Both the position numbers and the translations under genes were made by a program. Under the pieces are notes generated by a model. That model was not told where the DNA came from. It worked only from the letters and a program-made list of their open reading frames with translations, and did not search any database. A DNA stretch of 64,000 bases from Longimicrobiales bacterium (lineage in GTDB: Bacteria; Gemmatimonadota; Gemmatimonadetes; Longimicrobiales; Gaopeijiaceae), in contig CBDBCF010000001.1 in assembly GCA_965202985.1 (NCBI GenBank), positions 1,376,001 to 1,440,000 of the forward strand, in the 5' to 3' direction. Position 1 is the stretch's first letter. Each line of letters starts with the position of its first letter. This document shows positions 1 through 64,000 of the stretch, piece by piece.

Positions 1-2306
1 ACCGGCGCGTGGGGAAGGTTGTTCTGCAGCGGCTGCCAGCTGTCGCCGTGGTCGAAGGAGACGTAGATGGCGTTCTCGGTGCCGGCGTAGAGCAGGCCGG
101 GCCGCTTCGGGTCCTCCACGACGACTTTGGTGTAGCTGAGCATCGTCGGCGGAATGCCGTCGGTGATCTTGTCCCACGACTGGCCGTAGTCGCGCGTGCG
201 GTAGAGGTGCGGATCGCGGATGTTGACCTGATGGCCGTCGGCGGCCAGGTAGGCGGTGCCGGCGTCGTGTCGGGACGGGGCGATGCTTCGCACGGCGATC
301 CATTCCGGCAGCCCGGAGACGTTGGCGGTCACGTCGGTCCACGTAGCGCCGCCGTCGCGGGTCAGATGCACAAGTCCGTCGTTGGTGCCGGCCCAGATCA
401 GCCCTGCTTCGACGGGCGACTCGGCGATGCCGAACACCGTGCCCGCGTATTCGACGCCGATGTTGTCGCCGGTCAGGCCGCCCGAGAGGCCCATGCGGCT
501 CTGGTCGTTCAGGGTCAGGTCGGGGCTGATCACCTCCCAGCTCTGGCCGCCGTTTCGCGTGCGGTGCACGTGCTGGCTGCCTACGTAGACCGTGTTGGCG
601 TCGTGGGGCGAGATGTGGATCGGCGCGTCCCATATGAAGCGGTAGCGCACGCCCGACGCCGCGCCCCGGCTCTGCTCCGGCCACACTTCGACCGACCGGA
701 ACTGGCGTCGCGCCTCTTCGTAGCGCACCACGATGCCGCCCACCATGCCCGATCCCGAAGCCGACGACCACACAATGTTCGGATCGGTCGGGTCGGGCGT
801 GGCCCAGCCGCTCTCGCCGCCGCCCACGTGGTGCCACATGCCCCTAGGGATGCCGGTGATGCGGCGCTGTCCCATGATGCGGCTGTTGCTGGGGCCGCGG
901 TACGTGGGTTCGTCCTGCTTGTTGCCCAGCACGTTGTAGGGGATCGCGTTGTCCACCGTCACGTGGTACATCTGCGCGTTGGTGAGGCGCTGGCGGAACC
1001 AGGACTTCCCTCGATTGCCCGAGATCGACAGCCCTTGGTCGTGGGCCACGATCATGCGGTCGGCGTCGGCCGGGTCGATCCACATGTCGTGATGGTCGCC
1101 CCCCGGCGCCTGGCGACGCGGCACCACGCCCAGCGTGCGCCCGCCGTCGGTGGACACCGCGAACGAAGCGGTCAGGAAGTACGCCTCGTCCTCGTCGGAG
1201 GGCGACACGACCACTCGCGAATAGTAGTGCGGCCTGCCCATCGCGTTGCGGTTGCGCGTGATCAGCGCCCAAGTGCGCCCGCCGTCTTCGGAACGCCAGA
1301 CCTGCCCGTCCTCCGTCTCGCGCCCCTCCCACGGAATGCCGTCGCCCGTTTCGAGCATGGCGTAGACCCGGCGCGGGTTGGACGGCGCGACCGCCACCGC
1401 CACCTTGCCCACCGGCTTCTCGGGCAAGCCGATGCCGTTGTCCGGCCCCGACAGCCGGCGCCACGTGTCCCCGCCGTCGCGCGAGACGTGAAGGCCGCCG
1501 CCCGGTCCGCCGCTGGTGCGCCCCCACGTGTGAATCTCCAGCTGCCACGTGCCCGCGAAGAGGATGCGCGGGTTGGTCGGGTCCATCGCCACGTCGGAGC
1601 AGCCCGTGTCCTCGTCCACGAACAGGACCCGCTCCCAGTTGGCGCCGCCGTCGGTGGTGCGGAAGAGCCCGCGTTCCTGCTGCGGACCGTAGGCGTGGCC
1701 CAGCGCGCACGCGAACACGACGTCCGGGTCCGACGGATGCACCACCAGTCGCGGAATCCGCCCCGTCTGCTCCAACCCCATGAGCGTCCAGGTCCTCCCC
1801 GCGTCCACCGACTTGTAGATGCCCTGCCCGATGGAGACGTGGCTCCGAATCTTCCCTTCCCCCGTGCCGGCCCAGACAATGTTCGGATCGGACGGCGCCA
1901 CCGCGAGCGCCCCGATCGACTGCACCGGCTGGTCGTCGAAGATCGCGTCCCAGTGCACGCCGCCGTCGGTCGTCTTGTAGACGCCCCCCGAAGCCGCCCC
2001 GACGTAGTACGTGTGCGGATCGCCCGAGATCCCCGCCGCTGCGCTGAACCGGTTCCCCTCCGGCCCGATGTGGCGCCATTCAAGGGCCGTGTAGTCGGCC
2101 GGGGCGGGGGTGGTCTGGGCGGCGAGGGGGGCGGGGATGGGGATGACGAGCGGGAGAGCCGCCGGGGTGGCCAAGAGGGCCAGAGCCGCATGTGTGAAGC
2201 CGCCCTTCGCGAAATTCGGGAGCCGCTGAAGCACGCGGAGCGCCGCGACGAACGCGGACATGGGGGTGCGAACGAGGGCGGCGGGGCTAGGGGTCATGAG
2301 ATGCAT
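1..2306 (-). CDS. Secreted BNR/Asp-box (VPS10/sialidase-like beta-propeller) glycosyl-hydrolase-like protein, 3' end runs off the window
   Basis: Manual minus-strand translation: ATG at 2306 after AAGGAC, signal-peptide-like AALALLATPAALPLVIPIPAPLAAQ, then LEWRHIGPEGNRFSAAAG...YYVGAASGGVYKTTDGGVHW and repeated S/TxDGGxxW Asp-boxes. Not in the ORF track because the stop lies outside the window. Confidence 0.85.
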   Translation of the reverse strand, partial: MHLMTPSPAALVRTPMSAFVAALRVLQRLPNFAKGGFTHAALALLATPAALPLVIPIPAPLAAQTTPAPADYTALEWRHIGPEGNRFSAAAGISGDPHTYYVGAASGGVYKTTDGGVHWDAIFDDQPVQSIGALAVAPSDPNIVWAGTGEGKIRSHVSIGQGIYKSVDAGRTWTLMGLEQTGRIPRLVVHPSDPDVVFACALGHAYGPQQERGLFRTTDGGANWERVLFVDEDTGCSDVAMDPTNPRILFAGTWQLEIHTWGRTSGGPGGGLHVSRDGGDTWRRLSGPDNGIGLPEKPVGKVAVAVAPSNPRRVYAMLETGDGIPWEGRETEDGQVWRSEDGGRTWALITRNRNAMGRPHYYSRVVVSPSDEDEAYFLTASFAVSTDGGRTLGVVPRRQAPGGDHHDMWIDPADADRMIVAHDQGLSISGNRGKSWFRQRLTNAQMYHVTVDNAIPYNVLGNKQDEPTYRGPSNSRIMGQRRITGIPRGMWHHVGGGESGWATPDPTDPNIVWSSASGSGMVGGIVVRYEEARRQFRSVEVWPEQSRGAASGVRYRFIWDAPIHISPHDANTVYVGSQHVHRTRNGGQSWEVISPDLTLNDQSRMGLSGGLTGDNIGVEYAGTVFGIAESPVEAGLIWAGTNDGLVHLTRDGGATWTDVTANVSGLPEWIAVRSIAPSRHDAGTAYLAADGHQVNIRDPHLYRTRDYGQSWDKITDGIPPTMLSYTKVVVEDPKRPGLLYAGTENAIYVSFDHGDSWQPLQNNLPHAP

Positions 2307-2387
2307 GGGCGTCCTTGGGGTTGACGGGCGTTTGTCGGCGAGTCGCATCGTAGAACTGATTGGTTACGAGCTGAGATGGGAAAAGTC

Positions 2388-2451
2388 AAGCCGGGGCGGC
2401 GGGAATCGTGCAGGCGTGGAAGCCGGGGCGGCGGGAATCGTGCAGGCGTGG
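2388..2451. repeat. Perfect 32-bp tandem duplication AAGCCGGGGCGGCGGGAATCGTGCAGGCGTGG x2
   Basis: Copies at 2388-2419 and 2420-2451, read directly. Confidence 0.95.
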
Positions 2452-2553
2452 AACCCGCACCGGCGGGAAGAGGAAGATCTCAGCTCAGACGGGATACCGG
2501 GCCACGCCAGACAGATAAGCTCGCCCTCGCCCGAGGTTGTTCCACACCTTGGC

Positions 2554-2582
2554 TTGACCGCCCCCAAAACTACGGTTACCTT
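2554..2582 (+). promoter_or_regulatory. Putative sigma70 promoter for the ParB-nuclease-SNF2 operon
   Basis: TTGACC (2554-2559), 17-bp spacer, TACCTT (2577-2582), about 70 bp upstream of the ATG at 2652. Confidence 0.5.
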
Positions 2583-2651
2583 GCGGGGACCAAGGCGTTC
2601 CCGCTACATTCACCAAGTCTCTGTTCCTCCAACTTTCCGCGAGGCTGCCCA

Positions 2652-3680
2652 ATGTCAGAGAGTTACACGATGCTGGACGTCAACGAGATCGAATTCGACA
2701 CCGACAATCCGAGGATCAAGAAGGCGCTCGAGAAATACGGCGATCGCTTGACCGCCGAGAGGATCCACTTCGCCCTAACCACAGCGGGTACTGCCGCGAC
2801 CGGGGCTTCGTCGTACGCAAGTCTGCGTGATTCCATCCGAGCCGCACGTGGAATCACGATTCCCATTACGGTCGTCACTCGAAACGGCGGCTACACATGC
2901 ATTGACGGTAACACAAGACTCGCCGTCTACAAGGACTTCGTGAGCAAGGGCGAGGAAGGCGACTGGACCACCATCAAGACGATCGTCAGAAGCAACGCAA
3001 AACCCGAGGACATCGAGCGTATTCGAGTATCTGCCCACTTGGTGGGGGCTCGGGAGTGGCCAGCGTACGAGAAGGCGCGCTATTTGCACTACCTCCGCAA
3101 CCAGGAGTTTATGGATTACGGACAAATGATTCAGCTGTGCGGCGGCAACAAGACTGACATAGAACGTCAGATAGAGGCCTACCATGACATGAACCGATTC
3201 TATCGTGATATGGTAGATGACCAAGCATTCAAAATCGATAGATTCAGTGGCTTCGTGGAATTGCAGAAGCCCGGCGTTAAGGAGGCAATATGGACGGCGG
3301 ATTTCGACCTACAGGATTTCGGCAAATGGATCCGGGACGGCAAGATACTTCGGCTACGCGACGTTCGCTGGCTTCCCAAGGTTCTTGACGACCCAGATGC
3401 TAAACAGATATTTCTCGAAGGCGGCCCTAGATCCATAGAGGAAGCAATAAATCTCCTGCGACAGCGCGCAAGGACCACTGCCGCCGAAGCAGGTACCACA
3501 CTGACATCAGCGTCACTATTCCAGTTGGCCGAGGCGCTAGCTCGCAAGGTTGATGAAATGCCCTACTCCGAGGTTCGTGCACTCAAGACGCGGGAGCGAT
3601 CGGAGTTCGACGAAGGCATCGCGACATTGGAACACTTGTCCGCACGTCTCACCGAGCTTCTAGACGATGTCGGAGAGTGA
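2652..3680 (+). CDS. ParB/Srx-fold N-terminal domain protein (paralog 1)
   Basis: MSESYTMLDVNEIEFDTDNPRI...GITIPITV...CIDGNTRLA (ParB/Srx NPR and DGxxR motifs), followed by WPAYEKA. Start moved from 2376 to the ATG at 2652, where the lower-GC coding character begins. Confidence 0.8.
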   Translation: MSESYTMLDVNEIEFDTDNPRIKKALEKYGDRLTAERIHFALTTAGTAATGASSYASLRDSIRAARGITIPITVVTRNGGYTCIDGNTRLAVYKDFVSKGEEGDWTTIKTIVRSNAKPEDIERIRVSAHLVGAREWPAYEKARYLHYLRNQEFMDYGQMIQLCGGNKTDIERQIEAYHDMNRFYRDMVDDQAFKIDRFSGFVELQKPGVKEAIWTADFDLQDFGKWIRDGKILRLRDVRWLPKVLDDPDAKQIFLEGGPRSIEEAINLLRQRARTTAAEAGTTLTSASLFQLAEALARKVDEMPYSEVRALKTRERSEFDEGIATLEHLSARLTELLDDVGE

Positions 3681-4110
3681 CGTACACCGGTCGCTGGTGC
3701 TCCGAACGGCCAACGCCGTTAGGCAGAAATGCACGCAGTTAGCCACACTCATCACGGACGTACTGGCCAAACCTGGGGATCCTGTTCCGCCACTGGTGGA
3801 GGGATATCGGCCAGACTTATATGGTACTGGCCGTGACAATAGGCTGGTAGTACTTGGTGAGATCGAAACGCTGGCAAGTATGCGATCTCGTCACACCGTT
3901 AGGCAGATTGGAACATTTCTGTGCTATCTCGAGAAACTTTCACTGCATGGATGCCTTGTCTTGGCGGCCGAGGGAAACGGAGCCGATCGTGCTAAGGCGC
4001 TGCTAGGCTTTCTCGTTGCAGAACACTCTATTGAAGTCACTAGTATACTGGTGTACGATGGCTTGGACTTCTGGCACCTTGGCGGTACGGCTCGATGGCG
4101 TTTGCTCTAA
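3667..4110 (+). CDS. Small hypothetical protein, possible PD-(D/E)xK restriction-endonuclease fold
   Basis: 147 aa; MSESDVH...GYRPDLYG...LVVLGEIET resembles a PD...ExK motif with K changed to E; overlaps both neighbours. Confidence 0.55.
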   Translation: MSESDVHRSLVLRTANAVRQKCTQLATLITDVLAKPGDPVPPLVEGYRPDLYGTGRDNRLVVLGEIETLASMRSRHTVRQIGTFLCYLEKLSLHGCLVLAAEGNGADRAKALLGFLVAEHSIEVTSILVYDGLDFWHLGGTARWRLL

Positions 4111-5585
4111 GGAGACCTCCCCGCCTTGTTGGCAAGCACGATCCCTATCCGTATCAACTTGATGCTGTGCGGGCAATCAGAGGGTTGGAGTACGCAGCCA
4201 TCTTCCATGAACAGGGACTCGGGAAGACGAAGATCGCCATTGATTTGATCCACTCCTGGCTGGAGCAAGATGTGGTTGACACCGTATTCGTAATCACTAA
4301 GAAGTCGTTAGTGAGAAATTGGATGGAAGAAATACGAGCGCATTCGTACTTGACCCCTAGAGTACTATCGACAGATCGGCACCATAACAGCATCGCACTG
4401 AATTCACCAGTGCTCGTCTATGTTCTGAACTACGAAGTGGTTATGGGTAATGCGGAGCTACTTCGGTCCTTCTTGGCAACATGTCGCGTGGCTGCAATCC
4501 TGGACGAGAGCCAGAAGATCAAGAACCCCGAGTCCAGGTTGGCAATATGCTTTCATGACCTTGCAGACTGCTTCGATCGTCGCATAATCATGACAGGAAC
4601 GCCAGTTGCCAATCGCCCATTTGATATTTGGTCCCAAATTAGGTTCTTGGATGGCGGAACGGCACTCGGTAGATCGTTTGCGGCCTTCAGGGCAAGCCAT
4701 GATCTACCGAACAGCGATATTGCAGGTGGCGAATATGGATCTCAGCTGGCGAGGATTATGAATAGAATTCGACAGTTTTCGGTACGGGACACCAAGAGAT
4801 CAGCGGGCATAGAACTTCCAGACAAGACGATCCTCAGTCATCGGGTCGCTTTGGCACCAAGACAGAGAGAGGTGTACGGTGCATATCGAGACCGGCTACG
4901 GCACGACGTATTGGTAGAAGACGGTGAAATGAGGATCGACAGTGCCGAAGAGCTTCTCAAATTGTTGTTGCGGCTCGTTCAATGTGCATCCAATCCGGTC
5001 TTGGTCGACCCGACTTATGATGAGAAGCCGGGCAAGTACAGTAAGCTGAAGGAGATTGTTGGCAGTAGCGATGAAGATGGCAAGGTAATAGTTTGGAGTA
5101 ATTTTGTGGATAATGTAGAATGGTTGGCGAAAGCATTTCAGGACTATCGGCCAACGATTGTTCATGGGCGAATGGCTCTTAGGGACAGAGATCGAGCAGT
5201 AGCGACGTTCAAACATAACGATCGCTGTCGGCTACTTGTTGCCACTCCCGGTGCCGCCAAGGAGGGACTGACACTTACAGTAGCCAATCAAGCGGTGTTT
5301 TATGACCGGAGCTTTAGTCTGGATGACTACATTCAGGCTCAGGACAGGATACATCGCATATCTCAGGTGCGGACCTGCTTTGTTCATAATATGATAGCAG
5401 ACGGTACCATCGACGAGTGGGTTGACCTCTTGCTGAACGCGAAACACCAAGCGGCCCAACTGGCGCAAGGGGACATTGATGAGGCGGAGTTTGGAGCCGC
5501 TTTTGCGTACAACCTACACGAGGCATTGCGGGACATCTTGGCTCCGTCAGAGGGATTAGACGGAACGAAGGACGTCTTTGGGTGA
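4095..5585 (+). CDS. Stand-alone SNF2-family (SF2) helicase/translocase
   Basis: Walker A HEQGLGKT, Walker B ILDESQ, motif III TGTP, AAKEGLTLTVAN, motif VI QAQDRIHRISQ. Confidence 0.92.
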   Translation: MAFALRRPPRLVGKHDPYPYQLDAVRAIRGLEYAAIFHEQGLGKTKIAIDLIHSWLEQDVVDTVFVITKKSLVRNWMEEIRAHSYLTPRVLSTDRHHNSIALNSPVLVYVLNYEVVMGNAELLRSFLATCRVAAILDESQKIKNPESRLAICFHDLADCFDRRIIMTGTPVANRPFDIWSQIRFLDGGTALGRSFAAFRASHDLPNSDIAGGEYGSQLARIMNRIRQFSVRDTKRSAGIELPDKTILSHRVALAPRQREVYGAYRDRLRHDVLVEDGEMRIDSAEELLKLLLRLVQCASNPVLVDPTYDEKPGKYSKLKEIVGSSDEDGKVIVWSNFVDNVEWLAKAFQDYRPTIVHGRMALRDRDRAVATFKHNDRCRLLVATPGAAKEGLTLTVANQAVFYDRSFSLDDYIQAQDRIHRISQVRTCFVHNMIADGTIDEWVDLLLNAKHQAAQLAQGDIDEAEFGAAFAYNLHEALRDILAPSEGLDGTKDVFG

Positions 5586-5904
5586 CCTGCTCCGCCACAT
5601 CTCATCCTTGAATCCTCGGCCCCCAGCGGCAACCGCGCGGGGCCAGGAGCCCGTGGAACATTAGCCCGTCCTTTGTTGTTTGGAGGTTGAGGGGGGCGGG
5701 TAGATTGGGATGGGGATACCGCCGTCGATGCCGGGGGGGCAGAGGGGTCAAGCGACAACATAGATGAAGCTGTCGGAGGCGTCCGTGGTTAATGTCGAGG
5801 GGGTTCGGGCGCGAGGCTTGTCCTGTGGTTTGGAGTCGGGCCGTCGGTGATCGTGGAGCGGGGTCCAGCTAGTTCAGTGCCTTCCCGAACGAGGAAAAGC
5901 ACTG

Positions 5905-7100
<1,196 letters not shown>

Positions 7101-7107
7101 ACGCCCG

Positions 7108-7883
7108 ATGAGCCCCGAGCAGCCCTTCGTCGGGGAACGGCGCCGAGGTCGACTGCATGCTCAAGGAACTGCACATGCCCACCATGAAGGACCTGTGGCG
7201 GCCGTTCGCCGACCGGGCCGAGCGCGAACGCTGGTCGCTCGACAACTTCGACTTCGGCCGCCTGCCGGACTGTCCGAACGCTTGGTCCGCGGCCTCGCCA
7301 ACGGAGGCGACTGGATCGACGACGGCCACAACGTCGTCGTCCTCGGCCCGCCCGGCACCGGCAAGAGCCATCTCGCCGCCGGCATCGGCCTCGCCCTCGT
7401 CGAGCGCGGCTACCGCGTCCTCTACGCCCGAGCCACCGACCTCGTGCGGAAGCTCCAAGCCGCACGCCGCGACCTCGCCCTCGAGGCCGGGATCCGACGA
7501 CTCCACAAGTTCCACCTCGTTGTCCTCGACGACATCGCATACGTCGACAACGGACCGCGACGAGACCAGCGCGCTCTTTCGAACTCGTCGGCACGCGCTA
7601 CGAGTACCGCTCGCTCTTGGTCACCACCAACCAGCCGTTCAGCGCATGGGAGCGCATCTTCGCCGACAAGGCCATGACGGTCGCCGCCGTCGACCACCTC
7701 GTCCACCACGCCCACGTCCTCACGCTCGAAGGCGAGAGCTGCCGCCGACAAGAAAAAAGCCGCACGGCTACCCCCGCACAGCACGCCGGCACCACCGACG
7801 ACGACGCGGGCCGTCCCCGAACGCGCCTTCACAGCCCGCCTGGTGACGCTGCCCCCCGCCGCGACAGGGCGGAAGTCCGTTGA
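7108..7883 (+). pseudogene. istB: IS21 helper AAA+ ATPase remnant
   Basis: AAGGAG RBS and ATG at 7108; fragments LKELHMPTM...LDNFDF, NVVVLGPPGTGKSHLA (Walker A), LVVLDDIAY (Walker B), TTNQPFSAWERIF...AAVDHLVHH spread over several frames. Confidence 0.9.
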
Positions 7884-8344
7884 ACGGCCCCGAATCCGGG
7901 GGTACCACAGGTCGGGTCCGGTCGAATTCTACCTCTAGACGGCCACCAGCAGCCTCAAAACCCGGCCAAGACCGGCCAACTCCTCCGGGGTCACGCCCCT
8001 TCGTCGGCTGTGTGCCACCTCCGAGACCCCGTTCCGCAACCGCCCAAGCCCTCGCCTTGACCCGCTCCCCTTCCGCTACCATCGTTCCCGTCACACGATC
8101 CCGACGGTCTCATCTTGATTGTCGCCAGGGTTTCATTCTGATTGTCGCTCTAGACAGCCTTTGGGTCGTGCGTAAGTCAGTCATCCGTAACGACTTATGA
8201 CTCCCGCGGCGTGAAGTTTCGTCTGGCGGGCTCAGGCGCAGTGAACGATCGCTAACCCATCGTCCACGGATCAGGTCCTGCTCCCAACCGGCGGCGGGCG
8301 GTTTTGGCGACCCCCCTTTAAGAAGGTGCCTGACGCCTTCAGGG

Positions 8345-8373
8345 TTGCTTGGAGCCTTCGGCTACGTTAGAGT
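8345..8373 (+). promoter_or_regulatory. Putative sigma70 promoter for the ParB-radical SAM-HATPase operon
   Basis: TTGCTT (8345-8350), 17-bp spacer, TAGAGT (8368-8373), upstream of the ATG at 8512. Confidence 0.35.
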
Positions 8374-8511
8374 GTTGACCGTCCGACACTCCTTCCATCC
8401 TCCGGCAAGGCAAGCCGACCTAACAGGTGCCTTTCATCTTCTCGTCAATCATCCTGTCGAGACGCCGGCTCCCCGGGCCGTCTGGCGCCTTTACTTGAAA
8501 CAGCTCACTCC

Positions 8512-9519
8512 ATGACCCAACCAGAAATTACGATCCACAGCACAAGGATACCCTGCACGGACGACAAATGGCGAACTGACCGGCTGGTCTTCCTGAGCGA
8601 AAACCCGCGCGTCTATTCCTCCATTGCTGACATTCCTGACTTCGACGACCTGCATGATGACCAGAAGCAACAGGTGATCTATCGTCAGCTGCTCAAAGAA
8701 CGGAGCGTCAGGACGCTGATTCCAGACATTCGTGATAACGGCGGCTTGATCGAACCAATTCTCGTGCGTGCCGACACACGAGAAGTTGTCGAGGGTAATT
8801 CCCGTCTCGCTGCCTACAGGCACCTGTATAGCGAATCCAAAGACGAAAAATGGAATACTATTCCCTGCCGACTCGTATCAAGCCTCACCGATGACCAGCT
8901 AGCAGCGCTGCTTCACTCTATACATGTCAAAGGCAAGACGTCCTGGACAACGTATGAGAAGGCCCACTTTACCTATCTCCAACACAAGAAGGGCAAGAGA
9001 ATCGAAGATATCGCAAAGCTGTTTTCGATATCAACATCGAAGGCCTATCAGGATGTCCGGATTATAAAAGCGATGAAAGAGAACAGTGACTCCGATCGTG
9101 CGCACTTCAGCTACTACAGCGTACTCAAGACAAGCTTGAGGAAGGAACTCCGGGACAACACCCAGCTGGAGTCTGCACTCTTGTCGATGATTCGGCGTCC
9201 TGACGACGGTGGCGATCACCATCCGCCATTTACAGCCCAGAACCTACGCGACCAACTGCCAGTGGTACTTCGGAAGCCCAAGATTCTACGCAAGTTCGTG
9301 AAAGGGGAGATCACCCTTGACACCGCTCATGACAGAGCCAAAATCAGCGATACTCAGTCTAAAATGAAGCGAGTTCGTGGACTTCTTAATGACGTGACGC
9401 ACGAGGAGCTACGAGAACTTGGTCAACCAGCCAAGAAAGCCGTTGACTACGAGTGCCGCAAGGTACAGAAGGAGCTCTCCCGCATCCAGAAAATGCTCGC
9501 CAAGATGATGTCCTCATGA
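8512..9519 (+). CDS. ParB/Srx-fold N-terminal domain protein (paralog 2) with HTH-like region
   Basis: ENPRVYS...GGLIEPILV...VVEGNSRLAA, WTTYEKA, then IEDIAKLFSISTSKA (HTH-like). Confidence 0.82.
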   Translation: MTQPEITIHSTRIPCTDDKWRTDRLVFLSENPRVYSSIADIPDFDDLHDDQKQQVIYRQLLKERSVRTLIPDIRDNGGLIEPILVRADTREVVEGNSRLAAYRHLYSESKDEKWNTIPCRLVSSLTDDQLAALLHSIHVKGKTSWTTYEKAHFTYLQHKKGKRIEDIAKLFSISTSKAYQDVRIIKAMKENSDSDRAHFSYYSVLKTSLRKELRDNTQLESALLSMIRRPDDGGDHHPPFTAQNLRDQLPVVLRKPKILRKFVKGEITLDTAHDRAKISDTQSKMKRVRGLLNDVTHEELRELGQPAKKAVDYECRKVQKELSRIQKMLAKMMSS

Positions 9520-11141
9520 GTGGTCATCGCATCCTGCTTGTAGAACCCGGATACAGAAACAAGTACCCACCGCTTGGCCTGATGAAGATAGCCGCGTATC
9601 ACGGACTCGAAGGCCGTGGGGATACGGTTAGATTTGTAAAAGGCGAGAACTCAGAAGTACTTGCTGAGGTCTGGGATCGAGTATACGTTACAACGTTGTT
9701 TAGTTTTGAATGGACCCGGACAGCACGAGCGATCGATTTTGCAATCCGAGCCGCTGGTGGCCAAAACGAACGGGTATTTGTGGGCGGTATTGCGGCATCT
9801 TTGATGCATGACGATTATGTGTCAGAACCTCGATGGTCGGGCGTTAGATTTGTTAAAGGATTGCTAGACGGTCCTCCCGCGACCGCCTTAATGTTGTCGG
9901 AAGACAACTGTGATTTTGGCGCGGACGACGTATCGAGTCTGCCAATAGAAAGAAACGTGCCAGATTACGGAATACTAGACCACATCGAATACAAGTACCC
10001 CGTACACGATGCCTACTTTGGTTACGCTTCGCGCGGATGCGTCCGAAAATGCTCCTTTTGCGGCGTTCCGGCGTTGGAAGGTGGACTTCGAGAGATGCCG
10101 CCGCTTTCGAACCTAGTGCACGGAATCGCGCAGGTACATGGACCCAAGAAGGATCTGATATTGATGGACAATAATGTCACAGCATCTTCCCGATACAAAG
10201 AGATTATCGCTGAAATCAGGGACCTGGGCTTTGTCCGTGGTGCCCGGGTAGAGGCTAACGGCACGAAGCCAGCCGTCAAGCGGCGGGTGGACTTTAATCA
10301 GGGCGTAGATGCCCGTATTCTGGCGAAATCTCCGATGTACCTTCGAGAAATGGCTACGATATGCATTGATCCGCTGAGGATCGCCTTTGATCATCTAGGC
10401 GTTCGGAGAGTCTATGAGACGGCAATAAACATGGCGGCAGATAACGGTATTACGTCTCTGTCCAACTATATGCTCTACAATTTTATGGATACACCAATTG
10501 ACTTGTACACACGAATGGCTTTGAACATTCAACTTAATGAGAGTCTTGGAATTCGCATCTGGTCGTTTCCGATGCGATATCAGCCGGTTACGCTTCGGGA
10601 TCGTTCTCACGTCGGCAAGAACTGGAATTGGTATTACCTCCGTTCATTTCAGATTATGCTACAAGCTACTCACGGAGTTGTGAGTGGCAACCCAGCATTC
10701 TTTCGCCGAGCTTTCGGGGAAGACCAAGATCGCTTTCTCGAACTTCTTGGAATGCCGCACGCGTTTATTTTCTTCCGAGAATACTACGAGGCTGGCGGCG
10801 GCACGGCGGTGCGAGAAGAATATGAGGCATTGCGTAAACGGCTGACGTCTAGTCAGCGGAAGGAATTGCTTGGCATGGTGCTTGGCCAACATGTGCATCG
10901 AGGCCGTGACGAGTTTCTCAGAAGAACGAAGGATCGACAAATTGACCGTCAAGTGAGAAAGATCTTACGTTTTTATGCGCTGGACACCAAAGAACGATCC
11001 AAGCTCGAGGGTCAGAAAATTTTGGCAGACACTGAAGACCTAGCGCCCGGCATGCCGGATGCAGAACGCAGGGTCGAGGACGCAGGGTTGTACGACGACG
11101 GACCGGCAACCGGTGGTCGCCTAGTTGCGTTAGCGACATGA
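9516..11141 (+). CDS. Radical SAM enzyme with N-terminal cobalamin-binding-like domain
   Basis: ATGA overlap with the upstream stop; ILLVEPGYRNKYPPLGLMKIAAYH...VFVGGIAASL N-terminal domain; RGCVRKCSFC (CxxxCxxC, 10038-10061); LMDNN; VDFNQGVDAR. Confidence 0.9.
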   Translation: MSGHRILLVEPGYRNKYPPLGLMKIAAYHGLEGRGDTVRFVKGENSEVLAEVWDRVYVTTLFSFEWTRTARAIDFAIRAAGGQNERVFVGGIAASLMHDDYVSEPRWSGVRFVKGLLDGPPATALMLSEDNCDFGADDVSSLPIERNVPDYGILDHIEYKYPVHDAYFGYASRGCVRKCSFCGVPALEGGLREMPPLSNLVHGIAQVHGPKKDLILMDNNVTASSRYKEIIAEIRDLGFVRGARVEANGTKPAVKRRVDFNQGVDARILAKSPMYLREMATICIDPLRIAFDHLGVRRVYETAINMAADNGITSLSNYMLYNFMDTPIDLYTRMALNIQLNESLGIRIWSFPMRYQPVTLRDRSHVGKNWNWYYLRSFQIMLQATHGVVSGNPAFFRRAFGEDQDRFLELLGMPHAFIFFREYYEAGGGTAVREEYEALRKRLTSSQRKELLGMVLGQHVHRGRDEFLRRTKDRQIDRQVRKILRFYALDTKERSKLEGQKILADTEDLAPGMPDAERRVEDAGLYDDGPATGGRLVALAT

Positions 11142-11142
11142 G

Positions 11143-12675
11143 GTGCAAGCGTTGGCACGGCTAGAGATCGAACGATACGTCGGCTCCTCGGAGCCGGTTT
11201 TGGGTGATCAGGTCCTTGGGATCATTACTTCTGCAATGTACGACAGTCCCTTGGCGGTGTATCGGGAGTATATTCAGAATTCCGCTGACGCATTGGCTAG
11301 TTTGGATTTGCGTAGCCGGGGAGCGGTAGACGTGTCAGTCGACCCGCGTCGACAGCGCATTGAGATTCGTGATAACGGCCCCGGACTGTCCGAAGAAATG
11401 GCCGTTCGTACTTTAGTGCCGATTGCGACTAGCCGAAAGCGGCAAGAAGGCGGCCGGGGGTTTCGGGGCATAGGTAGGTTGTGTGGCTTAGCGTTCGCGG
11501 AGTCGGTTACGTTCCGTACGCGGGCAGACGGTGCCCAGGACGTAACGCAGATCAAGTGGAGCGGACCGGAACTCCGGGCTCATATAGGACGAACTGGGCA
11601 TACGGCGCATTCGGTGCGAGAGTGCGTAGAAGTAACGACAGAGGCCGGGGATGGGTTTCCCGAGCATTTTTTTTCGGCGACCGTGGAGGGGGTGCATCGG
11701 CATGCAGCTGGAGCTCTGCTGAATCGCGAAACGGTTCGGGCATACATAGGCGAGGTATGCCCAGTGCCAATCGCCGAGTCATTTCCTTTTGTGGCGGATG
11801 TCAGGAGATTGTTTGCTGATGGTGAGACGCCCCTAGCGCTGACAGTATCGTTGACCAAAGATGCGAGACCGATTTGTCGACCGCTAGGGAAAGAGCTGCG
11901 TCTCTCAATGCATCGTGTTGATCGCTTTAGAGATTTTGAGGAGATTCGGATATCGTCGCTCGATAAGGCTACGATTGCGGCAGTCGGATGGATTGCTCAT
12001 TCGTCATATATGGGTGCGTTGCCGAAGAGGTTGGGCATTAGGGGCATGCGAGTCCGTGCCGGGAACATTCAGATCGGTGGTGAGGACGTATTTGACCATC
12101 TTTTTGATCAGGAACGCTTTAATCGGTGGTGTGTAGGTGAGATTCATGTTACGGATAGTCGAATTGTACCAAATGGTCGCCGGGATTATTTTGAAGCAAG
12201 TCCACATCTGAGGAATCTAGAGAATCACCTGTCGGTCTTATTCCGAAACATTACGGCACGGTGCCGCCTAGCATCCAAGAAACGTAATCGTATGCGGAGA
12301 TTTGAGGCAGACGTGGACAACATCGAAAATTGGTATCGTCTTGTGGCATCGGGGTGGCTTGCTCAGAATGAAGCATTAAAGTTAGCTATCAAGGTTCGAG
12401 AACAAGCGAGTCGGCTAGCGGAGAAGATTGAGGCATTAGACCGAGGGGCCGGGAACGTAGCAACCAGACTTCGAGCAGTCACAGATGATCTACGGGATTT
12501 CAACGGACCCAGTCAACGGCCGTTAGTGCCCATGACGAAAGCGGAACAACGAGCGTACCAACGCGCATTTCTTGCGATCATTGAGGCGACGAACTCGCCG
12601 CGGACGGCACTGAGGGCAATTGAAGCTGTGGTTGATAGAATGGGATCGGAGGAGAGGCGGAGGAGAAAGGTGTAG
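11143..12675 (+). CDS. GHKL (Hsp90/MutL/MORC-like) ATPase
   Basis: Bergerat motifs YREYIQNSADA (ExxxNxxD), IRDNGPGL (DxGxG), GFRGIGRLCG; then an S5-like segment GMRVRAGNIQIG...VGEIHV...PNGRRDYFE and a helical C-terminus. Confidence 0.88.
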   Translation: MQALARLEIERYVGSSEPVLGDQVLGIITSAMYDSPLAVYREYIQNSADALASLDLRSRGAVDVSVDPRRQRIEIRDNGPGLSEEMAVRTLVPIATSRKRQEGGRGFRGIGRLCGLAFAESVTFRTRADGAQDVTQIKWSGPELRAHIGRTGHTAHSVRECVEVTTEAGDGFPEHFFSATVEGVHRHAAGALLNRETVRAYIGEVCPVPIAESFPFVADVRRLFADGETPLALTVSLTKDARPICRPLGKELRLSMHRVDRFRDFEEIRISSLDKATIAAVGWIAHSSYMGALPKRLGIRGMRVRAGNIQIGGEDVFDHLFDQERFNRWCVGEIHVTDSRIVPNGRRDYFEASPHLRNLENHLSVLFRNITARCRLASKKRNRMRRFEADVDNIENWYRLVASGWLAQNEALKLAIKVREQASRLAEKIEALDRGAGNVATRLRAVTDDLRDFNGPSQRPLVPMTKAEQRAYQRAFLAIIEATNSPRTALRAIEAVVDRMGSEERRRRKV

Positions 12676-13027
12676 ATTGGCATCCTCTGCTGTTTCATAT
12701 GGAGAATTGGAAATCCAGCTTGCCGCATACATCGCTCGAGATGTGCGTCTGCAGGGACATCAGATCCATCTGGTACGCTTGCACCGTTTCCGGGGCGATC
12801 CGCGACGGGTCCAGCAAGCTCGTCCGGCCACGTCCGCTTCCGGGGTCGCAGACAACTCCGGGCGGCCCGTCAGGTACGCCACGTTACCCGATTCGGAGTC
12901 GCCGAGGTGCGGGCGCTTGATCCCGGGGGGCTTGCGTACCGGCGACTGCCCGTGAACTATGGACCCAGCCACTTCGGGAGCCCTTACGGGCCCGTCTCGA
13001 TAAGTTCCTCCCAATCCTATCAGTCAA

Positions 13028-14977
13028 ATGCCGTTCGCTCTGCTATCCGTCAGGCCATCCATAGGGAGCGTCTTCCTTGGGAGCACGCTCCGAACCACCG
13101 CCCTCGCTGTAACGGCCGCTGCGTTCACCAGCACCATCACGACTTCCCTTGCGTCCCCAGCCGCCACCTCCGCCCAGACCCACCCCGTTGTCGAGAACGG
13201 CCAGGCCCAGGTCGTCCCCGCCTTTGCCGACTCGACCGCGTGGATTCGGCACGAACTCTGGGTCGAGACCGAGTTCGACACCGACGGGGACGGTCGGCTG
13301 GACCGGGTGCACGCGGACGTGACGCGACCGGCGCAGACCGACGCCGACGGGCTCAAGGTGGCCGTGGTGTACGAGACCAGCCCCTACTACTCGGGCACGG
13401 CGGGGATCGACTTCGACCACTTCTGGAACTTGCGTCAGGAGGTGGGTGAAGCGCCGCCGGAGCGGAACCCGTATCCGGCCACGATTGGCCATCGTGCCAG
13501 CCAGCCGGTCATCTCGCGGTCGCATGTGGCCACTTGGGTGCCGCGGGGATTCGCGGTCATGCACTCGCAATCGCCGGGGACGGGGCAGTCCCAGGGGTGC
13601 CCAACCGTGGGCGGGGCCAACGAGTCGCTAGCGCCCAAGGCGGTGATCGACTGGCTGAACGGGCGGGCGCGGGGCTTCTCCACGGTGGACGGGGACGAAG
13701 AGGTGGAGGCGTACTGGGCCACGGGGAAGGTCGGCATGACGGGCACGTCCTACAACGGCACGCTGCCCTTGGCGGCCGCCACGACGGGCGTGGACGGGCT
13801 CGAGGCGATCATCCCCGTGGCGCCCAACACGTCGTACTACCACTACTATCGATCCAACGGGCTGGTGCGGTCGCCGGGCGGGTACCCGGGCGAAGACATC
13901 GACGTGTTGTTCGACTTCATCTTCAGCGGCTTCCCCGAGTCGCGGGACTATTGCGTCGCCCAGGTGCGCGAGGCAGAAATGCGGCCGAACCAGGATCGAG
14001 CGACGGGCGACTACAACGACTTCTGGGCGGGGCGCGACTACCTCAACCACGTGGACGGCGTGAAGGCGGCAACGCTGATGAGCCACGCATTCAACGACTG
14101 GAACGTCATGCCCGAGCACAGCTTCCGGATCGCCGAAGCGCTGAAGGCCAACGGCGTGCCCGTGCAAGTGTACTATCACCAAGGGGGCCACGGCGGTCCG
14201 CCGCCGTTGGAGCTCATGAACCGCTGGTTCACGCGCTACGTGCTGGGCGTCGAGAACGGCGTGGAGGATGACCCGCGCGCCTGGATCGTGCGCGAAGGCG
14301 ACGACCGCGAGCAGCCCACGCCCTACGCCGCCTACCCGAACCCCGAGTCCGAAGGCGTGGCGCTGCATCCGACCGGCGACGGCAACTGGACGGGCGTGTT
14401 GTCGTTCGCCGCAGACGGAGCGGGACCGGAAGCGGACGCCGGGGCGGGGCTCGGTGCGCTGGTCGACAACTTCTCGTTCGGTGGCGGCGACTTGGCGGCA
14501 GCCGAGTGGTCGAACCACCGCCTGCTGTACGCGACTCCCGTCTTGCGCGAGGACGTGCATTTGTCGGGCGTGGCCAAAGTGCGGGTTCGGGTGGCGGCGG
14601 ACGCGGCGGCGGCCAACCTGTCCGTGTGGCTGGTGTCGTTGCCGTGGACCAACAGCGAGTCGATCAACGACGACGTGATCACGCGAGGCTGGGCCGATCC
14701 CCAGAACGCCGGCGCACAAGACATCTCGGCGCCGCGCGGCGGAAGCGACCTCGGGCCGGGCCAGTTCGTCGAGATGGAGTTCGACCTGCAGCCCGACGAC
14801 CAGATCGTTCCCGCGGGCGCCCGCATTGGCCTCATGATCTTCTCCAGCGACAAGGACTTCACGTTGCACCCCGATCCGGGCACTGCGCTGGAAGTCGACT
14901 TGAGCGGCACGAGCATCGAGTTGCCGGTCGTCGGCGGGCGTCGAGCGCTGGCGCGGGCCTTGCGGCCAGTGAGCTGA
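13028..14977 (+). CDS. Secreted Xaa-Pro dipeptidyl-peptidase (S15, CocE/PepX family)
   Basis: Signal peptide; VETEFDTDGDG; nucleophile motif GTSYNG; HAFNDWNV; HQGGH. Confidence 0.88.
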   Translation: MPFALLSVRPSIGSVFLGSTLRTTALAVTAAAFTSTITTSLASPAATSAQTHPVVENGQAQVVPAFADSTAWIRHELWVETEFDTDGDGRLDRVHADVTRPAQTDADGLKVAVVYETSPYYSGTAGIDFDHFWNLRQEVGEAPPERNPYPATIGHRASQPVISRSHVATWVPRGFAVMHSQSPGTGQSQGCPTVGGANESLAPKAVIDWLNGRARGFSTVDGDEEVEAYWATGKVGMTGTSYNGTLPLAAATTGVDGLEAIIPVAPNTSYYHYYRSNGLVRSPGGYPGEDIDVLFDFIFSGFPESRDYCVAQVREAEMRPNQDRATGDYNDFWAGRDYLNHVDGVKAATLMSHAFNDWNVMPEHSFRIAEALKANGVPVQVYYHQGGHGGPPPLELMNRWFTRYVLGVENGVEDDPRAWIVREGDDREQPTPYAAYPNPESEGVALHPTGDGNWTGVLSFAADGAGPEADAGAGLGALVDNFSFGGGDLAAAEWSNHRLLYATPVLREDVHLSGVAKVRVRVAADAAAANLSVWLVSLPWTNSESINDDVITRGWADPQNAGAQDISAPRGGSDLGPGQFVEMEFDLQPDDQIVPAGARIGLMIFSSDKDFTLHPDPGTALEVDLSGTSIELPVVGGRRALARALRPVS

Positions 14978-14988
14978 CGCGGCTAGAC

Positions 14989-16230
14989 GTGGCTGGCCCC
15001 GGGGTTCGCACCTACCGGTTCGTCCGGGGATGGTTCAACGGCGCCTCCCTCCACGAGAACTGGGGGCAAGACGGCGACGACCCGGACAAACGACCCGGCG
15101 CGGCGGATCTGGACATTGACATGCCCGCGCTGCGAAAAGGCACCTGGCCGCCTCGAATTCCGGGCGTCCGCACCGAGACGCGGATGATCTGGGGCGGGGC
15201 GAACGATCAGGACCGAGACTCCGCCGGTCCCGTCATGGCGCGCTGGTATTCCCCTACATCTCCGGCCGACAACGGCCCGCTTCCGGCTTGGCTGCTGCTT
15301 CACGGGGCCGCCGTCCAGGGTCCCGACCATCCGGCGCTGATGCGCTTCGCGGCGGCGCTGGCGTACTCGGGAAGCGTCGTGCTGATTCCGGAGATTTCGG
15401 GCTGGAGTCGGCTGGACCTGAACCCGGAGCATGCGGACGGACCGGTGGCACGGGCGCTGGAATACCTCGCTGGGAACCCCGGCGTCCTGCCTGGCGGGGT
15501 GGTCTTGGCGGGGTTCTCGTTCGGTTGCCCCCAGGCCGTTCGGATCGCGACGGACTTGGCCGGCGCCGGGCACATCCGGGGCGTCGTCGGGTTCGGCGGG
15601 TACTGCGACTTGAGCACGGCGGTGCGCTTCGGACTCGCGGGCGAGTACGTGTGGCGTGGCCGGACGTGCCGCGCCCAGCCCGATCCCTACGGGCGCTGGG
15701 TCCTGGGCGGCAACTACTTGGAGCCTCCGGTGTCCGACGCCCTGCTCAGGTTGGCCGCCCTTGCCGGTGCGCGCGGGGTCATGGCCTGGGAGCCCTACTA
15801 CGACGACGCCAAGGAGGCGCTCGCACGCGCCATGCCGCCCGACGGCCGCCGCCTCTTTCGCGTGTTCGCTCCCCCGGCCAGCGCCGAGCCCGAGCCCGAA
15901 GAAGCCGCCCGAGCCGCCGCGTCGCTGGCCCGTGCCGCCCACAGCGCACATCCTCTGCTGGTCTTGCCTCGGTCGTTCGACGGCGGGGCGCTGCCCCCTA
16001 TCCATCTGCTGCACGGCCGGGGCGACCCGCTCGTCCCGTTCACCGAGACGCTGGCCTTGGAGCGCCGTCTTCTGGAGGCTGGCGTTCCGGGCGTCGCAAC
16101 CACGGTCACCGGCCTGATCGCACACGCCCGCGAATCCGGCCGGATGGCGGCCCAGCCCTTGGAGGCGCTACGGTTCCTGCGTGCCATGCGCAACCTCATG
16201 TCCCTGCAACTTCGTCCCATTCGCCCATGA
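14989..16230 (+). CDS. Alpha/beta-hydrolase-fold protein
   Basis: LLHG...HPAL, GFSFG nucleophile elbow, LLHGRGDPLVP, C-terminal His (LIAH). Start taken as the GTG at 14989 after the PepX stop (uncertain). Confidence 0.7.
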   Translation: MAGPGVRTYRFVRGWFNGASLHENWGQDGDDPDKRPGAADLDIDMPALRKGTWPPRIPGVRTETRMIWGGANDQDRDSAGPVMARWYSPTSPADNGPLPAWLLLHGAAVQGPDHPALMRFAAALAYSGSVVLIPEISGWSRLDLNPEHADGPVARALEYLAGNPGVLPGGVVLAGFSFGCPQAVRIATDLAGAGHIRGVVGFGGYCDLSTAVRFGLAGEYVWRGRTCRAQPDPYGRWVLGGNYLEPPVSDALLRLAALAGARGVMAWEPYYDDAKEALARAMPPDGRRLFRVFAPPASAEPEPEEAARAAASLARAAHSAHPLLVLPRSFDGGALPPIHLLHGRGDPLVPFTETLALERRLLEAGVPGVATTVTGLIAHARESGRMAAQPLEALRFLRAMRNLMSLQLRPIRP

Positions 16231-19200
16231 CTTCGTCCCATCGCCCTTCGTCCCATCGCCCCACGACAACGCTCAGCACGGTCGCACCCCGAGCCGCCTT
16301 CGCCACCGCTCTCGCCCTGGTTCTTGCCGGCGTCGCCCCGACAGTCCCGGTCCTGCCCGGCGTCCCGGCCGGCCATGGCGCCGCCCAAACAACCTCCCGG
16401 CCGACCGCAACGACCACGCCAGCCCCAACCACCGAACCCCTCGCCACCGCCCAGCTCGACGGCCTGCGCTTCCGCAACATCGGCCCGGCGGTCATGAGCG
16501 GGCGGATCGTGGACCTGGCCGTCGTCGAGTCCGATCCGACCAAGTTCTATGTAGCGTCGGCCACCGGCGGCGTCTTCAAGACGGCGGACAACGGCATCAC
16601 CCTGGCGCCCGTGTTCGAGAGCGAACGCACGCACTCCGTGGGCGCCATCGCTGTACATCAAGTCGACACGGCCACGGTCTGGGTCGGCACCGGCGAGCGC
16701 GCCAACCGCCAAAGCTCGTCCTGGGGCGACGGCGTCTATCGCAGCGACGACGGGGGCGCCACGTGGACCCATGCGGGGCTCCCGGAGAGCCGTCACATCG
16801 GTCGCATCGCGCTTCACCCGGCCGATCCCGACATTGCGTATGTCGCCGCCATGGGGAATCTGTGGGGACCCAACCATGATCGCGGGCTGTACCGGACTCG
16901 CGACAAAGGCAATAGCTGGACGCGCATCCTGTTCGTGGACGAGAACACGGGCGTCGTGGACGTGGCGCTGGACCCGGACGACCCGCAGATCGTCTACGCG
17001 GCCGCCTATCAGCGCAGGCGCCGCCCCTGGGGCTTTCACGGAGGCGGTCCGGGGAGCGCGCTCTACCGCAGCATGGACGGCGGCGACACGTGGGAGCGGC
17101 TTTCGGGCCCCGGAGTCGCGCGCGGCTTGCCCGAAGGCGACCTGGGCCGCATCGGCATCTCCGTGTACCGAAGCGACCCGCGCATCGTCTATGCCAGCGT
17201 GGAGCAGGGCTGGCGGTACAATGCCTCGACCGCCTACACCGAACGCAGGGCCGGCGTCTATCGCTCCGACGACCGTGGCGACACGTGGGAGCACATGAGC
17301 GACTGGAACCCGCGTCCCATGTACGCAAGCCAGATCCTGGTCGATCCCGGCGACGACCAGCGCGTGTACATGGTCAACAGCTACTCCTTCTCGGACGACG
17401 GCGGCAGGACGTTCAGGGTCCCCCCGCAAAGCCTGCACGGCGACGACCGGCTTGTGTGGGTGAACCCCGCCGACTCGCGCCACGTCATGAAGGCCGACGA
17501 CGGTGGCCTGGGCATCTCCTACGACCGGGGACTCCACTGGTTGTACATCTCCGACTTGCCGGTCAGCCAGTACTACCGCGTGGCCGTGGACATGGCCACG
17601 CCCTACAACGTGTACGGCGGACTGCAGGACAACGGGTCGTGGATGGGTCCCAGCGAGACATTGCGCAGCGCGGGCATTCTCAACGGGGACTGGACCCGAC
17701 TGGGCGGCGGCGACGGCTTCCTCAACCTGCCCGACACCACGAACAACGCCATCGTCTATACAGCGTCCCAGTACCTGGGCCTTTCGCGCTTCGACTTGCG
17801 CACCGGCGAGCGCACCGCCATCCGCCCCGGCAACCCGCGGGGCCACATCGCCGCCCGGCGCAACTGGACGACCTGGAAGGACATCGGAACGCCCGAGGAA
17901 CAGAGGTTGGGGAACGCCATGGCGCCCGCGAACTGGGACGGGCCGTTCATCCTGTCGCCGCACGACGCCTCCACCTTGTACGCCGGCACCGACGTGCTTT
18001 GGAAGACGACGGACCGGGGCGACACGTGGCAGGCGCTGGGGAAGCTGACGTCGGACGTGGACCGCCGCTCGCTGCCGATCATGGGGCAGATGCCCGAAGA
18101 GTTCGTGCCCTCCCTGGACGACGGCATCCCGTACTACCCGACCATTTCAGCCATTGCCGAGAGCCCGTTGACCGAAGGGCTTCTGTACGCGGGCACCAAC
18201 GACGGGCGGCTGCACGTTTCCCAGGACGGCGGCGAGCGCTGGACACTGGTGCCTGTCGGCGCGTTCTCGGGGCTGCCCGAAGGCGCTTCGGTCTCGGGGC
18301 TGGAGCCGTCGCGCCACCGCGAAGGCCGCGCTTACGTCGTCTGGAACAACTACCGCAACGGCGATTTCGGCAACTACCTGTATCGCTCGGACGACTACGG
18401 GCGCACATGGGAAGCGCTGCCGGGCGACCTGCCCCCGCAGCGCGTGTTGCGCACGGTGCGCGAGGACCCGCGCAACGAGTCGGTCTTGTACCTGGGCGCC
18501 GAAGTCGGGCTGTTCTACAGCATGGACGGCGGCGCGCAGTGGACCGAGTTGCGAGGCGGCCTGCCGACGCTGGCGTTCAACGATCTGGTCGTCCATCCGC
18601 GGGACAACGACCTAGTGGTGGGCACGCACGGCCGAGGCGTGTGGATCCTGGACCAGATCAACGCGCTCCAGGAGTTGTCGCCCGAGATCGCGGCGTCGGA
18701 CGCGAGCTTGTTCACGGTCGAGCCGGCGATCCAGTGGCGACGCGCCGGCCGGGGAGTTCATGCCGGCGACGTGCACTTCCAGGGCGAGAACCCGCCCGTC
18801 GGCGCCGTGTTCGACTATTGGCTCGCCCAGGGCGCCGACAGCGGGGCCGCGACGTTGGTGGTGGAAGACGTGGGCGGCCGGCAGGTGGCCGTGCTGGAGG
18901 GCGGCGTTCGCCCGGGCGTGAACAGAGTTGTTTGGGACCTTCGACACCAGGTCGAGCCGCCCCGGCCCGCATCGTCGGAGCGCGGGCGGCGCTGGCAGGG
19001 GCCGCTGGTCGTGCCCGGCGAGTACGCCGTGCAGCTGGTCGTCGAGGGCACCGACGTTGGTGGAAGCCGAACCGTGGAAGTGCGCGACGATCCTCGCATC
19101 GACGCGACGCTGGCGGTCCGCGCGGCCTGGACGGCCGACCTGCTGGCGCTGGCGGAACTCGGGATGCGCGCCACGGACGGGCTGGACCGGGCGGGTCAAG

Positions 19201-19433
19201 CGCTGGAAGGCGTGGACGACGACGATGCCGGTCCGCGGGCCGTCAAGCTTCGCGACCTTGCGCGAGAGTTCGAGGAGATGGAGAGCCGCATCCGCCGCTT
19301 GGCCAACGCCGTCGAGGGCGCGGTGGCCCCGCCCACGGGGGACCAACGGTCGCGTCGGGCATACTACATGGAGATGCTGACGACCCTGGAAGCGGAGCTG
19401 GAAGCTTTGCCGGGGACTTCGGGGGGTCGTTAG
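16227..19433 (+). CDS. Secreted BNR/Asp-box (VPS10-like) glycosyl-hydrolase-like protein
   Basis: ATG at 16227 overlaps the upstream stop; signal peptide; LRFRNIGPAVMSGRIVD; many SxDGGxTW boxes; YGGLQDNGSW; GTHGRGVWILD; GENPP. Confidence 0.9.
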   Translation: MTSSHRPSSHRPTTTLSTVAPRAAFATALALVLAGVAPTVPVLPGVPAGHGAAQTTSRPTATTTPAPTTEPLATAQLDGLRFRNIGPAVMSGRIVDLAVVESDPTKFYVASATGGVFKTADNGITLAPVFESERTHSVGAIAVHQVDTATVWVGTGERANRQSSSWGDGVYRSDDGGATWTHAGLPESRHIGRIALHPADPDIAYVAAMGNLWGPNHDRGLYRTRDKGNSWTRILFVDENTGVVDVALDPDDPQIVYAAAYQRRRRPWGFHGGGPGSALYRSMDGGDTWERLSGPGVARGLPEGDLGRIGISVYRSDPRIVYASVEQGWRYNASTAYTERRAGVYRSDDRGDTWEHMSDWNPRPMYASQILVDPGDDQRVYMVNSYSFSDDGGRTFRVPPQSLHGDDRLVWVNPADSRHVMKADDGGLGISYDRGLHWLYISDLPVSQYYRVAVDMATPYNVYGGLQDNGSWMGPSETLRSAGILNGDWTRLGGGDGFLNLPDTTNNAIVYTASQYLGLSRFDLRTGERTAIRPGNPRGHIAARRNWTTWKDIGTPEEQRLGNAMAPANWDGPFILSPHDASTLYAGTDVLWKTTDRGDTWQALGKLTSDVDRRSLPIMGQMPEEFVPSLDDGIPYYPTISAIAESPLTEGLLYAGTNDGRLHVSQDGGERWTLVPVGAFSGLPEGASVSGLEPSRHREGRAYVVWNNYRNGDFGNYLYRSDDYGRTWEALPGDLPPQRVLRTVREDPRNESVLYLGAEVGLFYSMDGGAQWTELRGGLPTLAFNDLVVHPRDNDLVVGTHGRGVWILDQINALQELSPEIAASDASLFTVEPAIQWRRAGRGVHAGDVHFQGENPPVGAVFDYWLAQGADSGAATLVVEDVGGRQVAVLEGGVRPGVNRVVWDLRHQVEPPRPASSERGRRWQGPLVVPGEYAVQLVVEGTDVGGSRTVEVRDDPRIDATLAVRAAWTADLLALAELGMRATDGLDRAGQALEGVDDDDAGPRAVKLRDLAREFEEMESRIRRLANAVEGAVAPPTGDQRSRRAYYMEMLTTLEAELEALPGTSGGR

Positions 19434-19475
19434 GTTGCCCGCCCGGCCCCCCGCACAACCCACGGAGAGCACATC

Positions 19476-22304
19476 ATGACGAACCGAGCCGTTTCCATCG
19501 TCGTCGCCGCAACCCTGGCCCTCTCTAGCTTGGCCAGCCCCGTCCCAGCAACCGCCCAACTTCCCGACCTGGACGATCCTCTGCCGCTCGACCCGGCCGT
19601 GGTCGAGGGCACTCTGGACAACGGGCTGCGCTACTTCGTCCGCGAGAACGGGCGGCCCGAGAACCGAGCGCTGCTGCGCCTGGTCGTCAACGTCGGCTCG
19701 ATCTTGGAGGACGAGGACCAGCTGGGCTTGGCGCACTTCGTGGAGCACATGGCGTTCAACGGCACGCGCAACTTCGAGAAGCAGGCGCTGGTGGACTACA
19801 TGGAGTCGATCGGCATGGCGTTCGGCCCTCACGTCAACGCCTACACCAGCTTCGACGAGACCGTGTACATGCTGCAAGTTCCCATGGACGATCCCGAGAT
19901 GCTGGCCACGGCGTTTCAGATCCTCGAAGACTGGGCCAGCGCGCTGCTCTTCGACCCCGAGGAAGTCGACAAGGAGCGGGGCGTCGTCATAGAAGAATGG
20001 CGAGGCAGACGGGGCGCCGCCGCGCGGATGCAGGACCAGCAGATGCCGGTGATGTTCGAGGGATCGCTGTACGCCGAACGCCTGCCCATCGGCAAGCCCG
20101 AGGTGCTCGAGACCGCCCCCGTCGAGGCGTTGCGCCGCTACTACCAGGACTGGTATCGGCCCAGCTTGATGGCGGTCGTGGCCGTCGGCGACTTCGACGG
20201 CGCCTGGATCGAGGCAATGATCCACGAGCACTTCGCCGGGCTGCAAGACCCGTCGAATCCGAGGCCCCGGACGACGGCCGAAGTGCCGGTCGATCACCCG
20301 CCCCGTATGGCGATCGCAACGGACCCCGAAGCCGCGCAGAGTCAGGTTGCGGTGATGTACAAGCGACCGTCCCGCGGCTATCGAACCATCGGCGACTTCC
20401 GGCGCAGCCTCGTGCGCGGGCTTTACTCGGGGATGCTTGTGTCGCGCTTCGACGAGCTCCGGCAGCAGGCCGATCCTCCCTTTGTCTTCGCCTTTGCCGG
20501 CCAAGGAGGCTTCGTGCGCGGCGTCGACGCGTCCCAGCTTGTGGCGTTCGTGTCCGAGGACGGCATCGAGCGCGGCCTTGACGCGCTATTGACTGAAGCG
20601 GAACGGGCGGCGCGCCACGGCTTCACGGGCTCGGAGCTGGAACGCATCAAGACCCGTAGGTTGCGCTCCTACGAGCGTTCGTACGCCGAACGCGAAAACC
20701 AAGAATCGCGGTCGCTGGCAGGCACCTACGTGAATGCATTTTTGCAGGACCGCGCCTACGCCAGCGTCGAGACGCGCAAAACGCTTGCCGATCAGTTCCT
20801 GCCCGGCATCACGCTTGCAGAGGTCAATGCGCTTGCGGCAGAACGGCTGTCCGAGGAAGGCCGCGTAGTGCTGGTGGACGCTCCCGACAAGGAAGGGTTG
20901 GAAGCGCCCACGGAAGCGGGGCTTGCGGCCGTGTTCGCCGCCGTGGACTCGAAGGAGATCGAGCCATACGAAGACGCCGACGTGGACGCGCCTCTCGTGC
21001 CGGAGCTGCCGACTGGTTCCGCCGTGGCGTCGGAAGAGACCGTGGACGCAGCGGGAGTCGCGATCTGGACGCTGGAGAACGGCGTGCGGGTCGTGCTCAA
21101 GCCGACCGACTTCAAGGACGACGAAATCCGCTTCTCGGCCACGAGCCCCGGTGGATCGTCGCTGGTGACGGACGAAATGTACGAACGCGTAGCGTATGCT
21201 TCGTCGATCGTGAACCAAGGAGGCGTGGGCGAGTTCGATCAGATCGCCCTGACGAAGAAGCTCGCAGGCAAGGTGGTCAACGTGCGCCCCACGATCGGCG
21301 GGCTGTCCGAGGGCATCACCGGCTCGGCGTCCCCCAAGGACTTGGAGACCGCGTTCCAGCTGGTGTACTTGTACTTCACGGCGCCTCGACGCGACGAGAC
21401 CGCTTTCGAAGCCTTCAAGGCTCTGCAGCTCGGGTTCTTCGCCAACGCCGCTGCCAGCCCGGGCCGCGTGTTCGCGGACACCATCGCCCTCACCATGTCG
21501 CAATACCATCCCCGCGTCCGCGGCGTGCCGACAGAAGAGGACTTCGACAAGATCGACTTGGACGCCGTCTTCAGCTATTACCAGGACCGCTTCGCCGACG
21601 CCAGCGACTTCACCTTCTACTTCGTCGGCGCCTTCGACCTGGCCGAAATGCGCCCGTTGGTGGAGCGCTATCTGGGCGCGTTGCCGAACCTGGGACGCGT
21701 CGAGACTTGGCGGGACATGGGCATGGACCCGCCTGCCGGCGTGATCGACAAGGTCGTGCACAAGGGAATCGAGCCGCAGAGCCGCACGCGCATCATCTAC
21801 GCCGGAGATGCCGAGTATTCGCCCGAAGAGAACATGGCGATATCGGCCTTGGCGGACGTGCTGGACATCCGCCTGCGGGAGCTGTTGCGCGAGGACTTGG
21901 GCGGTACCTACGGCGTCGGCGTGTCCGGCAGCGTCTCCTACCGCCCCGACGAGGAGTACCGGCTGAGCATTTCGTTCGGGTCCGCGCCCGAGCGAGCGGA
22001 AGAGCTGGCGACGGTAGCGTTCGAAGAGATCGAGCGCATCAAGGCCGAAGGCCCCAGTCCCGAAGTCGTGGACAAGGTTCGCGAGACCCAGCGCCGCACC
22101 AAGGAGACCAGCCTGCGCGAGAACGGCTATTGGCTGAGCCGCATGCGCGGCCTGGAGGACCAGGGCAGGGACTTGGCGCTGGTTCCCAGCTACGCCCTGA
22201 TCGAAGGCTGGACCGCCGAGGACGTGCGGGCAGCCGCCATCCGCTACCTGCGGACCGACCAGTACGCCAAGTTCGTGCTGCTGCCGGAGGACGTGGTGCC
22301 GTGA
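19476..22304 (+). CDS. M16 (insulinase/pitrilysin, PqqL-like) zinc protease
   Basis: Signal peptide; inverted zincin GLAHFVEHMAFNGT; NAYTSFDETVY; KERGVVIEEWR; LREDLGGTYG. Confidence 0.93.
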   Translation: MTNRAVSIVVAATLALSSLASPVPATAQLPDLDDPLPLDPAVVEGTLDNGLRYFVRENGRPENRALLRLVVNVGSILEDEDQLGLAHFVEHMAFNGTRNFEKQALVDYMESIGMAFGPHVNAYTSFDETVYMLQVPMDDPEMLATAFQILEDWASALLFDPEEVDKERGVVIEEWRGRRGAAARMQDQQMPVMFEGSLYAERLPIGKPEVLETAPVEALRRYYQDWYRPSLMAVVAVGDFDGAWIEAMIHEHFAGLQDPSNPRPRTTAEVPVDHPPRMAIATDPEAAQSQVAVMYKRPSRGYRTIGDFRRSLVRGLYSGMLVSRFDELRQQADPPFVFAFAGQGGFVRGVDASQLVAFVSEDGIERGLDALLTEAERAARHGFTGSELERIKTRRLRSYERSYAERENQESRSLAGTYVNAFLQDRAYASVETRKTLADQFLPGITLAEVNALAAERLSEEGRVVLVDAPDKEGLEAPTEAGLAAVFAAVDSKEIEPYEDADVDAPLVPELPTGSAVASEETVDAAGVAIWTLENGVRVVLKPTDFKDDEIRFSATSPGGSSLVTDEMYERVAYASSIVNQGGVGEFDQIALTKKLAGKVVNVRPTIGGLSEGITGSASPKDLETAFQLVYLYFTAPRRDETAFEAFKALQLGFFANAAASPGRVFADTIALTMSQYHPRVRGVPTEEDFDKIDLDAVFSYYQDRFADASDFTFYFVGAFDLAEMRPLVERYLGALPNLGRVETWRDMGMDPPAGVIDKVVHKGIEPQSRTRIIYAGDAEYSPEENMAISALADVLDIRLRELLREDLGGTYGVGVSGSVSYRPDEEYRLSISFGSAPERAEELATVAFEEIERIKAEGPSPEVVDKVRETQRRTKETSLRENGYWLSRMRGLEDQGRDLALVPSYALIEGWTAEDVRAAAIRYLRTDQYAKFVLLPEDVVP

Positions 22305-22326
22305 GGGGCGCTAGACCGGAGGTTCC

Positions 22327-23697
22327 GTGAACGCGATTCGGCTCAAGAACTTCCGCTGCTTCGGGGACGAGCAGGAGGTTCCGCTCGCGCCGTTGACGTT
22401 GCTCGTCGGTGAGAACAGCACCGGCAAGACGTCGTTCATGGCAGCGATTCGGGCGTTGTGGGACATATTCTACCGCGAGCGCGTCCCCGACTTCAAGGAA
22501 CAGCCGCACGACCTGGGCAGCTTCGGGGACATTGTCCATTCGCCCACAAAGGATGCTGCTTCGCATCGTCCTCACTTCGAGTTTGGCTTGGCGTATTCGG
22601 CCGAAGGCGATTCGCCGAGCGCTCCTTACCAAGGTCGGTTTGACGTCTCGTTCGGCAAGAACGGCGCCGCACCGACACCGGTGCGAATGACGCTTTCCGA
22701 TGCCGAGCGGAAGGTTTGGGTCGAGTACAGCCAAGATGATGATTCGTGGCGGGTCTCCGTCGGCACGCCTCAGGGAATTTGGCGTCCAAGTCCAGAGGGC
22801 AAGCCACCGGTGATTCATGCAGATCGGATATGGCCGTTCTTCGTAGTCATGGACATCTACAGGAGAGGCAACACAGTGAACGCCCGGATCGAAGATGAAG
22901 AACCGTTACTTCGCGACTTACAAGGTCGATCCACCGCAATCGAGTCAGATACCTGGGAAATGATCGAACAACTTTGCAGATCACAGTATAGCCAAGATTT
23001 TTTTGACAAGACGCGCTATGCAAGCGCACCCGTGAGGTCTAAGCCTCGACGGACGTATGATCCTTCGCGTGTTATCCACGACCCGGAAGGAGGCGATACA
23101 CCGACGTACTTGGGCAATTTGGCGCTCCAGCGCAAGAGCAAGTGGACATCACTAAGCAGGGCACTCGCCCGATTTGGTGTCGATTCTGGTCTTTTCGAAG
23201 AACTTACGGTACGTTCCTTTGGCGATACCGCGAGTGATCCTTTTCAGCTTCAAATCAAAGAAACCAATTCTGGAACTGGTAGCCCACTGCGCAATCTTGC
23301 AGACGTTGGCTACGGCGTTAGTCAAGTGTTGCCCGTGGTGACCGAACTCCTGCGTCCCGAAGCCCCACCTGCGTTCTTGTTGCAGCAACCCGAAGTTCAT
23401 CTGCATCCGAGTGCACAGGCCGCCCTGGGCAGCTTGTTCTGTCAAGCCGCACGACCGGGCAAGTTGCTCATTGTCGAAACCCACAGCGACTATCTCTTGG
23501 ATCGCATACGGATGGATCTTCGAGATGACAAGACAGACTTGCGACCTCAAGACGTGGCAATATTGTTTTTTGAGCGAATAGACAGAGCTGTGCGTATTCA
23601 TCGATTAACGTTCGATAAAGAGGGTAACATCTTAAATGCGCCGAGTAGCTATCGTGCTTTCGTCATGCAAGAAATGCAAAGATCGCTGGGACTGTGA
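22327..23697 (+). CDS. ABC-type/AAA ATPase (AAA_15/AAA_21, DUF3696-like C-terminus)
   Basis: IRLKNFRCF, Walker A GENSTGKT, LADVGYGVSQVLP, LLQQPEVHLHP, IVETHSDYLL; lower GC. Confidence 0.88.
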   Translation: MNAIRLKNFRCFGDEQEVPLAPLTLLVGENSTGKTSFMAAIRALWDIFYRERVPDFKEQPHDLGSFGDIVHSPTKDAASHRPHFEFGLAYSAEGDSPSAPYQGRFDVSFGKNGAAPTPVRMTLSDAERKVWVEYSQDDDSWRVSVGTPQGIWRPSPEGKPPVIHADRIWPFFVVMDIYRRGNTVNARIEDEEPLLRDLQGRSTAIESDTWEMIEQLCRSQYSQDFFDKTRYASAPVRSKPRRTYDPSRVIHDPEGGDTPTYLGNLALQRKSKWTSLSRALARFGVDSGLFEELTVRSFGDTASDPFQLQIKETNSGTGSPLRNLADVGYGVSQVLPVVTELLRPEAPPAFLLQQPEVHLHPSAQAALGSLFCQAARPGKLLIVETHSDYLLDRIRMDLRDDKTDLRPQDVAILFFERIDRAVRIHRLTFDKEGNILNAPSSYRAFVMQEMQRSLGL

Positions 23698-23703
23698 AGA
23701 GTC

Positions 23704-24165
23704 GTGTGCGCTATTGTTGACGCCAATGTCGCGTCGGCGATGTTTCGACCAGATCGCTCGAATGCCGCGTCGGCCTTCTTCGAGTGGATCAATGCCGGGT
23801 CCGGTCGATTGATTGGCGGAGGCAAACTGCGTACGGAACTTGGTTTATTGGATTCGTTCAGGGAGTGGCAACGAGAAGCGATTCTTGCGGGACGTATTCG
23901 CAACTACAGCGACGATGAAATCGAAATACAAACGGGTATCGTCAAGAACACAGGATTGTGTCGGTCGGACGACGAACACATCATTGCATTGGCTCAGGTC
24001 AGTGGTGCTCGCTTGTTGTATTCGCATGACAAGCGGTTGCATGAGGATTTTAGAAACCCGGAATTGGTCAAGAAACCGCGTGGAAAAATCTACTCAACCC
24101 TAACTGGCACAAAGCTTCGAGACAGCCACAAGCAACTTCTTCGCCAGAGTTCGTGCAGGAAGTAG
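23704..24165 (+). CDS. PIN-domain-like protein
   Basis: AIVDANV at the N-terminus; SDDEHIIALA...LLYSHDKRL acidic PIN pattern. Confidence 0.7.
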   Translation: MCAIVDANVASAMFRPDRSNAASAFFEWINAGSGRLIGGGKLRTELGLLDSFREWQREAILAGRIRNYSDDEIEIQTGIVKNTGLCRSDDEHIIALAQVSGARLLYSHDKRLHEDFRNPELVKKPRGKIYSTLTGTKLRDSHKQLLRQSSCRK

Positions 24166-24194
24166 ATGTCGACGACGCAAGAGCAGGGGCCATC

Positions 24195-24527
24195 ATGAGC
24201 GGGCAGGACCGTGTGCCCGACGTTCCCGCCGACGCGATGCGCGCGATGATTCGGGTGTTCTCGTCGTATCCCGACTTGGAGAAGGTGACGTTGTTCGGGT
24301 CTCGCGCCATGGGCACGGCCAAACGCTGGTCCGACATCGACTTGGCCACGCATGGCATCGTGGGCGATCGTCACCGCCTGGGCCGACTCGCTCTCGACCT
24401 TGAAGACACCGACATTCCGCAGACCTGCGACGTCATGGCGTACGAGGCGATCTCCCATGTGCTCCTGAAGCGCCACGTGGACAACATGGGCATCGTCATT
24501 TACAGGCGAGACGCCGGGACAAGCTGA
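24195..24527 (+). CDS. Minimal nucleotidyltransferase (MNT/Pol-beta) protein
   Basis: LFGSRAMG...SDIDLA (GSx10DxD) and a third acid in TCDV. ATG at 24195 chosen over 24153. Confidence 0.85.
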   Translation: MSGQDRVPDVPADAMRAMIRVFSSYPDLEKVTLFGSRAMGTAKRWSDIDLATHGIVGDRHRLGRLALDLEDTDIPQTCDVMAYEAISHVLLKRHVDNMGIVIYRRDAGTS

Positions 24528-24551
24528 CGCGACGCGCCGGGAGCGCCCCCC

Positions 24552-25808
24552 TCACCGAACCTCCGTGTCCACCCCCTCTTCGCCCTCCGAACGCGCGATG
24601 ATCGCCGCGCCGCAGGAGTCGCTGTAGACGTTGACGGCGGTGCGGCACATGTCCAGCGGGCGGTCGATCGCCAGCATCATTCCCACGATGGCGACGGCGT
24701 TCGCGTTGTCGCCCAGGCCGATCACGTCCAGCACGATGAAGATGATCACCAATCCGGCGGAGGGCACGGCGGCGGCGCCGATCGACGCCAGCAATGCGGT
24801 CGCGACGACCAGGAACTGCTGCGTCACCGTGATCTCGATCCCCAGCACCTGCGCGATGAACAGCGCGCCGATGCACTCGAAGACCGCGGTGCCGTCCATG
24901 TTCACGGTGGCGCCCATCGGCAGAACGAACGACGACACCTTGTTCGACACGCCCACCCGCTTGCGGACCGCGTTGATCGTCACGGGAAGCGTGGCCGCGG
25001 ACGAACTGGTGGAGAACGCCGTGAGCAGCGCGTTTCGCATGTTGCGGAGGTGCAGCCAGGGATTGATTCTGCCCACGAACATGAGCAGGAGCGGCAACGT
25101 CACCAGGAAGTGAATGGCCAAGCCGGAGCCCAGCGTGCCCACGTACTTGAGCAAGGGCGCGAACGCCTCGAAGCCCGTGTTGCCGACCATGCGCGTGATC
25201 AGCGCGAACACGCCGATGGGAAGGAACTTGATGATCCCGGAGGTCAGGTTCATCATCACCTTGAAGAACGACTCGAAGATGTCGGTGACCTGCGCGCGCG
25301 GCTTGTCGGGGAGGGTCGTGATGGCGGCGCCGAAGACGATGCAGAAGAAGATGATCGCCAGCATGTCGCCGGAGGCCATCGCGTCGATGAAGTTGCGCGG
25401 GACCACGTTGAGCAGCAGGTCGATGCCGGTCGGCGTGGCCAGCTCTGGCAGCTCTTGCGAGGCGGCGGTGCTCAGGTCGGCGCCCCTGCCGGGACTCCAG
25501 AGGTTGAACATGAGGACGCCCACGCACGCCGCCAGCAGGCTGGACGTCACGTAGTAGCCCAGCGTCTTGCTGAACAGGCGCCCGATCGCCCGCCCCCCGC
25601 CCACGGACGCCACCCCGGAGACGATCGACGTCAGGACCAGCGGAACGATGATCATCCGCAGCAGCCGCATGAAGAGGTCGCCCAGCCAGCCCAGCGCGCT
25701 TGCGGCGCCTTCGCCGCCCGCCAAGCCGACCCCGACGCCGGCGAGCATGGCTGCGGCCACCTGCCAGTGAAGCCGTCGGTACCAGGGGAGGTCGGGGTTG
25801 TATTCCAT
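24552..25808 (-). CDS. Dicarboxylate/amino acid:cation symporter (DAACS, GltP-like)
   Basis: FMRLLRMIIVPLV, AFSTSSSAATLP, GATVNMDGT, IDRPLDMCRTAVNV; multiple TM helices. Confidence 0.95.
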   Translation of the reverse strand: MEYNPDLPWYRRLHWQVAAAMLAGVGVGLAGGEGAASALGWLGDLFMRLLRMIIVPLVLTSIVSGVASVGGGRAIGRLFSKTLGYYVTSSLLAACVGVLMFNLWSPGRGADLSTAASQELPELATPTGIDLLLNVVPRNFIDAMASGDMLAIIFFCIVFGAAITTLPDKPRAQVTDIFESFFKVMMNLTSGIIKFLPIGVFALITRMVGNTGFEAFAPLLKYVGTLGSGLAIHFLVTLPLLLMFVGRINPWLHLRNMRNALLTAFSTSSSAATLPVTINAVRKRVGVSNKVSSFVLPMGATVNMDGTAVFECIGALFIAQVLGIEITVTQQFLVVATALLASIGAAAVPSAGLVIIFIVLDVIGLGDNANAVAIVGMMLAIDRPLDMCRTAVNVYSDSCGAAIIARSEGEEGVDTEVR

Positions 25809-26042
25809 GGGGCTCTCCGAGGGGGAGTGGGGGACGCTTGGGGACGTGCCACATTATGGGAACGAGCCCGCCGGGCCGCAACCGAACGAGGACCCCGCGG
25901 GAGGACTGGCCGCACGGGCGAGACTTGAACCCGTTTCGTCGGGCCGACGCCCGTGGGCGGGACCGGCCGCCCTGGGACCTTGCGGAAGAGCGCACGGGTG
26001 TGGTATTGGACGTGTCGCGGATCAACCCCATTGGAGTCGTGA

Positions 26043-27635
26043 ATGAACGTGAACTCGACCAGAAATCGCCGTCGCCGTCTCTCCGCCCGGGCGGCTTCCC
26101 GCTCGGCCGCCGTCGCGCTGTGGTGCTTGGCGGCACTCGCCTGCGCCGAGCCGCCCGACCGCGCCCGCCTTCGCATCGCCGTCGCCAAGTACCAGCACGA
26201 GACGTGCACCTTCTGCCCCGGCGGGGACACCCGCGTGGAGGACTGGCTTCGGCAGAGCGAGCCCCTGGCCGGCGAGGCGCTGCTGTCGTCCGGCGCCTAC
26301 GTGCGCGGCTTCGCCCAGCGCGCCCGCGAGTTCGGCGACATGGAGCTGGTGCCCCTCTCGTCGCCCGACGGCGTCTTCGGCGGCTCGTCCCGAAGCTGGA
26401 ACACGCGGGAGACCTTCGACCACTTCCTGGACGCCATGCTCGCGGAGCTGGAGGACCAGCTGCCCGTGGACGCCGTCTACCTTTCCCTGCACGGCGCAAT
26501 GGCCGTACGGGACGTGCCCCGCCCCGAGGCCGAGATCGCCCGACGCTTCCGGGAGCTGGTCGGCCCCGGCGTCCCCATCGCCGCCACCTTCGACCTCCAC
26601 GGCAACGAGGACGGCGAGTTCCTCCGCCACGCCGACTTCGCCTTCGTCACCAAGCGCTACCCCCACTACGACGCCTACATCCAGGGCGAGCGCGCCGCCC
26701 GAGCCCTTCGCCTGGCCGCCCGCGGCGAGTACGTCTCCACGACCGCCACCCGCAAGCCCGGAGTCGTCACCGCCACCGTGCTCCAATGGACGGGCCGCTC
26801 CCCGTCGATGGACATCATGGAGCGGGCCCGGCGCTGGGAGGCCCGGGAAGCGGACGCCTACGTGAACGTCTTCTACGGCTACCCGTGGTCCGACGTGCCC
26901 GACGTAGGTGCCACCGTCCACGTCATGACCAACGACGACCAAGCCCTGGCCGACCGCATCGCCGACGACATGGACGACTTCATCTGGCGCGTGCGCGAGG
27001 AGTTCGCGGTCGGCAGCTACCCAGGCCCTTCGGAGGCGGCGCGGCTGGTGGCCAGGGCCGTGGCCACAGGCGAAGTTCCCGTGGCCGTCGGCGACCACAG
27101 CGACCGCCCCGGCGACGCCACCCATGTCCTGACGGCGTTCCAACAGGCCGGGCTGGGCAAGGTCCTGTACGGAACGATCACCTCCCCCGCCGCGCTCGAG
27201 GCTCTGTCGGCTTCCGGCGCCCGCCCCGGCGACTCGTTCGACATGGAGATCGGCGGCTTCACTCCCTCCGGCGGCGCACCCTACCGCGTGGAGGGCGTGC
27301 TGGAGCACCTGGGCGCGGGCTTCGGCCACGACACCGTGGCGGCCGTGTCGTTCGGCGACGGCAACCTGGTCTTCCTGACCCCGACCTACACCCAGGTCCT
27401 CTACCCCGACGCCTTCCGCCTGGCCGAGATCGACCCCGCCGACTACGACGTCTTCGTGGTCAAGTCCCGAGTCCACTTCCGCCGAGGCTTCGACGAGACC
27501 GGCTTCGCGCCCACGATCGTGATCGTGGAGGCCCCCGAGCCGTTCGTCGGGACCACCTTCCTGAACGCGCTGCCGTACGAGAACGTGGACCTGGACACGC
27601 TCTACCCCTACGGGACGCCGGAGGCGCGACGGTGA
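26043..27635 (+). CDS. M81 (MlrC-like) metallopeptidase, exported
   Basis: HETCTF, LSLHGAM, DLHGN, YPHYD, VVKSRVHFR; lipoprotein-like signal (LAALAC). Confidence 0.88.
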   Translation: MNVNSTRNRRRRLSARAASRSAAVALWCLAALACAEPPDRARLRIAVAKYQHETCTFCPGGDTRVEDWLRQSEPLAGEALLSSGAYVRGFAQRAREFGDMELVPLSSPDGVFGGSSRSWNTRETFDHFLDAMLAELEDQLPVDAVYLSLHGAMAVRDVPRPEAEIARRFRELVGPGVPIAATFDLHGNEDGEFLRHADFAFVTKRYPHYDAYIQGERAARALRLAARGEYVSTTATRKPGVVTATVLQWTGRSPSMDIMERARRWEAREADAYVNVFYGYPWSDVPDVGATVHVMTNDDQALADRIADDMDDFIWRVREEFAVGSYPGPSEAARLVARAVATGEVPVAVGDHSDRPGDATHVLTAFQQAGLGKVLYGTITSPAALEALSASGARPGDSFDMEIGGFTPSGGAPYRVEGVLEHLGAGFGHDTVAAVSFGDGNLVFLTPTYTQVLYPDAFRLAEIDPADYDVFVVKSRVHFRRGFDETGFAPTIVIVEAPEPFVGTTFLNALPYENVDLDTLYPYGTPEARR

Positions 27636-27680
27636 GGGCGGCAAGAGGCTGTCGATGAACCAGCCAGGGCGGCTAGGACG

Positions 27681-29234
27681 ATGATGCGCCGTATTGGGAG
27701 CTGGCTGAAGGCGTTTGGGCGCTGGATTCTAGCCGCGTTTTCCCGTATCTTTGGCGCCGCCGCCGGCTTGCTCGGCACCTCCTCCAAGTCTTCTCGCCGA
27801 CAGGAAACGATGAACCCCCAACTGGACACGATGCCCCTTGCAGAACGGTTTCGCTTGGTGGAGCGAGGCCGTGCGCGGGGCAAGAACAACGCGCCCGCCC
27901 CGAATCAGCCGGGGTTGGATCTGGTCGAAACTGAAGTGGTCGAGCATTGCAACCGGTTGATGAGCCAGAAGAAGGACGCGTACCGTAGAACAGCTCGCCT
28001 GACCGAGCAACGATCTGTCCCCGCGGCGGGTACAGCCACGAGTGCGGACGCGGCGGTTGAAGAGGCGTGCGGCCGCATGAGGGCAAGAGTGGAAGAGGAG
28101 CGCCCCGCGTTGAAAAGCCTTCACAGGTCTGCGCAGAAGGCTGTCGACGACATGCGGGACTTCAAGAACGTGCACCGCCTGACTCGGGACGCCCACGTGC
28201 CTCAAAACCTTACTTCCTCGTGGATGCTACTTGCGGTGTTGCTTGTGGTCGAGACGCTGATAAACGGGCTGTTCTTCGGCGCGAACTTGGCAACAGGGCT
28301 GTTCGGCGGCGTCACTTACGCCGCACTGATCAGCGCCATCAACGTAGTCGTGTTCGGCTTGCTCGCCGCGACCGCCATTCGGCAGCTCTATCATCGCGAC
28401 CAGTCCCGAAATATGGTAGGATACTTGCTCCTGTTGCTCGTGGGCACAGGAGCCATTGGATGGAACCTTGCCGTGGCACACTACCGGGAGGCACTACCGC
28501 CCGACTATCCGCCCGCGATGGAAGCGATAGAGGACACAACCGATGTCGAAGTCGGAATCGCCGAGTGCCGACGGGGGCCCACCGAAGCCGACGCCGACGG
28601 AGAAGCAGTTTGTCTGTTGGTGAACCAATGGTTCTCGCTCGACGGCTTTCAATCCTATATGCTCATGTTAATCGGTCTCGTGATGTTTGGTGTTGCGACG
28701 TGGAAGTGGTTGCGCATGAGCGATCTGTATCCTGGCTTCGGTCAACTGGAAAGGCGGCGACAGGAGACGGAAAAGAACCTTCTCGACGAGCGACAGGAAC
28801 TAATGGAGCGGTTGGCGGACGACGTAGAGGACGCAGTGAAGCAGCAACATGCCATCTTTGTTGATCCGGTAGGTAGTTGGAAAAGGGCCATGAAGGCCCA
28901 TGAGGACCTGAAGCAGGCCCACGAGGACCTTCGCGACTTCGCAAGAGAACTAGAAGAAGAATGCCGTAGCGCCATCGAAACATATCGGTCCGCCAATCGA
29001 GAGGCTCCCCGCGGAGATCCAGAGCCCGCTCACTGGTCGAAGCCATGGAAGGCGAGCTGGGAGTTGCCGGAAAGGCCTGCCCCGGATCGGGGCGACATCG
29101 GCGACCGTCGTCAAGCAGAGGCCGAGAGCCGGGCAGCGCAGGAACAACGAGACGAGCGTTTGGCCACCCTGAGGTCGTGCGCTGACGAATGCAAGGCCCA
29201 AATGGAACAGATCACCAGGATCAGCGATGAGTAG
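27681..29234 (+). CDS. Hypothetical multi-pass membrane protein with N- and C-terminal helical/coiled-coil regions
   Basis: About four hydrophobic helices (WMLLAVLLVVETLING..., VTYAALISAINVVVFGLL, YLLLLLVGTGAIGWNLAV, YMLMLIGLVMFGVATW), DLYPGFG motif, charged heptad-rich C-terminus. Alternative start 27810. Confidence 0.75.
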   Translation: MMRRIGSWLKAFGRWILAAFSRIFGAAAGLLGTSSKSSRRQETMNPQLDTMPLAERFRLVERGRARGKNNAPAPNQPGLDLVETEVVEHCNRLMSQKKDAYRRTARLTEQRSVPAAGTATSADAAVEEACGRMRARVEEERPALKSLHRSAQKAVDDMRDFKNVHRLTRDAHVPQNLTSSWMLLAVLLVVETLINGLFFGANLATGLFGGVTYAALISAINVVVFGLLAATAIRQLYHRDQSRNMVGYLLLLLVGTGAIGWNLAVAHYREALPPDYPPAMEAIEDTTDVEVGIAECRRGPTEADADGEAVCLLVNQWFSLDGFQSYMLMLIGLVMFGVATWKWLRMSDLYPGFGQLERRRQETEKNLLDERQELMERLADDVEDAVKQQHAIFVDPVGSWKRAMKAHEDLKQAHEDLRDFARELEEECRSAIETYRSANREAPRGDPEPAHWSKPWKASWELPERPAPDRGDIGDRRQAEAESRAAQEQRDERLATLRSCADECKAQMEQITRISDE

Positions 29235-30048
29235 GAAGTCCAGGAGGGAAGCCGAGAAGAAGAAGACGCGGCGAGCTTGGGGGGTGATTGTACCCTGCGT
29301 CCTGCTACTATTTGGCTTCATCGTCTTTGGCCAGCTGAACCAGCCCCAAACCGGTGCTGATCATTGTCCCTTGGACGGCCAGTTCCCCTTCCAAGTGGCG
29401 GTGCTCGTGGACCCGTCGGATGCACTCACCGCAGTTCAGCAGCGATCGGCTCTCCCTCGGCTTATCGAAGCCCTGGATCAAGTGTCCGAACGAGCCGAGA
29501 TTCGCGTCTATTCGGTTGCGCGGATCGGACGAGGTGGCAATGCGGGGGCTGACCTGCGACTGTGCGTGCCACGCCACCCCGAGAGTATTGGCTGGCTCGA
29601 AGGCCTGTGGAAAAACCGCCGGATCGCCGCAAGGAACTACGACCAGGACTTTATCGAGCCGCTGCGTTCGCGGTTGGGTGAACTTCTTGCTGCACCGAGC
29701 GACTCCGTGTCGCCGATCCTGGAAGCCATACAGGCCGCTTCCGTCGACGCCTTTCCACCAGGAAGCCCAGCGGTTCCGCGAGAGCTGATCGTCGTGTCCG
29801 ATATGGCTCAGCACTCCAGGGACCTGTCGTTCTTCCGGGAGGCTCCAGATTTTGGCGCATTCGGTGGCAGCGCTATCTACAGGACGCTCCGTGTCGATCT
29901 CATCGGCGTCAAGCCGACGGTTCTTCTGCTTGCTCGCCGTGGAACGTCAGGACATCTGCAAGCTGGACGTCTGCAGCGGTTTTGGGACGACTACTTCATC
30001 GATTCGGGTACCGATGGCCCGCCCCGTTGGGTCCCCGTCGAGGGATGA
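29227..30048 (+). CDS. Membrane-anchored vWA-like domain protein
   Basis: N-terminal basic stretch plus TM; VAVLVDPSD (MIDAS-like), SPILEAI, LIVVSDMAQHS; overlaps the upstream gene. Confidence 0.6.
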   Translation: MSRKSRREAEKKKTRRAWGVIVPCVLLLFGFIVFGQLNQPQTGADHCPLDGQFPFQVAVLVDPSDALTAVQQRSALPRLIEALDQVSERAEIRVYSVARIGRGGNAGADLRLCVPRHPESIGWLEGLWKNRRIAARNYDQDFIEPLRSRLGELLAAPSDSVSPILEAIQAASVDAFPPGSPAVPRELIVVSDMAQHSRDLSFFREAPDFGAFGGSAIYRTLRVDLIGVKPTVLLLARRGTSGHLQAGRLQRFWDDYFIDSGTDGPPRWVPVEG

Positions 30049-30070
30049 CCCGGCTTCCTGGCGAGACGAC

Positions 30071-31522
30071 ATGACATTGTTCCATAGCCAACCTACGCCA
30101 AGCCGCCGACAGGCTCTCCAAGTCGAGCGCCAGCGGAAAGATCATCAAAGGACCTGGATATTCACATTGGGCGTCGGTCTTCTGCTCGTCTTCGCCGGCA
30201 GTTGGCTCGGATTCGATCGATGGTTGGGAGGATGGTTCCTCGCGCTTATCCTGTCCTTGCTCATGGCGATGTACTTCATCACGGCGAGCACCACGGAGTA
30301 CGTCTCGGCAGACACACGGGGCGACGCGTTCTATTATCTGGGCCTGCTCTTCACTTTCGGGTCTCTTGTATCTGCTCTGTACGGTTTTTCTAGGTCCGAC
30401 GTTGGCGACATGAGAGAGATGATTGCTCCTTTTGGCATCGCGTTGCTCACCACGATTGTGGGCCTCTTTGGGCGAGTCTGGTTCTCTGTGTGGCAGGAAG
30501 CTCCTGGTGATGCCGTTGCCGACGCCACTCGGGCACTGGACGAAGAGATCAGAGACATGAAGGAGATCGTCAGGCTGGGCAGTGTCGGCATGGCAGACCT
30601 CGTAGACAAGGTTGGCGAGTCCGCCCAGGCAATCGAAGCAACCGCGGGGCGCATTGCATCCGCTGCGAAAAGGGCTGTCAGCACGGCCAGCGATCTCGAC
30701 GAATACTCTGGCCACGTGGCTAAGCTTGCCCAGTCCTTCACGCACGGGGCGACCAAATTTGAGTGTGCGGTCGCCGGGGTCTCCGACGTCGTCTCAGCTC
30801 TAAAGAAGCCTCTGGAAGAGACGAAGGGACGCCTGGACGCCCTGTGTGCCGATTTTGCTGTGCTCGGCAAAGCCGTCAAGCAGGCGCAAGGGTCGGTGCT
30901 GCAGTTGGATCGTGCAGGTCGCGACAGCGAACAGGAAATCGCGGGCATTGCGTCGCGTGCCGAAGGCGTAAAGAGCGAGATGGAGAAGATGCAGGTGCAA
31001 CTTGCCAAGACAGCGGAGTTTGTCGTTGGTGCCCAACGCGCCGCTTCGACGATCGACGAACACACCGCCAGGATAACCCGTTCCGTTGGCGACTTGGCGG
31101 GAGAAGTCGGTAGGTTGCAAGAGGCTGCTGTCGTGGCCGCAGATGCCATGTCGGGAGTGGGAAGCGCAGCGTCGGAATTTGGAATGGCGAAGTCTCAGGC
31201 AGCCTCTTTGGGCGAAAGCCTGTCGGGGTTGTCGAACGCAGCGGTCCAAGGACGAGAAGTTGTAGCAGGGCACGTTGAGGGCCTGAGAGAAAATTTGGAC
31301 GCCGTGGGTGCCGAAGCTGCGGCGACGCTTGGCCACGCAAGCGGTCGTGCGGATTCCGTGACCAAGGACCTCGATAGTCTGCGGGATCAGCTGACGGAGA
31401 CCCAGAAGCAGCTATCGCAGATCACTCGCGACAGTGTCGTGGTCGCCAAAGAACTGCGCCGACGCACCCAAGGTTGGAAATGGCGGCGCTTCTTGTTCTG
31501 GCGACGCGATTCGACACGCTAG
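30071..31522 (+). CDS. MotA/ExbB/TolQ/ZorA-like proton-channel subunit with a long cytoplasmic helical tail
   Basis: TM motifs YYLGLLFTFGSLV (cf. LGLLGT) and FGIALLTTIVGL (cf. GIxxALxTTxxGL), followed by a long Ala/Ser/Glu-rich heptad tail. Start ATG 30071. Confidence 0.65.
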   Translation: MTLFHSQPTPSRRQALQVERQRKDHQRTWIFTLGVGLLLVFAGSWLGFDRWLGGWFLALILSLLMAMYFITASTTEYVSADTRGDAFYYLGLLFTFGSLVSALYGFSRSDVGDMREMIAPFGIALLTTIVGLFGRVWFSVWQEAPGDAVADATRALDEEIRDMKEIVRLGSVGMADLVDKVGESAQAIEATAGRIASAAKRAVSTASDLDEYSGHVAKLAQSFTHGATKFECAVAGVSDVVSALKKPLEETKGRLDALCADFAVLGKAVKQAQGSVLQLDRAGRDSEQEIAGIASRAEGVKSEMEKMQVQLAKTAEFVVGAQRAASTIDEHTARITRSVGDLAGEVGRLQEAAVVAADAMSGVGSAASEFGMAKSQAASLGESLSGLSNAAVQGREVVAGHVEGLRENLDAVGAEAAATLGHASGRADSVTKDLDSLRDQLTETQKQLSQITRDSVVVAKELRRRTQGWKWRRFLFWRRDSTR

Positions 31523-31543
31523 CGTAGACCGAGGTCGGTAGCA

Positions 31544-32611
31544 ATGTTGCCCGCCGAGAAGACGCACTACCGCAAAGGCCTGACGCTCGGGCTGACGCTG
31601 GCGGAGACGTTTAGCGTGGTGGTCTTTGTCCTGCTCTTAGCGTTTGCACTGGTGCTGCGCACCGAGAACGACTCTCGCGTTGAGGCTGAAGAGCAACTTG
31701 GCGAGGCCGAGACGCAGTTGGCGCGCCGCAACCAGATGCTGAACCCCGGCGACACATTGGGTGGCAGTTGGTACCGTTACGCCCAACAGTTGAATGACTC
31801 GCTGGAGGACACACGAGACCGCGCGGGGGTGGCGGAGGCCGAGCTTGCCCAGGCACGTTCCCTGCTGGAAGCGAGGTTGGGACAGCAAGAAGTCGACTCG
31901 CTTCTGGAGCGGTCCAGGGAGCTGGAGACCGCTCGCGATTCCGTGGAGCGGGTCAAGAATTTGTTGGAAACTCTGGAAACCGAACGGGACTCGCTGATCA
32001 ACACTGCGACCGAAGCGCAGAGGCTCCGGGAGATCGTGGCCGAAGCAGTTGCCGAGGAACACGACTCCCTCACGTCCACACAAGTGGATTCGATAATCGC
32101 GCAAGCGGCTCGCGCCGGCTCGCTGGCCCAGGAACTGAGGGAAGCCCACGAGGCCATCCGCTACCAAGCCGCACAGCTTCGCTCCAGGGACAGACTTCTG
32201 GCTGGCGGTTCGGTGGACTCCTTAGCTCGGGAGAATGATCGGTGGCGGTCCCGCTCGGACTCGTTGGAGCGCGAGCTTCGAGGCCACGGTCCACCTTCGT
32301 GCTGGCTCGACGCCCGTGGCGACCCCGAGCATGTCTTTCGCGTTGAGCTAACCGACGGTGGTATGAGGCTTTATGCTACCATCCCCGAGCACCGATCAAC
32401 GGAAGACGAGGTAGAATTCGTCCGGCAAATCGAAGAAGGACGCGAGTACGTACCCGAGGACTTCATTCGACTCACCAGCCCGTTCCTCAGGGCCGGACTC
32501 CGGGACGAGTGCAAGTTCTGGGTTCGGATCGAACGCCGAACGGAGAACGCGGCCATCTTCGAGGAACGTATACGAGAAGTTCGCAATCCCTTCTTTCCCG
32601 TACTTCGTTAG
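31544..32611 (+). CDS. MotB/ExbD/ZorB-like single-TM protein with coiled coil and an unrecognised C-terminal domain
   Basis: Short N-terminus, TM GLTLAETFSVVVFVLLLAF with an intramembrane Glu, long coiled coil, C-terminal domain with PPSCW...ECKFWV; no OmpA-like motif seen. Confidence 0.55.
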   Translation: MLPAEKTHYRKGLTLGLTLAETFSVVVFVLLLAFALVLRTENDSRVEAEEQLGEAETQLARRNQMLNPGDTLGGSWYRYAQQLNDSLEDTRDRAGVAEAELAQARSLLEARLGQQEVDSLLERSRELETARDSVERVKNLLETLETERDSLINTATEAQRLREIVAEAVAEEHDSLTSTQVDSIIAQAARAGSLAQELREAHEAIRYQAAQLRSRDRLLAGGSVDSLARENDRWRSRSDSLERELRGHGPPSCWLDARGDPEHVFRVELTDGGMRLYATIPEHRSTEDEVEFVRQIEEGREYVPEDFIRLTSPFLRAGLRDECKFWVRIERRTENAAIFEERIREVRNPFFPVLR

Positions 32612-32693
32612 AGGTGCCCGCTGGTTTTATGTTTAGACGATGCCGCCGCCTTCCATCTATTGCCCGGTCCCCGCACCCCACGAACAGGAACCC

Positions 32694-33725
32694 ATGAAGC
32701 CTGACCGCGAACAAGTCGCCCGCTGGAAGAAGGTCCTTGCGCCCTACCTGGGCCCCGACAACGCTCGGAGCGCCGGGCAGCTCGCCATCAGCGCGGGTCT
32801 CTTCGCCGGCTGCTGGACGGCGACCTACTTCGGCTTGGCGGTCGGCTACTGGCTGACGCTGTTGCTCGCGGTCCCGACCGCGGCCTTCCTCATGCGGCTC
32901 TTCATGATCCAGCACGACTGCGGGCACGGGTCGTACTTTCGGTCCCAGAAGGTGGCGAACGCGGTGGGCTTCGTGATCGGGGTGCTGGCGCTGACGCCGT
33001 ACCACTACTGGCGGAAGACGCACGCGATCCATCACGCGCACTCGGGCGACCTGGACATGCGGGGCTTCGGCGACATCAGCACGAAGACGGTCAAGGAGTA
33101 CGAGGCGATGTCGCCGTGGATGCGGCTGGGGTACCGCATCTACCGCAACCCCTTCGTCATATTCGGACCCGGCGCGGCGTTCCACTTTCTGATCAAGCAC
33201 CGCTTTCCTTGGGACGTGCCGCGGGCGTGGAAGAGGGAGTGGCGCTCGGTGTGGTGGACCAACGCCGCCCTGGCCGGGATCGTCGCGCTGGCGTGGGCGA
33301 CGATCGGGCTGGAACGGTTCCTGCTGGTGCAGATTCCCGTCACGCTGTGCGCATGCGCCATGGGCGTCTGGCTCTTCTACGTGCAGCACCAGTTCGACGA
33401 AGCCTACTGGCACTGGCACGAAGACTGGAACTACTTCGACGCCGGGCTCCACGGGTCGTCGCACCTCCGGCTGCCGAAGCCGCTGCAATGGCTCACCGCC
33501 AACATCGGCCTGCACCATGTGCACCACTTGAGCGCGCGCATTCCCAACTACCGGTTGCAGCGCTGCCACGACGAGAACCCGGAGCTGTGGGCCGCGCCCA
33601 AGATGACGATCCGCGACGGCCTCAAGACGCTGAACCTGGCCCTGTGGGACGAAGGGCGGCGCAGGCTGATCTCGTTCCGCGAATACCGGCGGCTCCGCCT
33701 ATTGCCGGCGACCGGTGGAGGCTGA
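32694..33725 (+). CDS. Membrane fatty acid desaturase
   Basis: Three His boxes HDCGH, HAIHH, HHVHH; start ATG 32694 after CAGGAA. Confidence 0.93.
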   Translation: MKPDREQVARWKKVLAPYLGPDNARSAGQLAISAGLFAGCWTATYFGLAVGYWLTLLLAVPTAAFLMRLFMIQHDCGHGSYFRSQKVANAVGFVIGVLALTPYHYWRKTHAIHHAHSGDLDMRGFGDISTKTVKEYEAMSPWMRLGYRIYRNPFVIFGPGAAFHFLIKHRFPWDVPRAWKREWRSVWWTNAALAGIVALAWATIGLERFLLVQIPVTLCACAMGVWLFYVQHQFDEAYWHWHEDWNYFDAGLHGSSHLRLPKPLQWLTANIGLHHVHHLSARIPNYRLQRCHDENPELWAAPKMTIRDGLKTLNLALWDEGRRRLISFREYRRLRLLPATGGG

Positions 33726-35205
33726 CCCCCCGCCGACCGCGGGCCAGCCCGCCTTGGACGCGCTGACCACCCGCATCGAGGCACTGGCCGAAGCGTCGCG
33801 CGCGCTGGACCCTGGTCCCGCTGACCGCAAGCACTTGCGCGACGCCGTCATGGCGTACTCGCAGGAGTTCCTGGACGCCCTGCCCACGGCCAAGACCTAC
33901 GTGGACGCTCCGGGCTTGGACTCCGGCCTGGAGGGCTTCGCCATAGCCGAATCGGCCCGTCCGGTCGAAGAGGTCCTGGCCGCCATCGGCAAGTTCGTGG
34001 ATGGCCCCGCGTTGAACCCGGCGTCGGGCGGGCACCTGGGCTACATCCCCGGCGGGGGCCTGTACCCGTCGGCGCTGGGCGACTACCTGGCCGCCGTGAC
34101 CAACCGCTTCGCGGGTCTCTACTTCGCGTCGCCGGGGGCGGTGCGGATGGGCAACATGCTGCTGCGCTGGATGGCGGACCTGGTGGGCTACCCGCCCGAG
34201 GTCGGCGGCGACTTGGCCAGCGGCGGCTCCATCGCCAACCTGACCGCCGTCGTCACCGCCCGCGAGGCCAAGTGGGTCCGCTCCGCCAACGTGCCCCGCG
34301 CGGTGGTCTACACGACGCGCCATGCGCATCACTGCATCGGCAAGGCGCTGGTGGTGGCGGGCCTGCGCGAGAGCATCGTGCGTCACGTGGAGATGGACGA
34401 CGGGTACCGCATGTCGCCCCAGGACTTGGCGGACAAGATCGAAGCCGACCGGCGCAATCGGCTGCTGCCGTTCATGGTCGTGGCGACCGCGGGCACGACC
34501 GACACCGGCGCGGTGGACCCCATCGACCAGATCGCGGACGTGGCCGCGGCGAACGACGTCTGGTACCACGTGGACGCGGCCTACGGCGGCTTCTTCGCCC
34601 TGTGCCCCGAAGCGCCCCCCGCCCTGTCCGCCCTTCACCGAGCCGACTCGCTGGTGCTGGACCCGCACAAGGGACTTTTCCTGCCCTACGGCACCGGCGC
34701 CCTGCTGGTGCGCGACCGCGAGGCCCTGCGCAACGCCCACACTCACGTCGCCCCCTATCTGCGCGACGCTTGGGAAGACGAAGCGTCCCCGTCTCCCGCC
34801 GACCACTCCCCCGAGCTGAGCCGCCACTTCCGCGCCATGCGCCTGTGGCTGCCCCTCCAGCTCTTCGGCCTCGCCCCCTTCCGCGCCGCCTTGAGCGAGA
34901 AGTACTGGCTGGCCCGCTACCTGTACGAGAAGGTCCAGCGCCTGCCCCACGTCGAAGTCGGCCCCGAACCCGACCTGTCCGTGGTCATGTTCCGCTGGAC
35001 GCCGCCGGGACGGGACGCCAACGAGGCCAACGAAGCCCTGATCCGCAGAATCCACGCCGACGGCCGCGTGTTCCTGTCGTCCACAGTGCTGGGCGGGGAG
35101 ATCTGGCTGCGCTTCGGCGTCCTGTCGTTCCGCACTCACAAGGAGACCGCGGACTTGGCGCTGGAGGTGGTGCAGGACGCCGTGCGGGCGGAGGCGGGCG
35201 GCTAA
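33715..35205 (+). CDS. PLP-dependent group II (aromatic amino acid/glutamate-type) decarboxylase
   Basis: SGGSIAN, TAGTTDTGAVD, HVDAAYGG, DPHK (PLP lysine), PELSR. Confidence 0.92.
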   Translation: MEADPPPTAGQPALDALTTRIEALAEASRALDPGPADRKHLRDAVMAYSQEFLDALPTAKTYVDAPGLDSGLEGFAIAESARPVEEVLAAIGKFVDGPALNPASGGHLGYIPGGGLYPSALGDYLAAVTNRFAGLYFASPGAVRMGNMLLRWMADLVGYPPEVGGDLASGGSIANLTAVVTAREAKWVRSANVPRAVVYTTRHAHHCIGKALVVAGLRESIVRHVEMDDGYRMSPQDLADKIEADRRNRLLPFMVVATAGTTDTGAVDPIDQIADVAAANDVWYHVDAAYGGFFALCPEAPPALSALHRADSLVLDPHKGLFLPYGTGALLVRDREALRNAHTHVAPYLRDAWEDEASPSPADHSPELSRHFRAMRLWLPLQLFGLAPFRAALSEKYWLARYLYEKVQRLPHVEVGPEPDLSVVMFRWTPPGRDANEANEALIRRIHADGRVFLSSTVLGGEIWLRFGVLSFRTHKETADLALEVVQDAVRAEAGG

Positions 35206-35239
35206 CGGCGCACCCCAGGCGCAACGAACGCCCGACGGC

Positions 35240-35737
35240 TTATGGTCGCCGGCCGGCCTCGGCGCGACCCAGCCCCCGCGGGACGTCGGTGGCGCTGGGG
35301 AAGGCAGCATACATCTCGGCTTCCTCATGGCCGACCACGCCCCTGCCGTCCGAAAGCAACCACGCGTGAAGCTCCAGGTCCTTGCCGGGCCGCCGCCGGA
35401 CGCCGATGACCAAGCGGCTGGACAGTCCCCGCCGACGCAACATCCACTGCGCGGCCATTGCCTGGGGCAGGCACACCGCCTCGAACGGCACCCGCTCGGC
35501 CACGCCTCTCACTGCCCTTCCCACCTTGCGGGCGACGGCATGTTCGGTTGGGCGGATCCGGGGGCCGGCGGGCAGTTGCGGATTGCCGTCGGGAAGTCCG
35601 CCCGCAACGGTCTCTCCGCCGGTGATCATCCACTTCTTGTAGCGGCCAAAGGGCACGTACTTGACCACCAAGCGGGCCAGAAGCAACAGAGTCGCAGCTT
35701 CCACGGCCATGGCCTTGGTCGAGTTGGAAGCACGCAT
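35240..35737 (-). CDS. Lasso peptide biosynthesis B2-type (transglutaminase-like) protease domain
   Basis: AVCLPQAMAAQWMLRRRG...LVIGV...HAWL Cys/His motifs; in frame with an upstream remnant (track ORF 35240..36100); true start uncertain. Confidence 0.8.
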   Translation of the reverse strand: MRASNSTKAMAVEAATLLLLARLVVKYVPFGRYKKWMITGGETVAGGLPDGNPQLPAGPRIRPTEHAVARKVGRAVRGVAERVPFEAVCLPQAMAAQWMLRRRGLSSRLVIGVRRRPGKDLELHAWLLSDGRGVVGHEEAEMYAAFPSATDVPRGLGRAEAGRRP

Positions 35738-35739
35738 CA

Positions 35740-36444
35740 ACACGACCACGGCGCCGATGCGGGACCGGCGATGCGACAGATCGTCAAGCCGCCAGAACGC
35801 CATCCACGCCAGCTCGCGAACCGCTGGCCGGAATCCGCGCTTCAGCAACATTGCGCTCGCCTTGACCCGGGCCTTCTCCGCCACGCCGCGCGGGCCGGAC
35901 CTGACCCAACTTGTCGCAACCCGTTCGGCAACCCACGCGGCCCGACGACGGCCCGCCTTGGACCACGCGGTCGGCTGAACGGGAACATCCAGATGAAATG
36001 CCCGACGGCACAACAGCACCACGGAAGCAAGTGCGCGCTCCAGACGCGCTTCCCGGAACCGAGCTTGCACATCCTGAAGCTCCTGCGGGTCTCGTGCCAT
36101 GTCCGTACAGCCGCTGGCTCAGCGGCAGACCCTTCAGAACCAAGCACGGGACGTTCGCGGCGGCACGAAGGCGAGCTTGGTCGCGAACTTGCCGGATCGT
36201 GGCCAGCGGCAGATCGCCCCAGCGCAGGGCGACCTTCGATCCCATGCAGGAACAACCCGGCCACGCGGCGGCGGCTCACCAGGGCCGCAAGGCCGTTCCA
36301 ATCCGCAACGTTCAGCAGCAGCTGGTCGTCCGACGCAGGGTCGCGCTCCGGCTCCGGCGCGCCGTGCACTTGGCGCAGGAACCGGCTCAGGGAAAGCCTC
36401 AGTCCGGCCAACAGACCGTCCAGCGGGCTGGTCGACGATGCCAT
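35740..36444 (-). pseudogene. Nucleotidyltransferase (NTP_transf_5-like) remnant
   Basis: Fragments in three frames: DWNGLAALVSRRRVAGL, VPCLVLKGLPLSQRLYG, LERALASVVLLCRRAF; the catalytic DxD region is not found. Confidence 0.6.
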
Positions 36445-36461
36445 GGCGCCGATTAGTGATA

Positions 36462-37745
36462 CTATGGTACCATGCCGTGGCGCCGCAACACGTCCAGCAC
36501 CGCCTCAATCGGCAGCGCTTCGCGTGTTCCCCAACGGCTGGCCACCGTCGTGGCCTTGAACATGGAGTTGTAGATCGCCTCTTCGGTGGCCTCGATCGTG
36601 GCCTGGAAGAGAGGGGAGACGCGGTCGTTGGTCAGGTCCGTCACGGTTCGTTCCCCGTCGCCGGGACGCCTGCGGACGCTCGGCGCGGTCGAGAACGCGA
36701 TCACGTAGTCGCCGGACCCGTTGCCTGCGTATGAACCCGTCCGGGACAGTCCCATGATCGCCCGGGCCGCCACCCGGCCCAGGTTCCTCTCGGACAGGGG
36801 CGCGTCGGTGGCCACCACGATCATGATCGACCCCTTGTCGGATTCGCCCTCGGGCTCCAAGTCGCCGGATCCCGGCCGCGGCTGGAAGGGATAGCGCCCC
36901 AGCGCGCGGCCCACCGGCGCCCCGGCGATCTGCAGGACCCCCCCGAAGTTGGACTGCACCAGCACGCCCACGGCGTAGCCCCCGACCGGGGGCGGGAGCA
37001 CGCGAGAGCTCGTGCCGATGCCGCCCTTCCACCCAAACGCCGACGTTCCCGTGCCGGCGCCCACGCTCCCTTCCTCCACCGGCCCCGACAAGGCTCCGTC
37101 CAGCGCTTGGCGCACGTGCTCCGCCGTCACGGGCCGCGCGCGAATGTCGTTCAGACGGCCGTCGTTGGTCTCGCCCACCACCGGGTTGATCGACCGAACC
37201 TCTTCCATGCCCTCCTGCGCCAAGGCCCATTCGACCATGGCGTCGGCCGCCTTCCACACGCACAGCGTGCAGGTGAGCAGGACGGGGGTCTCGAGTTCGC
37301 CCAGCTCCTGCACCTGCGTGACGCCCGCGAGCTTGCCGAAGCCGTTGCCCACGTGGACGGCGGCCGGCACGCGGTCGAAGTAGATGTTGCCGGCGTGGGG
37401 AAGGATCGCGGTGACGCCGGTGCGGACGCTGTCTCCTTCGACGACGGTGGCGTGGCCGACGCGGACGCCGGTCACGTCGGTGATCGCGTTGAAGGGGCCG
37501 GGCTGGAATACGCCCGGAGCGATGCCGAGCTCGCGGGCGCGCGGGCGGGCTACGGGGGTTCCTTGCGTCTTTCCGGCGCTCTGCGTCTGCCGGACTTCCG
37601 CAGACAGGGTTTCGGCGGTCGGGGCTTCGGTGGCCAAGCTCGAAGCACCCGGCAACGCCGTCGCGGCAAGTGCAACGCCGATCGGTAAGAGCGTTGCCCG
37701 CGTCCGAACCCAGGAGCGGCGGGGCGGCCAAGCCGTCTTCGTCAT
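36462..37745 (-). CDS. P1/S58 family peptidase (DmpA-like L-aminopeptidase/D-esterase)
   Basis: NAITDVTGVRVGH, NGFGKLAG, VVGETNDGRLND, EEGSVGAGTG, KGGIGTSSR, GSIMIVVATDAP, NGSGD; start ATG 37745. Confidence 0.92.
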   Translation of the reverse strand: MTKTAWPPRRSWVRTRATLLPIGVALAATALPGASSLATEAPTAETLSAEVRQTQSAGKTQGTPVARPRARELGIAPGVFQPGPFNAITDVTGVRVGHATVVEGDSVRTGVTAILPHAGNIYFDRVPAAVHVGNGFGKLAGVTQVQELGELETPVLLTCTLCVWKAADAMVEWALAQEGMEEVRSINPVVGETNDGRLNDIRARPVTAEHVRQALDGALSGPVEEGSVGAGTGTSAFGWKGGIGTSSRVLPPPVGGYAVGVLVQSNFGGVLQIAGAPVGRALGRYPFQPRPGSGDLEPEGESDKGSIMIVVATDAPLSERNLGRVAARAIMGLSRTGSYAGNGSGDYVIAFSTAPSVRRRPGDGERTVTDLTNDRVSPLFQATIEATEEAIYNSMFKATTVASRWGTREALPIEAVLDVLRRHGMVP

Positions 37746-38659
37746 AGCGCTGCGACGACCATCGAACCCAGCAGCAGCGGATGGTACGCAAGCGAGCCAA
37801 GAAACACCCGGCGGCAACGAAGCGGTGTCGGCGCGCGCCAGAACGCCGCCGACGCCGCGACCAGCGCCGAGCCCAGGGCCAGCGCCGCCAACGAATAAGG
37901 CATCCGGGTCGTGTTCAGCGCGACGGGCAGGACGCTGGCGGGAACCAGCGCCGTGGAGTAGCCCAGCATGAGCGCCCCTGCCAGCCGGGGCGAACCTTCC
38001 GGGATCAGGCGAAAGCCCGCCCGCGCATAATCTTCCCGCAGGCTCCACGCCAAGGCCAGGACATGAACGATCTGCCAAAGGAACAAGATGCCGAAGAGCG
38101 CCAAGCCGGGTGGAACGGGGGCGCCGGCGTGGGCGGTCCAGCCGATCAGCACCGGCAGGGCGCCGGGCACCGCGCCCACAAGCGTGGCCAACGGCGAACG
38201 CAGCTTGAGCGGCGTGTAGGCCCCGTTGTACAAGAGCGCCGCAGCCGCCGCCAGCGCCGCCGGCAGCCAGCCGCACCAGTACCAGAGGTGGCCGGCGCCC
38301 GCCAGCAGCAGTACCCAGCCGAAGAGCCGGGCCCGGACGGGCGGGATGCGCCCCGACGGCACGGGCCGCTGCCGCGTGCGCACCATCAGGGCGTCGTGCG
38401 CGTGCTCCAGGTATTGGTTCAGAGCCAACGCCCCGGCAGTGCTCAGCAACGTCCCGCCCACGACGTGCAGAAGCAGTGCCGGCGAGACTTCGGGCAACGC
38501 CGCCAGCACGTAGCCCGCGGCGGCCGTCGCCGCCACGTAGAAGGTGATTCCGGGCTTGGTCAGCTCCATGTAGGCGGACCAACCGCGCCGCCCCGGCAAC
38601 CCGCCCCTCGCCCGGGCGCCGCTTCGGTCGCCCCCCCGCAGGCGGTCCTCCAGGCTCAC
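37742..38659 (-). CDS. cyoE: Protoheme IX farnesyltransferase (heme o synthase)
   Basis: ELTKPGI, LNQYLE..HDALMVRTRQRPVPSG, YTPLK, GAVPGALPVLIGW, FLWQIVH, DYARAG; GTG start overlapping the SDR stop. Confidence 0.92.
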   Translation of the reverse strand: MSLEDRLRGGDRSGARARGGLPGRRGWSAYMELTKPGITFYVAATAAAGYVLAALPEVSPALLLHVVGGTLLSTAGALALNQYLEHAHDALMVRTRQRPVPSGRIPPVRARLFGWVLLLAGAGHLWYWCGWLPAALAAAAALLYNGAYTPLKLRSPLATLVGAVPGALPVLIGWTAHAGAPVPPGLALFGILFLWQIVHVLALAWSLREDYARAGFRLIPEGSPRLAGALMLGYSTALVPASVLPVALNTTRMPYSLAALALGSALVAASAAFWRAPTPLRCRRVFLGSLAYHPLLLGSMVVAAL

Positions 38660-39447
38660 AGCAGCCCTTGCACCAAGCCGCCGTCGATCTGCAACGTGTG
38701 GCCGGTCACGTACGATGCCGCCTCCGACGCCAGGAACGCCACTGCGTTGGCGAACTCTTCCGGCCGGCCGATGCGTCTCATGGGCACGCCGCCGGCCAGC
38801 GTCTCGCGGATCGCTTCGGACGTAGTCCCTTCGGCCTCGGCCCGTGCCTGGAACAGGGCGTTCAGGCGGTCGGTCGCCACGTACCCCGGCGCCGCCACGT
38901 TGCACAGGATGCCGTCGGACGCCAGCTCCTGCGAGATCGTCTTGACGAAGCCGACCACCCCCGGCCGCGAGGTGTTGGACAGGACCAGTCCCGGCACCGG
39001 CTGCTTCACCGAAACGGAGGTGATCGCCACGATGCGTCCCCAGCGGTTCTGGCGCATGTGCGGGACGGCCGCCAGCACGAGCTGCACGGTGGACATCAGG
39101 TTCAGCTCCAGGGCGTCCCGATAAGCTTCGGGGCCGAAGGCGTCGGCGCCTCCGGGTGGCGGTCCGCCGGCGTTCGCGACCAGCACGTCGAGTCGCCCGA
39201 ACTCCGCCACGGCCTGCTCCACGGCGTCCGTGCAGAACTCCGGTTCCCTTACGTCTCCGGCAACGGGCACCACCCGTCGGCCCGTGTCTCGCGCGATCTC
39301 TGCGGCCGCGGCCTCCAGAGGCGCCGGCGAGCGCGCCGCAACGACCACGTCGGTGCCCTCCATGGCCAGCCGCTCCGCCACGGCGCGCCCCAGCCCCAGG
39401 GAAGCCCCCGTCACCAGGGCCGCGCGGCCCGTCAGTCCAAGGTCCAT
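38656..39447 (-). CDS. SDR-family oxidoreductase
   Basis: TGASLGLG, VANAGGPP, SNTSR (atypical active site), PGYVATDR, IDGG. Confidence 0.92.
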   Translation of the reverse strand: MDLGLTGRAALVTGASLGLGRAVAERLAMEGTDVVVAARSPAPLEAAAAEIARDTGRRVVPVAGDVREPEFCTDAVEQAVAEFGRLDVLVANAGGPPPGGADAFGPEAYRDALELNLMSTVQLVLAAVPHMRQNRWGRIVAITSVSVKQPVPGLVLSNTSRPGVVGFVKTISQELASDGILCNVAAPGYVATDRLNALFQARAEAEGTTSEAIRETLAGGVPMRRIGRPEEFANAVAFLASEAASYVTGHTLQIDGGLVQGLL

Positions 39448-39616
39448 ATCGATTTCCTCCCCTTCGGTTTCGGCCCATCGCTAGAATAGTGGCCTACGGC
39501 CTGCCGGGTAAGGCCGGGGGCCGGCGGGCAGGGGCGACAGCCGCCGGGCGCGAGGGAAGCCGCCGGGCGCGAGGGAAGATCGCGGCTCGCCAAGAAAGGT
39601 CGGGAACAAGCGAGAG

Positions 39617-40294
39617 ATGGACCGGGCAAGACCAGAAACGGCCGAATCGACCGTAGCGGGCCGGCGCCGCAAGGACCGGCGGCTGTGGCGGGGGGCGTTC
39701 GCGGCGTCGCTTGCGGTCCACCTGCTCGTCCTGCTGTTGGGAGATCGGCGGCCCATCCCCCTTGCGCCCTTCGCCGCCGCAGGCCCCAAGGCCGGAGACG
39801 ACCGGGCCGCGGCCGGGGGCATGGAGGCGCTGAACGTCCGCGTCCCGCCACGCCCTCCGGTGACGCCGCCGGCGATCCCGATCGAGGTGACGGTGGAGAT
39901 CGAGCCCCTGGACTTGGAGCCCGACATGACCTTCGACATGGCCGCCGTGCTGGGGGAACCGGGCCCACCCGGCCCGCCGGGGCTGGCGGACGGAGACGGC
40001 GAAGGCGACGGAGGCACGGCGGCGGAAGGGCTCCGGCGGGTGCTGCCGCCGACGCCCCGCGGCATGATCATCCCCCCGGCCAACAACGACCTGCGCGGCA
40101 CGGAGATCGAGGTATGGGTCTTCGTGGACGAGCGCGGCCGCGTGGTGCCCGACTCCACCAGGCTGAACCCGGTCACGCGCAACGGCCGCTTCAACCGCCA
40201 GCTGATCCAAGAGGCGGCCCAGTGGGTGTTCCGCCCCGGCACGCTCGACGGCGAGCCCGTGGCCACGTGGTTCTCTTACGTGATCTCCATGTAG
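39617..40294 (+). CDS. TonB-like energy transducer (TM anchor, Pro-rich linker, TonB C-terminal domain)
   Basis: ASLAVHLLVL TM with SxxxH; VFVDERGRV...AAQWVFRPG...PV. Confidence 0.75.
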   Translation: MDRARPETAESTVAGRRRKDRRLWRGAFAASLAVHLLVLLLGDRRPIPLAPFAAAGPKAGDDRAAAGGMEALNVRVPPRPPVTPPAIPIEVTVEIEPLDLEPDMTFDMAAVLGEPGPPGPPGLADGDGEGDGGTAAEGLRRVLPPTPRGMIIPPANNDLRGTEIEVWVFVDERGRVVPDSTRLNPVTRNGRFNRQLIQEAAQWVFRPGTLDGEPVATWFSYVISM

Positions 40295-40300
40295 GTCGCC

Positions 40301-41893
40301 ATGTTGCGTGTCGCCAAGCGAATCCTGTGGGTGGACGACGAGATCGACCTGTTGCGCCCGCACCTCCTCTTTCTGCAACAGCGGGGCTATCACGTCGACG
40401 CGGTCGTCAACGGGGACGACGCGCTGGCGCTGCTTCGCGAGCACGCCTACGAGCTGATCCTGCTGGACGAGCAGATGCCGGGCCGACGCGGCCTGGAGGT
40501 CCTGAAGGCGATCCGGCGCGACGACCCGCACGCCCAGGTCGTGATGGTCACCAAGTCGGAAGAGGACCGCACGATGACGGAGGCGATCGGACGCCACGTG
40601 GAGGACTACTTGGTGAAGCCCGTCAGTCCGCGCCAGGTTTTGTCGGTGGTGACGCGCATCTTGGAGGGGTCGTCGATCCAGCAGCAGCGCGCGGCCCAAG
40701 ACTTCGCGGCCCGCTGGCCGGCGCTGGTCCGTCGCCGCGAGCAGGCGTCCACCGCCCACGGCTTCGCCCAGGTCTATCGAGAGCTGGTCGACTGGCACCT
40801 CCGCATGGAGAGCGCGGGAGAGCGCGGGCTGATGGACACGGTGGAGTCGCTGCAAGAGGACCTGCGCCACGACTTCGGACGCTGGGTCGTCGGCAAGTAC
40901 CCGGCTTGGACCCGAGGCGAGGACGACCCGCCCGAGCTGTCGGTGGACATCGTGCGCCGGCGTCTGTTGCCCCTTCTGGGTCGCGACCCCGTGTTCTTCG
41001 TGGTGCTGGACTGCATGCGGCTGGACCAGTGGCGGGCGATCTCGCCGCTCCTGGCCGGCCTCTTCGAGATCGAGGAGAGCTACCACTACTCGATCTTGCC
41101 CACGGCCACGCCCTACGCCCGCAACGCGCTCTTCTCGGGTCTGTACCCGGACCAGATCGCCGCCGCCCGTCCCGGCTGGTGGGACTCGTCCGACGACGAG
41201 GGGTCGCTCAACGCCTTCGAGGACGACTTGCTGCGCGACCAGTTGAGCCGCCTGGCGGGTCGCGAGGTGCCCGTGCACTACGAGAAGGTCTTCACGGACC
41301 GCAAGGCGGACCGGGTGGTGCCCCGCGTTCGGGCCGCGACGGGAACGCCGGACTCGGTGATCGCCCTCGTCTTCAACTTCGTGGACTTGATGACGCACGG
41401 CCGCTCCGAGTCTCCCATCCTCATGGAGGTTGCGCGCGACGAGGCCGCGCTGCGCCAGTTGACCCGCTCCTGGTTCGAGCGCTCCACGGCGTTCTCCGTG
41501 CTCAAGGAAGCCGCCGGCCGAGGCCATCGAGTTCTGCTTACCACCGACCACGGCTCGATTCACTGTCGGCGGCCCGCCACCGTGCTGGCCCGGCGCAACA
41601 CGACCTCGGCCCTTCGCTACAAGTTCGGCCACGACTTGCGGGCCAAGAACCGCGGCACGGCGTTCGCTTCCCGCAAGGCCAGCGACCTGCGGTTCCCCGA
41701 GGGCGCGCCCGGCACGCGGTACCTAGTGGCGCTGGACGACTACTTCTTCGTGTACCCCACCCGCCTTCGCGAGTACCAGCGGCGCTACCGCAACTCCTTC
41801 CTTCACGGGGGCATCTCGCCCGAGGAGATGATCGTCCCCGTGGCCACCCTTCAGCCCCGCCGACGACGCCGGCCCGACGCGGACGACGAATGA
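40301..41893 (+). CDS. Response regulator receiver fused to PglZ/alkaline-phosphatase domain (PorX-like)
   Basis: ILWVDDE, LLDEQMPG, MVTKSEE, YLVKP; then VLDCMRLDQW, ILPTATPYARN, NFVDLMTH, TTDHG, FLHGGIS. Confidence 0.9.
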   Translation: MLRVAKRILWVDDEIDLLRPHLLFLQQRGYHVDAVVNGDDALALLREHAYELILLDEQMPGRRGLEVLKAIRRDDPHAQVVMVTKSEEDRTMTEAIGRHVEDYLVKPVSPRQVLSVVTRILEGSSIQQQRAAQDFAARWPALVRRREQASTAHGFAQVYRELVDWHLRMESAGERGLMDTVESLQEDLRHDFGRWVVGKYPAWTRGEDDPPELSVDIVRRRLLPLLGRDPVFFVVLDCMRLDQWRAISPLLAGLFEIEESYHYSILPTATPYARNALFSGLYPDQIAAARPGWWDSSDDEGSLNAFEDDLLRDQLSRLAGREVPVHYEKVFTDRKADRVVPRVRAATGTPDSVIALVFNFVDLMTHGRSESPILMEVARDEAALRQLTRSWFERSTAFSVLKEAAGRGHRVLLTTDHGSIHCRRPATVLARRNTTSALRYKFGHDLRAKNRGTAFASRKASDLRFPEGAPGTRYLVALDDYFFVYPTRLREYQRRYRNSFLHGGISPEEMIVPVATLQPRRRRRPDADDE

Positions 41894-43692
41894 GCGTCTA
41901 CCGAAGGCTCCTCGCCTACTTGGCGCCCCACCGCGCGTCGTTCCTCGGGGCGATCGTCCTGGCCGCCGTGGTAGCCGTCCTGGACACGTTCTCCGTCCTG
42001 CTGCTCATTCCCTTCCTGGACGCCATCTTCGGCGCCGGCGCCGTTTCCGAGCCGCAAGAACCGAACGCGGTGACGCTGGCGCTGGACTGGACGATCGGGC
42101 GGTTGGTGGACCTGGACGGGGACCCCTTGGTGGTCGTCGGCGGCGTGATCCTCTTGATCTTGGCCGTGGTGGCGGTCAAGAACGTGGCCGAGTTCGGGCG
42201 CGCGTACCTGTCCGCTCGGGTGGAGCAAGGGGTGGCTCGCGACTTGCGCAACCGCGTGTACGGGCACCTGCTGGGCGTCGATCTGGGCTTCTTCGGACGC
42301 ACGCGCACGGGCCAGATCGTCTCTCGGCTGACCACCGACATCGACCAGATTCGTTCGCTGGTCATGGGTCAGATCGCCAAGGGCATGGCGTCGGTCTTTC
42401 AGGTGGTGGCGGTGCTCGCGGGGATGCTCCTGCAGTCCGGGCGACTGACGGCGGCGGCCCTTGTCGTCGCGCCGCTGACTCTGGTGGTGTGGGGTCCGTT
42501 CATGCGGCGACTGCGGGGAAGGAACCGTCGCGTGCTGGACGTGGCCGGCGAGGTCGGGTCGCACGTGCAAGAGACCGTGTCGGGGATCCGCTTGGTCAAG
42601 TCCGCCACGGCCGAGCGCCGCGAGCAGCAACGCTTCGGCGGCCTGACGGCGGCCCACTACGCCGCCTTCCTGCGCACGGTTCGCCTGAGCGCCCTGGCTC
42701 GGCCGGTCACCGAGATCGTCGCCGGCCTGGGCACGGCGCTGATCCTTTGGTACGGATCGCGAATCGTGGTGGACGGCGGCATGTCCGGCAGCACCTTCAT
42801 CAGCTTCCTCTTCCTCAGCACGCGCCTCTACGGCCCGGTCAAGCAGCTCAGCCAGCTGCCCGCCGTGCTTTCGCCGGGGCTCGCGGCGGCGGATCGAATC
42901 TTCGAGTTCTTGGACGTGCCCGTCGAGGCCAGGGGCCGGGTCGGCGCTCGACCCTTTGCCGGCGTGGGCTCGGGGATCCGCTACCGGAACGTGTCGCTCG
43001 AGTACCGGGAAGGCCGTCCGGTGCTCGAGGGGATCGACTTGCGCGTGGCCAAGGGCTCCGTGGCCGCGCTGGTGGGCCGAAGCGGGGCCGGCAAGACCAG
43101 CATCGTCGACCTTCTGGGGCGGTTCTTCGACCCGTCCGCAGGCAGCGTCGAGATCGACGGCAGGGACCTGCGCGACTACGACTTGGCGTCGCTGCGGCGC
43201 AGTTTGGGGATCGTGTCCCAGGAGACGGTCCTGTTTCACGACACGGTGCGGGCCAACATGGCGTACGGAACCGAGGGCGCGTCGGACGACGAGGTTCGCA
43301 AGGCGGCTCGGGCGGCGCACGCGCACGATTTCGTCATGGCCCTTCCGCAGGGCTACGACACGGTGGTAGGCGAACGGGGCGTCAGCCTGTCCGGCGGAGA
43401 GCGGCAAAGGGTGGCGCTGGCCCGCACGATCTTGCGCGACCCGCCGATCCTCGTCCTGGACGAGGCCACGAGTTCGCTGGACATGGAGTCGGAACGCCTT
43501 GTGCAAGAGGCGATGGGGCGCCTGATGGCCGGGCGCACCGCGTTCGTGATCGCGCACCGCTTGGCCACGATTCGCCGGGCCGACGTGATCTTCGTCGTGG
43601 ACGAGGGGCGGGTCGTGCAGCAGGGGCGCCACGAGGAGCTGGTCGAGCGGAGCGGCCTCTATCGTCACCTGCAGGAGCTTCAGTTCCGTTGA
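41890..43692 (+). CDS. ABC transporter permease/ATPase, MsbA-like lipid A flippase
   Basis: TM domain, Walker A GRSGAGKT, LSGGERQR, ILVLDEATSSLD, IAHRL; adjacent to an lpxL-like gene. Confidence 0.9.
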   Translation: MSVYRRLLAYLAPHRASFLGAIVLAAVVAVLDTFSVLLLIPFLDAIFGAGAVSEPQEPNAVTLALDWTIGRLVDLDGDPLVVVGGVILLILAVVAVKNVAEFGRAYLSARVEQGVARDLRNRVYGHLLGVDLGFFGRTRTGQIVSRLTTDIDQIRSLVMGQIAKGMASVFQVVAVLAGMLLQSGRLTAAALVVAPLTLVVWGPFMRRLRGRNRRVLDVAGEVGSHVQETVSGIRLVKSATAERREQQRFGGLTAAHYAAFLRTVRLSALARPVTEIVAGLGTALILWYGSRIVVDGGMSGSTFISFLFLSTRLYGPVKQLSQLPAVLSPGLAAADRIFEFLDVPVEARGRVGARPFAGVGSGIRYRNVSLEYREGRPVLEGIDLRVAKGSVAALVGRSGAGKTSIVDLLGRFFDPSAGSVEIDGRDLRDYDLASLRRSLGIVSQETVLFHDTVRANMAYGTEGASDDEVRKAARAAHAHDFVMALPQGYDTVVGERGVSLSGGERQRVALARTILRDPPILVLDEATSSLDMESERLVQEAMGRLMAGRTAFVIAHRLATIRRADVIFVVDEGRVVQQGRHEELVERSGLYRHLQELQFR

Positions 43693-44696
43693 GCCGCGAG
43701 CTGTGGCGCGAAGCGTCCTGGCGGCACCGGCTGGAGTACGCCGCGTTTCGGTTGGTGACCGGGGCGTTCGGCGCGGCCCCCGAGGGGTTGGCGGACCGGG
43801 GCGGCGCCGGGCTGGGTTGGTTGGCGGCTCGGGTCGGCAAGCCGCGGTGGGGGGTCGTGAGCGACCAGCTGGCGAAGGCGTTTCCGGAGGCCGACGACCG
43901 GTGGCGTCGGGACGTGGGCCGGCGTTGCTACGCTCACCTGGGGGCGGAAGCGGTGGCGATGCTCCGCCTGGCCCGGCTGGACAGCCGCAAGGTCCTGGAG
44001 CGGACGCGCATGGTCGGGCGGGAGGTCTTGGAGGAGGCCGCCGAGGCCGGCCGGGGGATCTTGCTCGTGACCGCCCACTTCGGGAACTGGGAGCTGGCCG
44101 GCGCGTCGATCACCGCCCGAGGGTTCCCGCTGGACGTGGTGGCCGCCCGTCAGCGCAACCTGCTCTTCGACCGGCGCGTGAACCTGTCGCGCGAGGGGCT
44201 GGGAATGCGCGTCATCCCCAGGGGAGACGCCCGGCGGGGTGTGCTGGAGTCGCTGCGCGCAGGACGGTTCGTGGGCATCTTGGGCGACCAGGACGCGCGT
44301 CGGGCCGGCGTCTTCGTGGACTTCTTCGGACGGCCGGCAGCCACGGCCCGAGGACCGGCTCTCCTGGCCTTGCGCGCCGGCGCGCCCCTGGCCACCACCT
44401 TCTGCACCCGGCTGCCCGGACGAAAGCCGCGCTACGAAGTCCGGATCGAGCGTCTGCCCCCGCCCGTTTCCGGCGACGACGCCGGGGCGCCCGGCGGGCC
44501 AGCGGCGCAAGGCGGCCGCGTCGGGTTCGGCAACCTCGCCGCCCTCGTCGCGGCTCTGACCCAGGCGCACACGTCGCGGCTGGAAGCGCTGGTGCGCAGC
44601 CGTCCCGAGCAGTACTTCTGGCTTCACCGGCGCTGGAAGACGCCGCCGCCGGAGGCCGCCGAGGGAACTTTTTCGGTGCAGCGTGGTATAGATTGA
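43689..44696 (+). CDS. Lipid A biosynthesis lauroyl/lysophospholipid acyltransferase (LpxL/HtrB family)
   Basis: TAHFGNWE, LGDQD, VDFFG, PEQYFWLHRRWK; TTG start overlapping the upstream stop. Confidence 0.9.
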   Translation: MSRELWREASWRHRLEYAAFRLVTGAFGAAPEGLADRGGAGLGWLAARVGKPRWGVVSDQLAKAFPEADDRWRRDVGRRCYAHLGAEAVAMLRLARLDSRKVLERTRMVGREVLEEAAEAGRGILLVTAHFGNWELAGASITARGFPLDVVAARQRNLLFDRRVNLSREGLGMRVIPRGDARRGVLESLRAGRFVGILGDQDARRAGVFVDFFGRPAATARGPALLALRAGAPLATTFCTRLPGRKPRYEVRIERLPPPVSGDDAGAPGGPAAQGGRVGFGNLAALVAALTQAHTSRLEALVRSRPEQYFWLHRRWKTPPPEAAEGTFSVQRGID

Positions 44697-44766
44697 ACGA
44701 CCGGCCGGAGTCGCTTCCGGCCGGCGCTCGACAAGTGCCCGCGCGTCGCGACCGAGGCAAACCGTC

Positions 44767-46443
44767 ATGGTATACATCTGCATTCCGACACGAGACGAAG
44801 ACCGGACGATCGGCGTCCTGCTGTGGAAGATCCGCAGCGTCATGCAGGAACTGGGCAGGGACTACGCCGTCCTGGTCTTCGACGACGGATCCACCGACCG
44901 GACCCGTTCCCTGCTGAACACGTACAAGCGCTTCTTGCCCCTGACGATCCTGGGCCGCAAGCGCCCCGTCGGCTATGGCGCCGCCCTGGAACACCTGTTT
45001 CGCGCGGTCGCGGCCCGGACCCGGTACCCGAAGCGAGACGCCGTCGTCGTCATGCAGGGCGACTTCACCGACCACCCCGGCGACCTGGACGCCCTGTTCA
45101 AGCCGTTCGAGGGCGGGGCCGACATCGTGGCGGGCAAGCCGGAGCCCGATGCTCCGGGCGCTCCAGGGGGGGCTTCGGGCACCGCCGGATCGCCCTGGCA
45201 CGTGCGGCTGGCCAGGAGGCTTGGGGGCGCGGTGCTGGGCCGGGCGCAGCTGGCCGAGGCCGGGAGCGGGGACCCGTTCTGCGGCTATCGCGCCTACCGC
45301 GCCGTGGTGGTCCGGAAGGCCCTGGAGGCTTGCGGCGACGGGCCGCTGCTGGAGCGGTCCGGGTGGGCGGCCAACGCCGAGCTGATGGCCAAGCTGACCC
45401 CCCTCGCGCGACGGGTCGCCGAGGCGCCGGTCAGGGTTCGATACGACATTCGCTGGAGGCGGAGCCGCGTGCGCTTGCTTCCCACGGTTGCGGAGATCCT
45501 GCGGCTGCGGCGGTCGGTGCGCGGGCTTCGCGGCGGTGCGCCGGGGCTGGCGTTGTCGCTGCTGCTCGCGGCCGCTTGGCCCGGCGGGGGCGCCTTGGCG
45601 CAGAACGGCGTCAGCGCGAAGCCGAAGCTGCTGCTGGATTCGCTTGCGACGCCAGTGCATTCGGTGTCCGCGGTGCCGTTCGAGCTGGGCGAGGACCTGC
45701 GGTACAAGGTCAAGGTGATGGTGTTCACCGCCGGCGAAGGACGGATGACCGTGGCCCGGATCGACACTGTGCGCAACGCTCCCGCCTATGCCGCCGAATG
45801 GCACATCCAGGGCGGCTTCCTGGGCTATCGCATCGACTCCAAGTTCTACTCGTGGATGGACACGGAGACGCTGGTTTCCCGCCGTTTCATGAAGGACCAG
45901 CACGAGGGCGGGCGCAAGCGGTACCGCGAGTACGACTTCTTCCCCGAAGAGCGCCGCTGGCACCGGATCGACTACGACACGACCGCCACGCTGCCCACAT
46001 CCTTGCCGTTGGACGACGTGTCCTTCGTCTACTACGCCCGCACCCTGCCTCTGGTCGTGGGCGAGACGTACACGCTCAACCGCTACTTCAAGGAAGAAGG
46101 CAACCCGGTGGTCATCAAGGTGCTGCGCAAGGACCGCCGCGAAGTGGGGGCCGGCGAGTTCAACACCATCGTGGTGCAGCCCTCGATCCGAACGCGGGGC
46201 CTGTTCTCCGAAGGCGGACACGCCGAGATCCACTTCTCGGACGACGAGCGGCGGCTGATCGTCTACATGAAGGTCGATCTGCCCTTGGTCGGAACGTTGA
46301 GCCTCCACTTGGAGGAGATCGGCACCGCGGCCGCGGCGGTCGGCGACACGGCCGCGACGGCCGGGGAATCAGCCGCGGCGATCGGTGTCGGCGCCCCCGG
46401 CGGACGGGACGGCCGCGAAGCCGCCGCTCGGGACCGTCGCTAG
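44767..46443 (+). CDS. Glycosyltransferase family 2 domain in frame with a signal peptide and DUF3108-like domain
   Basis: YICIPTRDE, VFDDGSTD, MQGD; then LALSLLLAAAWPGGGALAQ and PFELGEDLRYKV...VGAGEFNTIVVQP...IHFSDDERR. Confidence 0.8.
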   Translation: MVYICIPTRDEDRTIGVLLWKIRSVMQELGRDYAVLVFDDGSTDRTRSLLNTYKRFLPLTILGRKRPVGYGAALEHLFRAVAARTRYPKRDAVVVMQGDFTDHPGDLDALFKPFEGGADIVAGKPEPDAPGAPGGASGTAGSPWHVRLARRLGGAVLGRAQLAEAGSGDPFCGYRAYRAVVVRKALEACGDGPLLERSGWAANAELMAKLTPLARRVAEAPVRVRYDIRWRRSRVRLLPTVAEILRLRRSVRGLRGGAPGLALSLLLAAAWPGGGALAQNGVSAKPKLLLDSLATPVHSVSAVPFELGEDLRYKVKVMVFTAGEGRMTVARIDTVRNAPAYAAEWHIQGGFLGYRIDSKFYSWMDTETLVSRRFMKDQHEGGRKRYREYDFFPEERRWHRIDYDTTATLPTSLPLDDVSFVYYARTLPLVVGETYTLNRYFKEEGNPVVIKVLRKDRREVGAGEFNTIVVQPSIRTRGLFSEGGHAEIHFSDDERRLIVYMKVDLPLVGTLSLHLEEIGTAAAAVGDTAATAGESAAAIGVGAPGGRDGREAAARDRR

Positions 46444-47083
46444 CGGAGAACCGGCGCTGGAAGGCGCGAGGCCCGCGCCGAAGACCGGCTCCCGGGCGCC
46501 CCGTCTGTCGGCCGCTTGGCTCTTGGCCGCCGCCTTTTTCTGGTTGGCGCGCCCAGGCGCGTACTCGCTGGTGGCGGGGGGCGCGGTCGTTTTGGCCGGA
46601 CTGGCGCTTCGCGCATGGGCGGCCGGCGTGCTGGAAAAGGATTGGCAGCTCACCGTGTCGGGACCCTACGCCTTCACGCGCAACCCCTTGTACTTGGGAA
46701 GCTTCGTGGTCGGCGTGGGCGCGGCGGTGGCCGGAGGCGTCCCCTGGTTCGCCCTGTTGTTCGTCGCCTTCTTCGGCTTCGCCTACGGCCGAACGATGGC
46801 CGCCGAGAGTCGAGACCTGGAGGCCCGCTTCGGCGAACGTCACGCTCAGTACCGCAATGCCGTCCCGCTCTTCCTGCCTCGGTGTCGCCCGTACCGGCAT
46901 CCGGCACGGTCGATGATCGCGCCGGACCTGGCCGAAGGTCGGGATCTGGCCGGAACGTCGGGGCCGGCGGCAACGTCTTTCTCGCTTCGCCGCTACGCGC
47001 GCAACAAAGAGTACGAGGCAGCGCTGGGCGCGATGGCGGGGTTCGGCGGGCTGGCCGCGAAGGCGGTGGGGTGGTGGGGATAG
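46385..47083 (+). CDS. Isoprenylcysteine carboxyl methyltransferase / PEMT-family membrane methyltransferase
   Basis: [31 protein letters not shown]...[10 protein letters not shown]; start uncertain. Confidence 0.8.
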
Positions 47084-47206
47084 GGGCCAGACTCCGAAGC
47101 TTCCCCTTGCGTCGGCCACCCCCGGCGCCCCATCCTGCCGAGTGTCGCCCGGCGGGTCGGACAACGCTCGGACCCGCACGGCTCCCCTCGAACACAGGAA
47201 GGCGCC

Positions 47207-47709
47207 ATGCCAGCGATCACCATGACTGTGAACGGAGCCCAGCGGACGGCCACGGCCGAAAACCGCACGCTGCTGGCGGACTTCCTTCGCGAGCAGTTGG
47301 GCCTGACCGGCACCCATGTCGGGTGCGACACCAGCCAGTGCGGCGCGTGCGTCGTGCACGTGGACGGCGCGTCGGTGAAGAGCTGCACGCTCCTGGCGGT
47401 GGAGGCGGCGGGCGCGAGCGTGACCACGATCGAAGGGCTGGCCAACGGCGTCGGACTGCACCCCATGCAGGAGGCGTTCCGGGAGCACCACGGGCTCCAG
47501 TGCGGCTTCTGCACGCCGGGCATGGTCATGAGCGCGGTGGACTTGGCCGGTCGGAACCCGAACCCCGGCGAGCACGAAGTTCGCGAGTGGCTGGAGGGGA
47601 ACCTCTGCCGATGCACCGGCTACCACAACATCGTGAAGGCCGTTCAGGCGGGGGCGCGAGCGCAGGCGGCACGGGCCGACCAACAGGCCGCACCGGAAGG
47701 AGGCGCTTC

Positions 47710-47713
<4 letters not shown>
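47207..47713 (+). CDS. coxS: Molybdo-hydroxylase [2Fe-2S] subunit (CoxS-like)
   Basis: [27 protein letters not shown]. Confidence 0.93.
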
Positions 47714-50115
<2,402 letters not shown>

Positions 50116-50145
50116 CGGCCCGCGACACCGACAAGGAGACGACCC

Positions 50146-51000
50146 ATGAACGACTTTCGGTACCACGCGCCGGACTCGGTGGACGACGCGCTGCGACTTC
50201 TGCAAGGCGCCGACGACGGCAAGCTGCTGGCCGGCGGCATGAGCCTTTTGCCGCTCATGAAGTTGAACTTGGCCGCGCCCAGCGACGTGATCTCGCTGGC
50301 CAACGTGCCCGGGCTGAGCGAGATCGCGGAGCGCGACAGCCAAGCGTACGGCGAAGGCGCCTATGGCCAGGGGGCTTACAGCGGCACCGGGCACACGCAT
50401 ATCGAAATCGGCGCCCTGTGCACGCACGACCAGGCAGCGGCGTCTTCGGCGGTTCGGCGCAGGATACCGGCGCTAGCGGAGATGGCCTCCGGTATCGGCG
50501 ACCCCCAGGTGCGCAATCGCGGCACGATCGGCGGCTCTCTCGCCCACAACGATCCGGCGGCGGACTATCCGGCGGCGTGCCTGGCGCTGGGCGCTTCGGT
50601 AACGACCGACCGACGCGAGCTGACGGCGGACGACTTCTTCCAGGGCATGTTCGCCACGGCCTTGGAAGACGACGAGATCGTCGTGTCGGTGCGCTTCCCC
50701 GTGCCGGAGCGGGCGGGGTGGGCCAAGTTCGCCAACCCGGCATCCAAGTACGCGGTGGCCGGCGTCATGGTCGCGCAAGGGCCGGCTGGAACGCGGGTCG
50801 CGGTGACCGGGGCGTCGGGAGACGGCGCGTTTCGGGCGGGGAACATGGAAACGGCGCTGTCGCGGTCGTTCGCAGCCGGAGCGCTGGACGACGTCGAGGT
50901 GTCGCCGGACGAGATGCTGTCGGACGGCGCCGCCGGCCCCGAGTACCGCGCCCACTTGGTGCGGGTCATGGCGAAGCGCGCCGTGGAGGCTTGCGCATAG
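50146..51000 (+). CDS. coxM: FAD-binding subunit (CoxM-like)
   Basis: LAGGMSLLP, IGDPQVRNRGTIGGS, DPAADYP, EYRAHL. Confidence 0.92.
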   Translation: MNDFRYHAPDSVDDALRLLQGADDGKLLAGGMSLLPLMKLNLAAPSDVISLANVPGLSEIAERDSQAYGEGAYGQGAYSGTGHTHIEIGALCTHDQAAASSAVRRRIPALAEMASGIGDPQVRNRGTIGGSLAHNDPAADYPAACLALGASVTTDRRELTADDFFQGMFATALEDDEIVVSVRFPVPERAGWAKFANPASKYAVAGVMVAQGPAGTRVAVTGASGDGAFRAGNMETALSRSFAAGALDDVEVSPDEMLSDGAAGPEYRAHLVRVMAKRAVEACA

Positions 51001-51011
51001 CGGGTCCCGCC

Positions 51012-51947
51012 GTGCGCGCCAACTCGGCGGTGCGCCCCAACTCGGCGGAGGACGCTGTGGCTCTGCTCCAGGGCCAGGGCTACGTGGCCGACGCCGCTTT
51101 GGGAACGGCCCTCTTCCTGTCTGTGGAGCTGGGCCGCCCTCTGTTGCTGGAGGGTGAAGCCGGCGTCGGCAAGACCGAGGTGGCCAAGACGTTGTCCGCC
51201 GGCCTGAATCGCCGGCTGGTGCGCCTTCAGTGCTATGAAGGACTGGACTTGGCGTCGGCGGCCTACGAGTGGAACTACGCCAAGCAGATGATCCACATCC
51301 GGGCGGCGGAAGGCGGCGACCGCGGGACGGAGGGCCTCGCGGCCCGTGCCCGCGCCCGCGACGCCCTGGCCCGCGACGTGTTCTCCGAGGAGTTCCTCAT
51401 CCGCCGTCCGCTGCTTGCGGCCCTGGACCCGCCGGACGGAAGTGCGCCCGTGCTGCTCATCGACGAGCTGGACCGGACCGACGAGCCGTTCGAGGCCTAC
51501 TTGCTGGAGGTCTTGTCGGACTTTCAGATCACGATCCCCGAACTCGGCACGGTGCGGGCCGCCGCGCCGCCGCTCGTCGTGATCACGTCGAACCGCACGC
51601 GGGAGATTCACGACGCCCTGAAGCGGCGGTGCATCTACCACTGGATCGACTACCCCAGCGCCGCCCGAGAACTGGCGATCCTGGCTTCGAGAGTCCCCGG
51701 TGCGCCCGAGCGACTGGGCGGCCAAGTCGTGGCCTTCGTTCAGAAGGTTCGCGAGATGGACCTGTTCAAGCCCCCCGGCGTCGCCGAGACGCTGGACTGG
51801 ACCCGGGCGCTCATGGCCTTGGACCGCCACGCGCTGGACCGGGAGACCGCCGGCCGCACGCTGGGCGTTCTTCTCAAGTACCAGGACGACCTGGAGCGGA
51901 TGGCGGAGGGAGGCTTGGCGGAGGCGCTGGAGGCGGCGCACCCGTAG
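51012..51947 (+). CDS. coxD: MoxR-family AAA+ ATPase (CoxD-like)
   Basis: LLLEGEAGVGKT, LQCYEGLD, LLIDELD, TSNRTREIHDALKRRC; the start region has a near-perfect 18-bp duplication (51012-51047). Confidence 0.9.
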   Translation: MRANSAVRPNSAEDAVALLQGQGYVADAALGTALFLSVELGRPLLLEGEAGVGKTEVAKTLSAGLNRRLVRLQCYEGLDLASAAYEWNYAKQMIHIRAAEGGDRGTEGLAARARARDALARDVFSEEFLIRRPLLAALDPPDGSAPVLLIDELDRTDEPFEAYLLEVLSDFQITIPELGTVRAAAPPLVVITSNRTREIHDALKRRCIYHWIDYPSAARELAILASRVPGAPERLGGQVVAFVQKVREMDLFKPPGVAETLDWTRALMALDRHALDRETAGRTLGVLLKYQDDLERMAEGGLAEALEAAHP

Positions 51948-51950
51948 GCG

Positions 51951-53129
51951 ATGGCGCCGGGCAAGCTGCCGGAGAACGTGGCCCGTTTCGCGCGGCTCCT
52001 TCGCGCGGCGGGGCTGCCCGCCGGGCCGGGCAATACGATTGCGGCGGTCCGAGCGCTGGCGGCAGTCAACATTGCCGACCGGACCCAGTTCTACTGGGCG
52101 CTCCACGCCACGCTGGTCTCCAAGCGGGAACACCGTCGCATCTTCGACAGCGCCTTCCGGCTGTTCTGGCGCGACCCGTTCGGCGCGGACGAGGCCCTGT
52201 CGGCGCTGCTGTCGGCGTCCACCGTGCCAGGGGCGAAGTCGCCGTCCCGCGCCCCCGCAAGGCTGTCGCCGCCCGGCGCCGCACCGAGCGATTCTCGTCA
52301 AAGGGCGGGCCGGCGGGACGACGCCCAGCGCATGTCGTTCCGTATGGCATACTCGGCCAACGAGGCCCTGCGCAACAAAGACTTCGACGACATGACCGCG
52401 GCCGAAGCCATGAAGGCGCGACAGGCGATCCGTCGCATGCGCTTGAACCTTCGCCCGGTGCACAGCCGCCGGCTTCGGCCCGACCCGCACGGCTCGTCGA
52501 TCGATCTTCGCCGGACGTTGCGCACGAGCTTGCGAACGGCAGGCGACCCCGTGATCCTGCACCGGCGCTCTCCGTCTACTCGGCGCCCGGCGCTGGTGAC
52601 GTTATGCGACATCTCGGGATCGATGGAGCCCTATTCGCGCACCCTGCTTCACTTCTTTCATGCGCTGACGAACGCCGCCGACCGAGTCCACACCTTCGTC
52701 TTCGGGACTCGCTTGACCAACGTGACGCGACTCTTGCGGGACCGGGACGTTGACCGGGCCTTGGGCCGCGTCGGGCGGACCGCCCAAGACTGGTACGGAG
52801 GCACGCGGATCGGCGCGGCGCTGGATGCGTTCAACAGGCACTGGTCTCGGCGCCTGCTCTCCCAAGGGGCGGTCGTGCTGTTGGTCACGGACGGCCTGGA
52901 TCGCGAGGGCGGCGCCGGCATCGGGCGCCAAGCACGCCGACTGCGGCTGTCGTGTCGTCGGCTGGTCTGGCTGAATCCGCTCTTGCGCTACGCGGACTTC
53001 GCGCCCGAAGCCGCCGGAGTCCGGGCGCTGCTGCCCGAGATCGACGAGCACAGGCCCGTGCACAACTTGGTCAGCTTGGCGAGCTTGGCGGAGGCGCTGG
53101 GCCGAATGGACGGGCGGGCGCGTCGCTGA
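51951..53129 (+). CDS. coxE: vWA domain protein (CoxE-like)
   Basis: LCDISGSMEPYS, FGTRLT, GGTRIG, VTDGLD, WLNPL. Confidence 0.9.
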   Translation: MAPGKLPENVARFARLLRAAGLPAGPGNTIAAVRALAAVNIADRTQFYWALHATLVSKREHRRIFDSAFRLFWRDPFGADEALSALLSASTVPGAKSPSRAPARLSPPGAAPSDSRQRAGRRDDAQRMSFRMAYSANEALRNKDFDDMTAAEAMKARQAIRRMRLNLRPVHSRRLRPDPHGSSIDLRRTLRTSLRTAGDPVILHRRSPSTRRPALVTLCDISGSMEPYSRTLLHFFHALTNAADRVHTFVFGTRLTNVTRLLRDRDVDRALGRVGRTAQDWYGGTRIGAALDAFNRHWSRRLLSQGAVVLLVTDGLDREGGAGIGRQARRLRLSCRRLVWLNPLLRYADFAPEAAGVRALLPEIDEHRPVHNLVSLASLAEALGRMDGRARR

Positions 53130-53140
53130 ACGAGTTCGAT

Positions 53141-54667
53141 ATGACGCCAAGCCAAAGAGACCCGAACGCGAAGGAAGCCGTGAGCACGGGGGCCAACCCG
53201 CAAGTGGTGGCCGGCAACCGTCGTCCCGTCGCGCGTTCGGTCCGGGAAACGGCCGCCGCGGTGCGCCGGGGCGACGAGAGCGCGGTCCAGCACGTGGAAG
53301 ACGCGATCCGCCGCCACGAGGCCAGCAGCTTGGGCGCCTACTCTTGCTTCGACGCGGAGGGCGCCCGGGCGCAGGCCGAGCGCGTCGACGCCTTGGCGGC
53401 TTCCGGCGGCGATCCGGGGCCGCTGGCCGGCGTCACGGTGTCGGTCAAGGACCTGTACGGCGTGGAGGGACTGCCAATACGGGCCGGAACCAAGCGGGAG
53501 CTGCCCGCGCGCTGGCGGCGGGAGGGGTTCCTGGTGAAGTCGTTGCGCAAGTTGGGCGCGGTGATCGTGGGGAAGACGCACACGGTGGAGCTGGCGTTCG
53601 GCGGCACCGGGTTCAACCCCAACACGGGCACGCCGGCGAACCCCTGGGACGCGGCGGAGCATCGGGTGCCGGGCGGCTCGTCGTCGGGCGCGGGCGTCAG
53701 CCTCTGGGAAGGATCGGCACGGGTTGCGCTGGGCTCGGACACTGGAGGCTCGATCCGGATTCCAGCGTCGGCCGTCGGAGTCGTGGGGCACCGTCAGACG
53801 ACCGGGCGCTGGCCCACCACCGGGGTCGTGCCCTTGAGCAGCACCTTGGACACCGTCGGCTTCCTGACGCACACGGCGGCGGATTCGCAGTACGTGTTTC
53901 GCGCCGTCGATGCGCTCGTCGGGCAGAATGTCGGGCAAGGCGAACGTGGCGGTCGTGGTCGCAGGATCAAGTCGGCCGACGCACCGGCGGTCGGCTCGGC
54001 CCAGGTCGCGGGACTTCGGATCGGCGTGCCCGCGTCTTCCTCGACTTGGCAAGACGCCCGCGCCGATGTGCGCGCCGTCGTGCGCCAAGCCCTGTCGGAG
54101 CTGGAAGAGGCTGGTGCGGTACTGGTGGACTTGGACCTGCCCGAGTACGACGAAGCCGGCCGCCTCTACCTGTCGGGAGGCTTGGTGCCGCCCGAGTGCA
54201 TCGAGTTCTTGGAGCGCGAACTGCCCGAATGGCCCGGCCTTCTGGACCCAACCGTAGGCGCTCGGCTAGATGCCGCCCGCAATGCCCGCGCCGTCGACTA
54301 CGTTCGGATTCTGCGGCGCCGTCGCCGCCTTTCGGAGAGCCTTCATGCCCGGATGGACTCGGCTCGTGTCGGCGCAATGGCGCTCCCAACGCTGCCGATC
54401 GCACCGCCACCCGTCGCCGACCTGGTCGACCTGGACACCTACCGGGAGATCAACCGGCAGATGCTCTCCAACACCGGCCCGGCGGGCATGTTGGACTTGT
54501 GCGCGATAAGCCTCCCGGCCGGTCTGGCCGACGAAAAGATGCCCGTCGGGTTGCAGCTGGCCGGTCGCCGGGGCGCCGATCTGGCGCTACTGGCCGCAGC
54601 CGTGGCCGCCGAGTCGATCTTGGGGACGAACCTCGAGCGGCTGGGCCGGCCGCCGAGGGTCACGTGA
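53141..54667 (+). CDS. Amidase signature family enzyme
   Basis: SVKDL, GKTHTVELA, PGGSSSG, GSDTGGSIRIPAS; start ATG 53141. Confidence 0.92.
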   Translation: MTPSQRDPNAKEAVSTGANPQVVAGNRRPVARSVRETAAAVRRGDESAVQHVEDAIRRHEASSLGAYSCFDAEGARAQAERVDALAASGGDPGPLAGVTVSVKDLYGVEGLPIRAGTKRELPARWRREGFLVKSLRKLGAVIVGKTHTVELAFGGTGFNPNTGTPANPWDAAEHRVPGGSSSGAGVSLWEGSARVALGSDTGGSIRIPASAVGVVGHRQTTGRWPTTGVVPLSSTLDTVGFLTHTAADSQYVFRAVDALVGQNVGQGERGGRGRRIKSADAPAVGSAQVAGLRIGVPASSSTWQDARADVRAVVRQALSELEEAGAVLVDLDLPEYDEAGRLYLSGGLVPPECIEFLERELPEWPGLLDPTVGARLDAARNARAVDYVRILRRRRRLSESLHARMDSARVGAMALPTLPIAPPPVADLVDLDTYREINRQMLSNTGPAGMLDLCAISLPAGLADEKMPVGLQLAGRRGADLALLAAAVAAESILGTNLERLGRPPRVT

Positions 54668-54886
54668 CGAGCGGCTCGAAGTCGCTGCTGCTCATGGGTT
54701 CGTGCCGCTCCCGCCGCCCGAAGAACTCCACGAGCACGCGCTGTTTCCCAAGGCGCCGGCGCGGGATTGACGCGGACAACCTTGGCAACGTAGTGCGCCG
54801 GCGCGTCGGCCACAGCCGTAGCCAAGTCCGCAACCAGATAGCGCGGCGTCCATCCGTCGTCCTTCTTCTCGATCTTCGGAAACACT

Positions 54887-56083
54887 TCAAAGGCGTCGGT
54901 CACGCGAGTGCCTCCGTTCACCGAATCGCAGTCGCAGCGCCTCGACGATTTCCGCCAGGACGGCCACTGCGATCTCTTCGGGCGTCTTTGCTCCGATGGG
55001 AAGTCCGATGGGGCCGCGTACGCGGTCAAGCGCCGCCTTGGGGCAGCCGGCGGCGGTCAAGCGTTCCCGGCGTTCCGCTTGGGTCCGGCGGCTGCCCAGG
55101 GCTCCCACGTAGAAGGCTTCGCTGTCGAGCGCGGCGCGCAGGGCGGGGTCGTCGATCTTGGGGTCGTGGGTCAGGGCGGCGACGGCGGTTCGACGATCCA
55201 GGGCCAAGTCCGCCATGGCGCGGTCGGGCCAGTCGCATACCAACGTGCACTCGGGGAAGCGCCGGGCGGTGGCGAAGCCCCGCCGGGGGTCGAGAACCGT
55301 CACGCGAAAGCCTGCCGTCGCGGCCATGGAGGCCAGTGCCTGGGCAATGTGGACGGCGCCGGCCAGGATTAGATGGGGTGGACGAACGTAGGGCCGCAGG
55401 AAGACGGGGCCGCCCGGGGTCTCGACGACGCGGGAATCCGCCGAGCGAAGAGCGGCCGCCACTTCATCCGGCTCCACGATCGCTCGCGTGGGCTTCGGGC
55501 CGTTCGCCGGCGACCCTGGCGGCGTGCGTGGCGTCGCCCGCAAGGGGCCGGAATCCGCCCATATCAGCTCCTTGCGACCGTCGGACAGGCGCGTCGCCAC
55601 CACGACTTCGCGGCCCCGGCGTCGCCCGTCCAAGACGCTCCGAATGGGGTCCCAATCGCCCAGTCGCTCGCCGGCGCCCAGCCGCTCTACGAACAGGTGG
55701 ACCTTGCCGCCGCACGCCAGCCCCACTTCCCATGCCATCTCGTTGGTGACGCCGAACTCCAGGGACCGGGGAGTCCCGGACTCCATGACCTCCATGGCGG
55801 CTTGGACGACGGCGCTTTCGATGCATCCGCCGGAAACGGAGCCGCAGAAGTCGCCGTTCTCGGCCACGGCCATGTGGCTGCCGGCGCATCGGGGCGCGGA
55901 ACCCCAGGTGCGCGTCACCGTGGCCAGCGCCACGCGCAGTCCGGCGTCCAGCCAGCCGACGGCTTGCGCCAGGACCACGGCGGCGTTCCCCTTGGTGGTG
56001 TCGGCGTCGGACCTTGCCGCGCCGGTGTCGTCGGCCGGACCTTCGGCGTCTCCTGCCGGGGCGTTCGTCTTGGGAGCGTTCAT
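54887..56083 (-). CDS. XdhC/CoxF-family molybdenum cofactor chaperone
   Basis: ATVTRTWGSAPR, GSVSGGCIE, VGLACGG, GAVHIA, THDPKIDD, YVGALGSR, PIGLPIGAKTPEEIA; start ATG 56083. Confidence 0.92.
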   Translation of the reverse strand: MNAPKTNAPAGDAEGPADDTGAARSDADTTKGNAAVVLAQAVGWLDAGLRVALATVTRTWGSAPRCAGSHMAVAENGDFCGSVSGGCIESAVVQAAMEVMESGTPRSLEFGVTNEMAWEVGLACGGKVHLFVERLGAGERLGDWDPIRSVLDGRRRGREVVVATRLSDGRKELIWADSGPLRATPRTPPGSPANGPKPTRAIVEPDEVAAALRSADSRVVETPGGPVFLRPYVRPPHLILAGAVHIAQALASMAATAGFRVTVLDPRRGFATARRFPECTLVCDWPDRAMADLALDRRTAVAALTHDPKIDDPALRAALDSEAFYVGALGSRRTQAERRERLTAAGCPKAALDRVRGPIGLPIGAKTPEEIAVAVLAEIVEALRLRFGERRHSRDRRL

Positions 56084-56184
56084 CGAGCAAACGTCTGGTG
56101 CTTCGCGGCGCCGGGCAAACCGGACGCGGGGCAAGTCGGGCGACGATCGATCCGACGGACACTCACGCACCAGGACGACTTCCG

Positions 56185-56652
56185 GTGGCCAACTCGCGAA
56201 ACCAGCTTCACCAGGCCGTGATCCAGGACCATTTTCGTCGGCCCCGCAACCGCGGCGCGCTGGACGGGGAGGCGGTCGCCGGCAGTGCACACAACCCCTT
56301 TTGCGGCGACACGGTCAAGATCTGGGTCAAGGTGGAGGCAGGCACGATCCGGGATGTGGCCTTCGACGGGCGGGGATGTTCGATCTCCATGGCCGCGGCG
56401 TCGATCCTGACGGTTGCGGCCAAGGGTCGGCGGGCGTGCGACATGGGCGGGCTGCGCCAAGCGTTCGTGGACGGACTGGCGCCCGACGGCGCCACGCCGA
56501 TGCCGGCAGCGCTGGGAGACATGCGGGCTTTGGCCGGCGTGAGCCGCTTCCCCAGCCGAATCCGATGCGCGGTGCTGCCGTTCGAGGCCCTCGAAGCGGC
56601 GCTGCGGGGCGTTGCGCCCGAAATGACGAAAGCGCCTCCCCCGGGACGCTGA
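56185..56652 (+). CDS. sufU: SufU/IscU (NifU N-terminal) Fe-S scaffold/sulfur-transfer protein
   Basis: IQDHFRRPRN, NPFCGD, GCSISMAAAS, RIRCAVLPF; start uncertain (GTG 56185). Confidence 0.82.
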   Translation: MANSRNQLHQAVIQDHFRRPRNRGALDGEAVAGSAHNPFCGDTVKIWVKVEAGTIRDVAFDGRGCSISMAAASILTVAAKGRRACDMGGLRQAFVDGLAPDGATPMPAALGDMRALAGVSRFPSRIRCAVLPFEALEAALRGVAPEMTKAPPPGR

Positions 56653-56655
56653 CGG

Positions 56656-57807
56656 CTACGCGGACAACGCGTGGCCCGGCGCCAAGCCGCGCAGAAAGTC
56701 GTCCACCGGCACGCATCCAATGCCGTCGATGCGCAGGCGTTCGTCACCCCGGTACAGCAACGTGGCCTGGGCCTCCGGATAGTCGGCCCGAAAGGCCCGT
56801 AGTGGCCGAAGGTCGCGGGAATCGACCCGAGCGCGGTTCTTGACCTCGAAGGCGCGAATGCCGTCTTCGCCGTAGACCACGAAGTCGACTTCCGTGCCGG
56901 CTCGCGTCCTCCAGAAGAACAGTTGCGCCGCCCGGTCCGAGTACGCCGCCCACGCCCGCAGGTGCTGGGCCACCAAGCCCTCCAGCGCCTGACCTTCAAT
57001 CTCGCCGGGGCGGTCCAATGGCCCCTTGGGACGCAGGGAGCGGAACACGCCGGCGTCGAACAGGTACAGCTTGCGGCGGGCCACGGTGGCTCGCTTGGCT
57101 CGCTTGCGAAAGGCCGGCAGTCGGAACGCCAGCAGCAGATCTTCCAAGATCTCCAGGTACGCAACGGCCGTGTTCCGCTCGACTTCGCATTCCCGAGCTA
57201 GTGCGGAGACGTTCAACAGCGACCCGTGCGAGAAGCTCGCCGCTTCCAGAAAACGGGCGAAGGCCCCCACGTTGCGGGTCATGCCCTCGGCCCGGACTTC
57301 CTGCTCCAAGTACAAGCTGGCGTAGGCGTTCAGGGTGGCCGCGGGATCGGGCGCGTTCGCCACCAGCGGCAGGAGACCGATTCGCAACGCTTCGTCCAAA
57401 GAGAACGCAGGGGCCTCGGCGGCCATGAACGGATGCAGGGTTCGGAGCAGCGCTCGGCCGCCCAGCAGGTCCAACCCGCCACGCCGCAACTTGCGCGCGC
57501 TGGAGCCTGTCAGCACGAACCGGGGCGGCGTTGGTTCCTCCATGACGGCGTGGACCACCGTCAGCAGCTCGGGAACGCGTTGGACCTCGTCTACGACCAC
57601 GGTATCGCGCCCGGGCGATCCGGCGAGCAGCTCGCGCAGGCGCTCGGGGCGCGCAGCCAAGCGGCGGTGCAGCGCCGGGTCCAGCAGGTCCAAGTAGAGC
57701 GCGTTCGGCAGCTGATCCCGCAGCCAAGTGGATTTGCCCGTGCCCCGTGGACCGAAAAGGAAGCAGCTTTGAGCCGGAATCTGAAAGAATCGTTTCGTGA
57801 TTTCCAT
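56656..57807 (-). CDS. AAA_14 ATPase with DUF4143 C-terminal (nuclease-like) domain
   Basis: GPRGTGKST, VDEVQ, LTGSS, KLYLFDAG, FWRTRAGTEVDFV...FEVK; start ATG 57807. Confidence 0.9.
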   Translation of the reverse strand: MEITKRFFQIPAQSCFLFGPRGTGKSTWLRDQLPNALYLDLLDPALHRRLAARPERLRELLAGSPGRDTVVVDEVQRVPELLTVVHAVMEEPTPPRFVLTGSSARKLRRGGLDLLGGRALLRTLHPFMAAEAPAFSLDEALRIGLLPLVANAPDPAATLNAYASLYLEQEVRAEGMTRNVGAFARFLEAASFSHGSLLNVSALARECEVERNTAVAYLEILEDLLLAFRLPAFRKRAKRATVARRKLYLFDAGVFRSLRPKGPLDRPGEIEGQALEGLVAQHLRAWAAYSDRAAQLFFWRTRAGTEVDFVVYGEDGIRAFEVKNRARVDSRDLRPLRAFRADYPEAQATLLYRGDERLRIDGIGCVPVDDFLRGLAPGHALSA

Positions 57808-57965
57808 TTTCAGTCGCAAAATAGCGATTCCGCTGGCAAAATAGCAAACGGGACGGTGTCCGTGGCCGCCTCGTCGGCGGTCCGGACTTTCCGGGGCCGA
57901 GGGCCGTCGCTATGGTAGCATTGGCCGGCTCCTCTTTCCGCAACCCGCAAACACCCGGAGACCCA

Positions 57966-60770
57966 ATGACCGCACGCCTCATGCAGACTCCGCGCCGCGA
58001 CGCCAAGCGTCGCCCAGGCCTTGCTTCGACCGCGGCAGCGCTCGTCACGGCCGTCGCGTTCGTCCCCTTGGCTGTCGTGCCCGTCGCGGCCCAGCTCACC
58101 AGTCCGGAGGAGCAGTTCGGCCACGCCCTAGGCGCGGACTACGTGCTGGTCAACTACCAGGGGCTGACCGAGTATTGGCACCTGCTGGCCGACCAGTCCG
58201 ACCGCATGACGGTGGAGTCGATCGGCAAGACCTCCGAGGGGCGCGACCAGTGGATGGCCACGATCACGTCGCCCGCCAACCGGCCCCACCTGGAGCGCTA
58301 CAAGGAGATTGCGCGGCGGCTGGCCCTGGCCGACGGTGTAAGCGAGGACGAGGCGCGTGCGATGGCCGTCGAAGGCAAGGCGGTCGTCTGGATCGACGGC
58401 GGATTGCATGCGACCGAGATCCTGGGCGCCCAGCAGCTGATGGAGCTGGTGTGGCAGATGGTCGGCCGCAACGATGCCGAGACGCTGCGCTTCCTGGACG
58501 AAGTGATCCTGCTGGTGGCCCACGCCAACCCGGACGGCCACGACTTGGTGGCCGACTGGTACATGCGCCACGACGATCCCATGGAGCGCACCACCCGGGG
58601 CGTGCCCGTCCTGTACCAGAAGTACGCGGGGCACGACAACAACCGAGACTTCTACATGTCGGCGCTGGCCGAGACCGAGAACATGAACCGCGTGGTGTAC
58701 CGGGAGTGGTTCCCGCAGATCGTGTACAACCACCACCAGACGGGACCGCAGGGCACGGTCATGTTCGCGCCTCCGTTCCGCGATCCGCCCAATCACAACC
58801 TGGACCCGCTGATAATCACCAGCCTGGATCAGGTCGGCTCGGCGATGCACCACCGCATGGTCGCGGAGGGCAAGGGGGGCACGACGATGCGTCGGGGCGC
58901 CAGCTACTCCACCTGGTGGAACGGCGGCCTGCGCACGACCCCGTACTTCCACAACATGATCGGCCTATTGACGGAGACGATCGGCCATCCGACGCCGATC
59001 GAGATTCCCTTCCTGCCGAACCGCCAGATCACCCACGGCGACCTGCCTCTGCCGGTCGAGCCCGGCGTCTGGCGCTTCCGTCAGTCGGTGGACTACTCGC
59101 AGACCGCCAACCGGGCCGTGCTGGACTACGCCGCGCGCAACCGAGAGCACCTGCTGTTCAACATCTGGCGCATGGGAACCAACTCCATCGAGCGGGGCAG
59201 CCGCGACTCGTGGACGGTCCTGCCCAAGTGGATCGACCAGTTGCGGGAAGAGGTCGGCCCCCGAGGCACGCTGGCGGACTATGAGGCCCACCTTCGGGAC
59301 CCGGCGAAGCGGGACGCGCGAGGCTACGTCCTGCCCTCCGACCAGCGGGACTTCCCCACCGCCACCAAGTTCGTCAACGCGCTACTCAAGAACGGCCTGA
59401 CGGTCCATCGGGCCATGGCGGCGTTCGAGGCCGGCGGCAAGAGCTACCCGGCGGGCTCCTTCGTGGTGAAGACGGCGCAGGCGTTCCGGCCCCACGTGAT
59501 CGACATGTTCGAGCCGCAGAACCACCCCAACGACTTCCAGTACCCGGGCGGGCCGCCGATCGCCCCCTACGACAACGCCGGGTGGACCTTGGCCCTCCAG
59601 ATGGGCGTGGAGTTCGACCGGATCCTGGACGGCTTCGACGGCCCCTTCGAGCCGATCGCCTGGTTGGCCGAGACGGTGGCGGGCGGCGTGACAGGCCCGG
59701 AGTCCCCCACCGGCTGGATCGCCGACCACGTGAACAGCGCCTTCGTGGCCGTCAACCGCGCGCTGGCCGCAGGCGGCCGGGTGCTATGGCTGGAGCACGC
59801 CCAGGAGGCGCCCGGGGCTGCGGGCTCGGCGGGCGCCATGTTCCCGGCCGGCGCGTTCTACTTCCCCGCCGACGCCGTGGACCGGGAGACGCTGGAGGCG
59901 TGGGCGGAGGAGAGCGGCGTCGCGTTCCACGGCGTGGCGGAGGCGCCGACGGGACCTGCGCTGGAGCTGTCGGGCGCTCGCGTCGGCCTGTGGGACCGCT
60001 ACGGCGGTTCGATGCCGTCGGGCTGGACCCGCTACGTGCTGGAACGCTTCGAGTTCGATTTCGAGGTGGTCTACCCGCGCGAGATCGACGCGGGCGAACT
60101 GCGCGAGCGCTTCGACGTGATCGTGTTGCCCGACGGGGCGATGCCGGCCGGCAGGGGCGGCGGCTTCGGCTTCGGAGGCGGCCGAGGCGGGGCCGGCGGG
60201 GACTTCGCGGCCACGCTTCCCGACTCCCTGCAGGGGCGGCTGGGGGCGCTCTCGGCCGAAGCGAGCGTTCCGGCGCTCCGCGAGTTCATGGAGAACGGCG
60301 GCGCGGTGATCGCGGTCGGCTCCTCCACGGCGCTGGGCGCCGAGCTGGGCCTGCCCCTGGAGAACCACTTGATGGACGAGGACGGCCGGTCCCTGAGCCG
60401 GGACGACTACTTCACCCCCGGCTCGATCCACGACATCCGGGTCGAGCACGGCAGCCCCGTCACGCACGGCCTGGACGAGCGCGTCCACGTTCTGCACAGC
60501 CACAGCCCGGTCTTCCGCGTCGGGGAAGGCGCCGAAGGGGTCCGCCGCCTGGCGTGGTACGACTCGCCGACGCCGCTGGTGAGCGGATGGGCCTGGGGGC
60601 AGGAGCACCTGGAGGGCGGCACGAGCATGGTCGAAGCCGACGTGGGCGAAGGGAAGCTGTTCCTCTTCGGCCCCAAGATCACCTTCCGGGCCCAGTCCCA
60701 CGGCACCTTCACCCTGCTCTTCAACGGCATCCACTACGGAGCCGCCGAGCGGCGGCGGCCCGCGAGCTGA
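57966..60770 (+). CDS. Secreted M14-family zinc carboxypeptidase
   Basis: Signal peptide; GLHATE (HxxE), NPDG, DNNRD, NHHQ; GGAG RBS before ATG 57966. Confidence 0.88.
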   Translation: MTARLMQTPRRDAKRRPGLASTAAALVTAVAFVPLAVVPVAAQLTSPEEQFGHALGADYVLVNYQGLTEYWHLLADQSDRMTVESIGKTSEGRDQWMATITSPANRPHLERYKEIARRLALADGVSEDEARAMAVEGKAVVWIDGGLHATEILGAQQLMELVWQMVGRNDAETLRFLDEVILLVAHANPDGHDLVADWYMRHDDPMERTTRGVPVLYQKYAGHDNNRDFYMSALAETENMNRVVYREWFPQIVYNHHQTGPQGTVMFAPPFRDPPNHNLDPLIITSLDQVGSAMHHRMVAEGKGGTTMRRGASYSTWWNGGLRTTPYFHNMIGLLTETIGHPTPIEIPFLPNRQITHGDLPLPVEPGVWRFRQSVDYSQTANRAVLDYAARNREHLLFNIWRMGTNSIERGSRDSWTVLPKWIDQLREEVGPRGTLADYEAHLRDPAKRDARGYVLPSDQRDFPTATKFVNALLKNGLTVHRAMAAFEAGGKSYPAGSFVVKTAQAFRPHVIDMFEPQNHPNDFQYPGGPPIAPYDNAGWTLALQMGVEFDRILDGFDGPFEPIAWLAETVAGGVTGPESPTGWIADHVNSAFVAVNRALAAGGRVLWLEHAQEAPGAAGSAGAMFPAGAFYFPADAVDRETLEAWAEESGVAFHGVAEAPTGPALELSGARVGLWDRYGGSMPSGWTRYVLERFEFDFEVVYPREIDAGELRERFDVIVLPDGAMPAGRGGGFGFGGGRGGAGGDFAATLPDSLQGRLGALSAEASVPALREFMENGGAVIAVGSSTALGAELGLPLENHLMDEDGRSLSRDDYFTPGSIHDIRVEHGSPVTHGLDERVHVLHSHSPVFRVGEGAEGVRRLAWYDSPTPLVSGWAWGQEHLEGGTSMVEADVGEGKLFLFGPKITFRAQSHGTFTLLFNGIHYGAAERRRPAS

Positions 60771-60949
60771 GGGGATACGGACGGGAACATTTGGGGGATG
60801 GACTGTGATAAGCCTAGCCGCAGTTTTCGCACTCGGCCGCCTTCCCGAATGGCCTAAAGACGTTTGGACAGCAGCGCGAGTAGCCGACGCCCGAACAAGC
60901 TGATCATCCAACCGAGGGAGGAAGAGGAGATGGGTCGGACTTATTCGGA

Positions 60950-61999
60950 GTGGGCGACCGCGGTGGCCAACGCCGCTTCGGCATCTCCCTAGCTGGATCT
61001 GCCCCGTTGCGCGTCGCGGCCATCGACGCCGGGTCCAACGCCATTCGGTTCGTGGTCGCGGAGTTCGGCGGGCACGCCTACAAGGTGATCGCCAGACTTC
61101 GCGTGCCCGTGCGGTTGGGACACCGGGTCTTCACCCACGGCGCGCTGGACGACGACACGATGGACCGAGCCGTTGCCGCGTTCCGTCGGTTCCGGGCCGA
61201 GCTCGACAGGCTGAAGGTGTCCCGCTTGCGGGCCGTTGCCACCAGCGCCACCCGGGAAGCGTCGAACCGTGACGGATTCCTGGACAGAATCCGGGTAGAG
61301 TCCGACATCGACCTGGAACCGATCACCGGGGAGGAAGAAGCCCGTCTCGTCCACTTGGCCGTCAGCCGCCGGATCGACCTGTCGCGAGGTCGGTGGATTC
61401 TGGTCGACTTGGGCGGCGGCAGCATCGAAGTGTCGCTGGTGGACGACACCGGCATCCTCTGGAGCCACTCCTACAAGGTCGGCACCGTGCGTCTCTTGGA
61501 GACGCTGGCCGCGGCCAAGGGCTGTCACGACACCGTGCGTCAGTGGGTCGAACGCGGGCTGCGCCACCTGACCATTCCGCCGCCCGACGGTCACCCCGGC
61601 CCCGCCGCCTTCGCCGCCACCGGAGGCAACGCCGAGGCCCTGGCCCGACTGGCACTGGGCAACCCGACGCAACAACGGCCAGCCAGTCCCGAAGCCCCGT
61701 CAATTGCCGGCGCGGCACAAGCCACCCCGGCGTCTAATGGCCCGGTGCCCCATGTCTCGGCACCCAGCGTCCCGGTCTCGCGCTTGGACGGCGTGATCCC
61801 CGCGCTCGCCGCCATGACCGTTGATCAGCGCATCAAGAAGCTTCGCCTGCGTCCCGATCGCGCCGACGTGATCCTGCCCGCCGCCTTGGTCTACCGCCAC
61901 TTCGCCGCGTTGGCCCACAGCAACCAGATGGTGGTCCCCAGCGTGGGCGTAAAGGAAGGCGTACTGCTGGACGTGGCAGCGTCTATCGAGGCGCCGTAG
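60950..61999 (+). CDS. Ppx/GppA family phosphatase (short form, no HD domain)
   Basis: AIDAGSNAIR, ATSATREA, GEEEARL, DLGGGSIE, RADVILP, GVKEG. Confidence 0.9.
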   Translation: MGDRGGQRRFGISLAGSAPLRVAAIDAGSNAIRFVVAEFGGHAYKVIARLRVPVRLGHRVFTHGALDDDTMDRAVAAFRRFRAELDRLKVSRLRAVATSATREASNRDGFLDRIRVESDIDLEPITGEEEARLVHLAVSRRIDLSRGRWILVDLGGGSIEVSLVDDTGILWSHSYKVGTVRLLETLAAAKGCHDTVRQWVERGLRHLTIPPPDGHPGPAAFAATGGNAEALARLALGNPTQQRPASPEAPSIAGAAQATPASNGPVPHVSAPSVPVSRLDGVIPALAAMTVDQRIKKLRLRPDRADVILPAALVYRHFAALAHSNQMVVPSVGVKEGVLLDVAASIEAP

Positions 62000-62603
62000 G
62001 CTTCAACCGCGCAGCGAGGAAGTCCAGCAGCCTCTTTGCATGGGGCGATGCCTTGGCGACCAGCTTCGGGTCGAGCGTCGCCAGCACGGCGAAGGAGTCC
62101 CGCCCTTTGTGGTATCGCCTGCGCACGCCGCACGGGCGCGTCGCCTCCTTCAACCCGTTCAACGCGTCCTGCTTCGGCACAGCCTCGACGGCGGGGTTGC
62201 GCGGCAGTGCATTGCGGTTGAACCGGGCACCAAAGTGCTCGCGAAGACAGTCCTTGTCGGCCAAGAACCAGGACTCCATGCACTGGACCATGAGGTGCAC
62301 GTTGTCGTCGGTGGCGCTGTCCGGCCGAGCCCAGCCGTCGCGCTCGTTCAAGTGCATCCAAGGACTTGACGCCCCGACGGGACCTTCGCTGTCAACCAAC
62401 AGCAAGACGATGTCGGACGCGGATGTCCGCGCCAGGGCGGTACGGAAGTCGTCATAGGCGTTCTTCCGTCCGCCGCACGCTACGATCCGCGGCATCCTTC
62501 CTTCCAGGCCCGACTTTCGCAGAAAATCACGAAATCCCTCGCGACACCTGATCTTCGTGTCCTTGCTGTCACCACCGCCCTCTACGAAAATCGTGGCGCT
62601 CAC
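61983..62603 (-). CDS. DUF4276-family (TOPRIM-like) protein
   Basis: IFVEGGG, CREGF, ACGGR, LLVDSE, MVQCMESWFLAD, YHKG; GTG start overlapping the ATPase stop. Confidence 0.8.
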   Translation of the reverse strand: MSATIFVEGGGDSKDTKIRCREGFRDFLRKSGLEGRMPRIVACGGRKNAYDDFRTALARTSASDIVLLLVDSEGPVGASSPWMHLNERDGWARPDSATDDNVHLMVQCMESWFLADKDCLREHFGARFNRNALPRNPAVEAVPKQDALNGLKEATRPCGVRRRYHKGRDSFAVLATLDPKLVAKASPHAKRLLDFLAARLKPTAPR

Positions 62604-63775
62604 CACCGCGTTCCTCCGATATGACCGGAGGTCCAGAGTTCCCCGAGTCGGTAGCGCTCGAGCCAATCGGCAAGGTCTTTCCGGTCAAGTCGCTTGAGCT
62701 TCGTTCCTTCGTCGTGCTTTTCGCAGACGACGACACTCTCCGGCGTTTCGGTGAGCGCGTCCACAAGCACGTCCGAGTGGGTCGTGACGATCAGCTGACA
62801 ACGTTCGGAAGCTTTTTGCATAAGGTCCGCCAAGCCCGGGAGAATATCCGGGTGGAGACCCAGCTCCGGTTCTTCCAGGCACACAACCGGTGGAGGCTTC
62901 GGGTCGCACAAAATCGCCAAAAGGCAGAGATACCGCAGTGCGCCATCGGACAGGCGGGTGGCCGGAATCGAATGGTCGCCCTCCTGCAATTCCAATCGAA
63001 CGGTGCCGAAGTCTACGCTCACGTGAACGTCCGAGATGCCTTCGTACAACCTGCGAAGCGCATTTATCATTTCTCGTCTCACGCCTGGGTTTCCCGTCAG
63101 GCGGTTGAGGACCAGCCCCAGATTGCGTCCGTTGTCCTCGAGGTACGCGTTCGGAAGATCCGTTCTCTGGGGAAGCCTCAGCTCTGCATTGCGCCCGATC
63201 GTCCATTCGCGATAGAGTCGCATCTTGCCAAACTGTTCTCCGACGGAAGTGATCTCCGGGTAGTGCTTCAGGTCCTTGAGCACGGCAAAGATCGATTGGT
63301 TGGGCTCCAGCTCGATGCTCACGTCGCGACGCGCATTGGAGGATCCGCCTCGACGTGCACGCAAGTCCGCCGTGGTGACTACAACCCGCGAATAATACAA
63401 GTGCTTCCTGCGGGGGGAAGACAAGTACTCGGCGGAAACCAAATCCTCGTCAACAATGCGAAACCTGGAATCACTGTCGTTTGCCGAAAACGACAGCTTG
63501 TAGGCCAGATCTCCCGCTTCGGGAGTACTCAGTACGACAACGACACGAGCCGACCCTCCGCCTTCCCCCTTCCACCTCCATTCGTTCACGCCGCCGCCGT
63601 TGCGAAGCGGCGCTTCGATCTCCGTCGGCGCCGCCTTCAGCAAGCCGACGACGTCCAGGAAGTTGGACTTCCCGGAGCCGTTGGGTCCGATCAGCACGTT
63701 CAGGGGCTGCATGTCGAGCTCCTGCTGTTCGCCGAACGACAGAATGCCGTCAAGCACGACTTTGCGAATCAGCAC
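62600..63775 (-). CDS. ABC-type/AAA_21 ATPase
   Basis: IGPNGSGKSN, signature LSDGALR, CLEEPELGLHP, VTTHS, LGELW. Confidence 0.92.
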   Translation of the reverse strand: MLIRKVVLDGILSFGEQQELDMQPLNVLIGPNGSGKSNFLDVVGLLKAAPTEIEAPLRNGGGVNEWRWKGEGGGSARVVVVLSTPEAGDLAYKLSFSANDSDSRFRIVDEDLVSAEYLSSPRRKHLYYSRVVVTTADLRARRGGSSNARRDVSIELEPNQSIFAVLKDLKHYPEITSVGEQFGKMRLYREWTIGRNAELRLPQRTDLPNAYLEDNGRNLGLVLNRLTGNPGVRREMINALRRLYEGISDVHVSVDFGTVRLELQEGDHSIPATRLSDGALRYLCLLAILCDPKPPPVVCLEEPELGLHPDILPGLADLMQKASERCQLIVTTHSDVLVDALTETPESVVVCEKHDEGTKLKRLDRKDLADWLERYRLGELWTSGHIGGTRW

Positions 63776-64000
63776 CGGCGGTCCACCAAGCGCCGTATTT
63801 CCTGTACTGCAACCGACAAGCCGGCCAGGGAGACGCCCTTTTCGGCGGTCACCTCTTCCAAGACTTCGTGGAAGCGGCGCAGCTCGGGGCGGTTCCGAAT
63901 CACGGAGGCGTCTGCGATCCCCGGTCCGTCGCCGGTCAGCCCCTCTTCCGTCAACCGGCGGCGGATCGCGCCCAGGTCGTTGATCAGGCCCAGGCCCCAG
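63769..64000 (-). CDS. 3' end of a gene starting outside the window, possibly large NAD-specific glutamate dehydrogenase
   Basis: Open frame to the window edge ending ...SLAGLSVAVQEIRRLVDRRC*, similar to the LxxLSVAxxExRxL C-terminus of large NAD-GDHs. Confidence 0.45.
   Translation of the reverse strand, partial: WGLGLINDLGAIRRRLTEEGLTGDGPGIADASVIRNRPELRRFHEVLEEVTAEKGVSLAGLSVAVQEIRRLVDRRC

Follow-up and report, generated by a model that had tools for sequence, protein, structure and literature searches.

Organization of the locus

The window, a 64,000-nucleotide stretch of a Longimicrobiales genome, contained the six open reading frames of the operon, all on the forward strand and all recovered where the first-pass annotation had placed them. 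The upstream part was composed of a ParB-like protein (ParB1; 2652–3680, 342 residues), a small candidate nuclease with a putative PD-(D/E)xK restriction-endonuclease fold (3667–4110, 147 residues), and a stand-alone SWI2/SNF2 ATPase (4095–5585, 496 residues). The downstream part was composed of a second ParB-like protein (ParB2; 8512–9519, 335 residues), a radical SAM enzyme that is a candidate DNA-modifying enzyme (9516–11141, 541 residues), and a GHKL ATPase, its predicted partner (11143–12675, 510 residues). The ParB2 and radical SAM genes overlapped by ATGA and the GHKL gene started 1 bp past the radical SAM stop codon, as annotated. The GC content of the six genes was 0.51–0.55, compared with 0.68–0.69 for the genome, and their GC3 was 0.51–0.64, compared with 0.85–0.88 in two flanking host genes, in agreement with the earlier picture of six co-oriented genes of low GC content. 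The statement that a classical DNA methyltransferase is missing also held, since none of the six proteins gave such a match in PADLOC, Pfam, or NCBIfam. The genes were located in a variable cargo slot (approximately 2397–13027) bounded by two conserved host genes.

The interval between the SNF2 and ParB2 genes was occupied by a degraded IS21-family element outside the system, with istA and istB remnants on the forward strand (approximately 5747–8156; Pfam IstB_IS21, E 3e-21). End-like repeats near 5747 and 8156 flanked the remnant, its GC content was about 0.70, and further copies were present elsewhere in the genome. In run X1, the summed contig depth was 385–1020 over the remnant and 26–63 over the six genes; the contigs agreed with the sequence of the genes, and none spanned the element. 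The SNF2–ParB2 gap was at most 64 bp in 50 of 52 relative loci, compared with 2.9 kb here. The apparent division into two tightly coupled triplets, as first annotated, is therefore an artefact of the IS21-like insertion between SNF2 and ParB2. Rearranged relative loci mostly broke into two plus four genes, and the order radical SAM–GHKL–ParB–nuclease–SNF2–ParB was found in 11 of 80 loci. Judged by this gene order, the natural units are a radical SAM–GHKL pair and a ParB–nuclease–SNF2–ParB set.

ParB-like proteins, nuclease-like protein, and SNF2 ATPase

ParB1 was composed of a ParB/Srx N-terminal domain with NPR and DGNTR motifs, a helix-turn-helix-like region, and a C-terminal helical tail, and it matched a ParB-like PHROG family (E 0.003) and phrog_3694 (E 2e-8). 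Its motifs were invariant across 19 aligned sequences. ParB2 contained a ParB/Noc/KorB-like N-terminal domain (NPR and EGNSR motifs), a helix-turn-helix, and C-terminal helices, and was 27% identical to ParB1 (E 3e-10). Its AF2 model (pLDDT 91) matched Noc, ParB, and KorB in Foldseek (E 2e-5 to 1e-4) and was aligned by VIA with a pNOB8-like ParB over 210 residues (Z 10.3, r.m.s.d. 4.9). The model also matched sulfiredoxin, SerK, and SbnI, which use ATP or ADP, with Z values of 7.7–9.5. The [DE]GNxR form of the ParB-like GNxR motif was present in 146 of 149 ParB-like proteins. Both proteins are assigned to the ParB/Srx superfamily, ParB2 from its predicted model and ParB1 by homology. In PADLOC they gave weak PDC-M38A matches only.

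The nuclease-like protein was placed nearest to PD-(D/E)xK families among the named Atlas clusters (0.87), which is a lead only. PDB sequence searches with the ParB-like and nuclease alignments gave nothing significant, with the nuclease alignment matching Hjc at E 1.3 only. The alignment showed PD..GEIE in the window copy and PD..GEAK in the family; E-x-K was present in 65 of 69 homologues, three could not be resolved by the pattern, and E-I-E occurred in the window alone. This nuclease copy may therefore be inactive. The SNF2 ATPase matched the Pfam models SNF2-rel_dom (1e-25) and Helicase_C (7e-18), contained GLGKT and DESQ motifs, and gave partial PADLOC matches to the helicase domains of ZorD and DpdE. 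As a whole, the window copy of the operon may be decaying, with the modifier pair intact and the effector crippled by the IS21 insertion and the K-to-E change in the nuclease.

Radical SAM enzyme

The radical SAM enzyme was composed of a B12-binding-like Rossmann domain (residues 1–135), a CxxxCxxC barrel, and a helical C-terminal part. The cluster cysteines were Cys175, Cys179, and Cys182. The motif was kept in all 163 family sequences, and together with the structural matches of the model it places the protein in the radical SAM superfamily. The sequence matched phrog_9298 (E 2e-35), and 7,859 of 8,000 scored proteins belonged to the family at E 1e-10. Foldseek matched the model to OxsB (top, E 6e-6), MiaB, MgmA, TokK, and TsrM, whereas full-length VIA comparison ranked AprD4 first (Z 11.4) and MgmA second (Z 11.2); MgmA was also the best PDB sequence match (E 0.019). 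The N-terminal domain was closer to B12 domains (Z 8.4–9.5) than to receiver domains (about 7.5–8.1). The Pfam B12-binding match was weak, with E 0.047 in the window enzyme and values below cut-off in 14 of 70 homologues. AprD4 is reported as non-cobalamin-binding in the available text of PMC12931638. In its modelled fold the protein resembles radical SAM enzymes that have a B12 domain, and as a DNA-marking enzyme it would probably be a cobalamin radical methylase. The top match to the non-B12 enzyme AprD4 and the Pfam scores below cut-off count against cobalamin use. Two B12-binding proteins were encoded in the host genome, a finding that makes B12 use possible and no more.

In the MiaB/RimO methylthiotransferases, a second Fe–S cluster is held by extra conserved cysteines. 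The wide alignment of the present family contained just three invariant cysteines, all of them cluster ligands, and a methylthiotransferase identity was rejected. Prokaryotic viperin was likewise rejected, with no PADLOC family matched at E 0.1 and with a Rossmann domain added at the N terminus. The enzyme had no identifiable variable domain for target recognition.

GHKL ATPase and its predicted pairing with the radical SAM enzyme

The GHKL ATPase matched HATPase_c_3 (Pfam, 3e-10); its Bergerat motifs were intact, and an S5-like region was present. The catalytic residues Glu42, Asn46, Asp77, Gly79, and Gly81 were conserved at 98–100% in close partners. Of the earlier label of a MORC-like ATPase, the GHKL motifs and the S5-like region stood, whereas MORC membership was rejected, since the published S5-domain signature GhXhhpXXRhl was found in only 3 of 112 partner GHKL proteins.

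The GHKL gene adjoined the radical SAM gene in 81 of 83 close loci. The predicted complex of the two proteins scored 0.65 (best control 0.00); 116 of 157 solved complexes attained the score mark, compared with 2 of 215 mismatched pairs. The runs shared at least 93% of contacts, and the partner pLDDT was 81. The modelled contact was located on the surface of the radical SAM N-terminal domain (residues 2–4, 49–54, 80–86, and 131–134), and its residues were 88–96% conserved in the close clade and not kept in distant clades. The model supports direct binding, and the GHKL protein, first grouped with the SNF2 ATPase and the nuclease, is reassigned as the predicted partner of the radical SAM enzyme. 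It was not obligatory, being absent from 17 of 18 Pbe-type tree rows and several ParB-module loci.

Co-occurrence and exchange of partner modules

The expected co-occurrence of the six genes was confirmed in GTDB relatives: all six were found together in 54 of 80 loci from 9 phyla, in the window order in 41. The radical SAM identity across phyla was 62–71%, and the same gene order was kept in one locus (L110) with an enzyme about 40% identical. The radical SAM gene stood without any tracked partner in 2 of the 80 loci. It was rare per genome: 300 sampled genomes of one phylum gave two matches, both with partner modules and too few to be informative, and one lone ParB-like match without a module (genome G103). 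A DNA search, which is a weak test, gave no match in E. coli. A reciprocal search with the ParB2 alignment found a family radical SAM gene in 8 of 8 viral-contig loci, five of them already known from preceding searches; in one, a distant, short-type enzyme overlapped ParB1.

The wider family was represented by 89 metagenome, viral, and relative loci. PbeA/PbeC-type genes were present in 22 (PADLOC PbeA 8e-211, PbeC 8e-154), and in 19 of these the radical SAM gene was directly 3' of the small gene after PbeC. DrmA/DrmB-type genes were present in 18 (DrmA 3e-173, DrmB 2e-58), and here the radical SAM gene immediately followed the NERD-helicase gene in every case. In both groups, distant relatives of the enzyme are thus joined to restriction modules already known to depend on DNA modification. 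Close radical SAM relatives also adjoined DndB/DGQHR genes, with DndB Pfam matches among the partners; a plasmid of Novosphingobium aromaticivorans DSM 12444 has the arrangement DGQHR–radical SAM–GHKL. No ParB/Srx-fold gene was found in the Pbe and DISARM-like modules. Neither a DNA methylase nor DndC was found among 66 scanned flanking proteins of these loci; most of the DISARM-like loci ended upstream, with only L109/L275 reaching the operon edge, and the motif scan was crude, missing one methylase detected by Pfam. In the available text of PMC10853773, CxC/Pbe systems are described as accompanied by genes for phosphorothioation or by cytosine methylases, and the available part of bioRxiv 10.64898/2026.09.30.754977 describes a GajB, DrmA, and DrmB neighbourhood with a cytosine methyltransferase. 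The strongest new evidence is positional: in Pbe/CxC and DISARM-like operons, the radical SAM family occupies the place of the modifier. Because this place normally belongs to DNA-methylating enzymes, the enzyme probably puts a chemically new mark on the DNA of its own cell.

When partner labels were mapped on the radical SAM tree of 163 rows, 29 changes were counted (at least 5 are required, and the mean after shuffling was 65), and at least 15 ParB-module changes were forced by starred branches.

Genomic slot, flanks, and phage relatives

When the slot was compared in three genomes of the same genus, its contents differed. It contained an N6/N4 DNA methylase gene split by ISL3 and a small nuclease-like ORF in one (G001), which by sequence resemble a restriction-modification pair, nothing in the second, and Schlafen-AlbA and ParA-like genes in the third. 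The operon was patchy in the host lineage, occurring in 1 of 60 relatives. Among 144 flank genes, counted with no background control, 74 had no match, 12 were of mobile-element and 11 of defence type, and the remainder were mostly housekeeping. The flanks were therefore not strong defence islands.

In LoVEphage, a shorter relative of the radical SAM enzyme adjoined Dam, cytosine-methylase, and PAPS-reductase genes. Of three annotated phage records, two showed no annotated modification genes beside the short relative. Among 80 viral loci with the short relative, 24 had Dam genes no farther than 3 kb away, a count of little weight because these loci are 75–100% near-copies.

Comparison with known systems

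PADLOC, NCBIfam, and Pfam gave no system-level match for the six proteins, and all NCBIfam matches were below cut-off, which bears out the earlier view that this is not a named system. The operon was undescribed in the full-text literature searched, a scope that for PMC10853773 was the main text, and was absent from the available parts of PMC3226654, PMC10853773, PMC2292703, PMC5379612, PMC12926258, PMC12931638, and bioRxiv 10.64898/2026.09.30.754977.

A close analogy was with Dnd and PbeABCD/CxC, which in the available text of PMC10853773 combine a modifier and an ATPase with exchangeable nuclease modules. DndB belongs to the ParB superfamily, as do the operon's ParB-like proteins, and distant radical SAM relatives sit directly in PbeA–PbeC operons. 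However, the window operon contained no DndA, DndC, DndD, or DndE, models of the PP-loop enzyme DndC, of DndD, and of DndE matched none of the six proteins, and the ATPase is of the GHKL rather than the ABC type. The main text of PMC10853773 does not contain the radical SAM–Pbe pairing; "radical SAM" occurs there twice, both times in the DndC passage, where CxxxCxxC radical SAM enzymes are stated to be unrelated to DndC. DISARM pairs DrmA–DrmB with a DNA methylase. DrmA and DrmB homologues were coupled to the radical SAM gene in the 18 loci above, whereas the window operon had no DrmA, DrmB, or DrmC. The DISARM-like relatives carried UvrD-like and NERD helicases, the radical SAM enzyme, and GHKL in 16 of 17 tree rows and, unlike DISARM, no methylase in the parts of the loci covered.

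The MORC/paraMORC restriction-modification operons share GHKL proteins with an S5-like region, SWI2/SNF2, nuclease, and lateral transfer, but use DNA methylases, and the words "Radical" and "ParB" do not occur in the available text of PMC2292703. The class I B12 radical SAM enzymes (TokK, TsrM, OxsB, and MgmA/QCMT) and the non-B12 AprD4 have the same N-terminal Rossmann domain and one-cluster-motif barrel, but the window enzyme is 10–14% identical to them. For this group, the available text of a 2026 review lists methylation, ring contraction, and thioether formation, and "phage" does not occur in it (PMC12931638). The Dpd base-modifying system also has a ParB-like protein (DpdB) and an SNF2-type protein (DpdE). 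This likeness is at the domain level only, through partial PADLOC matches to DpdE and, in relatives, DpdB, and no DpdA/TGT, DpdC, or preQ0 synthesis genes were present among the six. ParB2 resembles the CTP-gated clamps ParB, Noc, and KorB in fold and GxxR-type motif, but the operon has two paralogues flanking a nuclease and a motor, and no ParA.

Proposed mechanism and alternatives

The balance of the comparative evidence leans towards the operon being a horizontally spread, restriction-modification-like defence with a new modifier, and the modifier position in Pbe/CxC and DISARM-like operons supports the defence or DNA-modification role first proposed. The radical SAM enzyme would bind [4Fe-4S], SAM, and probably cobalamin in its N-terminal domain, and would place a covalent self-mark on host DNA by radical chemistry, most likely by C-methylation of an unactivated carbon. 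The GHKL protein, predicted to dock on that domain, would serve as a DNA clamp gated by ATP, delivering the enzyme or setting its position, comparable to the DNA scanning proposed for the DndD/CxC ABC ATPase. The ParB1–nuclease–SNF2–ParB2 module would combine the roles of reader and effector. The SNF2 motor, together with ParB-like clamps gated by a nucleotide, would scan along DNA, and unmarked invader DNA would be cut, or the infected cell killed, by the small PD-(D/E)xK nuclease. This effector module is exchangeable, its place being taken elsewhere by modules of the Pbe, DISARM-like, NurA-like/ATPase, second-GHKL, or DndB-HEPN type.

Between the two roles first offered for the enzyme, the self-mark is favoured over the antiviral nucleotide. 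The latter reading, in which free nucleotides would be the substrate, as for OxsB and viperin, and the product would be an antiviral analogue or a signal for ParB/Srx-fold or DndB-like proteins that switches on the nuclease module, survives best among the alternatives and is nevertheless unlikely. In its favour, deoxyadenosine nucleotides are the substrates of OxsB, the top Foldseek match; the nucleotide-binding ParB/Srx fold is present in several partner modules (by the GNxR motif and the DndB matches); and a target-recognition domain was not seen. The Pbe and DISARM-like partners, however, are DNA helicase, nuclease, or scanning machines whose published partners, in the text available, are DNA modifiers; no ParB/Srx-fold gene was seen in these modules, and no PADLOC viperin model was matched.

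Next in order, and also improbable, the enzyme may be no self-marker, but may damage or tag invading DNA for its partners, or modify a partner protein to arm or restrain it, as in glutamine methylation by MgmA. The high rank of MgmA, a protein C-methylase, in the structural and sequence comparisons and the modelled binding of the GHKL protein agree with the latter. The modelled contact, however, is on the N-terminal domain surface and not on the cluster-bearing barrel, and the partner sets of the enzyme are of at least six unrelated kinds, often lacking GHKL, so that a shared DNA substrate is simpler than a protein substrate. That the genes are not one system, the enzyme being a DNA-repair or stress enzyme similar to spore-photoproduct lyase or an independent defence gene collecting near defence modules in mobile islands, is the least probable: frequent module changes on the tree, the two partnerless loci, and stand-alone short phage relatives fit it, but the co-oriented coupling (19/22 and 18/18), the reciprocal search (8/8), and the mostly non-defence flanks, by which island crowding alone does not explain the pairing, argue against it.

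A modest preference is accordingly given to self-marking, in which a new enzyme, probably a radical methylase with cobalamin, would mark DNA on behalf of interchangeable restriction modules. It is suggested more tentatively that self-marking of this kind stands alongside methylation, phosphorothioation, and 7-deazaguanine as another chemical class, that its mark is recognized by six or more exchangeable modules, DISARM-like and Pbe ones among them, and that the short phage relatives use it as counter-defence.

A need for B12 could explain why the system was missed by E. coli screens. If the radical SAM enzyme marks DNA, it would represent new epigenetic chemistry and a new class of writer in bacterial immunity; it would also explain DISARM-like and Pbe/CxC operons that have no methylase or Dnd genes, and would mean that their effectors can pair with a different mark.

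Organization of the operon

The six co-oriented genes that the first-pass annotation placed at 2652..12675 were all recovered as (+)-strand ORFs: ParB1 (2652-3680), a small nuclease-like gene (3667-4110), SNF2 (4095-5585), ParB2 (8512-9519), a radical SAM gene (9516-11141) and GHKL (11143-12675). Their low GC content was confirmed (51-55% versus 68-69% for the genome), as were the ATGA overlap joining ParB2 to the radical SAM gene and the GHKL start one base past the radical SAM stop. The proposed grouping into two triplets did not hold. In the window, SNF2 and ParB2 were separated by a 2.9 kb gap containing a frameshifted IS21-like element (IstB, E 3e-21), with more copies elsewhere in the host genome; in relatives, this gap was at most 64 bp in 50 of 52 loci. 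Therefore, the IS is secondary and the units comprise 2+4 genes, the radical SAM-GHKL pair and the ParB-nuclease-SNF2-ParB module. A repeat at 7990-8170, the IS21-like right end included, recurred at several other places in the genome.

The 147-aa nuclease-like family carried the motif PD..E-x-K in 65 of 69 members, and E-I-E was found in the window copy alone. Contigs from public runs showed 0-2 differences from the operon genes in long pieces, so the peculiarities of the window copy are not assembly errors. Because the IS lies inside the operon and the nuclease motif is altered, this copy may still mark DNA but no longer restrict it, and an undamaged operon from a relative would be more suitable for tests.

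Genomic setting

The operon was held in a variable slot (~2397..13027) between two host genes, both conserved in three same-genus genomes, and a direct repeat of ~25 bp (2394-2452) lay just upstream, at the left edge of the slot. Among these genomes, the slot was empty in the first, contained Schlafen-AlbA and ParA-like genes in the second, and in the third contained an N6/N4 DNA methylase gene interrupted by ISL3 together with a small nuclease-like ORF, named by its motif and having no Pfam match. The slot is a small cargo site of variable content. The enzyme was present in 1 of 60 host-lineage relatives and in none of the three from the same genus. The nearest neighbours across GTDB loci (n = 144) were mixed, comprising 74 without a match, 12 mobile, 11 defence-type and, for the remainder, mostly housekeeping genes, and did not demonstrate enrichment in defence islands.

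Two further low-GC genes (0.52-0.55) at 22327-24165 (+) encode first an AAA_21/AAA_15 ATPase ending in a DUF3696-like region and then a PIN-domain protein; they resemble a defence or toxin-antitoxin pair of ATPase and nuclease, separate from the operon. Four genes at 27681-32611 (+), of ~60% GC, had hydrophobic stretches and coiled-coil matches and no confident Pfam family; their layout may resemble that of a membrane cluster of the MotA/MotB or Zorya type. At a distant site of the host genome (G000:C1 1863700-1865556), an array of 17 tRNA genes spanned ~1.9 kb.

Close relatives

The close set consisted of 83 loci, the best 80 of 388 confirmed relatives from a GTDB genome scan and 3 plasmid loci; many of the 80 came from symbiont-type assemblies, and the proportions are not a census. 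GHKL stood beside the radical SAM gene in 81 of the 83. The anticipated co-occurrence of all six genes was observed in 54 of the best 80 of 388, across 9 phyla, with the gene order of the window in 41, radical SAM-GHKL-ParB-nuclease-SNF2-ParB in 11, and a partly inverted order in 2.

In other close loci, the four-gene module was replaced or supplemented by different sets: a NurA-like protein of 360 aa (a weak match, E 0.004) with a 560-aa ATPase and a second GHKL (14 loci), a second GHKL with a 336-aa unknown protein (12 loci), or a DndB-HEPN fusion (7 of the 83 close loci). The plasmid loci had a DGQHR/DndB gene upstream. In a 770-aa protein (7411-9726 in locus L019, 13183-15492 in L001), an N-terminal region of unknown type is combined with a DndB/DGQHR domain and a weak match to HEPN_Swt1; this protein may serve the enzyme as an effector encoded by a single gene. 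In locus L098 of genome G051 (9995-19706), the pair was followed by two more GHKLs and a PIN-like gene, and a cNMP-binding/TIR ORF (Pycsar/CBASS-effector-like) overlapped one GHKL on the opposite strand.

Distant relatives

A radical SAM profile search gave 374 cluster representatives at E 1e-30. An alignment of ~40%-identical radical SAMs yielded 80 of 553 confirmed metagenome loci, which were clustered with nine others (89 loci), the modules being named from annotated representatives. A Pbe-type module was found in 22 of 89 loci, containing PbeA (8e-211), PbeC (8e-154) and a 150-aa gene at the PbeD/DndE position, named from position alone and having no profile match; the radical SAM gene directly followed it in 19 of the 22. 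A DISARM-like module (UvrD-like helicase, an unknown gene, DrmA (3e-173), DrmB (2e-58) and NERD-helicase) was found in 18 of 89 loci, and in all 18 the NERD-helicase was immediately followed by the radical SAM gene.

According to Rakesh et al. (PMC10853773), the modification component of CxC/Pbe is formed by phosphorothioation genes or cytosine methylases, and in the Tiamat preprint (bioRxiv 10.64898/2026.09.30.754977) a cytosine methyltransferase accompanies GajB, DrmA and DrmB. A set of 66 proteins flanking the Pbe- and DISARM-like loci (part of the flanking ORFs) contained neither a DNA methylase nor DndC; most DISARM-like loci were incomplete upstream. Since the published partners are modifiers and none of these was found in the scanned flanks, the radical SAM gene appears to occupy the modifier's place. 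In the one DISARM-like locus covered to its edge, the adjoining genes encoded another GHKL, an ABC-three-component system and prophage functions.

On a FastTree tree of 163 radical SAMs, to which long-branch warnings apply, the partner label changed 29 times versus a shuffled mean of 65; the partner modules were therefore exchanged repeatedly. In a reciprocal search with the ParB2 alignment, 8 of 8 viral-contig loci held a radical SAM of this family; in one of them (L281), a short phage-like radical SAM gene overlapped ParB1 and GHKL was absent.

Other genes adjoined individual loci: a conventional B12-binding radical SAM gene (DUF4070) right after the pair in a Pbe-type locus (L270 8658-10151) and, as further defence systems, Tiamat (PADLOC E 0; L103 12098-17092), an ABC-three-component system (L275 3577-6893) and Cap15 (L030 5228-5821).

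Structural features of the proteins

SNF2 and GHKL were both clear by Pfam. The description of the latter as MORC-like was not borne out: the GHKL catalytic motifs were retained, but the MORC signature, as defined in PMC2292703, was lacking and was present in only 3 of 112 partner GHKLs. ParB1 and ParB2 are paralogues of 27% identity, and their family carried NPR in 143 and [DE]GNxR in 146 of 149 members. The ParB2 model (pLDDT 91) matched Noc, ParB and KorB by Foldseek (E 2e-5) and by VIA (Z 10.3, rmsd 4.9 over 210 aligned residues); sulfiredoxin was matched as well (Z 9.5).

CxxxCxxC was conserved in 163 of 163 radical SAM homologues, with no further invariant cysteines. The enzyme model (pLDDT 65) best matched AprD4 (Z 11.4, rmsd 4.2, 345 aligned), followed by MgmA (Z 11.2), and also matched RimO, TsrM and MiaB. 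Residues 1-135 resembled cobalamin-binding domains (Z 8.4-9.5), receiver domains scoring slightly lower, and below-cut-off Pfam B12-binding matches were found in 14 of 70 homologues. In its predicted architecture, the protein corresponds to radical SAM enzymes with a B12 domain, and it would likely use cobalamin; AprD4 does not bind cobalamin, according to a 2026 review (PMC12931638).

The enzyme matched the phage family phrog_9298 (E 2e-35), whose short stand-alone members (305-360 aa; L113 5974-6891 in MW660583.1, L114 and L112) have a reduced N-domain. In LoVEphage, a short relative adjoined Dam, cytosine-methylase and PAPS-reductase genes. These phage proteins are possibly DNA modifiers or mimics of the mark.

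Predicted interaction between the radical SAM enzyme and GHKL

The modelled complex, which supports binding of the two proteins, scored 0.65 (partner pLDDT 81), with a best control of 0.00; this score was attained by 116 of 157 solved complexes versus 2 of 215 mismatched pairs. The model runs had at least 93% of their contacts in common. The GHKL helix 354-369 packed against enzyme residues 49-54 and 80-86. Interface residues Gln83, Glu85 and Arg86 of the enzyme and His355, Arg357, Glu360 and Asn361 of GHKL were 88-96% conserved in the close clade, where kinship confounds the comparison, and were not conserved in distant partners or paralogous GHKLs. Most Pbe-type loci lacked GHKL and had their own ABC ATPase; the enzyme would therefore need some DNA-handling ATPase, though not specifically this GHKL.

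Proposed mechanism

Beyond the observed anatomy, co-occurrence, exchange and setting, we infer the chemical steps. In the scheme that we somewhat favour, the GHKL clamp would position the enzyme on DNA, the enzyme would write a self-mark on host DNA, probably through cobalamin-dependent radical methylation, and the ParB-nuclease-SNF2-ParB module would scan DNA and cut what is unmarked. That the enzyme yields a nucleotide product or signal seems rather unlikely, and that it tags invader DNA or a partner protein, unlikely. An independent gene merely crowded by the others is less likely still.

The self-mark scheme proposes a working mode similar to those of Dnd/Pbe, DISARM, Dpd and MORC-type restriction-modification, but the window system lacks the defining features of Dnd/Pbe, DISARM and Dpd and fails those of MORC. 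No description of it was found in the searched literature, in which subscription papers were sparsely covered; a table-level mention may therefore exist. We regard the system as real, widespread and undescribed, and its radical SAM protein as a candidate new DNA-writing enzyme.

Follow-up and report, generated by a model that had tools for sequence, protein, structure and literature searches.

The Zorya phage-defence motor, ZorA5B2 (PMC11946911, PMC8565338), combines a MotA-type A subunit, which bears a Thr/Ser ring and a long helical tail, with a single-helix B subunit whose gene comes next, on a mobile cassette. In the portions of these papers drawn on here, E. coli ZorA has three membrane helices and a calcium-binding domain, and ZorB has an OmpA-type peptidoglycan-binding domain without a linker. 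The ZorB aspartate (Asp26) is called universally conserved in PMC11946911. Membrane-tethered vWA proteins that occur with a TolQ-like gene, and whose function is unknown, have been proposed as force transducers for TolQR-like motors (PMC12204202); the types set out in the part of that paper used here carry either an SHLS motif, alongside a TPR gene and two tolR genes, or an Asp helix of their own without tolR. The Myxococcus Agl-Glt machinery with CglB, as given in part of PMC11761067, joins a TolQR-type motor to a vWA protein and coiled-coil scaffolds; its components, 17 or more proteins, span both membranes, and CglB sits at the surface.

Here we analyzed a window of 64,000 nucleotides from a Longimicrobiales bacterium (contig CBDBCF010000001.1, positions 1,376,001 to 1,440,000), in which four genes (G1 to G4) likely encode an ion-driven motor, kin to both the Zorya motor and the flagellar stator, along with an unnamed pair of proteins coupled to it. 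No description of this cassette was found in the literature searched, which was mainly open access.

Gene layout and composition

The cassette consists of the following genes:

27681-29234, + strand: G1, ORF of 517 aa
29227-30048, + strand: G2, ORF of 273 aa, overlapping G1 by 8 nt
30071-31522, + strand: G3, ORF of 483 aa from an ATG, 22 nt after G2
31544-32611, + strand: G4, ORF of 355 aa, 21 nt after G3

The ORF-finder list also gives a longer, TTG-started frame for G3 (from 29852), and G1 has an alternative start at Met44. As originally predicted, the genes are co-oriented, tightly spaced (gaps of at most 22 nt) and lower in GC (0.59-0.61 vs 0.69 for the genome); their GC3, at 0.66-0.71, falls below the 0.85-0.93 of three neighbouring genes. 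All four are single-copy in the genome and, with dN/dS values of 0.15-0.33 against two relatives, are real genes under purifying selection. Scans of the cassette for promoters, terminators and repeats stayed at chance level, with no terminal repeats found, and no RNA holder is listed for it.

The cassette forms a low-GC insertion between two metabolic genes, one for an M81/MlrC-like peptidase and one for a fatty-acid desaturase; no integrase was found beside it. These direct neighbours include no Zor, flagellar or TonB genes, in agreement with the prediction. No profile match of the four proteins passed a curated cut-off: scans against Pfam, NCBIfam and PADLOC returned coiled-coil noise alone, and sequence and profile searches of the PDB gave nothing specific.

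G3 and G4 as putative motor subunits

Four features carry the assignment of these two proteins:

30353..30355, + strand: Thr95 of G3, aligned to the GT threonine of ExbB/TolQ
30452..30454, + strand: Thr128 of G3, aligned to the second ring threonine of ExbB/TolQ
31604..31606, + strand: Glu21 of G4, at the place of the MotB/ZorB aspartate
32276..32611, + strand: C-terminal domain of G4 (73 of 79 loci), in which C253 and C323 are conserved

Judged by its sequence, G3 belongs to the MotA/TolQ/ExbB-type subunits and keeps both ring threonines. Its profile aligned to ExbB/TolQ at 78% probability (E 1.8e-5; reversed control 0.4%) with the two threonines in register. Thr95 is invariant in all 126 rows of a set that was gathered without use of a pattern, and Thr128 occurs in 81 of 81 rows and in at least 90% of the 126 pattern-free rows. 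The motifs on which the prediction had been built lie where it placed them, LGLLFT starting at 30338 and FGIALLTTIVGL at 30431-30466. Foldseek with the G3 model repeatedly returned TolQ, ExbB, PomA, MotA and type II ZorA, all at E >0.2, and a wide fold search was filled by BAR-like matches to the tail. This tail follows four N-terminal helices and is predicted to be entirely helical over about 340 aa (about residues 141-483), the helix running from around 145 to 476 in the model; among relatives its median length is 330 aa (range 74-460, 79 rows), and we infer that it lies on the cytoplasmic side. The profile alignment and the modelled tail bear out the claim of a MotA-family protein with a helical tail of more than 300 aa.

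G4, likely the B subunit that partners G3, has one hydrophobic helix (residues 19-37, motif GLT[LM]AE); a coiled stalk of some 200 aa leads from it to the C-terminal domain. Glu21 was found in 78 of 80 rows, the other two being gaps, and in all five plasmid and viral copies. On the single helix, the B-subunit aspartate is thus replaced by Glu in each of the 78 filled rows, and a different mechanism may follow from this change. A disulfide between C253 and C323 is likely. In some relatives an OmpA domain replaces the cysteine domain while the Glu helix is kept, and one such OmpA form scores 5e-37 to the ZorB2 profile; no OmpA domain was found in the window G4 or in 73 of the 79 loci, and no ZorB profile match was found for the window copy. 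The original description of G4 as a single-helix, MotB-like protein therefore holds for the helix, but not for the aspartate or, in this copy, for an OmpA domain. A likeness of the end domain to ExbD, suggested by eye, found no support in hhalign (0.2%), a weak test with four ExbD sequences in the comparison. A complex prediction with four G3 heads and two G4 helices, a stoichiometry other than 5:2, gave a score of 0.17 (mark 0.32).

G1 and G2 as a separable module

G1 is a four-helix inner-membrane protein with coiled coils at its N- and C-terminus, as the claim of a multi-membrane-helix coiled-coil protein had it; three helices are evident by hydropathy and the fourth (323-346) in the model (pLDDT 90.8). 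Conserved polar residues lie in or beside the membrane helices (E191, N195, N221, N262, H267, R269, S325 and D348), and the protein carries the motifs DxYPG[YF]G and YRxxN. It matched no known family or fold: a fold search found helical bundles of a generic kind (best Z 10.4, 110 residues), and above TM 0.5 an Atlas structure search gave solely unnamed clusters, which does not imply a new fold.

In G2, an N-terminal membrane helix (17-35) precedes a domain that resembles vWA and is likely periplasmic. Its metal site is altered (D62-x-S/T64-D65, S162, D192). D62 is conserved in 77 of 79 rows, S/T64 in 78, and S162 and D192 in all 79; the last serine of the MIDAS DxSxS is not conserved, and D65 is, as are cysteines C47 and C113. 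The predicted membrane anchor is present, and the vWA label is likely on profile evidence that runs through a relative encoded in Tad operons: G2 aligned to this relative at 97.7% and the relative to true vWA at 80.9%, while the direct hhalign comparison of G2 with vWA reached 0.9%. Pfam VWA_3 matched in 2 of 60 cases, and the Atlas lead (0.84) was to a cluster with 44% VWA_2.

G1 and G2 together form a separable module that also occurs without the motor, with a distant copy in Tad pilus operons. Like the Glu for Asp and the exchangeable end domain of G4, this goes beyond the prediction. The distant pair, from related Gemmatimonadota, stood together in all 22 fetched loci, 10 of which had Tad genes in view. 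Its homology to the cassette proteins is full-length and in the same order (95.6% for G1 over 404 columns, and the 97.7% above for G2; controls at most 2.5%). It differs in that there are no motor genes, it follows tadA/B/C, DUF192 and often one further gene, and the DxSxS is intact in 22 of 22. In one case a G1-G2 pair lacking the motor lies directly beside a complete Zorya II system. No Tad system was found in the window genome.

Distribution, mobility and neighbouring nucleases

The expectation that the four genes travel together was upheld across many phyla, with all four in order in 75 of 80 loci. Within the host family G4 occurs in 13 of 201 genomes. The insertion site is empty in 6 of 30 loci, those of six relatives, and is occupied in four other genomes of two genera, which suggests long retention. 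In a tree, the copies from Gemmatimonadota and Rhodothermota group in one starred branch, with mostly proteobacterial copies around it; oligotrophs such as Pelagibacter also have the cassette. It was found on 24 plasmid records, 11 of them conjugative and rhizobial plasmids among them, and on one IMG/VR viral contig; phage records gave no match. For instance, Rhizobium johnstonii 3841 has an intact cassette with a nuclease on pRL11 (RL_RS31080-RL_RS31100).

Of 45 distant genomes, 13 have a Pfam SNase in the cassette flanks, where 0.16 would be expected; this expectation assumes an even spread over the genome, whereas SNases may favour mobile DNA and several of these loci are kin. SNase-like genes lay within 500 bp of the cassette in 11 of 14 cases, on varying sides and in varying orientations, and a thermonuclease was annotated in three of the four plasmid loci read. 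Judged by eye, the SNases have signal-peptide-like N-termini and look exported. Other secreted-type nucleases (S1/P1, NS endonuclease, PLD and GmrSD_C-Excalibur) stand beside single loci. No SNase was found in the window genome, and none was in the cluster in 34 Gemmatimonadota/Rhodothermales loci. Integrases, transposases, CRISPR genes, WYL, HNH and an OLD-type ATPase were also seen in an uncontrolled count of part of the flanking ORFs.

Comparison with known motors

The cassette shares with Zorya the features of the motor outlined above and, in some relatives, a ZorB-like OmpA domain. It differs from the described proteins, so far as the cited portions go, in Glu for Asp26, in four predicted N-terminal helices in G3 instead of three with a calcium-binding domain, in a long stalk ahead of the G4 end domain, and in the cysteine domain of most copies. 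Its partners are the membrane proteins G1 and G2 in place of ZorC/D/E/F/G, and the nuclease associated with it looks exported, whereas the effectors of Zorya are cytosolic. The best ZorA profile match of G3 is weak (E 2.4e-5 over 65 residues), and 2 of 41 relatives matched ZorA at E <1e-3; in the same scan, true ZorA2 and ZorB2 scored 4e-157 and 2e-88. No zorC/D, zorE or zorF/G-type genes are conserved beside the cassette. With no ZorB match either, these results agree with the prediction that it is not one of the described subtypes (I-III). A ZorD partner was rejected, as the nearest SNF2 helicase lies 22 kb away in another island.

The membrane helices of G3 can be aligned with those of ExbB/TolQ, and the structural matches to TolQR, ExbBD and MotAB/PomAB are weak; the cassette stands apart from these systems in its long A-subunit tail, its Glu and its accessory distribution. 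It has no conserved TonB/TolA-type partner, TonB receptor or flagellar gene, and no TolA/TonB-type transducer was found as a conserved fifth gene. Three ordinary ExbB/TolQ genes lie elsewhere in the window genome. In contrast to the vWA transducers of PMC12204202, the G2 helix has no conserved His, as the SHLS motif would have, or Asp; the B subunit is separate, and G1 is not described in the part of that paper used here. Agl-Glt is far larger than these four inner-membrane genes.

Possible functions

That G3 and G4 form an ion motor or channel is quite probable. The fuller account, read from sequence, is about evenly balanced: the two would form a 5:2 proton-driven inner-membrane motor coupled to G1-G2 that serves envelope defence against incoming phage or plasmid DNA. 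The patchy, mobile distribution and the nuclease neighbours fit defence, which we give an even chance of being the job of the cassette.

In such a defence system, five G3 would surround two G4 helices, with Glu21 carrying protons past the Thr95/Thr128 ring. The G4 stalk would hold the motor still, reaching the cell wall or an envelope partner by its OmpA or cysteine end domain. The metal-site domain of G2, presented by G1, might grip a target at the envelope, for instance a phage tail or a mating bridge; G3 would then turn and its tail work on the cytoplasmic coiled coils of G1, so that the entry channel is blocked or the polar helix bundle of G1 opened. An exported nuclease, where encoded alongside, could cut the stalled DNA outside the cytoplasm; the window copy would have to work without one. 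The detailed steps of G2 gripping and G3 turning are unlikely to be right as drawn. We only tentatively propose a new class of envelope defence in which a Glu-based 5:2 rotary motor has taken up a portable membrane/vWA adaptor, which Tad pili use elsewhere, to seize phage tails or mating bridges, and an exported nuclease, rather than the cytosolic effectors of Zorya, serves to destroy or stall the arriving DNA outside the cytoplasm.

By analogy with the Agl-Glt motor and the vWA adhesin CglB that it drives, the cassette could instead be a force machine for surface attachment or the envelope, its motor pulling on or presenting the vWA protein so that the cell adheres to hosts or surfaces. That distant G1-G2 pairs occur in Tad operons suggests that the module serves adhesion or pili; the proposal of vWA force transducers (PMC12204202, in part) and the retention of the cassette at one site across genera are also in keeping with this. 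Yet neither an outer-membrane nor a TPR or TonB-like partner is conserved, the tether of G2 lies in the inner membrane, the window genome has no Tad system, and the nuclease link would be left unexplained, which makes attachment a doubtful reading.

Nutrient or DNA scavenging, with an exported nuclease degrading extracellular DNA and the motor powering capture or import of the products, would suit the secreted-type nucleases and the occurrence in Pelagibacter and other oligotrophs. It is improbable, as no gene for a transporter, a porin or nucleotide catabolism is conserved beside the cassette, Ton-type import does not need the long cytoplasmic tail, and most copies have no nuclease. We think it similarly improbable that the cassette is a gated, non-rotary ion channel in which G2/G4 sense envelope damage and the cell is depolarised through a pore of G3/G4 or G1 (as abortive infection or a stress response); the change from Asp to Glu, the conserved polar G1 membrane residues and the lack of a conserved cytoplasmic effector gene would allow this, but both threonines of the ring found in rotary 5:2 motors are retained, and the OmpA-anchored forms and long tail suggest mechanical coupling. 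Membership of a described Zorya type, as a divergent form, can be dismissed as extremely improbable despite the weak ZorA2 matches, the long tail and the one G4 with a ZorB2-like domain, given the Glu, the strength of true ZorA2 in the same scan and the lack of a conserved ZorC/D/E/F/G-type gene.

Significance

The cassette would extend the small set of 5:2 ion motors by an unnamed branch found across phyla. Its natural change of Asp to Glu and its swappable anchor domain offer a direct test of what the motor chemistry needs, and the G1-G2 pair looks like a reusable adaptor common to motors and Tad pili. If the defence reading is true, the system would act before DNA reaches the cytoplasm and is one that the PADLOC, Pfam and NCBIfam profiles miss.

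The cassette is a conserved accessory unit

The original prediction described a lower-GC, co-oriented and tightly packed four-gene operon, and the ORFs bear this out, with GC and GC3 below those of neighbouring genes:

27681-32611, + strand: four co-oriented, closely packed ORFs, as follows
G1, 517 aa: four-helix protein
G2, 273 aa: vWA-like protein
G3, 483 aa: MotA/TolQ/ExbB-type A subunit
G4, 355 aa: likely B subunit

The genome holds one copy, which evolves under purifying selection (dN/dS of 0.15-0.33 in comparisons with two relatives) and is flanked by an MlrC-like peptidase gene and a fatty-acid desaturase gene. Among 30 loci around this peptidase, six have an empty site (peptidase then desaturase, without the cassette) and five, the window locus included, have G1 straight after the peptidase. 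These patterns mark the cassette as an accessory insertion, and it carries no mobility gene of its own. Synonymous distances across 27681-32611 are unequal between two relatives (0.65-0.85 to L001 and 1.24-1.42 to L107), whereas those of the flanks are the same for both (0.42-0.53), a hint that alleles may have been exchanged at a fixed site.

Apart from the motor cassette, a low-GC island encodes an SNF2 helicase with weak ZorD/DpdE profile matches, a radical SAM enzyme and a GHKL ATPase at 2376-5585 and 8512-12675, split by an IS21-type element near 5800-7800. A low-GC trio 3 kb upstream of the cassette (22327-24527) comprises an AAA ATPase (top PADLOC match NsnB, E 1.7e-43), a PIN-domain protein and a nucleotidyltransferase; these three genes may form a small defence system or toxin-antitoxin module.

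A GTDB genome scan yielded 304 G3 relatives, and we analyzed the best 80: 32 from Gemmatimonadota, 2 from Rhodothermales and 46 others that by record title include alpha-, beta- and gamma-proteobacteria, Acidobacteriota, Nitrospirota and Bdellovibrionota. G1-G4 are complete and in unchanged order in 75 of these 80 loci, so the four genes do travel together, as predicted, and the cassette is a conserved unit. The five remaining loci are three cut by contig ends, one with G3-G4 only and one without G4. Neighbour clusters across the 80 loci revealed no general fifth gene. At L038:7878-11395, G3-G4 without G1-G2 are followed by a MORN-repeat protein. Within the window's family, G4 is present in 13 of 201 genomes and strong G2 matches (E < 1e-20) in 18. 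The G2 query matched 24 plasmid records, and all four plasmid loci read carry all four genes; the full set also occurs on one IMG/VR contig, and the phage records searched gave zero matches.

G3 and G4 resemble motor subunits

None of the libraries scanned gives a name to the G1-G4 proteins. The conserved core of G3 is GDxxYYLGFLFTL...NFGIALxTTIVG. In 126 proteins gathered without a pattern, T95 is invariant and T128 is conserved at a level of at least 90%. T128 also occurs in 81 of 81 rows of the GTDB-locus set, in which it alone counts as independent because the pattern used to fetch these loci contains T95. The core aligned to the ExbB/TolQ profile with 78% probability and both threonines in register (reversed control, 0.4%), which supports the proposed MotA-family assignment. 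Foldseek searches with the G3 model repeatedly returned TolQ, ExbB, PomA, MotA and type II ZorA, none reaching E 0.001.

G4 has a single helix with the motif GLT[LM]AE. In MotB, an Asp-to-Glu mutant retains weak function. Of 80 rows, 78 carry Glu21 of G4, and the remaining two have a gap there. PMC11946911 terms the aspartate at this position universally conserved. The two-cysteine end domain of G4 occurs in 73 of 79 loci. Other G4s have an OmpA ending (Pfam OmpA match in three of seven candidates scanned, one above cut-off), as do the four plasmid copies read, according to their annotation; the end domain is modular. One OmpA-type end domain scores 5e-37 to the ZorB2 profile, linking G4 to the MotB/ZorB class. 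A chimeric B subunit at L067:9409-10494 fuses the Glu-type helix to a ZorB2-like OmpA domain.

The G1-G2 pair has relatives in Tad operons

The G1 model (pLDDT 90.8) shows four membrane helices flanked by coiled coils, a fold for which structure searches found no known match. G2 retains its metal site in altered form, and DxSxS is intact in Tad-type G2. A direct test of cassette G2 against vWA domains was negative (0.9%); the best support for the putative vWA label is the alignment of Tad-type G2 to true vWA domains (80.9%). Distant, Tad-type pairs aligned to cassette G1 with 95.6% and to cassette G2 with 97.7% probability, against at most 2.5% for controls. Of 25 weak G2 matches, 22 were fetched: a G1-like gene lies immediately upstream in all 22, and Tad genes are in view in 10. 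Tad operons of related Gemmatimonadota hold a distant G1-G2 pair (L104:5472-13740; L154, L156, L159, L160, L162, L163), often preceded by DUF192 and a gene of ~470 aa without a Pfam match.

Motor-less G1-G2 pairs occur at seven loci across six genomes. Searches of five of these genomes gave no match spanning the membrane domain of G3; the sixth carries a full cassette elsewhere. At L099:6230-11665 the pair adjoins, convergently, a complete Zorya II operon (ZorA2, ZorB2, ZorE2). The gene order at L103:6440-9794 is G1, G2, G1: a single vWA-like gene lies between two paralogous G1 genes, and there is no motor. A FastTree G2 tree was built from 81 rows, with 17 near-duplicate loci and 12 Tad rows omitted. 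In it the Tad rows make up one side of a branch, while of the motor-less rows five form a separate group and two fall within the motor copies; because of the long branches and midpoint root, we claim no order of events.

Nuclease genes accompany some distant cassettes

One neighbour cluster consists of SNase-like genes from 14 loci, all within the 46 distant ones (outside Gemmatimonadota and Rhodothermales), and Pfam confirmed 13. We counted 59 SNases in the 45 distant genomes searched (one locus was dropped because its genome was already represented by another copy); an even spread would place 0.16 in the cassette flanks versus the 13 confirmed, although the loci are partly non-independent and SNases may favour mobile DNA generally. 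By eye, SNase N-termini resemble signal peptides. An SNase-type nuclease also lies at three of the four plasmid loci read and beside a divergent cassette copy in the window's family; none was found in the window's genome.

Other flanks contain transposase, integrase, CRISPR, WYL, HNH and OLD-type genes, together with plain metabolic genes (Pfam scan of 216 of 455 flanking ORFs of distant loci, without a control set). In L049 and L050, cas6 lies on one side of the cassette and CRISPR type III-associated genes on the other. In two distant genomes a radical SAM gene pair follows it (L044:10544-13125 and L054:11079-13708).

Proposed function and relation to known systems

Our best reading, whose functional steps we infer and to which we give roughly even credence, is that G3(5)G4(2) would form a proton-powered motor anchored by the G4 stalk and coupled to a G1-G2 adaptor. 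The adaptor would grip an envelope target and block or expose incoming DNA, and an exported nuclease would be an optional part. That the same proteins make up an adhesion or force machine seems unlikely; DNA scavenging is considerably more doubtful, and a gated channel a little more so again.

A known Zorya system is very improbable. The architecture is similar, but G4 has Glu in place of Asp, the window copy lacks an OmpA domain, ZorC/D/E/F/G (types as given in PMC8565338) are absent and there is no real profile match. For these reasons the cassette, judged by its sequence, is not a Zorya member, in agreement with the earlier view that it lacks ZorC/D/E partners and is no described subtype. 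It also differs from both vWA-motor families of PMC12204202 and from Agl-Glt (PMC11761067). The literature searched held no description of the cassette, which supplements of defence screens may list. The cassette is real and undescribed in that literature, and would be a variant of the 5:2 motor systems.
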